Of a stretch of DNA of 64,000 nucleotides, positions 1-64,000 are shown piece after piece. The translations under genes and the position numbers were made by a program. The notes under the pieces were generated by a model. That model was not told the DNA's origin. It ran no database searches and saw only the letters and a list, made by a program, of their open reading frames with translations. This DNA comes from Kudoa neothunni. Its lineage: Eukaryota; Animalia; Cnidaria. The stretch covers positions 10,201,287 through 10,265,286 of the forward strand of contig OZ199839.1 of the NCBI GenBank assembly GCA_964304625.1, read 5' to 3'. Position 1 is the stretch's first letter; the number at the start of each line of letters is the position of its first letter.

Positions 1-1349
1 TGAACACGAGCTTCCACAATCACTACCTGAGCATCGCGCAGTAGTCCCTGTGTCAGGCCTGAGTTTATCAGCTGGGAAGAATTTTAATGCACAAGTTTGG
101 AATTTTACGTCACCTTGACCACCTGGATTATATAGGATTCGGTTAAGTGTTACACCGGTAATAGAATGTGCTGTTAAAAGAGAACTTGCGTTTGCATCCT
201 CCACAATAGCTAAAATTAATTAATATTTCTTTAGGACTGATAAAAATTTTACCAAATTTGCTCTCTTCATAACCATCAAAGGTAGTATCAGTCGTTATTA
301 GTTTATGATGCCTCGTTTGAATTAATATTTTCACGATTGGCTTAGTTTCAGAAAGTGCCAATTCCACATTATCACATGGTGCGTAACAATTTTTCCCAGC
401 TCCACCACCGCACGATGATGCATAAGTGGCTGTTTCATCACTGGCATTGTCTGCTGCATCTTTTATACTAAATAGACATATTTCTGATGGGAATGCATTC
501 AGGAATTTAAGCAAATAATTTTTCTTTTGAGTGTCGCCATGCTTATAGGCCACATAGTATTGAGGTTTATAAACGTCAATATTTTTTTTCATATAAGAAT
601 TTGGCATATTGTAGAAAAAACTTGGGTAGTTCGTGCATTTCATCTCATAATGAGGAATCATCGGATCAAAATCAACTGTATTTTCTTGATTATCGACTAC
701 ACACGTACCACCAGCGGTACCGGCTGCGTAGGTGACGCCCTTGTATAAAATTGGACATGGTACTTTAGGACATGTTTTAGTTGCAATCATTAACTTCTTG
801 TTTGAGTCCGTAGATATTGTAATTAATGGATTAATCAAGAGTGCTATTTATAATTTATTTTATGTAATTATTCAATTTAGCATACAAGTAGACAACCCAA
901 AAACGTCTCCGCCATTGTTTTTTTCTTTTATTGCACTAAATTGCTGACCAGAAAATACATAGATGTATTTTGTCCTTGGTGATAGTATATCGAACGTTAA
1001 CTTTATGTTGTTTCCAGAACAAGTACGAAGACACTTGTCATTTCCATGCTCATTATCACTATCATCACACGTATTAATCTGATCGAATTCAACAGCATCT
1101 TCCTTTTCTTTTCTTATTAGACATTTTTTTCCATTGGCATCATAGACCGATCCGGATAAAGTGAGATGTACTTTATCTCTATCTGCAATGCTATATGAGA
1201 GTTGTTTATCAGGTTTGGTAGACACATCTGGAGTTGCATGCACAGATTCCTTATTTATGACTACAAATGATTATAAATACAATGACAATTTTAATAAAAT
1301 TACAGGAAAATATAATCAAAACATTAAATAAGGAAATAGGAACCTTCAT
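1..1349 (-). CDS. Signal-peptide-bearing Cys-rich FN3-like repeat protein, paralog A (5' part; 3' end runs off the window)
   Basis: ATG at 1349 gives the signal peptide MKVPISLFNVLIIFSFINKESVHA. Phase-1 GT-AG introns at 1261-1303, 844-885 and 210-252 join ORFs 872-1243 and 143-838 into one frame that continues to the window edge (..QTCALKFFPADKLRPDTGTTARCSGSDCGSSCS). Collinear paralog of 5678-8635. Confidence 0.85.
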
Positions 1350-2230
1350 TGTTGTTGAATAAGAAATAAATCTGCTTATTTAACAAAGTATGAATAGACA
1401 ATATCAATTCATATTTGTAAAATAATATTCTCCTTAAACAAAATTATTAATTAATAAATGGAAACTATATATGATTATTACATTAACACTAGTTATATCA
1501 GTTTATACGAGTTTTGCCTCCATTGACTTTTACTAAACATTCTCTTTGTAATCAGATATAGGTAACGTTTTCATAAAAATATGATATCAATAGATATTAC
1601 TTTTTTTTTATTCTGAGTAAGTATTGTTTTTGTTAATTATTATGTAAAGAAAAATGATTTCAATACATCCTTCTATTTAAAATATTTCATTCGTTAATAC
1701 ATAATACTCATTTAATTTTTGACAAACTAAATAATAATATTTTCACGAGAATTAAATAATACAATTATCATTTTAATTTCTTCATTTATCCTAAATGTCA
1801 TTTGAATCAAGTATCAAAACATTTTTTAAAAATAATAGTATTTATTATTTTTTATACGGCGTAATTTATATAAATAAATACCAAGTTTCGAAAGAGTTAT
1901 TTCAATTATACTAGGTCGTAAATAAAAGGTGAATTCATGTGGATTGTAAAAAGTGTTTACAAAGATGTAATATCTTCAACACTTTAGCTAATGTCTACCG
2001 ACGGGGCTAGGATAAAAATTTTTGTCCTCCTTATATTCTGAACACCATTGAATACCAATTCCTTTTGTTAAACACACATTCATTATCTAAAATAAAATCA
2101 ATTGCTCTCATTTATCACAATTGAATCTAAAAATGACAACAACTATAAATATTAAATTTTTGATTCATCACTATTATAAAAATATTCAGTGGTATTAATA
2201 AAACTTTTTCGTAAAATTAACTTGTAGACA
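1350..2230. repeat. Duplicated upstream region of paralog A, homologous to ~8636-9362
   Basis: Shared blocks such as AATTCATATTTGTAAAATAATA, GATATAGGTAACG, GAATACCAATTCC and TTTTCGTAAAATTAACTTGTAGACA occur in the same order upstream of both paralogs. Confidence 0.8.
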
Positions 2231-3128
2231 TGGGATAGATTTAATCAGATCTCCCGTTTTGTTCCATCAGTGATAGAGTAACAATAGCAAGTTTTCCGTA
2301 AAATTCATCCATATTTGATGGAGTATGCTCCTAGTTTCTCTTGAAGGTATTTAAGAGCCAGCCTAATATTGATTAACATGTATACATAATGCTTTCATGT
2401 TTTTTATTCAAGTATAACTGTTTAAGTTGAATCTAAAATTGGACACACGAATAATTGTTCAATTGGAACAATATTCGGTTTATCTGAGGGAATGAATCAT
2501 ATGAGCTAAGGTTGATTTGTCCCGCTATAGAAGTTACGTAAGCTAATAAATCAAAAAAATAATAAAAAGAAACTTTGTTATTTTTTGGACTGGCGTTTAT
2601 TATAAACGGATTAACCACCTCTAAGCAAGAAAATTGTGCCACTATAAATTATCAAATTCGATAATCTATACAAAAATACGTAGAAAAAAGAGCCATTAAA
2701 TAGTTTATTTTATGTTTAGAAAATAAAATAAGTGTGGAATATATTATACCGCTTAATAATATACTTCAGAAAGTAATTGGAAAGTCAATTAAAGAGTGAA
2801 TCATTAACAGCACGTTAAGGTATGACAACGAAGGGTTTTGGAAACCTAAAAATTAATATCGGATACCATAATTTTAATAAAATTTTGATTGATATGTATT
2901 TATTTTTTGATAATACCAAAAATCGATTTGTCTTATTGGGCACCATACCCATGAAGCATTAAGAAATATAATTTTAACTAAAATTCAGTTTAGTTTAGTT
3001 TATTTTAATTTATTATTAAAGAATTTTAAATAAATCGTGTCTCCGACCTAGTACGTCAAATATATTTCCTTCGTAATAATCCTACCTGCGTAGAAATATT
3101 TTCTCCACCCCCGCATTATATTGTTTAA

Positions 3129-5067
3129 CCCTTTCGTTCCCAATTTTTTTTTGCTTGAAATTTTTTTCTGTTAAATTAATTATAAAATTATATACAATTT
3201 AAAATTTATGCTTTAAACAATAATTATTTAACAACAATTTGGTCTTTTTTAATCCGTTCACTAAGGTGGACGATGGGTATTTATTTACCTCGGCATATTC
3301 GCGCGTTGGTTACGCGCTAAAAAGGAACATACATAAATAAATTTTAATTTTAAAATATTTTTACAGATTGTTATGAAAGTTATAGAATCAATTCATTTCT
3401 TTCCTAAGACAAACCCTACACCTTGAATGTGTAGTCATCATTTGGGGGGAAATGTCCAACCACGTTCAGACAGACTTCATCACTCAATAGATTAGATCTC
3501 ATTCATTTTTTATTGGCGTTGAAGTAATTTTTCCCACCATCAGTTTGATTAAGCGAGGGTCTACCACGTTACGTTTGAGACGTCATCGATTGATGGTGGA
3601 TAAGATCTTCATTAACTTTTAAAGAAGAAATCCAACGAATCCATTGCTTCATTCTCATCGGTACGTCTCACGGAATAATTTCGTTTTTAACATAGCCAAT
3701 CGTTAACCATGCATGTATTTATAACCCAAAAGAATATTCTTAAGTATTACTTTCTGCATTTATGTTTCAGTACATAAAGTGACATGAGCATACCTGATAG
3801 GTCAACTCCACCCCTATTTTGGTTATATTCTTTAACAACAGTTGGACAAGGAATTTTTAGCATTTTTTTCTTAGACCTATTGAGACTGGTTCAATCGAGG
3901 AGTGAGTAGATGAAAGGATGACAACTGACCCATCAAACCGTCGTGTTATCGATATTCCATTGCCAGAGTCATATGCAGAATGATACGAGCCACGTCCTTC
4001 TTTTTTAAATTTTTGTCACTACTCAATGGACAACCCTTTTCCTTATCAATACGTATCGTATCAACATAATAGATATTTCCTCGTTTTAAGAAGATTTGGA
4101 GCGGGATAAATGTAAACCAGTTGTCAAAATATGTGAAATATAGTTCTCCCAACGGTCAACTTTAGAAACGATGCTCTAACTGAATCTAAAAAAGGTCTAA
4201 TCTTAGTGAATATATCGTATTTGGTCGAATTAAGATCCGTGATAATTTTAGAATTAACCGTGAAATGCAAGTATTTATATATTTGCTCAAAACAGTTCCT
4301 TGGGAATGTCTCGGAAACAAGGGGATAGTTCACAAGTTTCAACCAATAACATCCATACCTCGGCACTCTTACTATCCCCATAATAATCAAAACCCACAGA
4401 TATTTTTCTAACCTAAACATCAGTTTTGAAATAAGCATTTTGTTGAGTAGCTTACAGATTTGATTCATACGCAATTGGCAACATGAGGTCATGCAAGCTG
4501 CTAAAGATGGTCTTATTGATTTCTAAATTTTCAGCTAAACTTGGAACATTCTATTTCCTTCCTCATTTAAAATTTGATCGTCATCGGAATCACTAGAATT
4601 TGGATGTTTCATCACCTAATTCTGACTCATTTTGAATGATAGGACAATCCGACTCGTCTACTATCACATATGGTTCTGACTGATCCGCATCCGGAAATAC
4701 AATTACTTCTGTGATGGTTTTACCATTTTCTTTTTGACTTAAAAGAATATCATGGTCCACTATAGTATCCACGTGGAGATCTGTGTGATATTATTATATT
4801 TGAATCACAAATTAATTAAATTTCATTCATTAAATATCCACTACATTTTTCCAAATATTTTAGATTATTTCAGCGTTATAAAAAGGGAGGGTTGTATCGC
4901 AAATTAAAATTACCATATAGCATTTATTAATATATTATCTCATTAAATGTATAGCATGACAACTTATGTTTATCGTATTCACAAATTATTCTTTTAATAA
5001 TTTATGTGCTTATATACATAAGCGAATTAACTTTTGCCCACTAATGTGGACAATTGGAACAAAAAGG
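3129..5067 (-). mobile_element. Decayed piggyBac (PGBD3/PGBD2-like) DNA transposon
   Basis: TTAA at 3125-3128 and 5068-5071; imperfect TIRs CCCTTTCGTTCCCAATT / CCTTTTTGTTCCAATT. Broken transposase motifs RNCFEQIYKYLHF, KIRPFLD, YFDNWFT and CPTVVKEYNQNRGGVDLS, with stops and frameshifts. Confidence 0.9.
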
Positions 5068-5677
5068 TTAAATAAAAATACATTCTACTGTCGATTGATA
5101 GTATTTTGCGTTTCAATAATTTTAAACAGATTATTTTTTTCAATAAAAAAAACATTTTTTATGGTTTTTGTGATTGAGAGATTTTATAATTAAATTTAAA
5201 TTACAGTTTCGTTTATGCTAACTACAAATCATTTACGTAAATTTAATGGATATATGCTCTCTGTGACATTTTTAAATGATATATTTATTTGATAACTTTA
5301 ATACATAAACAGCAATTCTTTGATTGATGATTTTAAGTTTGCTAAAACAAGTTCAAATAAATGCATATATTTACTTAACTATCACTGTGTTAATATTTAA
5401 ATAGTATCCTTCAGTATAATGATAAGAGATTTATTATAATAACATAAAAATATTTTTCATATTTTGATATAAATCTTTGTAGGATTACATAAATATAATA
5501 TATAAGTGACAAATTTTAATAAAATATTTCATTTAATATAAAACAACTAATTTGTAAATATAATTTACCAAAATCTAAAAGTGGTTCAATTAACAGTCAA
5601 ATGTATCACAAATATTGATTTGATATATAAATAACATTGTTTTAATGAAATTAATAAACTCTTGATAAGGTCGATCC

Positions 5678-8635
5678 TTATGCTTGATTCTTCTTGTAAC
5701 CAAAGTATAATCCAACGATTACGACAACAATAACAATTGGTACCACAATTCCAATTATCCTAAATGGTAACTTATTCAAACTCGACCATATTTAGTGTTA
5801 ATACATGCTGGTGCTCGCCCTATAAATCAATGATAATAAATATTATTTTTACTCAATGTTACCTTGATTGATTGGAAGTCTCTCCTATATTTATGATTAA
5901 ATTAATTATTAATTATTGTTAAATACCTTGTTTTATTCGCCCAACACCTTTAACTGTAGGATATTTTGAGTGAATAACCGTTAAATGATAATCACTAGTA
6001 TCGTTTACGCCTTCAATTGTGAATGACTTGCATGTAGGTAGTTTACAACCACCAACTCCACTTGTAACACATTTTTTCACTATTGGTAAAGAAGGATCGT
6101 TCAAATTTCTCAACATCCATCGACACCTTGAATTTTCATTCTTTTCTTTTGGAAGCAATGATGTAATTTTTAAGGTGTCACCAACTCTTTCGATAATCAC
6201 TGTGATTTGTTTGTCCAATTCCGCAGGATTCTCAGGTGGGATGTCTATTTGTAGATGATGTATCAGAACTTTCTATAATTTGGTTGATAAATATTGTACT
6301 TTTGGGGATATCGATGGTAATTTCTTCCGATCTGTCTACAGCTGTAACCAACACTTGATATTCTTTTTCTGCTTCGTAACCCTCACCGATAATTATGCTA
6401 CTGCATAATGGTGGTTCACTACATGGTGGGAATTTAGAATGAGTAGTCACAATAGGAGTGGCTGATGCCGGAGTCGTCGTAGATGAACTTTGAGATGTAT
6501 CACCTCCGCTACTTGCTCTGGCCACTCTATTACTGTGATAATTAGTCTCACTGATCAACCGAGATTGTTTTGTTTCTGGATCATTGGTAGACTGGTCAAC
6601 ATTGACGGTAGGTGGGTTGGCCTGCGAAGGAGATGGGACAACAGTTGGGCAGGAATAAACTACATCTGAACTAATTCCATTTTTAACTTTGAGTTTATAG
6701 CTACAAACTGCTTCTGGATATGCGGTTGTTAATCTTCCAACAACCTGAAATCCTTTGTCTAGGAATTTATGGGATAGAGTGAGAGCCGATAAAGCTAATA
6801 TATGTAAATTAAATAAGGTTGCGGTATAATAATTTTACTAGTTGAAACATTCTCAAATATTTTTTCACCATAATCTTTATTTGAAACAACTTTAATATCA
6901 TAATTTGTTTTTGGGTGTAAATTTATCAGTTTCTGAGTATCCTTGCAAAATCCTCTGCATGGGTTACTATCTTCACATTCTGCTTCTTCATACATGTGTT
7001 TACCTGTTTTACTGATGTAATATGAACATGTTGGTTGGGTAGTTGTTGTTTCCACTGGTCCATCGACTGCCTTGATTATTGCAGTTACGTCATTTGTCGT
7101 AGGTGTTGTAGAGACAAAGTCAGATCCTGTATTTTTAACTAAAGAAATTAAGAAATGTAAACCATGTAATGAATTACTTGTTCTGAAAAATAAATATTCT
7201 TTGATGGTTTCGTAATTGGTTATAGTTCCTGCCGTTATTTCTATTATATATGATTTTCCTGATTCAAGGCCACTAATAGCGGTGTTTTCTGAGCATTGAT
7301 TTTCACAATTTGAATTTGAACATTGTGTAGTAATTCCATCACTCGTTCTTAGTTTATCAGCTGGAAAGAATTTTAATGCACAAGTTTGGAATTTTACGAC
7401 ATCCTGACCATTTGGATTATATAGGATTCGGTTAAGTGTTACTCCGTTAATAGCATATGTTGTTAAAAGTGTGCTTGCACTTGTTTCCTCAACAATTGCT
7501 ATAATTAGCGATAATTATAGTGCATTTACTACAAATCATACCGAATTTGCGATCTTCATAACCTTCAAACTCATTATTTATTGCCTCTATTTTATGATGC
7601 CTAGTTTGAATTAATATTTTCACGATTGCCTTAGTTTCAGAAAGTGCCAATACCACATTATCGCATGGTGCGTAACAATATTTCCCAGTTTCACCGCCAC
7701 ACGATGATGCATAGTTAGCGGTACTTCCGGTAGTAGTGCTGGCGGCGTCCTTTATATGGAATAGGCATATTTCCGACGGAAATGCATTCTGAAATTTAAG
7801 GAGATATTTAGTCTTTGTAGTATCACCTTCCTTATATGTCACATAATATTGGGGTTTATAAACGTCAATATTTTTTTTCATATAAGAATTTGGCATATTG
7901 TAGAAAAAACTTGGGTAGTTCGTGCATTTCATCTCATAATGAGGAATCATCGGATCAAAATCAACTGTATTTCTTGATTATCGACTACACACGTACCACC
8001 AGTGGTACCGGCTGCGTAGGTGACGCCCTTGTATAAAATTGGACATGGTACTTTAGGACATGTTTTAGTTGCAATCATTAACTTCTTGTTTGAGTCCGTA
8101 GATATTGTAATTAATGGATTAATCAAGAGTGCTATTTATAATTTATTTTATGTAATTATTCAATTTAGCATACAAGTAGACAGTCCAAACACGTCTCCAC
8201 CAGTATTCTTATTTTCTATTGTGTTTTTATCATTCCAGAAAATATATAGATGTACTTTGTTCTCGGAGATAGGATATTAAATTCCAATTTAATATCATCT
8301 CCAGAGCATGGGCGGAGGCATTTGCCAGTTTGACCAGTGGCTTCATTGTTGGGACAAGAAGTTATTTGCTCTATATCGGTGCCATCTTCTTTTCCTTTTC
8401 TTATTAGACATTTTTCCCCTCGGATGCATAGACCTTCCCATATAAAGTGAGATGTACTTTATTTTTATCTGCTATGCTATATGAGAGTTGTTTATCGGGT
8501 GTAGTAGACGCCTCTGGAGCTGCATGCACAGAATCCTTATTTATGACTACAAACGATTAAAAATACATTAATAATTCTATTATAATTACTAAAAAATGTA
8601 ATCAGAACATTAAATAAAACGAAGGGGACCCTCAT
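5678..8635 (-). CDS. Type I membrane protein with ~7 four-cysteine FN3-like modules, paralog B (~854 aa; three 1-nt homopolymer frameshifts in this sequence)
   Basis: ATG 8635 (MRVPFVLFNVLITFFIINKDSVHA). Introns 8547-8589, 8132-8173, 7499-7541, 7139-7177, 6795-6838, 6245-6299, 5885-5926, 5820-5862, 5760-5804. FN3-like strands ISGLESGKSYIIEITA, LINLHPKTNYDIKVVS, IEGVNDTSDYHLTVIH. TM segment MIIGIVVPIVIVVVIVGLYFGY, tail KKNQA-stop at 5678. Confidence 0.85.
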
Positions 8636-9680
8636 TGTTATTCAATATGAAAGCGATCTGCTTATATAATAAACTATGAATAGACAATAACAATTCATAT
8701 TTGTAAAATAATAATCTCCTTAATAAAATTATTAATTATTAAATGGAAATCTGGTATGATTATTACATTAATACTAGCTATATTGAATTATTAGAGCATT
8801 TCCTTAACTTATTTTTGCTAAACATTCTCTTTTAATCTGATATAGGTAACGTGTCCATAACATTATGATAGCAATAAATAATATAAATTTTTTATTCTGA
8901 TTAAATTTCGTTGTTTTTTAATTTATTATCTAAAAGAAATATGATTTCAACTGCTTCATTTCATCAGTATACAATACTTTTTTTATTTTTATCTTACAAG
9001 TACGAAATAAATATTTTATCAGTTTAATATCGTCATTGACCTCAAAAATCATCAGATGCAAGTAAAATAAAGGATTCATGTGACTTGTGTAAATATTTTA
9101 AAGCATATAAATATTATATTAAACACCCGAGCTGGTGTCTTACCATCGATATAGGATAATAATTTCCATCCTCATTATATTCTGAATACCAATTCCCTTT
9201 ATAAAACAAACATTATTTTCTATAATAAAATCGATGGCTCTCATTTTTACAATTAAATCTAAAAATAACAATAATTATAATTATTTGATTTTTAATTTTC
9301 CATTACCATCACAATATTCCATTATATTAATAAATATTTTTCGTAAAATTAACTTGTAGACAGTTAAAAATTTGTTATATTTATAACAACTAACATTTAA
9401 CACTATTTAAATCAAATATAAAGAACTCTATTAATTATGGAGTAATGTTGATTCAATATTGTCTGTCTAACTAAAGTAAACTAGATTTTATTGGGTTTAT
9501 ATGTTATGAAACGTGACCCGATTAGTAACGATGGCGGGTAACCGGCGGACGCCGAAGGGGGAGGAACTGAACTTTAACCATAATTCTTTATACATTTTTA
9601 ACAAACTAATCAATAAATTATAATTTATATTAAAATATTACGTAGCAAATATTAGCTTCTGTTAAAGAACACTATTAAAT

Positions 9681-9690
9681 ACGCATGCGC
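9681..9690. promoter_or_regulatory. NRF1/Ewg-like GCGCATGCG element just upstream of EXOSC9
   Basis: ACGCATGCGC about 25 nt before the ATG in AT-rich context; similar motifs precede INTS6 and LSM8. Confidence 0.4.
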
Positions 9691-9712
9691 TGTGTTGGAA
9701 AGGGTTTTTGAT

Positions 9713-10977
9713 ATGTACGCATTTCCTGGTTGTATAACAACAATTGAAAGAAAAAATTCAATCGATCTTTTTCAAAGTGGTCTGGTAGATTTTTCTATCA
9801 GCTTCCTAATAAATGGTATAATTGGTGGTGTTTCAATTTACAGAGAAAAGACGGTCGTAAATTTAAAGATTTCCGACCGATAAATGTAGTGGTTGATGTT
9901 GAAGACCAATCGTGTAGAATCGAAATGCAGAATACAATGTAATAATAAGCGGTGCCAATTTAAGTTTGATTTATTATCAATCAAATTAGACTTTTGGGGA
10001 GAGTTCAGTACCAATTAGTTAAACCTTTTGATAATGTCCCATCGGAAGGCATTCTTAAATTTCATATTTCGTGCGATAAAATGGCTTTACCAACATTAGA
10101 CGACATTAGGTATTGGAGCTGAGAATAGTATTACAGTGTTAATTTTTGCCGTTAACTCTAGCATCAATTCAGTGTGTGTATTGGTGGGGCGAATTTTGGA
10201 TCGTTGTTTCAAAGAAAGCCGTTCAATAGATATGGAATCGTTATGTGTTATTCGTGGCGAGAATGTAGGGAAAAATTCATTTTCTATTGTTTAAAAAACT
10301 TCCTCCACACTGATTCTTATGTCTCTTTTTTATTAGGTTGTGAAAATAGATATTTACCTTCATTATCTCTGTTTGGATGGTGCTCTCGTTGACACTGCTA
10401 GCATGGGTGTGTTAGCACTACTTAAAATTTTCCAGTATTTCCCCTTGTTGTTTCATTTGTTCAATTTTTTGTCTAATATTATGCTGCCTCACAAAGAAAA
10501 CCTCATATAACTGTAAATAACAAAGATATCACCATAGTAACTAACCTCTCGACATACTTTGTCTAAAATAAATCATTAGCATTCTGCTGATGATCATGAG
10601 CCATCAAAAATTTCTATACTACAGACGCCATTTGTATTTTGTGTTGGTTTAACAAATAAATGGTAATATTGGTTTTAATGGTGTTTATCTGATGAAGGTT
10701 TGTTTAGTGAGGAGATTATCGTGGATCCAACATTTTTGGAACAATTTGCTATGTTGGATGGGAACCCTTTTGTTGGGGGTTGATCAGAATATGGATATTC
10801 TATGCACTAAGTTTACAACTGAGGGAGCGTGTCTAAATTTCCCTCAAGTATTATTTAAATATGTCAGATTTTTTGTTTAAATTTATTAAACTTTTTTAGG
10901 TATTGCAAAATTGTATGACAATTGTTCACGAAGAAATGAAACATAGAATCAAAATTTTAGAAAATGCTCTTAATTAA
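9713..10977 (+). CDS. EXOSC9: Exosome complex component RRP45 (multi-exon)
   Basis: Spliced translation includes MYAFPGCITTIERK..RKDGRKFKDFRPINV, VPSEGILKFHI, GRILDRCFKESRSIDMESLCVIRGE, LHYLCLDGALVDTASMGVLALL and IIVDPTFLEQ, matching RRP45 motifs in order. One apparent extra-base frameshift near 10745-10762. Confidence 0.88.
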
Positions 10978-11301
10978 TTCCAAAGTTTGATAGTTTCTTA
11001 TATATTATTATTATTATTATAAACAGTTATATTCTCTGTGTAAATTGTAGTACTATTTAAGTCGGTATTGTTTATGGTCTCTAGAGAATAGTTTTGTTGG
11101 TGTTCATTTTTTGTCGCAATTTTAGTTATTGTTTCTATAGTGTGATGGGTAGTGTTTTGAGAGGAATAGAATGCGCAATAGATTGATTTTGTCGGAATTT
11201 TCTGTTTAAACCCCACACATCATCAAAATCTCCTAGCATACATATTCAATATTTTGCTTTGAAAATTACTTCTGGTGGTTAGGCTGAACTCAAGTTGTTT
11301 G

Positions 11302-11598
11302 ATGAGACGCCTACAAAACGTCACCAACAAGGTACTTAAAAGTAGACAATCAGCCAGAGAATGCCGAGCTCGTAAAAAAGTTAGGCATCAAAAATTGGAG
11401 GAGAAAATCATCATCCAAGAAACTAAAAACACTGAACTTTATAAAAAAATTGCAAATAGTACATTTTCTTATATAAATATTCTTAATATATTGATTTATT
11501 CGTAGATATTCAATATTTGCACATATTTGGATAGCGGAGGCACAATCACTCAAGACCAAATATCCACAATAAAAAGTATCAGCTACAACATTAACTAG
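11302..11598 (+). CDS. CREBL2: CREBL2/REPTOR-BP-like small bZIP protein (start uncertain)
   Basis: KSRQSARECRARKKVRHQKLEE matches the CREBL2 basic region (RSRQSARECRARKKLRYQYLEE). After intron ~11459-11505, IFNICTYLDSG parallels YKQWCMAMDQG; joining the exons needs one A removed from the A7 run at 11443-11449. Confidence 0.82.
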
Positions 11599-14484
11599 TA
11601 GATGTTTTTAGGTTGAATATAGATTTTTATGTTGAAAATTTTTGTATTTTATTTACCCCTTTAATTATTTTTTAAGGCTTATTTCATCGTGTCGTCTATT
11701 CGACAGATGCATTTACTCATCATATGCAAATGAATTATCTTCAAAATAAGAATTATTATTTATAATTTTATAATATTCTATAGGCAGTAGTGAAACATTT
11801 ATTTTAAATAATTCCAACTTAAGTTTTTAACAAATCGTATTTGCTTACATTTTTAAATTATGTTTTAATTTGAATTATTATAATGAGTTAATTCCTTTTT
11901 TCCATCAACGTTAAAAATCTTCCATAACTTTTGTTAAATAAATTGATTAGTTAGATTTTTTGTAATATATGAATAGCAATAATAGTAGAAGAAATATTGA
12001 GACTTCGAGATTTATATAATGTGCGTGCGCATTATTCATAAAATACAAACATGAATGTGATATTTTGGATTCGTGTCAATCGGATTACATTAAACGTTCA
12101 TTTGTAACAATGTTATCATTTTATATATCATTTTGGGTTTGAGTAAATCCAAAATGTTGAGTTATACGACTATTACTTGTTTAATGTATTTCTTTCACAC
12201 ATAATAAGTAATATCGACAACCTTATCCATCATAATTAATGAGAGAAATACTCAAACAATAATTTATATCAATTTTAAAATATATAATGACTTGGTTTAG
12301 TTTATAAATTTTTTGTATATATTTTTTAATTCTGTTTCAAAATTTATTACATTTTTACCAGCAAGACTCAAGGTATTATTTTTGTAAACAAAATATTTTA
12401 TTAGATTTATTTCCTTATTTATCTCTAGTTTCTTTAGAAAAAAATATATAACCTAAAAATCATCCGACATTAATTTTCCTCAAACCTAACATTTATTACA
12501 TCAAAAGTCATTGTAACATAAGCTTTATAGTGCAAATACAAAAATTCTCATTTTCGATAATATATCTTAATTTCTTACAAATTTTATATTTTTATTTAAG
12601 TTAACATTAATTTTGTATAATTTGAGGAATAAAAATAAATTTTATAGAATAAACAGTCATGTGAACGCGATCTTAATAATCTAACATTATTGTCGCTTAT
12701 CCAAAAATAATTTCATTTATCCAAGTTCTCTCAAGCAATTTATAACTTCTAATGTAATACACTACTTTGAAATATATGTTTCATGCTGGTTCCTTCAAGA
12801 TAACAAAAACCTGGATTTGACGTACATAAAAATTAATCCCGAAATCATACATCAAAAGTTTGTAAACTATTCAGTTATCCGAATAACTATTTATTTGCTA
12901 AAAATAAATGTAACCAATATTTTTCTATAAGTTTTTTGTATTAGAATCTAAAGTGACTTTATGATCGAGCTAAACCTTTATTAATCGTCTGAGCTAAATT
13001 AATCTCTTTTGAGAAAAGGACTAAGAAATATTAAGAGCTACTACATTAGACGGTTTTAGTTTAATGACAAATAATATTTACAATGCGTAGTATCGAACAT
13101 TAGAATAAAAAATAATTCCAATAAGATTCCATATCAATAATCCTACGCTTAAATAAAATACTTAACAGTTCTAATTTTGTTGATCGGCATTAGTAAATTT
13201 ATATTAACCCCACACCGTCCTTCGAGAGTTATCTGCAACGATTTTTGATTATTTACTTAAAAAAATATTTATTACACTCAAAAGATATTTGAAAGTAAAA
13301 CATTACCGGCCATCTTTTTCTACAAATTAAACCTATTAAATTATTTAACGATTTTATGGTTATTTAGGTTTAAATTAAAATAAATTATTCAATTTCGAGG
13401 ATTCTAATCAGTCCATACTCAAAAGAACTCAATATATACAATAATACGAAATAATTATTAGAATCTTCATTTTGATCCGCGTGATAATACCAAAATTGAT
13501 TGGCAATTGCAAATAAAATGTTGTAATAATTCAAAAATCAAATATTTTCGCTATAAAAATTGTTGTTGATATATTTACAATAAAAAGTTTTAATAAGTAA
13601 TTGTGTAAGGACATAAAATTTTCTCTCGCACACGCGTACCTACTAATTCTACTGCCTTTAGTATTTCTATAAATATCGTGGATTTAAACAACGAGATAAA
13701 GCCGTAAAGTTAAATAGAATGGAAAAAGAGAATTATAAAATTTACTAGAAACTGTATAATCTATATTCAAAGTCAACATCAATCACTAAATACTGTTATA
13801 TACACTAAATAGTTATAAAAGTCTCCGAATTTTCTTTTATTTTGTTTAAAAATTGATAAAACAAAGCATCTCATTTGTGACGGTAATTAGACCATCGCAT
13901 CCATCCATCCAAATAAAAAAAAATGAAGAATTAAATAGTTAAAATGTGTTATCTACAATATTTTACAAATTTCTAATTAGGTACAAGATTTTTTTAGATA
14001 AAATTGAAAGTAGAATTCTGAATCCACAATAGGTTTTAGTTCCAACATAAGTTTCCACACGAACCTTGCCTACATTCTAAATTTCTACATATGAAAACCA
14101 ATGGCGCCAACCATGCCACATTTTCGTTCCCACCTCTCCTCTGAGGTTACGCAGACTCAATGACAGGAAATTCCAAATTAAATAGTAAACAAATTAATGG
14201 CCTTTATTTTCATTCCATTATCAAAATATTTTGTTTGATTTCTACTTTTTGCAATTAACCCTTACTTTGATAATTATTCATGTTTAACACTATTTTTATC
14301 TATATTTCATATCGTTTTCAGAATATTTCATTCTTAAAAGAATAAAAGTGTTTGATCTGTGTGACATATTAGATAAATTAATCTGCTAATGACTGTTAAT
14401 TGTAATTAGAATTTTTATAAAATAGTGGCTAAAGATATGACATATTGAAATAAATAAACAGCACCTGTGGCAAAAACTATAAAA

Positions 14485-15726
14485 CTAGATTATATTCCTG
14501 TTATTAATCAACAGAGGAGTGGAACAGAGTTGGTATTTGTTGCAAATATTTAGAAAACAAACAGCAATAGCATCAAATTCGGCGAGTGTAAGCTGGCGGG
14601 CGGTAAGAGTGGAATTAATTCTGACTAAATCAGAAAACTCTTTCACAATGGATCCATCAACCCCTGGAAAAAGCAATCTATATGAAATCTAGAAAAACCG
14701 ATAACAACATAAAAAAGTCACTCAAAATTTCTGCCAATACGCTTGTTGGGATGAGCAAACAAGCATTTAACTACTTGCTCATATATAAGAAAATCCACGA
14801 CGGTGGTAGGTTGTTTACGGGGAATCAATTCTAAAAAAGCAGCATCCACCTACGACATAATATCAAAAACGAACGTCCAATAGTTACAACGACTCACATT
14901 TGGGGATGGTACAAAACGATGTCGAGGTATTTGAACAAGATTTCCCGTGTCAAAGTAGGTGTTTATAATAGTGGAAAGACGGGAAGTTTTATTAATTTTC
15001 ATAATATCCTTTAAATTGTAAAGCGATCGAAAATCACCAAAAATATATACATTAGCAGTTTCTTTTTGAAGTACAAGGCATAAAGGTACACGTCCAACCT
15101 TGAAGATGTTGCTTTTGGTGGAAGCAGCATAGGCTAATTTTAGAATAGCTGGAATACTAACGTTGAATGGTAGATTGCCAACTATACGCGTATTCGGAAG
15201 TACTACCCAGAATATTCAATATTTACCAACCGTTAATAATTACTGTCATCATCCCAAGGTCGATTATCACACTTGGAAACAGAGTTGGTGAGTAAAGAAT
15301 ACAAATCAGCTTTCAACATGTCACAATGATGAAAATATATGGGAATGTGTTTATTTTTGACGATAAAACGCTATAGTTTATTGAATTCGTATAAAAGTAA
15401 CTAATAAATGCATAAACCACCTCAAAAACTGGAATAAAACGCTGATCTATCTCCACTGCATGAATAGAACTTGCGCCAACTTTCACACAGGACATGGACA
15501 ATGTTGTCGGTCCAGCACCCAAATCAATCACGTTACAATTTTTAACATTTGCAATCTGTATCATATGATCTACAAACAGGGGTCATGTTTTGTTGGATTT
15601 AGTAGGGGAATTATGCAAACCCGAAAATTGTTGATCCCTTAAAAAGTTTTGTCCCAAACGTTTAACTGCTGGATTTCTTATTACGTCTATTGCTTTTCTA
15701 ATAGATTTATCAAGCTTGGTAGCCAT
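14485..15726 (-). CDS. TFB1M: Mitochondrial dimethyladenosine transferase 1 (KsgA/Dim1 family), multi-exon
   Basis: PAVKRLGQNFL, VIDLGAGP, IHAVEIDQRFIPVFE, RPWDDD, IVGNLPFNVSIP, LVLQKETA, SRLSTI, FVPSPN and ARQLTLAEFDAI occur in the expected order. RPWDDD and GNLPFNVS favour TFB1M over cytosolic DIM1. Confidence 0.88.
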
Positions 15727-17090
15727 TGGTCACGTACAGGCGATTCCAACCCCACACACGTCGTTTTATGTACACATCACGTGATATTAATTTTTTCTCT
15801 TTACTTCTTAATTTTAACTATTTTAAAAATATAACAAACTCAAATCCCTTTAGATAGGATTTCTCAACAACCAAATTATTTTTGGATATTAAACCCAATA
15901 GGGAGTAGACAGAAAGTATTAAAACGCTTTCAGAAATATGTATTTAACAATTTTTTTAAAATTATTGTCGCTTTTTTTCTTTTATGCCTTTTTTATCTTT
16001 TAAGGATATGACCTAATAATAATGTTTAAAATGGCTATTTGCATGGTAAATATTATTCAAGTGTCACTAGTTTTGACTGTTTTACATTATTTCAGGCCTC
16101 TGTATAGCTAAACCATAATCATCACTAAGTATTTATCTAAACCGATCGAAAACGCATTCTCCATTTCCGCAAAGAAGGATTTATATAAAGAACTGGACTC
16201 ATGCATTACAGTAGGTTTGTACAATTTTGTGATTAATTTTAATCGCAGCATGATATTAGAATATTAAATAATAATAACACATGGTTTAAATTTAAAACAT
16301 AATTTTTTTATAAAAATTTTCCAGAAGTATGGATAAACCGATTTTTAGAATTAATGTGAATTTTAAATAAGATTTGACATTGTTTCAGAGTATCTTGGTA
16401 GGGATTATTTGACAGCACCTTGATTAATAACCTTTAGTTACAACAATAATGAATAAATACGTTTACCATGAAGATACTAACAATTATTTGCTATAAAAAA
16501 CTTAATCTACATACTTGTTTAGATAGTCACATAGGAGTTTAATCTTTTTGATTTTATATCAGAAATATAAGACCAATTAGCTATTTTTTGTGTAAAATTA
16601 ATATAAAACAATTTCTTATTTTCGAGGAAACACAGTACCGTCTTTTATTGCAGTAGCGCGCTTAGATAAAAGAAAATTGTCTTCCGATTGTCAATAATTT
16701 TAAGTATATCAAAAATACATAAATATTCTCAATGAAAATAAAGTTTATAATTTATACTGTAATCATCCAGCTATATTATAATTTCTGATATTATTATAAA
16801 ACCTTTAAAATGATCTTAACTTTAATTTCGCTAATAATATTCGTCAAAAATATGATAATTTAAAGAAATTTTAATTTAATATTCTCTGTAAGTTAATTAT
16901 AGGATTAATATATTTTTTCAAGATTATTTATTGCTAAACATTCTCACTCAAGACAGAACTGATAAGTTTGCTCTAACATATAATCATTTAAGAAACGCGC
17001 AATAATTATAAATCAATTTAAATACGAAAAACAACCCAGAAACATACACCAAGAAAGCGACGTAAGTATGTGGGAAATAATCATCGACTA

Positions 17091-20000
17091 CTATACATAT
17101 AATTCGGTGTCGACGTAGCGATCAACAATCGGTTTGATGGCATCCCAACGTCTATATTTCATGGATTCGGATTTTAAACAGGAAACAAATCGTTTGACAT
17201 TATAAGAGTTGTAATTTTCTTTAACGAGTTTTTCGATTGATTTAATATCTAAATTTTAGTCGTGATTTACAAAGAGATAACATCAAATAAAAACTTACTC
17301 ATATTATGCATTCGAATAAGGTTAATGAATTTTTTGATGGTTGTAAAAAAGGTTTTACCACACACAAATTTTGGAGGACTTGATCTGTGTGGGATATCCA
17401 CTGTTGACGAATCACTATCGACTGATTCATAAGAATACACATTGAAAGGATCATCGACAATTTGAACGTCATTATCTTCGTCATCGTTGACGAATTCGGA
17501 GGGAGGAGGCAAGGTAGATTCAGAAATGGGTTCAACTGAGTGACTGCTTGGTGAGGTAGCAGTGTCGATGTCATCCAACGAATCCAAATAACTTTGGGAG
17601 AGTGATCTCCGTATACGACCAACCCGTTGGGATAGGAATCGACGACGACGATTTTTATATTCTCGTTGTTTTCTAGCTTGTGAGGTTTCTTTGTATTTTT
17701 CGGGAATAGGCGAATCGGAGCTATCGGTAGTTTCGTCAACTTTAACGTCCTTAACAAAAGATGCAGTTAATTCAAATCAACCAACTACAGATTCTATCAA
17801 CACACATATTCCATTTGTCGAGTTTTAAAGGGATTGCCAAACGAATTTGTTCTTATTTGTGTAGGATCAATAGGACGTAGATTGTTGGCATCGTTTCTAT
17901 GATAATTTCCCATCGAATCAATGCTAACGTTGTGATAGGTTTCTAATCGCACATAATCATAACGTGAGAATTAATATTTTCATCAGTGTAAAAAGATTAC
18001 CATACCTTTGAACTGTGGTTTGATTTTATTGATAGAACTTTTGCAGATATTGTCATAGAGTTGGGGTAACATGGCCAATAAGCGATCTCGATGAATATTG
18101 AATGGGTTTGTGAACGGATTGAGATAGTCGTTTTTATCAGGTTTTTGACCATATTGAGATATATTTAGTTGAATGTCATTAAAAGGCGGACTACAACCAA
18201 CGCAATTAAATACACTCCGAATCAATCTGCAACAACTCTTACAATAGAAAGTGCTCCAAATCAACTTTATCAAATCTAGGCATAGATTGTTTGAACAGGA
18301 GTGTTCGAAAGTCGGGTTGTTCTTCAATTTTCACTGGCGGTATGCTATTCGACCACATAAATTTACATTGTTCATGTATGTGATATTAAAATATACTTAA
18401 ATTCCACTTTATCATAATCCATAATCACATCAAAGTTGGTGATCAAATCGCTCAAACTGCCACTTGAAGTGGTTATATTTAACGAGTCATACACCTTTTT
18501 TGCCTTAAATAAAGCACCCATTTAATATTTTACAAACAAATTTGGCCGAAGAAAAATACCATAGGTTTTCCATTTCGAAGGAATTGATCAACTCTTCGAT
18601 TGTACTGCATCTCAGCGATATCCTGAACGTATTGTGAGACTGATATACCGACTTTTTTTAATGCGGTTCTAATCGACTAATATGTACATATGTCAGTCGA
18701 AATTATTAAAAAAACTGCGAATTTGTGTTGGTATTCAACTTACATGAATGTAATAATAGGGCACAGATCGAATATAGGCAATAAATTTTTCGCGCCAATT
18801 TTTACTAATTCTACCCCTTGTCGAAACCCATTCATTCACCAGTGGAATCAATGTGAGATAGTTGTACGGACATACGTACAAATTGATGTAACCTTCCTTC
18901 TTGTCCAATGCAATATAACCAAAACTTTCTCCAATGGTGTTGACATTTTCGCCGGAATTTAAGATATAACACTAAACGAGGACATGTGTCACTTTATCTA
19001 CTCTAACAAACACATGTTGACGAATCAATTATACTGGCAAACAATTGAGTGAATTTTCCACATTATCTATTATGTAATCGGGAAACTGAATGGTATCCAA
19101 GTGATATTTGTCGATAGGAAGGTCGTTACAGATTGGAGTTAAAATTGCCGTCTCCGATACAACAATCACTGGGATACTGTCTCGACGAGGCTAAACACGC
19201 GAATATTATCGTTGCGCCGAAATCATTTTTTTAATGAAAAATTACAAACGGTTCTTGAGGATTTAGTGCTGGTGTATAAAACTCCTCGGGAATTGGATAG
19301 AGGTTGCTGTTCAACGACCCCACAGGCACCATCAAATCAGCTTTTATACCCTGTTTCTCGTCATCCAAACTATACTCTCTTAACACTCAATTAGAATTTA
19401 TTATTCCAAGTAAATTAATAAAAAATGAATGCGGCTATTCTCACGTATTTAATATTCGAGGATGATTAATTATTTTAAAGAAGATATATACGTATACATT
19501 CGTCATACAAATGAAATCTTTAATCCCTACACCCCCAACCAAATGCTAGGATAATGTTGAACTTTCATCACATGATGTATGTTATATCATAGTTAATTAT
19601 TATTAACACAAATATGAACGTCTAGGGTCCAATAAAACGGATTACAATAATAATTACACACGGTTATCGCATTTTTTACTAGCCAACAAAAATTTTTTAT
19701 TTTATGTGACTGTGTGAATTTAACTAATTCAAATGGAAGAATGGCTTTCAAGAATGCTCAATTAGGGAGCTGATAATAATTCAATTAATATTAAATTTTT
19801 AATGAGTACATACTCTCTGAAATAATCCAAGGTAGATATAGCATCTAAATAACATATGCATTAGATATCAGATTGGGTGATAGAAAAGAATAAAAATTAC
19901 TGAATCTCGTTAAATTGTTGCCCAACTTTGCAGTGAGAAGATCGCACGACGACAATCTCACAAACCATACTGGTATGATGGTTTCTTGTTGATTGCACGG

Positions 20001-20895
20001 AGCTTTTAAAGTGAAACCAACACTGGACAGTGTTGTCTCGTTGTAAACAGGAACCCATTGACCGTTGGTTTCCATAGCCATATTGAAGAAATAATTTTCT
20101 CCTAGAGGAGAATTTTCATTTTTATAGTTGGTGATTTGAGCTTCACGATAAAGCACACCAGCCGGTGCGATATCAATAACATAAAATCGTTGATCCCATC
20201 GGAAAGGTTGATGATAAAAAGAAGGCTGTTCAGCTATATCGATAAACAGCTGTTTCAAATGAGAATAATTTTCATTATCCCCATTGTTGACGCCAACACT
20301 GAGACTGTCTTCTAACATATCACACGATATGAGAAGAATTATGGTGGGTTCGTTGAAAAATGGAAATCGTCCCTAAATTTATCCACATTAATTAGATTAT
20401 GATAAAACGACTAGTCTCCCTCCATTAAAGTACCATTGAAACACTATCGATTCCAGTGGATAGCCGATACAAGTCAATAAATGTGTACACATCCAAAACC
20501 GTCTTCTTCAAATCACGATATCCACAAGGCTGTATATATTTCAACTTACGATTCAATTCAACAATTGAGTCTGTTTGTGTTGAAAGCAATGTAAAAGCTC
20601 GGTCAGGTGAAGCAAATTCGGTTGTAAAAAGATGAATCTTTTCACGATAATACTTACCATCAGGTTCAACAGGACGGGTCTATCAAATTTTTGAAAAATT
20701 AAAATTATTTTTCATTTCAATTATGTGTTAAATTTGTTGTAACAAAAAACACATTAATCAACCTTTTTAGATTGAATGTTTAAGTACTTTAAGAAAATTT
20801 TCAATACACGCCTTCGCTATATCCATATAACTCAAACCCATGTACGATCGCTGACACATCTTAAAACTTGTGTCCAATATTAATGTGACATGCAT
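17091..20895 (-). CDS. INTS6: Integrator complex subunit 6 (multi-exon)
   Basis: N-terminal VWA MHVTLILDTSFKMCQRSYMGLSYMDIAK; GRFPFFNEPTIILLI; QPFRWDQRFY; YPIPEEFY; LPIDKYHLD; FGYI..INLYVCPYNYLTLIPLV..WREKFIAYIRSVPYYY; FTNPFNIHRDRLL; C-terminal helical domain ending ..DRYVDTELYV-stop. Confidence 0.92.
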
Positions 20896-21097
20896 CGTAC
20901 ACAAACGCGCTCTCACTCAGACTAACCTCAATGTGATGAACGATCAAGCCCGAACACAACCATTATCATACATGTTATGTTGATTAGAATACTTATTGAA
21001 AATTTTTAAATAGTTATTCGTTTTTATTTATATAACGAGAAAAATAATTTTTACTTTATAAATAAAGAATTTATACGTCCATCAAATTTTATGGATA

Positions 21098-21109
21098 TGC
21101 GCATGCGCG
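21098..21109. promoter_or_regulatory. NRF1-type palindrome TGCGCATGCGCG upstream of INTS6
   Basis: Match to the YGCGCAYGCGCR consensus about 200 nt 5' of the INTS6 ATG. Confidence 0.5.
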
Positions 21110-21644
21110 TTATAGACTAAGTCTGAGTTTGATCACATCAAAGGAAGAAATAAATAAGTTTGAAAGATTTATATACTTGAAAAATATATAAGAATGATTA
21201 TTTGTTCTATTCATCTAATTTGTAGCTTTAATACAATTTATAGTAAAATCACTTATATAATTGAAGTTATGGATAATACTTTTATTTTGTGCTTTATATA
21301 TTTAATATATTTTTTACATGAAAATATATAAATTATTTACATTAAAAAGACTAAAAATTCAATTTGCATAAATATAATTTTTCCCGCTGAGTTGAAAGCA
21401 GTAATTTAATTTTAGCTTATTAAATAAATAAATAAATAAATTTTAGCCGTATAACAAACATATCACCATGAAATCTCACAATGAATTATTATATTTACTT
21501 GAATAGATTTGTTTATTTAAAGGAATTTTTAAAATTATTTGTCAATGAAATAATATTATAAAGTGAAATTCATGCTATACAAGTGGTAAATAAGATGACA
21601 TCAAAATAGGAGAGAGAAAATTTGAGCTTAATGTGGTTTGTGAC

Positions 21645-22138
21645 AAACGTAAGGATTTCTAAGTAATTATATTATTCAAGGCTATTAAATTCAATAAGAA
21701 GTTGGCCGAAATGTTTAAAATGTTTTTTAGAATAAATATTTAACAACTATTTATAAAACTATGATCAGTCTCTTCCTTTCGCGCCACATCTGTCTTTCAG
21801 AGAAGTAGCTTAATAATAATAATAATAATAAATAATATTCAGATGTCAGCTTTTTTGTCCATTTCGAATTATTTCTGGTATCTATGAGCGTAGAAATGGG
21901 TTGAAAATAATTAAATTAAGCAGAGTCTACAAAATTAAACCTGTACACAACTTATGGGTAAGAGTTGATGAGTTTAAAAATTGTCATTACGTAAACGACA
22001 TAACTTTTAGAATTAGAATTTACCCTGCAAGTAGAGGTAGCCTTTGCTATAGCTAATCCAAAATAAAACCTTGAAGTAAATATGAATCTGGCTTCTAGGT
22101 TAAGGGGGTAAATTTGAATAAACAATTGACAACCTATG
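21645..22138 (+). repeat. Dispersed repeat (probable hAT-derived non-autonomous element), copy 1; homologous to 38560-39130
   Basis: Shared blocks GGATTTCTAAG, GCTATTAAA, AAGAAG, TTTAACAACT, TTTATAAAAC and the end TGGCTTC..GTTAAGGGGGTAAATTTGAA.AAACA. Confidence 0.75.
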
Positions 22139-22146
22139 TTCTAATG

Positions 22147-22817
22147 CAGTGTTGCCCAAACTTTTTTCGTAAAAAGTTCCGCATCCACCACCGTTTATCA
22201 AAAGTATTTATTTTAAACTGTTTATAATTTTGAATAAAACTTCATATCACATTTAAATTTAAAAGTAATTAATATATAAATCTTTTCTCATTAAAATTAA
22301 GATGTATTCGATCATATCTAACTTAATTTTCTGATGAACCTTAAAAATTAACATCTTTTGTTCTTATTCCGTCAAAAATAGCAGTATGTGAAATTCGTCG
22401 TAATCCAGCCCGCATTAAGCAAAACTTTCATGTATAGGGGTCTTATAAACCCAAAAAGAAATAATCTAAATAGAAAATTAATAGATTTTCTATTGGGTTG
22501 AATCAAAAACTTGGGAGATCACGATTATAAATGAGACAAGATGGGGATAAAAACCATTCCGCTTCTATTCATATTAAGACCATTTGAATGTTATTATTTA
22601 TTTGTATATAATTAATCATTTCTTTTGGTATAGTTTTATGATTTTAATAGTCATTTAAAATTAGACATGATATAGAATCGAGGTATTGATTTAAAAGTGA
22701 TCCATGCCATGTAAACGCTCAGGATTTTCCGCATCCCATCAGAGTCGTTCATTAGACGCTCAAAAATTTCCATGCCCCACCAAAATTTTTTCACGCCACA
22801 CCAGTGGGAACACACTG
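22147..22817. mobile_element. Non-autonomous hAT (Charlie-like) element
   Basis: Termini CAGTGTTGCCCA / TGGGAACACACTG; 8-bp TSD TTCTAATG / CTCTAATG (7/8 match). Confidence 0.75.
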
Positions 22818-23606
22818 CTCTAATGGAAGCTATCAGTAGAGTGAAATACTATGACATTTTGTAATCTTACCTGCAGTCATAGTTTAATCTAACAGAAGTG
22901 GTCAAATTAAACTTTTGAATCACCAGGAAGCATTAGCAGGCATGAAACCTCTGCAGAGCTTTAGTCATTATGGATAGATGTGGATTAAGGTGGTGGTTTT
23001 CCCCAAAACGAAGATATTTAATGAATAAAGAGGTAATATTGCAGATCTCGCCTTTTTAAAACATTAATTTAGACGATCTAACCAACCATAATTCCACAAC
23101 CTAGTATAGCACAGCACATATAGCACATATAGCACGGTGGGTGACGTGTAGTTCGTAATTTGAGAAAATATTACAAAATTAACGTATAAATAAGATTATA
23201 ATAAGTTATTTATCTCTCAAACTATTTAAAAACATTTGTTTGATCATTAGGAATATAAATAAAATATTTTCAAATTAATTAATGTTTTTTATGGATTATT
23301 TTGTAATGAGATGTGTTTCGTAACTTTCAGGTGGGCTGAGATTTTCGTATTCTATTGGTGGCAAAATGGGGAACAAAAATAAAAGTTGAGTTAGGAATTT
23401 AAAAGAGAAATATAAAATAATAAAGTTTTTCCAAAACCAGCGAAGGTGTGGAGCGGAAACATTATTGAAAATGACCCCAATATTAATGATTTTATGACTG
23501 ACTAATTTCCCACAAATAATTTATCATTATAGTTAATTTGTAGTATTGTTTCCTCCCTAATATCGTGGGAGCAATCTTAGAAATTACGAACCACCCTTCT
23601 CCCATT

Positions 23607-24110
23607 TTAATAATAATAATAATTAATAATAATAATAATTAATAATAATAATAATAATAATTAATAATAATAATAATTAATAATAATAATAATTAATAAT
23701 AATAATAATTAATAATAATAATAATTAATAATAATAATAATTAATAATAATAATAATTAATAATAATAATAATTAATAATAATTAATAATAATAATAATT
23801 AATAATAATTAATAATAATAATAATTAATAATAATTAATAATAATAATAATTAATAATAATTAATAATAATAATAATTAATAATAATTAATAATAATAAT
23901 AATTAATAATAATTAATAATAATAATAATTAATAATAATAATAATTAATAATAATAATAATTAATAATAATAATAATAATTAATAATAATAATAATTAAT
24001 AATAATAATAATTAATAATAATAATAATTAATAATAATAATTAATAATAATAATTAATAATAATAATAATTAATAATAATAATAATAATTAATAATAATA
24101 ATAATATTAA
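23607..24110. repeat. ~500-bp pure-AT compound microsatellite [(TAA)nT]m
   Basis: Directly visible; runs of 3-6 TAA interrupted by a single extra T, with no G or C. Confidence 0.97.
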
Positions 24111-24358
24111 AAAAAAGTTGATAAGTAATGGTTGAAAAATTAAATTTGTAACGACAAACAGAATTAACGTTCAAATAAATAAATAAAATATAATAAAATT
24201 AATAGATAATATAATAATATAATTTTGGAAACATCCGCCAATAGCTATAGAAATCGAAATAAAGGGACAAATTTGAAATTATAATGAAGTAAAAATACAA
24301 TCAAATGTGTCATAAACTAATTGTACGAATTATTGGTATAAATAATTGGAGGGATTTG

Positions 24359-26331
24359 CTAACGGATAAGGTTTAATGGAGTAGTTTTCGAAAAGATATC
24401 GTTCATATTTCTAGTTTGAGCACTTTTAGGTATAGCAAAACATTTCCAAAGTCGTAGGGTTTCATCCGCGCCGATCGACGCAATAGTTGAACCATCCGGA
24501 TTCGGCACAATACTAAGGATTCGTTGGGTGTGCCCAGTCAAATGACATAATGGAGTCATTGAAGGATAACTCCAAATAGTGAGGCGATTGTGTGGATAGC
24601 CGTGAGCGGAAACAAATTCATTATAATAACTACTCCACACGATTCCAGTCACTTGAGAATGGGTTTCAACACTGGCCAAGTGTTGTCCATTTCCCACATT
24701 GCATAGATTGATACGGCCGCACGAAGTACCTCCACCAGTGGCCAGCAGATTAGCTACTCTAGGGTGCCAAGCAACGGCCTAAAACCCAACCTATTATTAA
24801 CTCAACACACACAACACCATACTTTAACAGCAGCAGTGTGGTCGGAAAAGGTGTGCAGGGGATCTGCACCCGACATGGCTTGATTCATATTCCACACATT
24901 GACAAGGTTGTCATTGCCGCCGGACGCCAAATGTCTACCATCCGGAGACCACACTAGAGAACACACCTCTTGTTTGTGTTGGTTATCGATTCGATTGATA
25001 ATACAGTTAGCTATTCGGACATCTATATTTACAATTTGTCCACTTAGACTGCCACTAATACGAAAAGTCAACACAATTCAAACGCTATTATGTGTAACAG
25101 ATTTTGATTACGTGGATAAAATATGACGATTCCAAGAAAGTGAACCAATTCGACTACTGTGAGCTTTGATTTTGCGTATACATTTCTGAGTACGAGTATC
25201 CCACAGTTGAACATATCCGGCCGCTCTACCAACGGCCAAACAACTGCTACTTTCATTGCCAGACCACCGCATGGAACACACATGATCAACAGTGTTTGGA
25301 TTGGCTAAAGAGGGGAGTGGATTAGAGTCTTGTGTTTCGAGTTGTGTTATATGTCCAGTGGTGGCATTCCACAAGTAGGGAACACCTTCCAAACCGACGC
25401 TGATTTGATTATTTCCACCCCAATCAAGCACATTATAATAGAAATTATCAACGAGATCGGGAGCGTCTAGTGTTCTCTCAGCAGTTTTGGGTATAAAACG
25501 TCTTCTGGACCAACTTGGTTTTATACCACCTTTCAGATCGTCCTTTGATTGGAACTTTACGGTGGATGTTGTTCCGGCTTTAATATAGTAATGAATTCAA
25601 ACTATGGAAATCGTACAATTCGGTTACCTTCACTGCTGGTTGGCAAATCATTTTCGTATGAAAGCACCACATTACTCATTTCTTCGGTGAGCAGATACTC
25701 ACGAATGATTTGTTGTCTTTCATCCAACACAGCATCTACATTCGAATGCACGATACTTTTGCTGGTAATATTGTCATCGTAGGAGTAGAACAGTTTCTCT
25801 CTAATAGCTGCAATATCGCCCTTTATCCTAGGAAGGTAACGGTCTCTGACAGGTGTTTCCCGCTTCGATTTATGGTCGACTAAAACAGAGCATTTACTCA
25901 TTGTCTGTAATTTGGCGAGTGACCTAAAAACCTACTTTGCATAAAACATGATTTATCATTTTTGGATTTGTCGGTCTTTTTTGTCAATTTCGAACTTGAT
26001 TGACTTGAAGTGTTGTGAAATGATGCAGACCGACATAATGGCGAGCCGACTGTGGCTTTGATTTGTTTGTCTTTGATTGAAGGTATCTTGAAGCTGCTTT
26101 CCAATGTTGGTGTGATGAAATTCAGTAATGGTGATCTTGATGTGGCATTATGCTCACCATAAGAATTGTCAGGATTGCGGGATTTTTCAGTTGATAGTAC
26201 ACAAGTAGAATTTCTAGTGTTGGATTTTTTTGAACCTAGAAATCATATCAATTTAAACTAACTCAAAAATCGTTACTTTTTTTCTTTTCCCCTTGATGGG
26301 TAATAGTAGTTTTGTTGTTCTTTTCAACCAT
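24359..26331 (-). CDS. CDC20: APC/C co-activator Cdc20/Fizzy (start codon tentative)
   Basis: C-box DRYLPR, KILR-like RIVRF, RFIPKTAERTLDAPDLVDNFYYNVLDWG, WD40 repeats (HKQEVCSLVWSPDGRHLASGGNDNLVNVW, HTAAVKAVAWHP, DETLRLW) and C-terminal IR tail. Confidence 0.92.
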
Positions 26332-27916
26332 TTCAGGTATCAATACATTCAATTGACCCGTTGCTATGGTATAGCTGCTTGCGCATACTGGCGGGAACGT
26401 ATAATAAACCCAGACTTTTTATAGTTACTCTCGTTATCATCGCTCCAAAATTTGTTTTGTATTTTTATCGGTCACATGTGAATAGTTTTATAGTGATCCA
26501 GGAGGCGCGAATTCTAGATTGAATTAACTGCATAAATTTGGCGCATGTCAAGTAAAGCAGTGACTATTCCCGCCGACAATAACACTCATCTAATTGTAAT
26601 TTTGATTGAGTTCAACTCTCTGTAAAGCTGTATGCGAGATCAATGGAGAATAAAAATAAGTGAATAGATTCAGTCTAGGACGATTAGTGTGCTTATTATT
26701 TTGATGGAGCATTTTTAGAAATAGTTTCTATTCTTAAGGTCATTTCTCGTAGTAGAATCTTGGTTTGTCTAATATTTATACAGAAAAGTTGGACTGAAAA
26801 AATATCTAGATAATTGGGAGTATGGTGAGAATATTGGATCCAGTCGTTTATTAACCCGGTAAAATATTATTGGCAAAATAGGAACGTTAAAATTTCTAAA
26901 AGTAACAAGATCAAACGGAATATACTTCATTAATTATCGAAACCGTGAGATGAGCATAGTTATCATTTTAATTTAAAATCAATTTCTTAAAATATAGTTG
27001 CATCAGATTACAACTAGCAAAACATTCCAACCAATGGTGAGTGTAGTTGCTTCACTTTATGACTTTATGGTGCTATTTATTATGCCATTTCATCCATTAG
27101 TTTGAGTGAGACACGCTAATATCAAAGTGGTTACGAACGATATTTGGTCTTAATCTCATTTTAATCCACCCGTGTCTAATTTACATTTAAATTTTAAATA
27201 AAGAAATGGCTGTTAAATCTTGAACAAATAACCTAAATTATGTATAATTAAAATTTTTAAGGTTTATTCAAGGTTAAGCGATTAAAAAGCGGTGGTTTCA
27301 AATGCTCAGTTATTTAGGAGTGTAGTAGATAACTAAACAATAACTACCGCGCCTATCAACAATTATGGCATGCAAATCTATCATTTTAATACCAACTACT
27401 ACTATTTATACGTGATATACATAGTTACTTTTTATAATTTTTTATATTTGATTATTATTTTTATTAAACTCAAAAACGTCTTGGTGGGCCAGAAATAATT
27501 AGTTTTAGTCGAAACAAGTCTTCATTAAATATTATTGTCGTAAAAACAGCCACTTTGTAAATTAAAGGAGTTTTATGCATCACGTGCACCATTTTAATAT
27601 TTTCCCGCCTACCGCACACATTTAAATTATCCTCCAATAATTTTAAATACACAGTAAAATAAATAATAAAATATTATTAGACACGTGAATAGTATTTTCT
27701 TAATTAGTCATCTTATGTATGATTGAAAAGTGAATAAAATTGCTGATTTGAACGTTAAAATATTTAAGTTTATCAAATAGCACTAGCTTAATCATTTTAG
27801 ACATTTCTCACCCTGAAAATAAATAAAAAAATATGTAGATAAAGGGAATAATTTTATAATAAATGCGAAATTTTAGTTTTATAGTGATTTTTTACAATAA
27901 AGAGATAAAATCCATT

Positions 27917-27978
27917 ATCTACTATCTATCTATCTATCCATCTATCCATCATCTATCCATCTATCCATCTATCTACTA
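27917..27978. repeat. (ATCT)/(ATCC) tetranucleotide microsatellite
   Basis: Directly visible, abutting the left end of the hAT element. Confidence 0.9.
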
Positions 27979-30267
27979 CAGTGGTTTTAAATTGGGGATC
28001 CGCTGCAGGGATACATATGAAAAATTTTGTAAATTTTAATTTGTTAAAAAAACTAAATGATGGTAGCTGTGCTTCAAGAATCTGAGTTCGTTTCGTGTTT
28101 TTTTCCTTTAAAAATTGGCTGCACAGCAAGTATTTTGTGATACCAGGGGTCGTGTTGTTCTGTCTCAATTGAAACGACAGAAAGTGAATGACCCATGCTT
28201 GCTTTCACTTATGAACAATATCCAAAATGTTATCGTTTCTGATTCAACGTTTTAACATGGAAACAAAAATTATCAAAATATTTATGTTGATGTTATTCAA
28301 TGCAACTTGAAATGTAGTTCCCAGTAAGTTTAACAATGTTCCAACTTCGACAATGAGACAGAATTAAAGTTACTCAGTGTCATAGCGGCGCGTCGTTAAT
28401 CTGCACAAACATGGTTTCATCACCCAATAATACCACAGATTACTTTTAATATACTAGAAAATGCGAAGCAGTTGGAAATACACATTTTACAATTTTTTTA
28501 TTATCTGCCCACAGATGGATTCAGATGAAGGCCTGCAACAGATTATTACAAAAGCTTTCGAGTTTACTGTTACTGGCGATAAAAATTGTCCATCTCCATT
28601 ATGCTTAATTTATGGCGAAACATTATCAAATAGTTCAATGGTACCGTCAAAGTTGAAACATTCTACTTTGCCAAAAAAATAAGGAATACTTTCAAAGATT
28701 AGAAGAATAAACTTCAAAAAGATCTTCATCATTGGTAAGCAATGTCACAATTGGCGAGAAAACGAGCTTTGCTGTAGCAGAGATCATAGCTAAGCAGGTG
28801 AAACCACATACAATTATACAATTATACAATTGCTCAATCGTTATTGTTACCAGCATGTGTTGGAATTACGAAAAGATTTTTTGGAGAAATTGCTGCTAAT
28901 GGTCTCAAAAACATACCCCTTTCTTACAATAAAATAAGCAGACGGATTTCAGATATGTCACTTGATATCGAAAAGAGTGTGATATTAAAACTGAAACTTG
29001 CCGAATTTTTCGCTATTCAAGTGGGAAATCACAGTTACTTGCTTTTATTCGATTCATTGAAAACGATGCTATTGTCGATGAATTTTTATGTTGCAAAGAG
29101 TTGCCACAAACAACAAAAGGACAAGACATATACGATACTTTCACGTCATACTTAAATCAGTGGGACTTGACACAGGAAAAGTGTATTGGAATATGCACAG
29201 ATGGATGTCCACTAATGACTGCATGTGTAGAAGGTTTTGTTACACTTGTGAAACAATCTCAACCAAACATTACGTTAACTCACTGCTTTCTTCATCGCGA
29301 AGCACCTGTTGCCAAAGAGATTGGTCCTGAGCTAAAGGATGTACTTGATATGGTGGTCAGCATAGTCAACTACATAAAATCAAGACCAGTAAAATGTCGG
29401 CAGTTCAGAAAACTTTGTGAAAGTACGAATGCTGAGCATGTCACCCTGTTACTTCATATTGAAGTCCGATGGCTCTCTCGAGGACGGGTATTGTCTCGGT
29501 TTTATGAACTCAGAGAATTGTTGAATTCTTTTAAAAAAGACAAGGTCGAATTTATCCGACATCTTCCAACATTTGAATATGTTAAAAGTATGCAGGGAAC
29601 AAAAGAAAATATTTTGTCTTCAGTGGATAAAATTAACGCTTTCAAACAGGTGCTGGCTATCTGGAAAAACACGTTTCGAAAGGGAATTATGATGAAATTA
29701 TCCCTCTGATAGTTAATCATTTGGAATCCTTGATTCAAAGATTAGATAAATATTTTCCATCTATATCCCCTGAAGAGTGTGACTGGGTTAGAAATCCATT
29801 CGTCGTACCCTTGAACGCGACTTTCAATTAAAAGGTGGAAGAGGAGTCGTAAAATGGAGCACAGTTCACTTTATCTTGATTCATTACGGATTTTAATTTC
29901 ACAAGAACACCCATTAGTTTCAAATAGAGCGTTGTGTCTATTTCCACAATTTTCAACATCATACCTACGTGAATTAGGTTTCTCGGCCATAGCTAATATT
30001 ACAAATAAGAAAAGAGAAACCCCACTCTACTAACCCTCGGAGAAGAAATGCGTCTGTCTCTAGAACCCGTCCAAATATTGTAGCTGTAATACGAAGTCAC
30101 CAACCACAAATATCACGTTAGTTTTTATTTGTTTTGAATACAAAACAAACTGAAAATATTTGTTATTTTTTTGGTGAGTGCGCATGCAAATTTTACAACT
30201 TGTATTCTCTTCATTTGGTTTTAATCACTTTGGGGTTCCACGGTTCCAAAAAGATTAAAAACCACCG
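27979..30267 (+). mobile_element. Decayed hAT Buster/Charlie transposon (ZBED8/SCAND3/FAM200-like transposase pseudogene)
   Basis: PLCLIYGETLSNSSMVPSKLKH, IPLSYNKISRRISDMS, GICTDG, THCFLHRE, IVNYIKSRP, LLLHIEVRWLSRGRVLSRFYELR, with multiple frameshifts. Ends CAGTGGTTTTAAA / TTAAAAACCACCG; no TSD preserved. Confidence 0.92.
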
Positions 30268-30691
30268 CATTCGAGGGTTAACTAAGTTAATTTTTATCAA
30301 TAATTAGTATTCTTCTATTAAATTAAGTCTAACATCACCATAATGAAAATTCTATTTGAACACCAGCTCAAGAAAATATAAAACTACCTCTTAAGGGACA
30401 GACGATTGGCGTAGTTACAACAATCACCCAAATAAGGAACATAATTTTAATTTTGATTAAACACCCCCGCCAAAAATGAATGAACATGAACGCACACACA
30501 TTAGTCTACTCCTTAAGCTAATAGCAAGATAAGTAACAACTGAAACAAAGCTTAAACAGATTCAAATTGCACAAAAACAACAAACAACTAATCAATAGCT
30601 CCGAAAGTAATCGATCTGATCATGCTAGACATTAGTTATTAGATATATGTGATAGTTGTGAAGTGTAAGATGACAGAGCGAAAAAAGCAGC

Positions 30692-31297
30692 TTAAAGTTG
30701 GCCACAATCCTCGATAACGACTTTAGATTTGGTAGCTCCTTGGCTGGATCCCAAAGCTTCCATGGCCCTAACCACATCCATTCCTTCGACAACTTCTCCG
30801 AAAACGGTGTGTTTCCCATCTAACCATTCGGTGTTGGCGGTACAGATGAAAAATTGTGAACCATTGGTGTTGGGGCCAGCATTGGCCATGGAAAGAGTAC
30901 CGGCTCCTTTGTGTTTGAGTGTGAAGTTTTCGTCGTCGAATCTTTGTCCGTAAATGGATTTACCACCGGTTCCGTTGCCTCTGGTGAAATCACCACCCTT
31001 CACAAAGAACACACACGTCATTCAACACATCCAATAACGCATACTTGGCACATGAATCCTGGAATAATTCTATGGAATGCTGAACCCTTGTAACCGAAAC
31101 CTTTTTCGCCAGTACACAAAGCTCTGAAATTCTCCGCTGTCTTTGGGACAACATCAGCTCTCAGCTACACAAAATGAATAAAAACGGGCCGATCCAACCT
31201 TTCCACATCAAACAAACCAAGTTACCTGCATAACAATTCTTCCGAGTTGCTTTCCATCAGAGTTAATATCAAAAAAGACTTTTGGGTTAGTGGCCAT
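30692..31297 (-). CDS. PPIA: Cyclophilin A-type peptidyl-prolyl cis-trans isomerase (2 introns)
   Basis: [47 protein letters not shown]|[45 protein letters not shown]; introns ~31165-31227 and ~30998-31044. Confidence 0.97.
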
Positions 31298-33158
31298 TTT
31301 CACAAACCTTCGGAATATCATGCAACGATTGAGAATTTGTCGTTAAACCAATTAATCCCACAGATAATCCTAGGCACAATGGAATTATTAAATGTTGTCG
31401 CGTTGGTTTCGTTAAGCGATATTAAAATTTTCATTTTCAATATGAAAAAATTCAAAAATTCAATATTTTGTACCTGCACAGTAATGACTGTTGAAAATAA
31501 CGTCAATAATTAATTGCAGATTTGCACGTGGTCATAAAATAAAGATTAAGAATAACGCCATAAATATAAGGTGGGGTTGTGGGAAGAATAAATAAGTGAT
31601 TAGCTCAAATTGACACATTATCTAATTTTCGAATTCGAAAAAACAAATTTATTTGTTTAGAGAGCCTATCTTGTAATCAGTCATGAAATTTCACTTTTAT
31701 TCTGCTTGGTCGAGTTGATCCAGAATCTAAATAAAATTCCTATGTATAGTTTATTGGACGTTTGATCAACATGTGTTGGTGTAATCACATGGCTACTAAT
31801 CTCCGCTTAAATTAACGTAATTTTTCTAACCCTTCTCTGATATTGCGAGAGGGCTAACTGATTTGTGTGCACTTCTTAAATAAATATAATTATAAACAAC
31901 CTTGTCTGAACTAAAGTTGTCGGATATCTACTAGACTCCTGGAAATGGAGGGTCACATCCACCTGGAATTTAGTGTATCATAATAATGGGTATGATATCA
32001 CTCATGTTACTATCTTACATAATAGCTTTACAGCCATCATAACATCGTGTTAATCTAATTTGGATTAAATTCCTAAGTTATTGCTTAGTCCAAGAATAGG
32101 GCAGAATCGGATTACTATAAAATAGTGTAATAGGCGGCACCTTTCCTTCCTTGTCTCTTAAGACGTTCGATTAAGGTCGGTTTGCTTTTCGTGCATTTCG
32201 CTGACAATTATCCAAGAATCACTGTTATCGATACTCTTCTTGAGTACATCTATAACATCTATTTTTTATATAATGGATTGACTGTTTCTGATCGTTCGTT
32301 CGATCGAATGATTTATTGATCTTAATCTGGTCCAATTCCCCTGCGAGAGTCCCTAGATAATCTCGTTAGATAATGAAACTGATTAACTCTATTGATAGTG
32401 TTGGCGCCAATAAAAACCCACTAACAAATTTAGAATATAAAATAGTCGAGATTAAATTTGTGAAATTGATTTTAGAATTTTTCACCAATTAATCTATCCG
32501 TGCAAATAGCAACACATGCTCTATTTGCATGGAACATTGCGTGATTTTACTGCCGTTTGCTTACTGTTATTTGAAGCACGTGAATTCCTCAGAATTATCT
32601 CCTTTACCTTGTAAGTATAATTGGAGTCTTTGGAACTCCAGGCGATATTAATTATCAATTTTCTTCTATTACATGAACTTAGCAAAGTTTTTCGTTTGAT
32701 AGAAAATAAGTTAATACAAAAACGTCTTTCAAATTTTCTGCTTTTAACCAATCTTGATAGAAGCGCATATCATCCCACGTCCTTTTTTGAGCTCCATTTG
32801 AATTTTCATTAATAAATTAGAATCATATACGTCAATGACTTCAAAATATGTTATTAAAAAAACTACAAAATTTTAAGACAGCGTTGATATATCCGAATAC
32901 AATCACAGAATAACAAGAAAAATTGATTAAATAACAATAATCCAAGGATCGGAAAACAGCGTGTTGCTGACGACCGTGCTGTCTTTTTAAAATTTCGAAT
33001 AATTTTAATTCTCTCCATTACTAAAACAATAAATATAATTGTTTTTCCCAATTCTAAAACTTATTATTTATAAACTGATCTCAATGAACTCAACAATCTA
33101 CTGGATTTGTAAATAAACGAAAAAACCTCCAATAACAAAAGATTAGTAGAAAAATCCC

Positions 33159-35055
33159 GGTAATGGTAAAGTATGTGACTCCAGAAAAACACCATCTTGC
33201 GAAGGTTTTTTCTCGTTTTTTCTTTTACGATTATCAATAATAAATCAAAAGAATACCGAGCGCAAATATTGAGCTAAAATTAATTACTTCTAAATTTTTG
33301 CCTAATTCCTATTCGACAATAGTCGGATACATGTGTAATCTACATCGTTTTGCAATAAACACCGGGAAATAGCTTATTATTTGCATATTTCATCCTGATT
33401 AGTACATTAATTTCATTATTTATATTTTTTAAGTTTATCTAATATTAAGAAATAATGTGTCATCTATCTTTATTTCTAAATGTCAAATTAACTTTTAAAA
33501 CATTTAGTCACATCTATAATTGTTTATTTTAGTTTATAAATTTTTATTTGTACATTGTTATTAGTGAACAAAATTTTATACACCAATTACTCGCGAAATT
33601 CAAACTGACAATATTTATATTAATCGTATATTGATATTTTTGGCTACAAAATCTAAGAGAGACGTTAATAAAAAATATTTCAATATGTATTTAGTTTATT
33701 TAAAAATATTTAATTATGCAAATTTTAGAAATAATAAATCGTGCATTTTTTATCCCTTTATTTAATACGACCTAAAGTAGTATATTAATTTACACTACTA
33801 ATTTATTTTATTAACCAATATTTTCTCCCAATTTTAAGATTCCCGTGAATGGAACTATCAAATGTATTCATTTAAAATAAATTCAAACTAACCTGATTTA
33901 TTTTTACTCGAAAAATTTATCATTTATATACCTAACTTCCAATATAAAATTTCTAATTATACGTCCTCTGAAATTTATTACATTCAATACAACAAATAAA
34001 AATGCATTTATATAAAATGTGATAGACTTATTAATAACTACATTAGTATAGTAACGTAATTTTTGTTAGTATATTATTTAAAAGTTGAAATTTTTCTCCC
34101 ACAATTGATCGAAACCATTCTTCGCACAAATATTCGGGAAACTTTGTTTAAAGTCTCCCCCAACAAGCTTCTGTGGTGTTTGTATGGGCACCGTCTCTGA
34201 CATGTTCAATTGAATGATTGATTTTTATATGCTTCCTCTTTCCGTGAAGAACAGTCTTGTCAATTTCGATGACGTAATCTTCTTCACCAAATTTTTGTCG
34301 CTCCTCAAATCTTAATACGCATATTTTTCTAATCTTGGGAAACCATGAAGAAGTGGTAGGTTTGGAAATATTTATCATCTAACCGGTCGACATAATGGTA
34401 TTGTCCACCGACCAGTTATAAAGTATTCTAAATATTTTTTTTATCGTTGATTTTGTTGTTGAGGTAACGGAACCCATAGAGAAAAAGGTACCATTTCGAG
34501 GGGAAACACTAGTTTTACACCTTAATTACATTAAGTCGTTATTTCACAAAAGATAAGTACTTTTTTCAGTTGTAAGTGAAAGAATAATCAATGTTGTTTC
34601 TATTGTAACACGAAGTATCGGCCATTGGTCTCCTTACATTTATTTTTCTCTTTTTTAATGTAAAGGTTTTATAATTCCAACACTTAAAACACCTTTCTGA
34701 GGCAGCTTTTTGATAGCCCTTTACTACTAAGGTGTAAAAAAACTATCATGGTCATTAATTAAACGGAAAAAGTCATCGTCCCCTCTAAAACTTAAAAGCT
34801 CCATTATAGCGGTTTTCACGTGATAAATAAATAAATAATAAGCTATTTTCCGGTGTTTATTGCAAAACGATGTAGATTACACATGTATCTGACTGTTGTC
34901 GAATAGGAATTAGGCAAAAATTTAGAAGTAATTAATTTTAGCTCAATATTTGCGCTCGGTATTCTTTTGATTTATTATTGATAATCGTAAAAGAAAAACG
35001 AGAAAAAACCTTCGCAAGATGGTGTTTTTCTGGAGTCACATACTTTACCCTTACC
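33159..35055 (-). mobile_element. Merlin (IS1016/ISXO2-like) DNA transposon, internally decayed
   Basis: ~220-bp near-identical TIRs starting GGTAA(T/G)GGTAAAGTATGTGACTCCAG; perfect 8-bp TSD AAAATCCC (33151-33158 and 35056-35063); transposase remnants VIEIDKT and INHSIEHVRDGAHTNTTEACWGRL. Confidence 0.93.
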
Positions 35056-36238
35056 AAAATCCCAAGATCTTGGGAAAAACCCAAGGTTTGGATGCCCTGG
35101 TGGCTATTCTCATGGATCCATTTAATCCCCTCTCGGGACTGGCCCATTCTCATGATAACGAATAACTTCCCCGTTACAAATGATATTTCAAATCCAACTT
35201 CTTAGTTAAATGAAGCTATTTTTAATCTAATTTTCTACGCATAAATTATTAGAAAATTTAAAGAATAAAAATTCAACACTTTGTCTGCCCTATTTACACT
35301 GTTCAATAAGTACACTCACATTTGTTGGGTATAATATTATGTAATATAAATATTATTATTATTGAATTGGAATTATTAGTACTAACATTTACTACTAAGT
35401 AGAAACGGTTCTGTTTGTGCAATCTTGTTCCACCCACTATGTCTGAATATGTGCGTGAATTCTATATGATTATGGAGCGTTCTGTTTCGTGAGATTATTT
35501 CTAAGTTTTAAAGAAATATGAAATAATTGAAATCTGCACAACAAGTTTATATATTACATTCAGTTGGAGAAAAGAAATTTAAGATTTCGCAAGATATAAA
35601 ATACCAACTGCGTGGAATTAGTCTAAAAGGTGATTCCATTATTGCCTCCTGTGAAGCGCTGTTAAATTTATTGCTCAAACCTACAGCTCTTGTTAACAAA
35701 TATTATTGTACTGTTGAAATTTCTAATGTGGTTATTTTGGAGAAATTTTTTTGGATGGGCAGCCGAACAACCATGGCTAATGGATAAATTGATCAATTCT
35801 TCATTGTGGCGGAAATTCATTTTCATGATGTAATGAAATTACACGCTCGTAAGTATCGGGAAGTAAATGTTCGCATTCTTAGAATGAAATTTTTTAGAAC
35901 AATTCAAAATTCTCAGAACAGAATGAACCGTTATTTTAACTCCGACATTGTTTATTATAATACTTACTATGTTTTCTTCTTTGGCAAGTTTTACAAAAGC
36001 CAGAGCAAAAAAATCATCATTTAAGAATGATTGTTCTTTTAATGTAAACATCAAGACTAGTGGAGATGGTGACTTCACTGGAGTAAAATCAATTGATTTT
36101 ACTCAAAACCATACATGTGCTATGACAATTTTCAAAATAGGTTATTAACTAATATTATTCCTCCAAATGCAATATATTTTCGTAATCTTTGTTAAAAAAT
36201 AAAGGGAAATTTTTTTCCAGCGTAAAATAACAATTACT

Positions 36239-37281
36239 TACACCACGTCACGTCGTTCTTGAGGTCCAATGGACCAAACGATTTTCTTTTATGAAATAAA
36301 AGTAAAAATTATTTTATACAAATTTTTAAATTTTAGGATAATTTTACCTAGTAATTATTAAATGAATAACTAAATATGAAGCAAGTGATGCTCAGCTGCA
36401 TGCACGATGTCTATATAAGCATGTCATCTTTGTTTGAATACAACCATAACTCCTCAGATTATGATGACTCTTGCGCTGATTATTCAAGTTATGATGAGTG
36501 TTCATCATGTTTCATAATTTCGTATTGTGGAGAGCATTCAAAAACACATGTGATAACGTTTTATGAAGTAATCATTGTTTACTATCATCTTGTGTGTTTC
36601 TTCGTAATATTATATCGTGTTGTTTATAAAAAGATAAATTCACATGGAGTAGTTAAATTAAAAAAACAGAAATAAGATCATACTCCAGAGTAACGTATCA
36701 ACATGTGATTTTACGCATTCGCAGGCAAGACAACTTTAATAATTGACCGTTTATGCATAATTCAAACAAATAATTCTCCTCATATTTTTTCTGTCGATAT
36801 TAAATTTTATTTAAGACAATCTTATGGAATAAAAACGCGGGGTACATTTCTACACTACTTTATTTTGAGGGTATAGATTTTTAAGCTACTAGAAGGTTAA
36901 ATAATGCATGTCGTTCTTTATGAATCCATAAAGAATAAAAAATTGTTGTATGCGATATATAAACTAAAAGTTAATAAAACTAGCCAATTTCAATAATTAA
37001 TTAACGACTACTCAAAGTATTGTATATTGAGTTTCTTGTAAAGCTATATAAATACTTTTCTTCTCCAGATATTTTAATAAGTTCCATTAAATTAAATATG
37101 TATTGTTACAAGTATGAAAACAAATTTTTTCCTTATTCACTCGATAGAATTATTTTTTACTAAACAAATGAACCAATAAGATTTTATAAACTAAAATAAG
37201 CGATAAAAAGTGGGGTTCATTGGGTCTCAAAAACGACGTGGTGTATAGGAATAGGAGATTTGGATGTGCTTGGAGGGTTAA
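36239..37281. mobile_element. Non-autonomous piggyBac-like element
   Basis: Inverted repeats TACACCACGTC..GTCGTTCTTGAGGTCCAATGGACC / GGTTCATTGGGTCTCAAAAACGACGTGGTGTA; right end GAGGGTTAA; internal acidic Ser/Asp stretch resembling piggyBac N-termini. Confidence 0.6.
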
Positions 37282-37439
37282 TATAACAGATGTACCTTTG
37301 AAAATTTACAAGAAGCTCCTTCAAACGAAATTAAATGAAGTTAAAAGAAAGAATTTCTCATTGAAATCGTCACGCATTTAGTTGGTGTTGTTTAATAACT
37401 GATATAATAAATATGCGTTGATTGATCTTGTTCAGCCCT

Positions 37440-38270
37440 ATCTTAGTCTTAGCAAAGTCATTATTTGAGATAGTTTCAAAGATAATAAATAACCAGAAGT
37501 AAAAATAATCAACATAAGGTTTAATTCTTCCTTTATAAATCAAATGTTTTTGGAGACTAAAAGGGAATTGGATAATCGTTATTATATAACTGAAAAAAAG
37601 AAAAATTATCACTGTTGGAACTTAACATTCTCACAAAAGGAAGACCCCGCCATGTCTACGTCCATTAAAAATTTATATCCACTTACTTATCTCTCCTTGT
37701 GTTTGACGACAAATAGAATGTTGTTAATGTATGTTGCCATAAGAAGAAAACCAGTTTACACGTTTTTTTTCTGCGCTTAGTAGCACCCGAATGGTATCAG
37801 AAAAATTTTTAAAAACTAACAATATAAGGGATTATAATTTATAATGCAGTTAGTGAGAGTGTTGGCTAATTTCGGGATTGTGAACGTCAGTAAGTGCTTG
37901 AAGAATTAACCATTGTTGGTCTCTCCTAGTCCTATACTCCTATACTCCTACACAACATGATTGACATAATGTTTTTCAATCCTTACGCTATTTTTCAAGA
38001 AATATTCTCTTCATAACAGATGGTTAGGGGGCGATTTCCTAAAACTCATCGTAATGAAGCTCTCAAATTCATTATTTCTAAAAGAAAATCAAAATTCCAC
38101 CAAATTCTCGGAATAAATGGATCAAAAGAATTGAATTCGCATGATAAATGTCATATTGTGATCGAATATATGACAGAAAAACTCAAACAATGTGCGATTA
38201 TTGTTTTGTATACTGCTGTAAAAGTTGTTACAAATGTATCTGTGTTAATTGTTTTAAACAATAATTTTGT
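37440..38270 (+). mobile_element. Highly decayed piggyBac transposase remnant
   Basis: Terminal Cys-rich fragment YCCKSCYKCICVNCFKQ and weak ITVGT / MYVAIRRKPV fragments in the expected order. Confidence 0.45.
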
Positions 38271-38559
38271 GCCACTTTTTAGATGTTTTTTATCATATTA
38301 TATACGCAATTTAAAATTAATCCATATTTCGACTAACTTAGATAGGTGGTTATGCCTATAAATAATTTGTGATCCTAAAGTAATATTTAGGCTGTTGTTT
38401 CAGTTAATTGTTATTATTCCAAAAATTATTAAATATGTAATGGTTAATGTATTGAAGTAAATTCCTTATTTTGGTGTTTTGAAAAAATAAAAAAAACAAT
38501 GTGGGATATTTTTGGCTCTAATTTAACCTGGAAGGTGTAAATTGTTATACGGTCTGGAA

Positions 38560-39130
38560 CAGGGATTCTCATCCAGGAGTACGTTTTAAATTACAGGGGG
38601 TAAATTAAATGACCTCAAAATTGGATTGGGGAAATTTTTGCACGATAGGGTTTATGAAATGTTTATGGATTTCTAAGCAATTATAATACTCATTGCTATT
38701 AAACTCATTAAGAAGCTAGCAGAAATTTCAGAAATGTCTTTAGAAATTAGTGTTTAACAACTGTTTATAAAACGATGGTCAGACTCTTTCTGTTATGGCT
38801 CGTTTATCTTTTAGTGGCGTTACTTAATACCTGTATTTGAGTGGGAAATAATATTTAGATGTCACTAATTTTGAATATTTTTAATTATTTTTAGACTCAA
38901 ATGTGAAGGAATGGGCCAAAAATCATTTTTTAGCGAAATCTAATAAGTTAATCCGTAGACAACTTGTGAGTAGGGGTTTCTGGGATTATAGATTCATGTT
39001 GTGCAGACGTACATATCGTTTAGAATTAAAATTTACCGTGCCAATAGTCTCTGCCTCAGCAAACCAATGTAAAACCATAAAGAAAGCGTGACCTTGGCTT
39101 CCAAGTTAAGGGGGTAAATTTGAAAAAACA
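38560..39130 (+). repeat. Dispersed repeat (probable hAT-derived), copy 2; homologous to 21645-22138
   Basis: Begins CAGGGATTCTCA (hAT-like terminus) and shares collinear blocks with copy 1. Confidence 0.72.
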
Positions 39131-40583
39131 TAAAAGACTCAAATTGGAGGTTTAAATATCCTTATTATTTGGTGCGTATTGTGATATTATGTTTGTGTTT
39201 AATGAAACAACAAATAGGGGTAATAGCTTAATGATTCCGAATTAAATTAATTGATTATTTAAAGTCTCTTTTGGAAGTCAAAAAAATGAGAAAAGAGGTA
39301 ATCAATTATTTATTGTAGTAAACTTTTCTCCTTCATCCATAAATTTTTATTCATTTAATTAATGAAAAAAAATAGTTTTGATATTCAAGACAACAGGTGT
39401 TGCTTTTTCAGCCAATTACAATTGGAGCTATTTTTTTATCTCATATCACTTCCAACACATCATTTTTTTCCATTATACACTTACTATTTCCCAAATAGTT
39501 AAAAAATTGTTGTTTGTATGTAGATTTTATCTGAATGGTTTTTCTGTCAAGTTATTTATTATTTCAATAGATCTTTTTCCATTAAAGATTTTGGTTATTT
39601 AAACTGAGAAAATAAAATTCGTAATAAATATAATTTTATCTTAAAGATCTTATATTTCTGGATCAATTAGTTATCAATAATTTGATCTAATGAATGCTTC
39701 ATTGTATAATAAAAATAACCGTTTAAGGTAGACATGTTATTGGTGCATGATTGAATAACTTTAAAATCACAAGGATTTAAGTAATCCTATTTTCTAATAG
39801 TATTTCAAAATAAATAAGATTTACAATTCGCAAATTATCTGAGTCAATTAAATCTGACATTAATTAAAAATGTTAACTTTCAAATTAAATTATATATTTT
39901 TGTACATTTTTAATGTAATTTTTTCAAATTCTATATATAAATTCAACTGAAATAATTAACAATGAAAAATATTTTTATTAAATATATGCTATAAAAAATT
40001 AATACATATCGACTAATAAAAATGGAAATATATAAGTATAAATCCTAAAATTAGAAAAATTAAACTTTCGTAGATTTTGTACCTAAATATGAAATTACAA
40101 ACGTTTAGGTATATCAGTTGCAAAATTTTTATTATCGTAAATATTTTTTTCCATATTGTATATATTAATTATAAAAATAATTGAAATCGACGAATTTACG
40201 ATTGTACTCCGTATAAATATACATTCAAGATTTTCAATTTATTTCAATATATTATTCTCCCGAGCTCATTAAATCACGCTTTTGTTCGATATGAAAACAC
40301 GTAATTTATCGGCTATTCAACTTAATATTACGTTGAAAAGTTAATTTTTTAAATAAGAATTAGTTCAAAAATAGAAAGTGACAATTTTTATGTAAATTAC
40401 GTTTCTAAATATTAATGTTTGTGACTCAATATAAATCTTGTATTTATTGTATAAATAATTTAAGCTATCTTACCAAATAAAAATTCGTAAGAACATTTTT
40501 TGCTTAATATTTCTTAACTGGTTAAATTACTGACCAAAAACGAGCTAAATTATTTGTTTCGCCCGCATACTCCCAATATTAAC

Positions 40584-41666
40584 CAGCGTTGCCAGCTGTG
40601 CCCGATTCCGGACCAACCACTATCAAATTGTCCGATATTTTTCCATGTTCTTTTTTGTCCGATTTATTCAATCTTGTTCTTCGAAAGATGGAATAAGCGC
40701 AAAACAATTTTTCAAAGGTAAGAAGTTGTTGCAAATTCACAAAAATCGAAATTAAGCGTTTTTGATTTCATACTTGGAACAAGATTCATTATAATAAATA
40801 AATATCTTAATAATTAATTCTTAAACCCCACGTAGTACAGAAATAGAGGCTAAAAAGAACATGTCAACAATTTATGAAAATAAACACATTTTAAAATGAT
40901 ATTCTCTAGTTGATGCCAACATTTTGAATTGTTTTCATCTTTAACAACGATAAGACAAAGTTTAATCATGACCAATGGATTATTTTGAAATTATCGCAAA
41001 AAACCTTATGTGTGTTGGAATGATTGAATTTGAAAAAAAGGCTCAGGCGTTGGTGATTTCCAATGGTAAGCTATCATTACAAGTGTGTGTTATCAATTTT
41101 CAAAAGGTTTTAATTCTATTTAAAACCTAAATAAATTTAAATTTACCAAAATATTATCTACTTGACTAATTTTTCTTAATTTCATTAAATAAATGGTCGT
41201 ATATAAAAATAAAGCCTCATCTAAGTATTATTGTTATGTTTTATTCTGAAATTGGACGAAGGGTTGTAATAAAATTAATTGAACTTAAAGGAATTGAGCA
41301 GGCTCAAAAATAACGTTTGATTAATTAAATTATAAATAATCGCCTTTTTGAGCTTTGTATGAAATGAAAAATAATTTTCATTTCATCAGAAAATATAGCA
41401 CATCCTTATTTGAATTAATTCTGATTAACGGTTTTTTGGAGAGACCATTTTCTTTTTCTGGAGCTACCGAAACCATCAGAAAAACAGAAACTTGTGCATT
41501 ACAAAAGATGGTCTCATTGGAATGAAGAAATTTTTCAACACATCGACCAAGTGGTGTCATAACGTTGAGGTTCCTGAGTTTATTATAAACTTTTGTAATA
41601 TTTATACACAGAATTAAATATTAGTTCGGGGTTTACAAAAAATTCTGATTTGTCCTGACAACGCTG
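40584..41666. mobile_element. Non-autonomous hAT-type element
   Basis: TIR CAGCGTTGCCAG / CTGACAACGCTG (11/12 match); 8-bp TSD ATATTAAC / ATATTTAC. Confidence 0.8.
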
Positions 41667-42282
41667 ATATTTACTCTCTATAGGTTTAATTATTGTTTGA
41701 ATCTTATCTCCAAGAAACTTTAAAATTAAAAATGATTCCAAATTACTAAAATTATTAAATTTATAATAAAATATAATAGTTATATTAACATCTAAGAGTT
41801 TTTTGAAAGCAGTTACACAAAGATTATTAAAAGTGAGAAAAATCGGTTACTTACTGCATCGCACTGCAGTAAGTATAAAATTAATATTTAATATTGTTAA
41901 TGCGTCTATAACAATAATAAACACAAAATTTTTTGAATATATATAGATTACATTGCGAGGAAAATTAAATTTTGACAATATTACGATGATTAATGTGCGA
42001 TTTAATGAGATTTCTAATCTTTATAATAACCAGAGAAATTATGAAAGTTAACAATACTCAAGAACTACCTACATACTGATTGCCATTAGTTTAGTGGAAA
42101 AAATTAAAACCAAAACAAATTGATTAAAATCAAACAGTATTTAACATTTTAAAAATTCTAAAAAATTTGATGAAATTAAATATTACAATTTTTGTTCAGA
42201 TGAGAAACTTATATCACTTACGCACCAAAAACCAAGGATAACATGAACTTTTTTATCAATAGTGCGCACGCAAATTATTGAA

Positions 42283-42667
42283 ATGTCGGTGTGTTTGGAA
42301 GGAATGGTTAACAGTAGGCTTTTAAAATTGTGATTTTTATCACTTTCCCAATTAGCAATGATACAGCTGGTCACACAAGACGGCAGAGTGATTGTAGGTA
42401 AACTTAAAGGATATGACCAAACCACAAATGTGATTATGGAAGGCGTCACCGAACGAATTTATTCAATAGATGAAGGTGTATCAGAAGTTTTTCTAGGATT
42501 GTATATCATACGAGGTGATAATGTGTATGCGATTTGAAATTTGTCGCCATTTGTCATGCTTATTTATTGTTGATAGTGCTTTAATTGGAGAATTGGATGA
42601 GGAAATCGACAGCCAAGTAGATTATCCAAGTCTAATGGCAGAACCAATACCTTCAGTGCAATATTAG
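42283..42667 (+). CDS. LSM8: U6 snRNA-associated Sm-like protein LSm8 (2 introns; absent from the ORF track)
   Basis: MSVCLEGMVN|TMIQLVTQDGRVIVGKLKGYDQTTNVIMEGVTERIYSIDEGVSEVFLGLYIIRGDNV|ALIGELDEEIDSQVDYPSLMAEPIPSVQY-stop. Confidence 0.95.
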
Positions 42668-45600
42668 CTAATTTTATGACTGTACTAGTTGCTATTTGGA
42701 TGTATATTTGATGGTTTATTTTGTTAGCTTCGTAATGGTGATAATGGCTAAGTGGAGGTTTACTAATTTTAATTAAAGAAATTATAGGCCCTTAGATTTA
42801 GCTTTCTAAATTTTGTTGATACTTTCAAATGCGAGTTTTTAATTTGCTTCCTCAGCTTAATAATAACCTCAAAAATATTGTTTATGTATTTGTGTGTTAA
42901 ATAATTTATAAGTTATAAAAAACTAGCGTCAACTTGTCTCCTTTTACGAGGGTTGGGGATATTTTGCGTTGAAAAATATATTAATCTATTAAGTTAGTCT
43001 GCGGAAAGAAGTGAATTAAAATTATTTTAAAATGTTGTGCTTTTAGCGAACTTAAATTAGTGTCATTTTAGGAAGCTCATAAAAATAGCAAGAATTTATA
43101 CTGCGTTTCCCCCATTATATGACCTATTGGTATTTTGGAGTTAATTTTTGGTATAAAACCTAGTAAGATACTAAAAACATGAATATCCTTAACTATATAA
43201 CAAAATATCTTTAAAAATGCAATTCTATTAAGTAGATAATAATTATTATAATTATAAAGGTAAACTAAACATTATGGCACAGGTTGTTGCAACGGATGGG
43301 AGTATACCCTAAAATAATGTTCGTATCAAAATTTCAATTTCACAAACACATATAACAATGAATGAACTATCATTAAATAAATTTTTAAAAGAGAATAACT
43401 TAGTTGACTTTTTAACTATAAATTGGCCAATACCGAGTAAATTAAATTGTTTTTATTGAAAACTAGGAAAAAGTTTTAATTATGGCGGCTGAATTTTTGA
43501 ACCAATAGAATAAGTTTTTTTAGAAATTTATAAAAAATTGATCATTTCCATGTAAATGGAAATAGAATAAATTTTATTTCGAGACAATGTTATTGTCAAT
43601 TAAAGAATGTTATAGATGCACATAGATAAATATTTTACGGTGGAAATATATAAAAAATGAATAAGAAATAAAATAGTATTTATAATTTTTGGAACTGACT
43701 ATTCACCAAATTTTATCTCAGTATAAAATGATATAAATATGATTAAAACAAAAATTGCAAATTATTTTTCAGCCAAATAATCTTGATAATATTTTTTTGT
43801 TATTCTATTTGAATAAACGGTGTAATACCCTCACTGAAAAATAAAGAAAACACCAAATAAACGTCGCACTCATTTTAGCGCGTATTATCGGTTACCTACT
43901 GTATAAATGTGGTTACACATACATTAAATTTCCAATGAGGTTGATCGACTAGATCTAATTAGCCGAAAGATGTCGGTTGTGTTTCATGTACACAAATAAA
44001 ACCCTTATGGGAATCAAACTTTAGACTGAATTTATGTCCAATTGGATTATAAAAATGATCTCTCTATCTTGAAATCACCATACTTAATCTAGAATCTGGA
44101 ATCTAATTAATATTGGTTAGAATATAATGAATTTCTCTTTTTTTCAAAACTACTTATATTTTTTATAGAATATAGTTCGTTCATCCAAAAATTCTTATCA
44201 TTTTAATTAGAAAATTTCATCTTCATGTAGATACAAAAAAAATAGATAACATTGCTTGGGCGATAAAAATAAATTGTTTTTTTGATAAAATGAAATTTAA
44301 ATTAATTTTGTTATAGATTATTAAATATTAATAACTTTATTAAACTTGAGCATAAAGCGACATAGCTGTTATCAATCACTGATACAAAAGAGGATACCGA
44401 ATCCCGATAAAAGGAAATAGTCTTCAATGTAAGGGATTATTCATTATTATTAATCGTTTTTATGGATTTTCTATTAAATGTTAGTAGTTTTAAATGGGCT
44501 AATTGAAATGAATACTGTTTAATAAGTTGAACAAAAGCTTAAAAATTAACTTTAATACGTTTATCAGAATTAAATTCATGAATGTCAACTGAGAGGTGTG
44601 TAGAGCTGATTTAACCTAAGTAATAGGATGGGCTTGTTTAGCTCGTGGGTATTATTAAATGTATAATGCATTATACATTTAATGGGTTATATGAATATTT
44701 ATGTACATGGATCCAATCATAATAACCAGAAAACAATTTATGTTTCTAAGTTATCGAAACAACTTCAAAAAAATACAATAAGAAATACGTTTTCGATAAA
44801 GATAAGCTTAATCCCAATTACATTCAAGATAATAATACATTAAAAGTGGATTAGATTAATTACAGTAAATAATATAGAATTAAAGTTGTATATGGATTTG
44901 TGTTTGTAATTTATTTGGGGATATAAAAATTTTGAAAGTGTGTAATATTTTCGAAGCAACTGTACAAATCGACAGGTAAACAAACAACAATTGGTTAAAG
45001 TAAAATTCACCCACGTAACGCCACTCACTAGGTTGAAATCGCGTAGTCGGTCATAAATAAGAGGTCATTAAACTTGAAAAGATGGCGTATACGAAACGAA
45101 AGAATTCGCTACCTGTTAATAAATTGGCTAACCCTTTAAGATGGTATTAACAGCATATACGATGATAGCTCATCAAGCTGGGTCAAATCCAACACGAATT
45201 CATAAAAAACATCCATTCCAACATTCTAATCTTTAAAAAGTACCACATAATTTCAGACACCATCACACGTTGTGATTGCAGTCAGCTGGTGGATTCGAAT
45301 AGAATCACCAATAAATATTAGATAATCGTTAAATAAACAAAAAATATTTAACACGTTGTAATATTTGAAAAAACCCCGAAAACAACCAACCCCACATTAC
45401 ACACTGTAATCTTGACAATAGATTCTGCTGGCTCAATATAAATATCTGATTTGAATAAAAATATTCGAATATTTTTAGAGGATTATCATAATACTAAGTG
45501 CTAATCTATATGAGCATATTTAATGCGAATACAACAACAGAATCTGGAAACATTGAATCGATTTGGGTTAAAAAGGTGATGATTAGTAGAAAAATAATAA

Positions 45601-45705
45601 CCGACATGGAAAGAAACGTTACTTTATAAAGGTCGTCATAATTCGGAACAATCCTATTATATTATTTGAAGTGTTTTGTGCAGCTTCGAATTAGATACAT
45701 TATCG

Positions 45706-48700
45706 ATGGGGTATGTGGTTATAATAGCGATGTTTTTTTCGAAAAAGAATACCCCCAATTTTTCCCCATAAATACCAACCACATTTAATATTGTTTTAGG
45801 AATATAAAGTCAATTTTTTCCAAGGTATAATCCAATAACTGAAATGTGTGGTGTGACTTTTTGTGTGTAGAAAAAAACTGTCAACGGAAGAACTATCTAT
45901 TTTCCACCCCAATCCCACCCTAGTGTAGTACAACCGAGCTATCCATCCAATCGAATCAAAACATCCAAATATGAAATTTGGAATTTCCTATTCTTGAATC
46001 TTTTCTATCAACTGAGGAAAGTGGCCAACGCCTACTTTGTAGTGATTATAACTTTGATGGTATATATATTTGAGTTGATTTGATGGTGTGGATAATTGAA
46101 AAATTATTCTATGGGGAAACAGTTTATAGTGGAAAAATGGTCGCCAATCAGTCCCTACACCAGCATGATACCTCTTTGTATTGTAATGATTACAACCATG
46201 GGAAAACAGGTATTGAAAGAATTTTTGTGGACAATTGGAATGGTCCCAATTATAGCTTTATGAGGATTATTCGAGACATAAATCCGACAAACAAGTCAAC
46301 AACATGCCGGTTTACATCATGATCGGCCGAGAATTTGTTCAAAAGAAATGGATAGATATCAAGGTTGATTCTAATTGTCTACTTCAGTGTTCGTTCGATG
46401 GATTTATTCTTTAATTTAGGTTGGTGATATTATTATGGTGAAACAAGGGGAGGAATTTCCGTGTGACATGATTCTATTGTCCACCGACAATAATCAAGGC
46501 ATCTGCTACATAACAACAACCAGTTTGGATGGCGAAACCAACGTTAAAGTATCTTCCCATAGTTACAATAGAAATTGCGGTAGTAGTACACATCCATAGT
46601 TGGTTATTGAGCAAACAAACATTCGCTGCCTAACCAACTATAACACTACGTTGTATTGGTTGAGGTGGCAAATGAAATTTATTTCAAAATTTAATGAACA
46701 ACTCGAAATTTTCATAATTATTAAATGATGACATTTAGAAACGTTTTTCACCAACACAGACCAAACTACGAAGAACACCAGAAGATTTCTGCGACTTACA
46801 AATGAGAATCGACCTTGATGAACCAAATTTCAATCTCTACCGGTATTTATTAATTTCATCTAATTGATTAGATTTGATTTAATCGATTAAATTTGATGCG
46901 ATAGGTTGAACGGTAACATTATGTTTGGGGATGCTAACGGTGCTTTTCTTGATGACGAATTTTCCTTCGATAGCCATCCAAATTATTGCATCGTGTAATT
47001 TGGTGTTCAATGACTGGGGCTCGTTGGCATGGTAACACCAAGGTGGGACCACTTCCCACTGCAACACTGAGTGCGCATAACGATTAAATTTGAAAGTGCA
47101 CGACCGCAATCGAAACTGCAGGGAAACACGCCGACTTGAATTGTTTAGGATTAATTTGATAAGATGCAGCAACTTTTTCTCAAAAGATTACCAATAATCT
47201 AATAAGATTAATGTCAGTATAATATTTTAAATAATATTATCACGCTCAAAGCTGAATTAAGCTACGATATATGTCTACTATAGAGTAGGGTCATAAGCCG
47301 GCGTTGTGTACGTAATTTGAGCTAAATATCTAAGGTCGTAGTAACTGGTGGATATTATACAATTCCAACTTGTTAACATAATGTTACTGTTACTATTACT
47401 TTCAAATTTTGAATTTTTGTTGGACATAAATCACTATTTTATGTTTAAATGTTTATTATATGAGAATAAATTGGTAATGAGGGAATTATTAGTACTCAAA
47501 AGTGATCAACTTTAACTAATTTTCTTGATTCGAAACTTTTTTAGTTTAATAACGAAAAATGGAAAGAGAATATTTAACAATAACAAATAACTTTAACTTT
47601 TCTCAGTTTCTTCCTAATTTTTAAATCCCAAAATTACTTTGTATTATTATTATTATTATTCAAATTTTTACCGTATTAACCCTCGAATACCTGCAGCAGG
47701 TGGCCACTATGACCACATGCAAAAATGTATTAAAATAATAAAAATCATTGCTTTCAGGGTTAGAAACATAATTTTTTACATTTTAAATATAATCAATAAA
47801 TTTAATTAAAATAAATTGATGATGCATTTTTGGGACGTTTATTGGCGTCAATACGAAGAACGGAAATAATTATGCCTGTATATAATTTGAATAACGTGAA
47901 AAATTAGAGATCAACTGTTTTATTATAGACTCATATTTAATTATTATTTTAATTAATATTATTATTTTTATTTTTACAATAAAGGTTTTGTTTTATTCTC
48001 ATATTACATGATTTTATCATAAATTCTCTTCCTCAGTTGATTGAAATATATTAATTGTATAAGTTCGTTATTTATAAATTGAAAATTGACATTTTAAATT
48101 AATTTATGAATTAGAAATATATTTAGTCTAAGAATTTTTAGATTTTAAGATGGTAAAAATTAAACTTTAAATTATTTTATTTAACGCTCTACTTTTTGTT
48201 GTTATGTAATTTAACAAAATTATTATAATATGCAAGATTCATATGCCAAATTAAATCAATAGACAGAATCGAATTGCTATAGGAACCAAAAAATGAATTT
48301 AAAAATTCCCTGCTTTAAAATATATCGATAATTTTTATTTTACTCATGAAAAGCTTGTTAATAGATTTGAACGATCTTAACGTTGTTATTTATATAGTGA
48401 GAATGTGTGCTACTTTTTTTTATTTAAACGAAATAATTCAATTATTAAAGAATTTTTAAAAGCACTATTGTACTATAAATACACACAGAAAAAAGGAAAA
48501 AAAATATTTCCTTAAGTTATTGATATGCTATGCGCTGATTTACCACCTCTAGGTAGTATTTGAGGGTTAAATAAGTTAATATTAAACTTTTCTAGTATTA
48601 TAGAAAATAATTCTTCTTTATTTATAGGGAAAAATACTTTAAACAAGATTAGACCTAAGGATGTGTTGATATTTTAATAGTTAAAAGTTTTCCTTGATAC

Positions 48701-51700
48701 ATTTTCCGTGTAAAAAATACATTAATGATAAGTTTTATTTATTGAAAATAATTTTGTCGTAATATTGAACTTTATTATATTTTACTACAGAGAAAACTCC
48801 ATATAATTTATACATAGTCGTAGAAACAACTAAACTTATCTAAATACATGTATGCTAAATCAATTTTATTTTATTTTAAATTAAAATATTAGATTATTTT
48901 ATTGATGATAATATTCTTTAAGAATAATTTTTTATCTTAAATTTGTTGTATGATGGTTAAAGACAGGATTTTTAATCTATTGTAATGGAAATGTTTCAAA
49001 AACAAAATTATAACATTTTTTGGATCAATCAAAAAAATTCACTTTTGTGTCTTTATTTATATTAAAAATTAAATAAAAGTTCAATTGGTTATAAAAACAC
49101 CCATAAATAAGCTAATTTAACAATTTTCTCCAGACTTTCCTGGAACTTATCTTTATGTGTCAGGGATAAAAGGTTTGATGTTCGCATGTATATTTATTCT
49201 TCCAACTCCGGAAGTAACAAATTTTTTAGCAACAATAATTGACTATCCCAATCATACCTCGGTTGCTGACTTCGATTTGATGATTAAGAAATAAAACCTG
49301 ACTTTTATAATATTGAAGTTGTGCGCGTCAATGGCTTTTAAGGGGGTGAAATTTATTGATCTCATTAATTATCATAAAAATATGATTATTTTCATTTTTA
49401 TCAGAATCAAACGTATCTCGTAAACTACTGCCTAAGGAAATCTTTATAAATAAACACGAAAATTAATGTGTATTGCAATTATAAATTCATATTTTTTAAC
49501 TTTTTACATTTATATGAGCTATTCAACTGATTTATATTCTAATGATGATATAACAACTATATTCCCCCATTTTTAACTCTAATGACTCCTAACGTGTAAA
49601 TTGGTTTGTGCATTATTGATTAAAATATTTTGCAACAATATATGGGGTATATTAGAAGGAGAATTTTAAATATGATATTATATCACTATTATTGTTTAAT
49701 AATCAACTTGATATATTAAATATTAAGCTATTCAAAGAGATTAATTTAATAGAACACTACGATCTTTAGATTAATTTCAAATATATTTTAATTTTACTAA
49801 ATGTGCACTATTGATTAACTTATTTTAATCGGTAACGCTGCTTAGAAGTGGATATAATCCAATTATCGTTATGACACTACTAGTTACAACGATTATTTTA
49901 TCATATTAACCTATTTATTTATAGTTATAGTTTTAAAAAATGTACCAGCTACTTTTTATGATACATTTATTGGTCCAACTATTGTTGGTGATAGAATCTA
50001 GGACTTCAGAGAAAAATTAGTTTTGGACTAGCTTTATAATGTGAATGGAAAAGCTTTATCATCCCAGCAGTATGGAGGAATTCGAAGAATAAAGCAAATG
50101 ATGTGTATAAAAAATACATTAGAATAAATAGTGATGGGTTCTTAAGACGTGAGAATTATAATAATAAGAATCAACGAAAAATAATTCATTATCTTATTTT
50201 ATAAGTGGATTTACTTTGGATTGGTTAAAAAATCATTTATTGTAATGTTGAATATCAAAAATCACCATTTTAGATAGAAATTTATGGGTAATCAATAAAA
50301 TATAGTTACGAACTAATTATAATAAGCTTTTATACTTAATATTCAAATGTAATTTCTAGAGTATAATAAAATTAAATGATAATAAGCAATCTAGTCGTAT
50401 TGATAAATGGCGTTGATAGATGTATAAGCTTTTTGGTTCATAAGTGTCTGCAAATAGACAACTCATCGTTATTTAATATTTAAAACATAAAAATAAATTA
50501 TAAATTTAAATAATTAATTAATTAACAATTTAATAGATATTGAGAAATTCGCATAAATATTACAAGATTAGTCTCAAATAAGATGAACTTAAAAAACAAT
50601 TTATTCATAATTAACACAATAATAGTTCGAATTTTTAAATAACATAAAATATTAATGATAAAAACAAATTTATTGGCTAAATGGCGCGCTTCTTCAAAAT
50701 AAAAATCATCGAAAACTAATTAATTTAGACATAAAAAATTCATTCGAAGTTTTTTACCATGCCAATAACCACCAGTATATTCAATAAATATTGATAATTG
50801 AATTTTATCAATATGGTGATTATATCATTGTTTGGTAGTCCAATTGACACCAATAACATTTTGCTCCGTGGTGCCAGACTTGTAAACAACCATCAAGTCA
50901 TAGGTACGAGTTAGAAAATAAATATACAAAAATATTTGTATAATTAATTTTAATGATGAAGGAATTGTGGCATTCACCGGCAGGGATACAAAGATTGCAC
51001 TCAATCTTCGCTCAAAACGAAACAAAGTATCGGTGGTTGATCAAACCCTCAACAAACTGATTCTTGTGATGATTATCGTGCTGATATTTTTCGTGTTTGT
51101 GTGTCTCATATTCCGTTACACTGTTGGCAATTTCCAGAATTTATGGTATCTTGGCTCGATGAGTGAAGCCACAGTAAATACAATAATTGCTATGTTTGAG
51201 GGTTGTGACACATGGGTCTATTTAGACAGTTACCGACGTGGTCATTGCAGCGATATCCTACATCTCAGTGTTCAATTACCTTATTCCAATATCTCTTTAC
51301 GTTTCTTTGGGTAACTAAAACCTAATTTAGCACTTCATTATTCAAAAATCCACCCAATTTAGAGGTACAAAAGGTCATAAATATAATGTTTATTAATTGG
51401 GATCCTGAAATGTATGATGAGGTATATTCACAATCGTAAAGGCTGATGCATTTTTAAACAATATTTTATCATTTTAAAATAACTCTATATTTTGGAAAAT
51501 TTCTTAATCAATATTATTGATATTAGGAAACAAATACTCCCGCCAAATCCAACACTTCCGATATTATTGAAGACTTGGGTCAGGTGGAGTATATTTTTAC
51601 CGACAAAACAGGAACTCTCACCGAAAATCTTATGGTTTTTAAACATTGTTGTGTGAAGAATATTCGATATCATGTATGTCTTTATGATAGAAATTTTCAA

Positions 51701-54613
51701 AGTTATAATATATTTTCACTCTCTAGGAGAAACACGGAATATTGCGCGAAGAAATATCCGGAGTAAATGTTGTTATATCACAGGTAGGTTTAATTTTCCA
51801 CATTCATTAAACAAATAACACATATAATTGACATTTAGCCATCAGATGTTACTTTTTTCTTTAAAATACTGGCACTTTGTCATACGGTCTCCGTGGAGAA
51901 AAGTTACCATGGAAGAATCACCTATTTGGTACGGATTAATAGCAGCATCTCATTCCTCACTCACTCACTCACTCATTCAATACAATAATATTTTCTATTA
52001 AGGCTTCATCAACGGACGAAAAAGCTCTTGTCGAAGCAGCAAGTCGAGCTGGGGTTATTCTCATGGATGTGGAAGACGGTTACATTAGATTGAGTGTGCA
52101 TGGAGATCTGGTAAAGTAATAGTTTCAATTATTCTTTGTTGGCTGTCTGAATTGTTTTATCATATTATTATTATTATTATTATCATCATCATCATTAATT
52201 TTATCTATTAGGTACAAACTACTCCATACGCTCGAATTTGATAGTACACGAAAAAGAATGAGTGTTGTAGTTAGAACTCCAGAAAATAGAATTTTGTTGA
52301 TATGCAAAGGAGCTGAATCTAGCGTTCTTGGCAATTGTACAGTGGGAGATAGGGAAGCTACTTTGGAAATAGTTAATGATTATTCGATGGTAACAAAAGT
52401 GTGAGTTTAATGTTAACTTGGTTGATCAAAAATTTAGATGGGACACAGAACTTTGGTTATTGCATATAAATTTATCAGTGAGGACGGATACAATTCTATC
52501 TTTCAAAAGGTTGCTTTTGTTTCACCTATCCAATATATTCAATCTTAACCTCAAATTTAATACGATTCTACTTAGATTCAAGATGCAATGGTCAGTATTC
52601 AAAATCGCGAACAAAATGTATGAATAAGGCTCATTAATAGTTTAAATTTTGAGATCGAACTAGATTTTCGATGTATGTGAAGAGATCGAAACCGGACTTA
52701 CTTTATTGGGCGCCACAGCAGTAGAGGATAGGTACTATCATTCAATGTTGAATGGATAATTTTTATTTCAAATAAAAAAATGTTAATCAATTGCATCTAG
52801 GCTTCAAAAACATGTGTCATCCACATTGATGGCTTTCCGAAAAGCGGGCATCAAAGTGTGGGTACTCACGGGGGACAAACAGGAAACTGCATTAAATATC
52901 AGTCTCACCTGTGGTCACATTAGCAGTGATATGCATATCTTTTATTTGACATCAAAAGGATGTGGCGAAGAAAATGTGCTTGGTGATGTTATCGAAAACT
53001 ATCTTGAGATATTAGAAAGAGATTTCAATAGGAAAAAATTTGCGCTTATTGTTGATGGTCACGCTCTTGTGAAAGTTGTTAACAACTACCCCAAAGAATT
53101 TATGACCATATCAACCCGTTGTTCTGCGGTATTGTGTTGCCGAATGTCTCCACTACAGAAGGCCAACATTGTGAAGATGATCCGTTTTTCCAAGGACAAA
53201 CCAATCACTTTGGCAATAGGAGATGGAGCAAATGATTGCAGTATGATACAGGAAGCTCACATTGGTGTGGGTATTATAGGAAATGAGGGACGTCAAGCTG
53301 CATTGTGCAGCGATTTTTGTTTCAAAAAATTCTATTTCCTTCGCCAACTATTACTTGTACATGGCCACTATTTTTACACTCGGCTGGCGTACACTGTGAC
53401 CTATTTTTTCTATAAGAATGTTTTATTTATTATCCCCGTTGTTGTGTATATATTCCATTCGGGACTATCTCCTGTTGTAAGAATATAACTATTATTTGCA
53501 GTAAATATACTTGATTAGACTTGCTATGATTCTACCATGCTCAGTTGTTACAACCTTACATTCACATCGTTGCCTATACTGGTGTATGGGATATTTGAGA
53601 AGAGGTATGAGGTGAAAAAATTGTATGAACAACCTCTTCTCTACAAAAATCTTTTGGGAAACTCTAAACTGGGGCTGAAAACTCTTGCTCAATATTTGTT
53701 CCTAGGTATAACTAACTCTATAGAGTTTATTTAAAAATGAAAATTAAATTTATTTATTCATTTAATTGTTAGGATTTTTCCAAGGAGTCTTTTGTTTTTA
53801 TTTCATTTATATTGCCTACAACAAAGGTTCAATCAATAATGCTCAAATGGTACTGTTATTTGTTGTTGATTCGTCTTTATTGAGACTTATTGTAGAAATT
53901 CTCCCTTCCAGAATTTTATCTTTTCATTGGTCATTTGGTTGTTACAACCGCAGTGTTTCAAGTATTTTTTAGAAATTTCACCAAATCAACCATTTTTTTC
54001 TATATTTCGCCAATTCGACAATTTAATCATTTAATAAATTATATTTTATAATTTTTTAATGATAAATTTGATTTGATTTGATTTGATTTGATAAAACAAT
54101 CCAAATATTTATTATCCATTTATACGATTTATTATATAAACAATCAACCTAAAGAGCTGTTAATATATTCTAGGTTATGATTGACTCAAGAGACTGGAAC
54201 CTTCTGATGTTTGTCGCAATGTTTCTGTCCTTGTTGTGCTTTCCTGTATTTTACACCTTCACAAGTCTCATATTTTACTCAAACACGTATTTTTATGTTT
54301 TTATGAGAAAAATGAAGTAGCTGCCGTTTAGGGGCGTATTTTCAAACTTTTTTACTGACTACTATTCGCTCTACAATCTCTATGCAATACCCCAATTTTG
54401 GATCGTGCTTATATTCGTGGTTCCCTTTATGTTACTACCACCGTTGTTCTTCCAAGCTCGCGCAGAAAATAACTACATAAAAACTGTAAAAATTTATTCG
54501 ATTTCTTGCATCCTTTAAAAAATGCATTTTAGATCGACACACCCATTCAACCTGTTTTCAGTCTTGTAAGTAGTGAGTGCGATTCAGATATTAACGAATT
54601 ATCAAATTGTTAA
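45706..54613 (+). CDS. ATP11: P4-type phospholipid-transporting ATPase (flippase), ATP11-like, ~25 exons; first two exons tentative
   Basis: [20 protein letters not shown]; SPISPYTS; [11 protein letters not shown]; SLDGETNVK; ILLRGARL; [14 protein letters not shown]; [20 protein letters not shown]; [13 protein letters not shown]; [13 protein letters not shown]; [10 protein letters not shown]; [10 protein letters not shown]; [10 protein letters not shown]; [16 protein letters not shown]; YFFYKN. Confidence 0.93.
47680..48566. mobile_element. piggyBac-type MITE inside the large flippase intron
   Basis: TTAA on both sides; TIR CCCTCGAATAC / GTATTTGAGGG. Confidence 0.75.
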
Positions 54614-55143
54614 TAATAATTTTACCAATAAAAATAAAGTGTATTTTTTACAGTTCATTTAGTTGTTTATTCTTTAAACCGCCTTTTTGCTTGTTTATAC
54701 GCCAATATGATTTTATTAATATTCTAAGTATTATTAATTCATACTCCCTTTGGAGTGTAATTATAACTAGGGTACATATCAATCTTAGCTTGTTTTATTT
54801 ACAAAGGTACTTTCCATCTATTCTAAAAATTGTGGATAAAAAATTGAATGGATAGATTATTAATTATGCACTTTAATATTTTGTACGCATGTGTACACAG
54901 ACAAAATGTCAATTAAACCAGAAATGGAAAATTATATTTCCATGTGGGCAGGATTATCGTACTCTTCATAATCAGACGACTGGATTATTATAAATAAAAT
55001 GCACTAGACCAAAAAGGTCATATATATTTTTTGAAATATTTTTATATTTAAATATAAACTAAATTTTAATTTAAATTATATTTTTTGTGTACTGTAGAGG
55101 ATTTGATGGAAAATAATACAAGTAGGTTTTGGACAAGTATTAA

Positions 55144-56097
55144 CTCTCTAAGGATTTTGGGGTGTAATGAATCCCAAAAAATATTTGAACTAGTTATAAC
55201 TTTTTTTCTTACCATTTTAACACGATTAAACTCGAGCTATTCTTGTATAATAATTTGAAATTCATTTTTGTGGTTTTTGAAAATTTTTTGTTTATAAGTA
55301 CACTAAAAAATACCTTCTAACGATTTTCGGGTGTAATACACCCCAGATTTTTTTCGAATAGTAAAAGCTTTATTGCATGTGCTCTGTTTCAAAAAAGTTT
55401 AGGAGAATTGTATCGATAATATTTTTTATAATTTGATGTCTTAAGTTCACAAATTTAGTTTGTGAGTGCTCCATATTAACAATGACGAACAACTATGAGG
55501 CCTACAATAACGGAAAACAATCATTTGATAAGGAATTGAATGATTATTTTAAGATCTTATGAAAATTTGGATGAAACTTTAGAATCCCATATCATTGACG
55601 GATCATTGGATAGTAAGAACTGCATTGTGTGGAATGTAAATAAGCTTTCTGCATCGAGAATTTCGAATGAAATTATTATTAATGGTCGCCTAGAATCAAC
55701 GGCTCGCTGTTATCAGAGGGATAAATTTATTTCTAATTTTTTATTATTTTCGTTGGTAAAATATTTGTCGTGAAATAATACAGTATTCCAATTTATTTGG
55801 AAAAACGTATTATAAGGAACATTCGTCAACAAATTTTGTAATTTTCAAAGTTTCTCTTATTGAGAAAATAGTATTTATTGTGTCACTTAATTTTATTTTT
55901 TTCTGCGCCAAACAGTCCAAGGCTATCAATATCTCATCTGTCGGATTTAGGGGGATTATTTGGTAAATTATTGACATTTTGTTATAAAAATATTAGATAG
56001 AAATTGTTGTAATTTTACCAGTTTATCCATAATTATTTTATAAATAGATATATCCAAAAATCGTCGGAAAGTGTACGTTTTTCCCATCATTAGAGGG
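55144..56097. mobile_element. piggyBac-type non-autonomous element
   Basis: TTAA at 55140-55143 and 56098-56101; TIR CTCTCTAAGGAT / ATCATTAGAGGG; internal inverted GGGTGTA/TACACCC motifs. Confidence 0.7.
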
Positions 56098-57121
56098 TTA
56101 ACAAACAAATTCATTTCGGTAAAATCTCTATTAATTACAAAACATATGTTATAAACATTTCGCTTTCACGAACTCGCCGTCTCGGTAAAACTTAAAGTCG
56201 TGCGAGTAAATTACACGTTAAATAGATATTCCAATTATTAGTATAAGTATAATAAAAAGCGGGATAACATATCTCATACTTATTTTGCTTTTCTCCTTAG
56301 ATAAATTAAAAATTGGATGGCTTATTTTTCAAGGATTTTTTTAGATTATTGAATTAAATAATTTGTAATGGCGTCATTTAACTTATTAATGTTGGAATAA
56401 CCTGATTATAATAAATGCTTTTCCGAAAAAACTAAGTAGTAAAGCTTCTTTTTACGTTTTTTTGATTATTTAGCATGTGTAACAGCACAAATCACCATAA
56501 ATTCATATTATAGGTCATTCCCTCAAATTATCCAAATTTCGTGGCACAATTTAATAATTAATTGTTTCTAATTGTACGTTTGACCTATACGTCAATTAAA
56601 ATTGAAGCTAACAAATACAACAACTTGATTCATATATTCTAATAAATATTAGCCTTACCTTAAAATATGTTAGAAGGGAATTAGAAATTAAACCTATCAA
56701 AAATGGTTAATTTTTGTAAAAGGTGTGTTGTTAATTCTCAATGTTCACTTGAAATCACACGAAGGACCCTAAAACCTTGTGGTGGGCCAGACTATGCCCC
56801 CTTTGCCGTTGTAGTTCATAAATTTTGATATATTTTCTTAAAAACTAAAATAACTAAGAAATAAAACTGGCTACTATTTAAGTTAGAAGCACATTACATA
56901 ATAACATAGAATTAACAATCTTTTAAGAATTATTATTTAAGGTAAACAATGAAAATCCATGACAGTGATATACTGGAAAATTACCTAAAGTGTAACTTTG
57001 GTTTATTTTCCATGAAAAGAACATCAAAAACCACGGAAACTAGTGTATATACTTATATATAATTGAAAATAATTTGAATTTATTATTTTGATCAATTGAG
57101 TGGGAGATTTAGTTCTTTGGT

Positions 57122-60016
57122 TCATCTTTTGACTTTCGGTAAGCAATCACTCTAAAAATCATTAAATAACTACCAAGAATATAATCTTTAAACTCACATT
57201 ACTAAAACACCAACTAAAAATATCATTAAACTAGCAGATCCTATAAATATTGACACATTGGTTACTAAAAGACTGCTGGTTGGGGCGGAATTTTGCATTT
57301 TTTCAACCTTTATAATAATTATTTGAGCTAGCAATGAGATATTACGTATAGTGGTTTAGATGAATTGTATTCTTGAAGATATAATGTATTGAAAACGTTT
57401 ACGAGACATTCACAGGTTAGATTCAACGTTGTTGGGTCGTAAAAACATTTTGATAATTTAAAGTGGCTGATTTGAGATGTTAGATACATTAAGATGAATG
57501 CGGGAAAATACTTTGTTTGTATAGTATTTTTTGAAGTGTTGTACTGGATGCAATAGACGTTAAATATTTCAAAGATGGGGGCTTTTTCCTCATTCTAATA
57601 AGTGTTTAAACATAAAAAATATGATTTGAATGACCACAATAGATTGAACAATAAATGTATCAGAATCATCATTGGAAGTTTTGGATTTATTACTGTGAAT
57701 AAATTTACCAAACATAGGAGGGGAATAGAGTGACTGGTTGCTATTTGTTCATTTTATCTATTAACAGAAAATTGTACATGAATATTGATTACTTTTTTTT
57801 GGTTGGGAGGAACTTATTGTACAAAACCAAATTCCTTAGTTCCACAAACATTGAATTTTCGTCAACTAAAAAGAATGAAAACGATTTAGGGGTGATTAAT
57901 TGTTAACTTTTTGTGTCCGTAATAAAATTTCCATGTGTTAACTTTGAGAGTTCTTCCATGTCACAGTTTATTTGATAATCTATAGAGTTGATTGTTATAC
58001 AGTAGAGGTTATGAAAATTTACCAACTGATCTAAAATGATGACTTATGCAAGAATTAATTCGATAGTAGCTATTTTGTGATATGTGTATAATATTATTGA
58101 CCATATGGATGAATTCTAACTCCGACGAATTGGTTGTCTGAACAATAAATGTAGGTTATTAATTAATTTGAAATGCGTATTATACACTATAAACAGCAAT
58201 CCATTCGTTGCTATTAATGGGGTCCAACAAACTGTCACATATCTCAAATAAGATCTATATTAAATAAAAATATTTAAAGCCTGAAACTTTCTAAATACAT
58301 TCAGAAATTCAACGTCGAAATCCTTTGAATTCTGGATCAGGAAATGCGAGATATCATTCAAGTATACTAAGACAAACTTTATTTCCCCGGAATAGATCAT
58401 ACGGCGTTGCAAGGTAGAAATAAGCGACGATGATAATTGTTTGGTTGTTTGTAAGATGTATTTTGTTGACAGAACTGTCAAGTCACTTTTCTAAACAACA
58501 TTGTATAACGTAAGTAGATAAATTAATTAAAAAATCGAAAGACTACATGTATGTGTTCGTTCATATTTGTTATCAATGACGAACTACAGTTGATGAAACT
58601 GGGACGCTCCCAAACAGACTCCTCATTGCATTTTCTAGTGGTATTTCCTTAGAGAAATAATGTTGATTTTGCTATGGTCAATTATAAAAAACAATAATAC
58701 CATCAGTATCGTTTGGGCAGCTAACTTCGATAGAGTCACCTTTAAGGGTTTTCCCCCATATCACATTAAAATCATTATTTTCAGGACAATAATCTTTATA
58801 TTAATCGAAAAATACACATAAAAATGTTACATTTAAATACCATTTAATGGATAGTTTGTGGTGATAACTGTGGATGGAGGTGATTGAGTTGTAGTAGTAA
58901 TAGAAGTAGTGGGGCTTGGAGTTGTGAAAGATGTTTGGTTTATGATTTTAGTTAATTTCACGACATCTTCTTTAGATTGAGAAATCACTTTGTTCAAGTT
59001 TCTTTCATATACGTCCATTTGTTGTTTTTTGGTTGCCCACCATTCGTTAAACTCATTTAAAACCTTACGTAGTTTATCCAACTGTTGGCTCACCACACTG
59101 TTAGTAATTTCAAACAGTTTAGGAACTAAATTTTGATTGATCGTGTTCATTATCTTGGTCGAAATGATTTCCAAAGTAGTATCATTAATATAGGCCTGCG
59201 GCGCAGCTGGAATTTCCGATTTGGCTTCTTTCTCAATGCTCATTTTTTTGTATCGCCTATCCAGCAACTCCATTTGTGAGTTCATATCAACAATTCGATG
59301 GTAAAGGTCAGCAACTGAATAAGCTATTCGTTTGAGGTCTTCTTTTTGTTGATTACTTTCTTCTGAGTACATTTTTGCGTATAAAATTTTGAGGTTATCA
59401 TTAGATTTTTCTGAAGTCACGCTTGATTTCAGAAATTTGCTGCTGCTATCTTTGGATTCCTTATTGCGACTTTGTGAATATTTTGGTGATGGAATTGCAT
59501 TATTTTTGTCCTCCGATTCGGATTCAGATGTTTTGGAATCTTGATTATCGTTAGAATTGAGAATTTCACTCTCTTCGTCTTGTTGTTTTTTATGGTGCGG
59601 TGAATAAAACTTGGAAGGGAGAATTTGATTAGTGTCTTCTGATTCGCTTTCCTCGTTTGCAGGATCAACTTTTGAATGGAGGATTCTTTTGATATCGTTA
59701 GGTGGACTTTCACGAGTGGTTGCGGATTGCGACAATTTGCTTGTGGTTTCAGTGTTATCATTATCCTCATAGGCCTCACTATTTTCCGGGGATTCTTGAG
59801 GGTCACTCGAGTCGCTTTCGGGATCGCCAAACATATCATAGTCATCTAATTAAAATTACACGATTAAACGAGATTTCAGACATCTCCATTCAACGATTTT
59901 GTTACCCATTCCTCCCGCATCAATGTCGCTCTCTCTTATGTTACTTTTTTTCGCTCCATCTTCAGCCATTACATTTTCGACTTTGCTTGCTGATTTAAAT
60001 GATTCTTTCGGCGAAA
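57122..60016 (-). CDS. Adhesion-GPCR-like ectodomain protein (acidic repeats, coiled coil, Thr-rich stalk, HRM, GAIN, degenerate GPS) with a single TM; first exon not located
   Basis: The large ORF 58833-59834 splices to HRM exons DYCPENNDFNVIWGKTLKGDSIEVSCPNDTDG|NTTRKCNEESVWERPSFINCSS. GAIN-A-like helices follow (MIYSGEIKFVLVYL; ICDSLLDPINSNEW), then a GPS-like VYCIQYN..KCFYDPTTLNLTCECLVNVF, then TM LLVTNVSIFIGSASLMIFLVGVLVIVIAY-RKSKR-stop at 57122. Confidence 0.8.
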
Positions 60017-62202
60017 CTAAAAAATTGGTATTTAGATTATTTTAAATCGTAAAAAGTTTGCTAATTGACTACATCAATTATTCTAAAGTATAAATCCGAA
60101 AAAGCTAGCTTAAAGGGAGTTATTTTACATGAAATGTTTAATAATATCAAAAAATTAAATTAAATTTCACACTTATGCTAAAATTTAGGTACCTCATAAA
60201 GAAATCTTTGTATTATAAAAGAGTAAGATTTAATTAGCTATGAAAAGTCAGCGTTATTTTATAATAAGAAAAATAGATAGAAATCTCAATAATAAAAACG
60301 GATATATCGAATATTATTAGGTTAAAAAAGGAATATATTATAATTGAAGACATATAAAATTCTAATTACCACAAATAATTAAATTTTTTAAAATTATAAA
60401 TGAATTGAACAGAATTAACAAATAATACACGTAAGAATATACATTCACTAGCTGACCTCAAAGAAAAATCCCAATATTTTAATAAATACACATTCTTTCC
60501 TTAAAAAATAATAACTCTTACCACAACACGTACGACTCTTTAAAAATGAGAATATTTAAAATAAACAAATTTTTTTTATTACTCCATAAAAACGTAATGT
60601 CATGCGAATCGTTTTTATTAACATCAACTCTAACATAATAAATTGCTGTTGCAGATTACATGCGTTTAACTATGGGAAAATAATTCCCAATTGGTGGTAC
60701 AAAAATTAAACAGTAATTTTTATAATTAAACATGCGCTTTTGATTTAAATTAATTTAAGTAAAGCTGATTGTTGAGTTCTTTAATTACTTTCTTTTCGAG
60801 TATATGTAGGTGAATAATTAGCAAAGAATACAAAAAATTTCAAATAATTCTATAAAAATATTATATTTTGAAATGTAATTAAATTGGATAAATTCTAAAA
60901 TGAGCACATTAACCTTAACTAGCCCATATATTAATAAATATATATTAATGGAGGTGACCATTGACACGATCATAATATCCAGGTAGGTATAATTTTGAAC
61001 GTATTTAAAAAATAAATTTTGCCGACCAACAACTACTATAAATAGGAGTTAACGGGATTAAAAACTTCCGTGGCAATAGTCAATGTTTATATTAATTAAT
61101 TTTGTAAGAGTAGATTCCATCAACTAATTTTATACAATACAAAATCAGCTAATATTTATTAATTATATAATAATAATAATAATAATTGATAATAGACAAA
61201 TTATATTTTTAACGATATAATTTAAAAACAAATTGACATTATTAAAAAATAAATATCCACAAATTGTCTCGGGTTTATATTACATATTTAAGTTTTTGCT
61301 TATTTATATTTTGACTTTTACAGTAAACAATGAAATTTTTTAATTGCAAAAATTTCTATGAAAATAGTTCAACCACCTGTTAAAAAAATTAAAAATCCTT
61401 TGAACTCCCATATTCTTTGAAGTGAGTTTCACAATGAATTCTAGACAACAAAATAACCATGAAATAGGATAAATTAAAAATAAATCATGTATTTATTAAA
61501 ATAGTTTATTTTAATCTTTACTTCAAATTATTAGCAAGAAATATCGTCTCATTAATCTTGTTTCACTCTAATTTTTTCCAATATAATTAAATGGTACTCA
61601 TTCGCCCACATCACGCATCACGCAATAAAATAATGCGAATAATTTCAAACTGGTGTTTTTATTCGCGATAAACACGTGAAAAACGCATCCGAACAAATTA
61701 AAAATTTCCTGTTTTGAATGTTTTGAACCAACGTGGATTCTCGTTCCCTAACATCGAGAAACCTTGTTCTGTGGGTGTTCCCGCAAGCACAGATGTCATT
61801 TTTATTCCTTACACCTCCTCCTTTTTACAATCTGTACACACAGCTAATTTTTTCGGATCAACAATGTTTAATTATTTTTAACAACTCACCTCCTCCTAAA
61901 ACATTAAATTGTTTAAATAAAGTAAATCTCGACCAACTCTAATATTATAATTCTCCAAAAATAGTCACCCTCTATTCGTTCCGCAAGATACAGATACAGA
62001 CACAGCATAAACATTAGCTATTTAATTTAATACAAGAATAATCTCATTTTAAATAAAAATGATCACACTTGCTTATTAATCAAATATTTAATATTTAAGC
62101 ACGAATTTGTGTAATATAAATACCCACAAAATTATCAGTCAAAAGAAAAAAAATAGCAAAACAATCACACGAAAAACACGGCGTTAATTATAATACTCTC
62201 AG

Positions 62203-62226
62203 ATGTGTGTGTGTGTGTGTGTGTGT
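62203..62226. repeat. (TG)12 dinucleotide microsatellite
   Basis: Directly visible. Confidence 0.9.
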
Positions 62227-63902
62227 GAAGAAACCTCAACAACATCAAGTAGACAAAAACAAACACTTGATTAAACATTTTAAGCATGCGTTTGAAAAAA
62301 TAACGGGGAATAATCCTAATCCGCCAACTGACGGCGAAAATAAAGCCCACACTAGAGATGCTAATCCTATTATCAAACATTCGATAACACAACAACAAAT
62401 TGGTCGGATGTTGCCTCTGTCGATATTACACTCTCAAAGATTAGGGTGAGAGATTAACATATGTAATATAAAGTGAGGGATTATTTAATCAAATGAATTA
62501 AAGCGCCACAACAATGAGTTGTTACTTTGAATACATTGAACCGGAACACATATCAAAAAAAGGATTATCTTCAGTATAAAGCCCCATCGTAATTGCGGAT
62601 TAGTAGACCTACTGGCATCCATATTTTTTCAGTTCGAAAAGCATTTGGTGTAATTGAGGGAATGGATATTGATTTGGGAAAAGTCTAGGTTTCCAAGCAC
62701 ATAATAGGTGCGGCTATAGAGGTTGTTATGTGTGATTTACCATCGCATGCGCATATCTGATAAATCCATTGTCACCGCATTCCATCACCTAATATACCAT
62801 AGTTGAAATTGTGTGTTGTTGTGCTCACAACTAATTCAGCCTGTGTATTTTAATGGTGTTGAATCGGGGTTGTATTGAGAGTGGACTGGACGACTAATTT
62901 CCGCAATTCATCACCGAATCAATACTTCACTTTCTATTGAGATTATTTATGGCATTTTGGTGTAATGTAAATATTGGCCCAGCCTACGGGTTTGCTTATG
63001 TTGTACAATAATAACAACAATAATAATAATAATTGCTAAATGCTCAAAAGTTTTATGCGCAATACAAATGTCAAAAACCGATTACATTAATTCTCAGACA
63101 ATACTTACTAATAACTGAAATATGTTACAATTTGAAAATGTTCGATAGTGCAAACCTCAATTACCGCTATCACCCCAACCCTTATCAAATACTCTGGTAA
63201 GCTGTGTCCGCCTTATTTACAAAATCCAACTAATCCGGCTGTTAACGACTTCAACTTGCATCAAATTGAATAACAATTCCACAACTATTTCCACCCCAAA
63301 ATCAACCTACACATCAACCAAACAATTTAAACGTGCAATAATAATCAAAATTACCAATATGGCGTTTATCACGCCAACCATTGACTATTTTGAAATTTCC
63401 CAATGAATAATCCGTATTATCGCTTATCTTCGGAGAGTTACCGTACACTCGTAGGTGACAAGGAATCTATAGCTTTAGCCGTACTGGTTGTTATACAAGT
63501 AATTCTATTTTTTAAAAATGTTCATTTCAAATCACCTGTTCGTATAATTTGTTTGATGGTTGCTGGGAGGTGTGACAAGTTTGATATGTATTAGTTTGGA
63601 GGAGATTTTGGTTGATTGGTAATATAAATCTTGATTCCCATTTTTCGATTTGATGAATTATGTTTTTAATCGGGTTGTTCTAAGATTGGTTGGTTGGGTG
63701 ATTGTTATTTTTGTCGAAAAATAAACGGCTTGGTTTATATCCTCACCGACAGCAACCATTCTCACTAATCACACAAATAACTTGGTGGTCGTTGCGACTA
63801 CTAAACTCATTCAATACCAACAATGTGTTTTAGGTTCATACGAATAGTGCTAGCTAGCATTGCTATTGTGATTTGTTGTGAATCGGGTTTATTCCTGTTG
63901 TC

Positions 63903-64000
63903 ATGGAAAAAAAAGTAGAAACGCATCCCACAACTGCTACTTCATCAACTGATTCCTTTCAGCAGGCTTTAATGGCGGAGGAAAAGGATAGTGGTGAGGT
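63903..64000 (+). CDS. Possible first coding exon of an unidentified gene running off the window
   Basis: ATG opens MEKKVETHPTTATSSTDSFQQALMAEEKDSGE, ending at GAG|GT; locally raised GC. No family recognised. Confidence 0.35.
   Translation, partial: MEKKVETHPTTATSSTDSFQQALMAEEKDSGE

What the first reader, a model, noticed from the sequence alone, without database searches (positions are those of the whole stretch)
1..8635. Tandem family of type I surface proteins built from an unfamiliar 4-Cys FN3-like module
Seen: spliced paralog B is signal peptide + ~7 modules of ~100 aa + TM + a 5-aa tail (KKNQA). Most modules share C-x(16-22)-C-x(4-11)-C-x(3-5)-C followed by an FN3 E-F-strand-like motif (ILSPRTKY, GLESGKSYIIEITA, NLHPKTNYDIKVVS, GYEAEKEYQVLVTA, GVNDTSDYHLTVI). 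The first seven introns are all phase 1 and fall at module boundaries, except that one exon carries two modules. Established: canonical FN3 domains usually lack this four-Cys pattern, symmetric phase-1 exons mark shuffled extracellular modules, and FN3 surface antigens occur in parasites (taeniid EG95/45W family). Inference: a lineage-specific, probably non-signalling adhesin or surface-antigen family in a tandem array that may extend left of the window.
Basis: partly seen in the sequence, partly recalled or inferred. Interest (0 to 1): 0.8.

Follow-up and report, generated by a model that had tools for sequence, protein, structure and literature searches.

The report
Myxozoan FN3-like surface protein array
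These are neighbouring copies of a gene for a membrane-anchored surface protein of seven fibronectin-III-like modules, part of a family of at least 150 (probably a few hundred) genes in what is very probably the tuna muscle parasite Kudoa neothunni; I found the family described in no paper, and its function is untested.

Summary
Largely confirmed. Gene B (8635-5678, minus strand) has 10 exons, seven phase-1 introns, a signal peptide, seven modules, a transmembrane helix and a 5-residue tail. Module 5 folds as FN3 (pLDDT 85; the 50 best structural matches are nearly all FN3 domains).

B carries three one-base gaps, which other runs of the same sample indicate are assembly errors. Paralog A is cut off by a scaffold gap at position 1. 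The family is genome-wide (at least 150 copies; 270-470 candidates), not a local array.

Relatives with the same module order (26-54% identity) occur only in five unnamed sequencing samples. Paralogs are under purifying selection (dN/dS 0.2-0.4) and are patchworks of each other: membrane-proximal exons are homogenised, modules 1 and 4 stay diverse. Module 6 carries a Ser/Thr/Pro insert with one invariant Arg, a candidate cleavage site.

Best reading: a diversified, non-signalling surface adhesin or coat. Antigenic variation is not shown, and no RNA data were available. The scan has noted this family many times elsewhere in this genome.

The parts
5678..8635 (-). Paralog B, whole gene: 10 exons, about 854 aa if the three one-base gaps are assembly errors
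   Evidence: paralog splice conservation; reads
8590..8635 (-). B exon 1, signal-peptide exon (15 codons + 1 nt)
   Evidence: equivalent hydrophobic exon in 28 of 29 paralogs
8174..8546 (-). B exon 2, module 1 (C-17-C-11-C-3-C); two one-base gaps near 8415-8419 and 8232-8234
7542..8131 (-). B exon 3, module 2 (C-4-C-17-C-21-C) plus module 3 (C-21-C-7-C-3-C); one one-base gap near 7969-7972
7178..7498 (-). B exon 4, module 4 (C-19-C-4-C-3-C); with module 1 the most variable module
6839..7138 (-). B exon 5, module 5 (C-16-C-5-C-3-C); FN3 fold predicted with confidence
6300..6794 (-). B exon 6, module 6 with a 75-aa Ser/Thr/Pro-rich insert (about 6424-6648) between Cys2 and Cys3
6517..6519 (-). 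Invariant Arg of the module-6 insert (motif x-[VI]-A-R-small), candidate processing site
   Evidence: 28 of 28 paralogs, the only invariant column of 78 in the insert
5927..6244 (-). B exon 7, module 7 (C-17-C-7-C-4-C), membrane-proximal and most conserved
5805..5884 (-). B micro-exons 8 (5884-5863) and 9 (5819-5805), short stalk
   Evidence: GT-AG and frame only; region conserved at DNA level in 33 copies
5678..5759 (-). B exon 10: transmembrane helix, 5-aa tail KKNQA, stop
1..1349 (-). Paralog A, exons 1-3 and part of exon 4 (1349-1304, 1260-886, 843-253, 209-1), open frames, cut off by a 200-N scaffold gap left of the window
564..894 (-). Gene-conversion tract in A, near-identical (intron 2 included) to B 7853-8182
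7853..8182 (-). Partner of the conversion tract in B
3124..5080 (-). Decayed piggyBac-like element between A and B (not part of the gene family)
   Evidence: PF13843 E 2.8e-10; copies at 70-81% identity genome-wide; TTAA-CCC end at 3125

Best explanation
The genes encode type I membrane proteins of a myxozoan (very probably Kudoa neothunni): a chain of seven beta-sandwich modules, at least one of them shown to be FN3-fold, each braced by two disulfides near the loop-bearing pole (inferred pairing Cys1-Cys4 and Cys2-Cys3). The 5-residue tail carries no signalling motif, so they most likely work as a surface coat or adhesin that contacts host cells or host molecules through the variable loops of the outer modules (1 and 4). 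The repertoire grows by tandem duplication and dispersal and is reshuffled by segmental gene conversion, which homogenises the membrane-proximal stalk while the outer modules stay diverse. A protease probably cuts at the invariant Arg in the module-6 insert, leaving the two chains disulfide-linked. Shown: gene structure, topology, module-5 fold, copy number, purifying selection, mosaicism. Inferred: disulfide pairing, cleavage, surface location, ligand, any immune role.
For: Gene model and conserved splice sites. TM exon with short tail in about 100 copies. FN3 fold of module 5 (PDB profile hits titin E 1.5e-7 and fibronectin 6.6e-7). At least 150 scored copies, 148 of 150 module-5 matches free of stops. 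dN/dS 0.22-0.42 per exon. Within arrays dS is 0.02-0.10 in exons 6-7 against 0.32-0.63 in module 4 and 0.38-0.45 in module 1. Nearest neighbour switches along the gene; B and its left neighbour are 99% identical over exons 8-10 with introns. Cys2 and Cys3 are lost together in one paralog module and one distant relative. Invariant Arg.
Against: No expression, localisation or binding data; no RNA run holds the stretch. No exon shows dN/dS above 1, so diversifying selection is not shown. Only the closest subfamily (30 loci) could be read. Only one module has a confident model; the module 2+3 model has pLDDT 59 and generic Ig-like matches. A strict furin R-x-x-R occurs in only 13 of 28 copies, and relatives from other samples lack the insert.
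Confidence: 0.5

Rival explanations
1. Structural coat or matrix protein (plasmodium glycocalyx, spore valve or capsule wall). Many copies serve dosage, and loop diversity is drift plus gene conversion.
For: dN/dS below 1 in every exon; variable patches fall in loops; mucin-like insert; no signalling tail.
Against: A dosage role predicts homogenisation of the whole gene, yet modules 1 and 4 keep high dS and dN within arrays whose stalk exons are nearly identical, and deep subfamilies persist.
Confidence: 0.2
2. Parasite self/non-self or cell-cell recognition code working by homophilic binding, in the manner of Hydractinia Alr or chelicerate sDscam.
For: Cnidarian host lineage; clustered single-pass genes with one domain per exon, as for Alr (PMC9546547); variable outer modules; A and its left neighbour may be alleles differing by a 100-nt patch at 56-62% identity.
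Against: No V-set or I-set domain detected; the FN3 signature kept is the opposite of that in the Alr spacer; no tail for ITAM or ITIM; genes spread over all three chromosomes.
Confidence: 0.12
3. Programmed antigenic variation: one or few genes are expressed at a time, and switching draws on the repertoire.
For: Very large repertoire, mosaic genes, constant stalk with variable outer modules; variant surface families are proposed for another myxozoan (bioRxiv 10.64898/2026.02.11.705288).
Against: Nearly all copies are intact genes with their own signal exon; the breaks in B look like assembly errors, not a silent archive; no shared upstream element beyond a short proximal stretch.
Confidence: 0.1
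4. B is a true pseudogene, or the family is largely non-functional repeat carried by transposons.
For: Three one-base gaps in B as assembled; transposon remnants nearby.
Against: Contigs of other runs carry an extra base at all three sites, and the contigs of the run that matches the assembly break exactly there; parasite k-mer coverage was about 7 (PMC12239612); purifying selection and intact frames family-wide.
Confidence: 0.08

Closest known systems
Fibronectin type III domain superfamily (PF00041; contactin, NCAM, titin, sDscam FN3)
   Same: Module 5 model superposes over its whole length (Z up to 9.3, rmsd 2.4-3.7 A; atlas TM 0.70); Leu-x5-Tyr E-F motif in 29 of 29 module-5 and 27 of 29 module-4 sequences; phase-1 single-exon modules.
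   Different: Below Pfam cut-off (best 19 bits against 25; 12 of 29 members at E up to 0.1); no Trp at all in modules 1-5; four conserved Cys around strands C, C' and E; 7-18% identity to the structural matches.
Taeniid EG95/45W oncosphere antigens
   Same: FN3-based, multigene surface antigens of an animal parasite, signal peptide on its own exon.
   Different: EG95 has one FN3 domain, a GPI anchor and seven family members (PMC2671473); here seven modules, a TM helix with a short tail, four-Cys modules and at least 150 genes; different phylum; no sequence link found.
Hydractinia Alr allorecognition family
   Same: Cnidarian, clustered, single-pass proteins with one domain per exon and a disulfide-bearing Fn3-like domain (PMC9546547).
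   Different: [quoted passage not shown]
Sphaerospora molnari VSP-like and RIFIN/STEVOR-like families
   Same: Expanded, Cys-containing single-pass proteins of a myxozoan proposed for immune evasion.
   Different: VSPs are defined by CXC/CXXC-rich ectodomains with over 10% Cys; this family has four Cys per about 100 aa in beta-sandwich modules; those families have 18-27 genes.
Insulin receptor FnIII-2 insert domain and furin-cleaved receptor PTPs (from my own knowledge)
   Same: An unstructured insert with a basic cleavage site inside the second-to-last FN3 domain of the ectodomain.
   Different: No homology evidence; no L domains, kinase or phosphatase; the site here is monobasic in about half the copies; cleavage untested.

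Membership tests
FN3 superfamily | Seven-stranded beta-sandwich of FN3 topology | tested here: met
   Module 5: pLDDT 85; VIA top 50 nearly all FN3 domains, Z 9.3-7.9; Foldseek top hits NCAM, sDscam, BOC/CDO FN3 at E 5e-3 to 8e-3.
FN3 superfamily | Same fold in all other modules | tested here: inconclusive
   Modules 2+3: pLDDT 59, generic Ig-like matches Z up to 7.4. Modules 1, 4, 6, 7 not folded. Profile-profile between modules below 3% probability, though the Cys columns of modules 4-7 align.
FN3 superfamily | Leu in the E-F loop and tyrosine corner in strand F | tested here: met
   L73 and Y79 invariant in module 5; motif in 27-29 of 28-29 sequences for modules 4-6, fewer for 1, 3, 7.
FN3 superfamily | Conserved Trp in strand B | tested here: not met
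   No Trp in exons 2-5 of any of 29 paralogs.
Pfam fn3 (PF00041) | Score at the gathering threshold | tested here: not met
   19 bits against 25; best E 0.0045 among 29 members.
EG95/45W | One or few FN3 domains with GPI anchor, taeniid origin | tested here: not met
   Seven modules, TM helix followed by a basic tail; EG95 features from PMC2671473.
Hydractinia Alr | V-set/I-set domains plus Fn3-like spacer that keeps Trp and lacks the Tyr corner | tested here: not met
   Reverse signature; no named cnidarian protein among the relatives.
Hydractinia Alr | Allele-specific homophilic binding | not testable with these tools
   Needs cell aggregation assays.
Conserved FN3 receptors (RPTP, cytokine receptor, RTK) | Cytoplasmic catalytic or signalling domain and full-length homology | tested here: not met
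   5-aa tail; no hit to any named receptor.
Antigenic-variation systems (VSG, var, VSP) | Mutually exclusive expression and switching | not testable with these tools
   No RNA run holds the stretch.
Antigenic-variation systems (VSG, var, VSP) | Diversifying selection on exposed regions | tested here: inconclusive
   Exon-level dN/dS 0.22-0.42; only two 10-codon windows slightly above 1 (N-terminal linker, module-6 insert); no site model run, and conversion confounds it.

The most novel reading that the evidence does not exclude
Kudoa and related fish myxozoans carry an old, several-hundred-gene repertoire of proteolytically processed, disulfide-braced FN3 surface proteins that is diversified by gene conversion and expressed selectively by cell or stage: a variant-surface or recognition system in an animal parasite, built from an animal domain and probably hidden from annotation by repeat masking.
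Probability: 0.2. Interest if true: 0.85.

Novelty: new variant of a known kind. Interest (0 to 1): 0.55.

Why it matters
K. neothunni has only 5,316 predicted proteins (PMC12239612), so a family of at least 150, and probably 270 or more, intact genes is roughly 3-5% or more of its coding repertoire, expanded in a lineage known for gene loss. The genome paper does not mention fibronectin domains, and it annotated a repeat-masked genome without RNA data, so the family may be missing from the annotation (inference). It gives concrete candidates for how Kudoa contacts fish tissue or avoids immunity, and for diagnostics: the homogenised stalk modules are shared across paralogs. The fold and the evolutionary mechanism are both known kinds, and function is untested, which caps the score.

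Tried and rejected
Word-index protein searches with exon 3 and with a pooled module alignment found nothing; the atlas had no usable hit for exon 3. A weak match of module 5 to the NMDA-receptor ligand-binding segment (Pfam E 7e-4, PDB E 0.03) was rejected as chance: 36 residues, and the fold is FN3. Profile-profile comparison could not prove homology between modules. Paper searches for myxozoan FN3 families and for the accessions of the relatives were blank; the sample label RIIS20 suggests a codfish gut study (PMC7054092), but I could not confirm the accession. No shared promoter element was found across clades.
Full report
Organism. The window is G000:C2:10201287-10265286 of a 40.26 Mb assembly in four contigs, about 30% GC, with introns of 39-55 nt. 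Earlier scan notes suggested Kudoa neothunni. The published assembly of that tuna myxozoan is 40.2 Mb with three chromosomes plus a mitochondrial circle, GC 30.41% and intron length 49 bp (PMC12239612). The match is by genome statistics, not by a marker gene, so the name is very probable but not proven here.

Observation. Gene B runs from 8635 to 5678 on the minus strand in 10 exons. In the 29 closest paralogs the acceptors of exons 2-7 and donors of exons 2-6 lie at homologous phase-1 positions in 28-29 cases each, and 28 have an equivalent signal exon. Module 6 has the same four Cys with a 59-75 residue insert between the second and third. Module 2 differs (4-17-21). The last exon encodes a hydrophobic helix and KKNQA; similar exons occur in about 100 copies. 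The two micro-exons rest on splice signals and frame alone.

First, B has three one-base gaps relative to A, near 8415-8419, 8232-8234 and 7969-7972, so the assembled exon 2 ends in a stop. Four runs of the source sample were laid on B. Contigs of X1, which otherwise match the assembly, break at exactly these three places. An X2 contig spanning 8385-8561 matches B with no substitution and one extra base at the first site; X3 shows an extra base at the second; X2, X3 and X4 at the third (which lies in a tract shared with A, so that one is less specific). Parasite k-mer coverage was about seven. I read the gaps as assembly errors; the evidence is contigs from one sample. Second, A is cut in exon 4 by a 200-N scaffold gap directly left of position 1. 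Beyond the gap begins a copy, A', 91% identical to A over 1.14 kb but only 56-62% over about 100 nt in module 1. A and A' may be two haplotypes of one locus or recent duplicates. Further copies follow at C2:10.192-10.196 and 10.186-10.188 Mb. A decayed piggyBac-like element lies between A and B.

Family size. Exon 3, module 5, module 6 and module 7 each fill the 150-candidate scoring cap, with 471, 334, 282 and 272 candidates, on all three chromosomes. Of 150 module-5 matches, 148 have no internal stop. B belongs to a subfamily of about 35 copies that form location-specific clades.

Fold. Module 5, predicted with a pooled alignment whose Cys columns line up across modules 4-7, has mean pLDDT 85 and pTM 0.77. 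The 50 best VIA matches are nearly all FN3 domains over residues 1-99 (Z 9.3-7.9). Foldseek gives NCAM, sDscam and BOC/CDO FN3 domains at E 5e-3 to 8e-3, the atlas TM 0.70, and the language-model search fn3 clusters at 0.91-0.92. The pooled profile hits titin and fibronectin at E 1.5e-7 and 6.6e-7. Modules 2+3 gave a weaker model (pLDDT 59) with generic Ig-like matches. The modules keep the Leu-x5-Tyr motif but modules 1-5 have no Trp, and they stay below Pfam's cut-off. From the strand assignment, Cys1 opens strand C, Cys2 ends C', and Cys3 and Cys4 lie in the C'-E connection, all near one pole. Cys2 and Cys3 are lost together in module 4 of one paralog and of one distant relative, suggesting 1-4 and 2-3 pairing. 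In module 2, two Cys are kept in most relatives and the other two are usually lost together.

Relatives. Word searches found none. Because the claim rests on absence of relatives, I ran the full HMMER scan: 15 hits among 1.84 billion proteins. The ten I looked up are unnamed singletons, and the ten loci fetched come from five samples, with GC 19-39%. Identity to A's exon 3 is 26-54%. Their contigs show the same order, module 1, 2+3, 4, 5, 6, on matching reading-frame blocks; one sample holds several very divergent copies. A SNF5 fragment beside one of them is only 44% identical to this genome's SNF5, so that organism is a distant relative. I infer other fish myxozoans, but could not name them. 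No named protein was hit, so the family is restricted but older than this species.

Evolution. Among close paralogs dN/dS is 0.22-0.42 in every exon, so these are functional coding genes and positive selection is not shown. Within three separate arrays, dS is 0.02-0.10 in exons 6-7 but 0.32-0.63 in module 4 and 0.38-0.45 in module 1. Locally, A and B are 82% identical overall yet share a tract of about 330 nt with one mismatch, intron included; the nearest neighbour switches along the gene among A, A', B and the next copy; B and A' are 99% identical over exons 8-10 with their introns. This is segmental gene conversion with a homogenised stalk. Whether the outer modules are kept diverse by selection or merely convert less often cannot be told from these data.

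Module-6 insert. It is 46% Ser/Thr/Pro in B and poorly conserved, yet one Arg is invariant in 28 of 28 copies, the only invariant column of 78, in the context x-[VI]-A-R-small. In distant genomic paralogs most C-terminal half-matches of the module-6 profile start at positions 72-91, just before this motif at 93-96, which hints that it is widespread; I could not read those sequences. A convertase-like cut here would leave two chains linked by the inferred disulfides, as in the insulin receptor's FnIII-2 insert (own knowledge). Only 13 of 28 copies have R-x-x-R, the copies are related, and two relatives from other samples lack the insert, so this is a lead.

How it works. Most likely (0.5) a non-signalling surface coat or adhesin with variable outer modules; rivals are a structural coat (0.2), a parasite recognition code (0.12), programmed antigenic variation (0.1) and non-function (0.08). 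It works like other expanded parasite surface families but is not a member of EG95/45W, Alr or the VSP-like families reported for Sphaerospora. I found no paper describing it, and the genome paper has no mention of fibronectin; the library lacks most subscription journals.

Limits. No RNA evidence. Searches and folds were done exon by exon; the joined protein was left out. The scan's earlier notes describe the same family at many other loci; they were leads, not support. Verdict: real, new variant of a known kind, interest 0.55.

Noticed in passing
L001:1156-1355 (directly left of window position 1): 200-N scaffold gap; A (right) and A' (left) overlap by 1.14 kb at 91% identity with a 56-62% patch in module 1, so they may be two haplotypes of one gene joined as a false duplication. 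A' also shows one-base slips near the contig end.
   Followed up: partly
window 3124-5080: Decayed piggyBac-like element with an internal deletion near 4160; copies at 70-81% identity across the genome. A second dispersed repeat lies at about 2300-3100.
   Followed up: partly
window 33159-35055: 1.9 kb element bounded by 232-nt inverted repeats at 97% identity, apparently non-coding (MITE-like or deleted DNA transposon).
   Followed up: no
window 29101-29709: ORF that looks by eye like a hAT/Buster (ZBED5-type) transposase fragment; no Pfam hit at E 0.01.
   Followed up: no
window 11275-11505, 24359-24697, 50967-53488: Ordinary genes: a bZIP factor, CDC20/Fizzy and a P4-type phospholipid ATPase.
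   Followed up: partly
window 21578-22124 and 38592-39130: Direct repeat of about 550 nt at 70% identity, not examined.
   Followed up: no
window 19845-20318 and 58833-59834: Two long ORFs (157 aa; 333 aa acidic and coiled-coil-like) without a significant Pfam match.
   Followed up: no
L040:350-5609 and G000:C3:1355653-1361303: A family gene lies within about 3-5 kb of SNF5 both in the distant relative's contig and in this genome, but on opposite sides; possible old synteny or chance given the copy number.
   Followed up: partly
window 6860-6965 (module 5): A 36-residue stretch resembles the NMDA-receptor GluN2 ligand-binding segment (E 0.03 in PDB; 26 of 29 paralogs hit PF10613 below cut-off); judged chance.
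   Followed up: yes
window 5549-6740: Contigs of runs X2 and X4 differ from the assembly at about 1-2% of sites in B's 3' half; a second haplotype or the near-identical 3' end of A'.
   Followed up: partly
L036, L038: Two very divergent relatives from different samples group together (100/99 support, long branches), hinting that some subfamilies predate the species split.
   Followed up: partly
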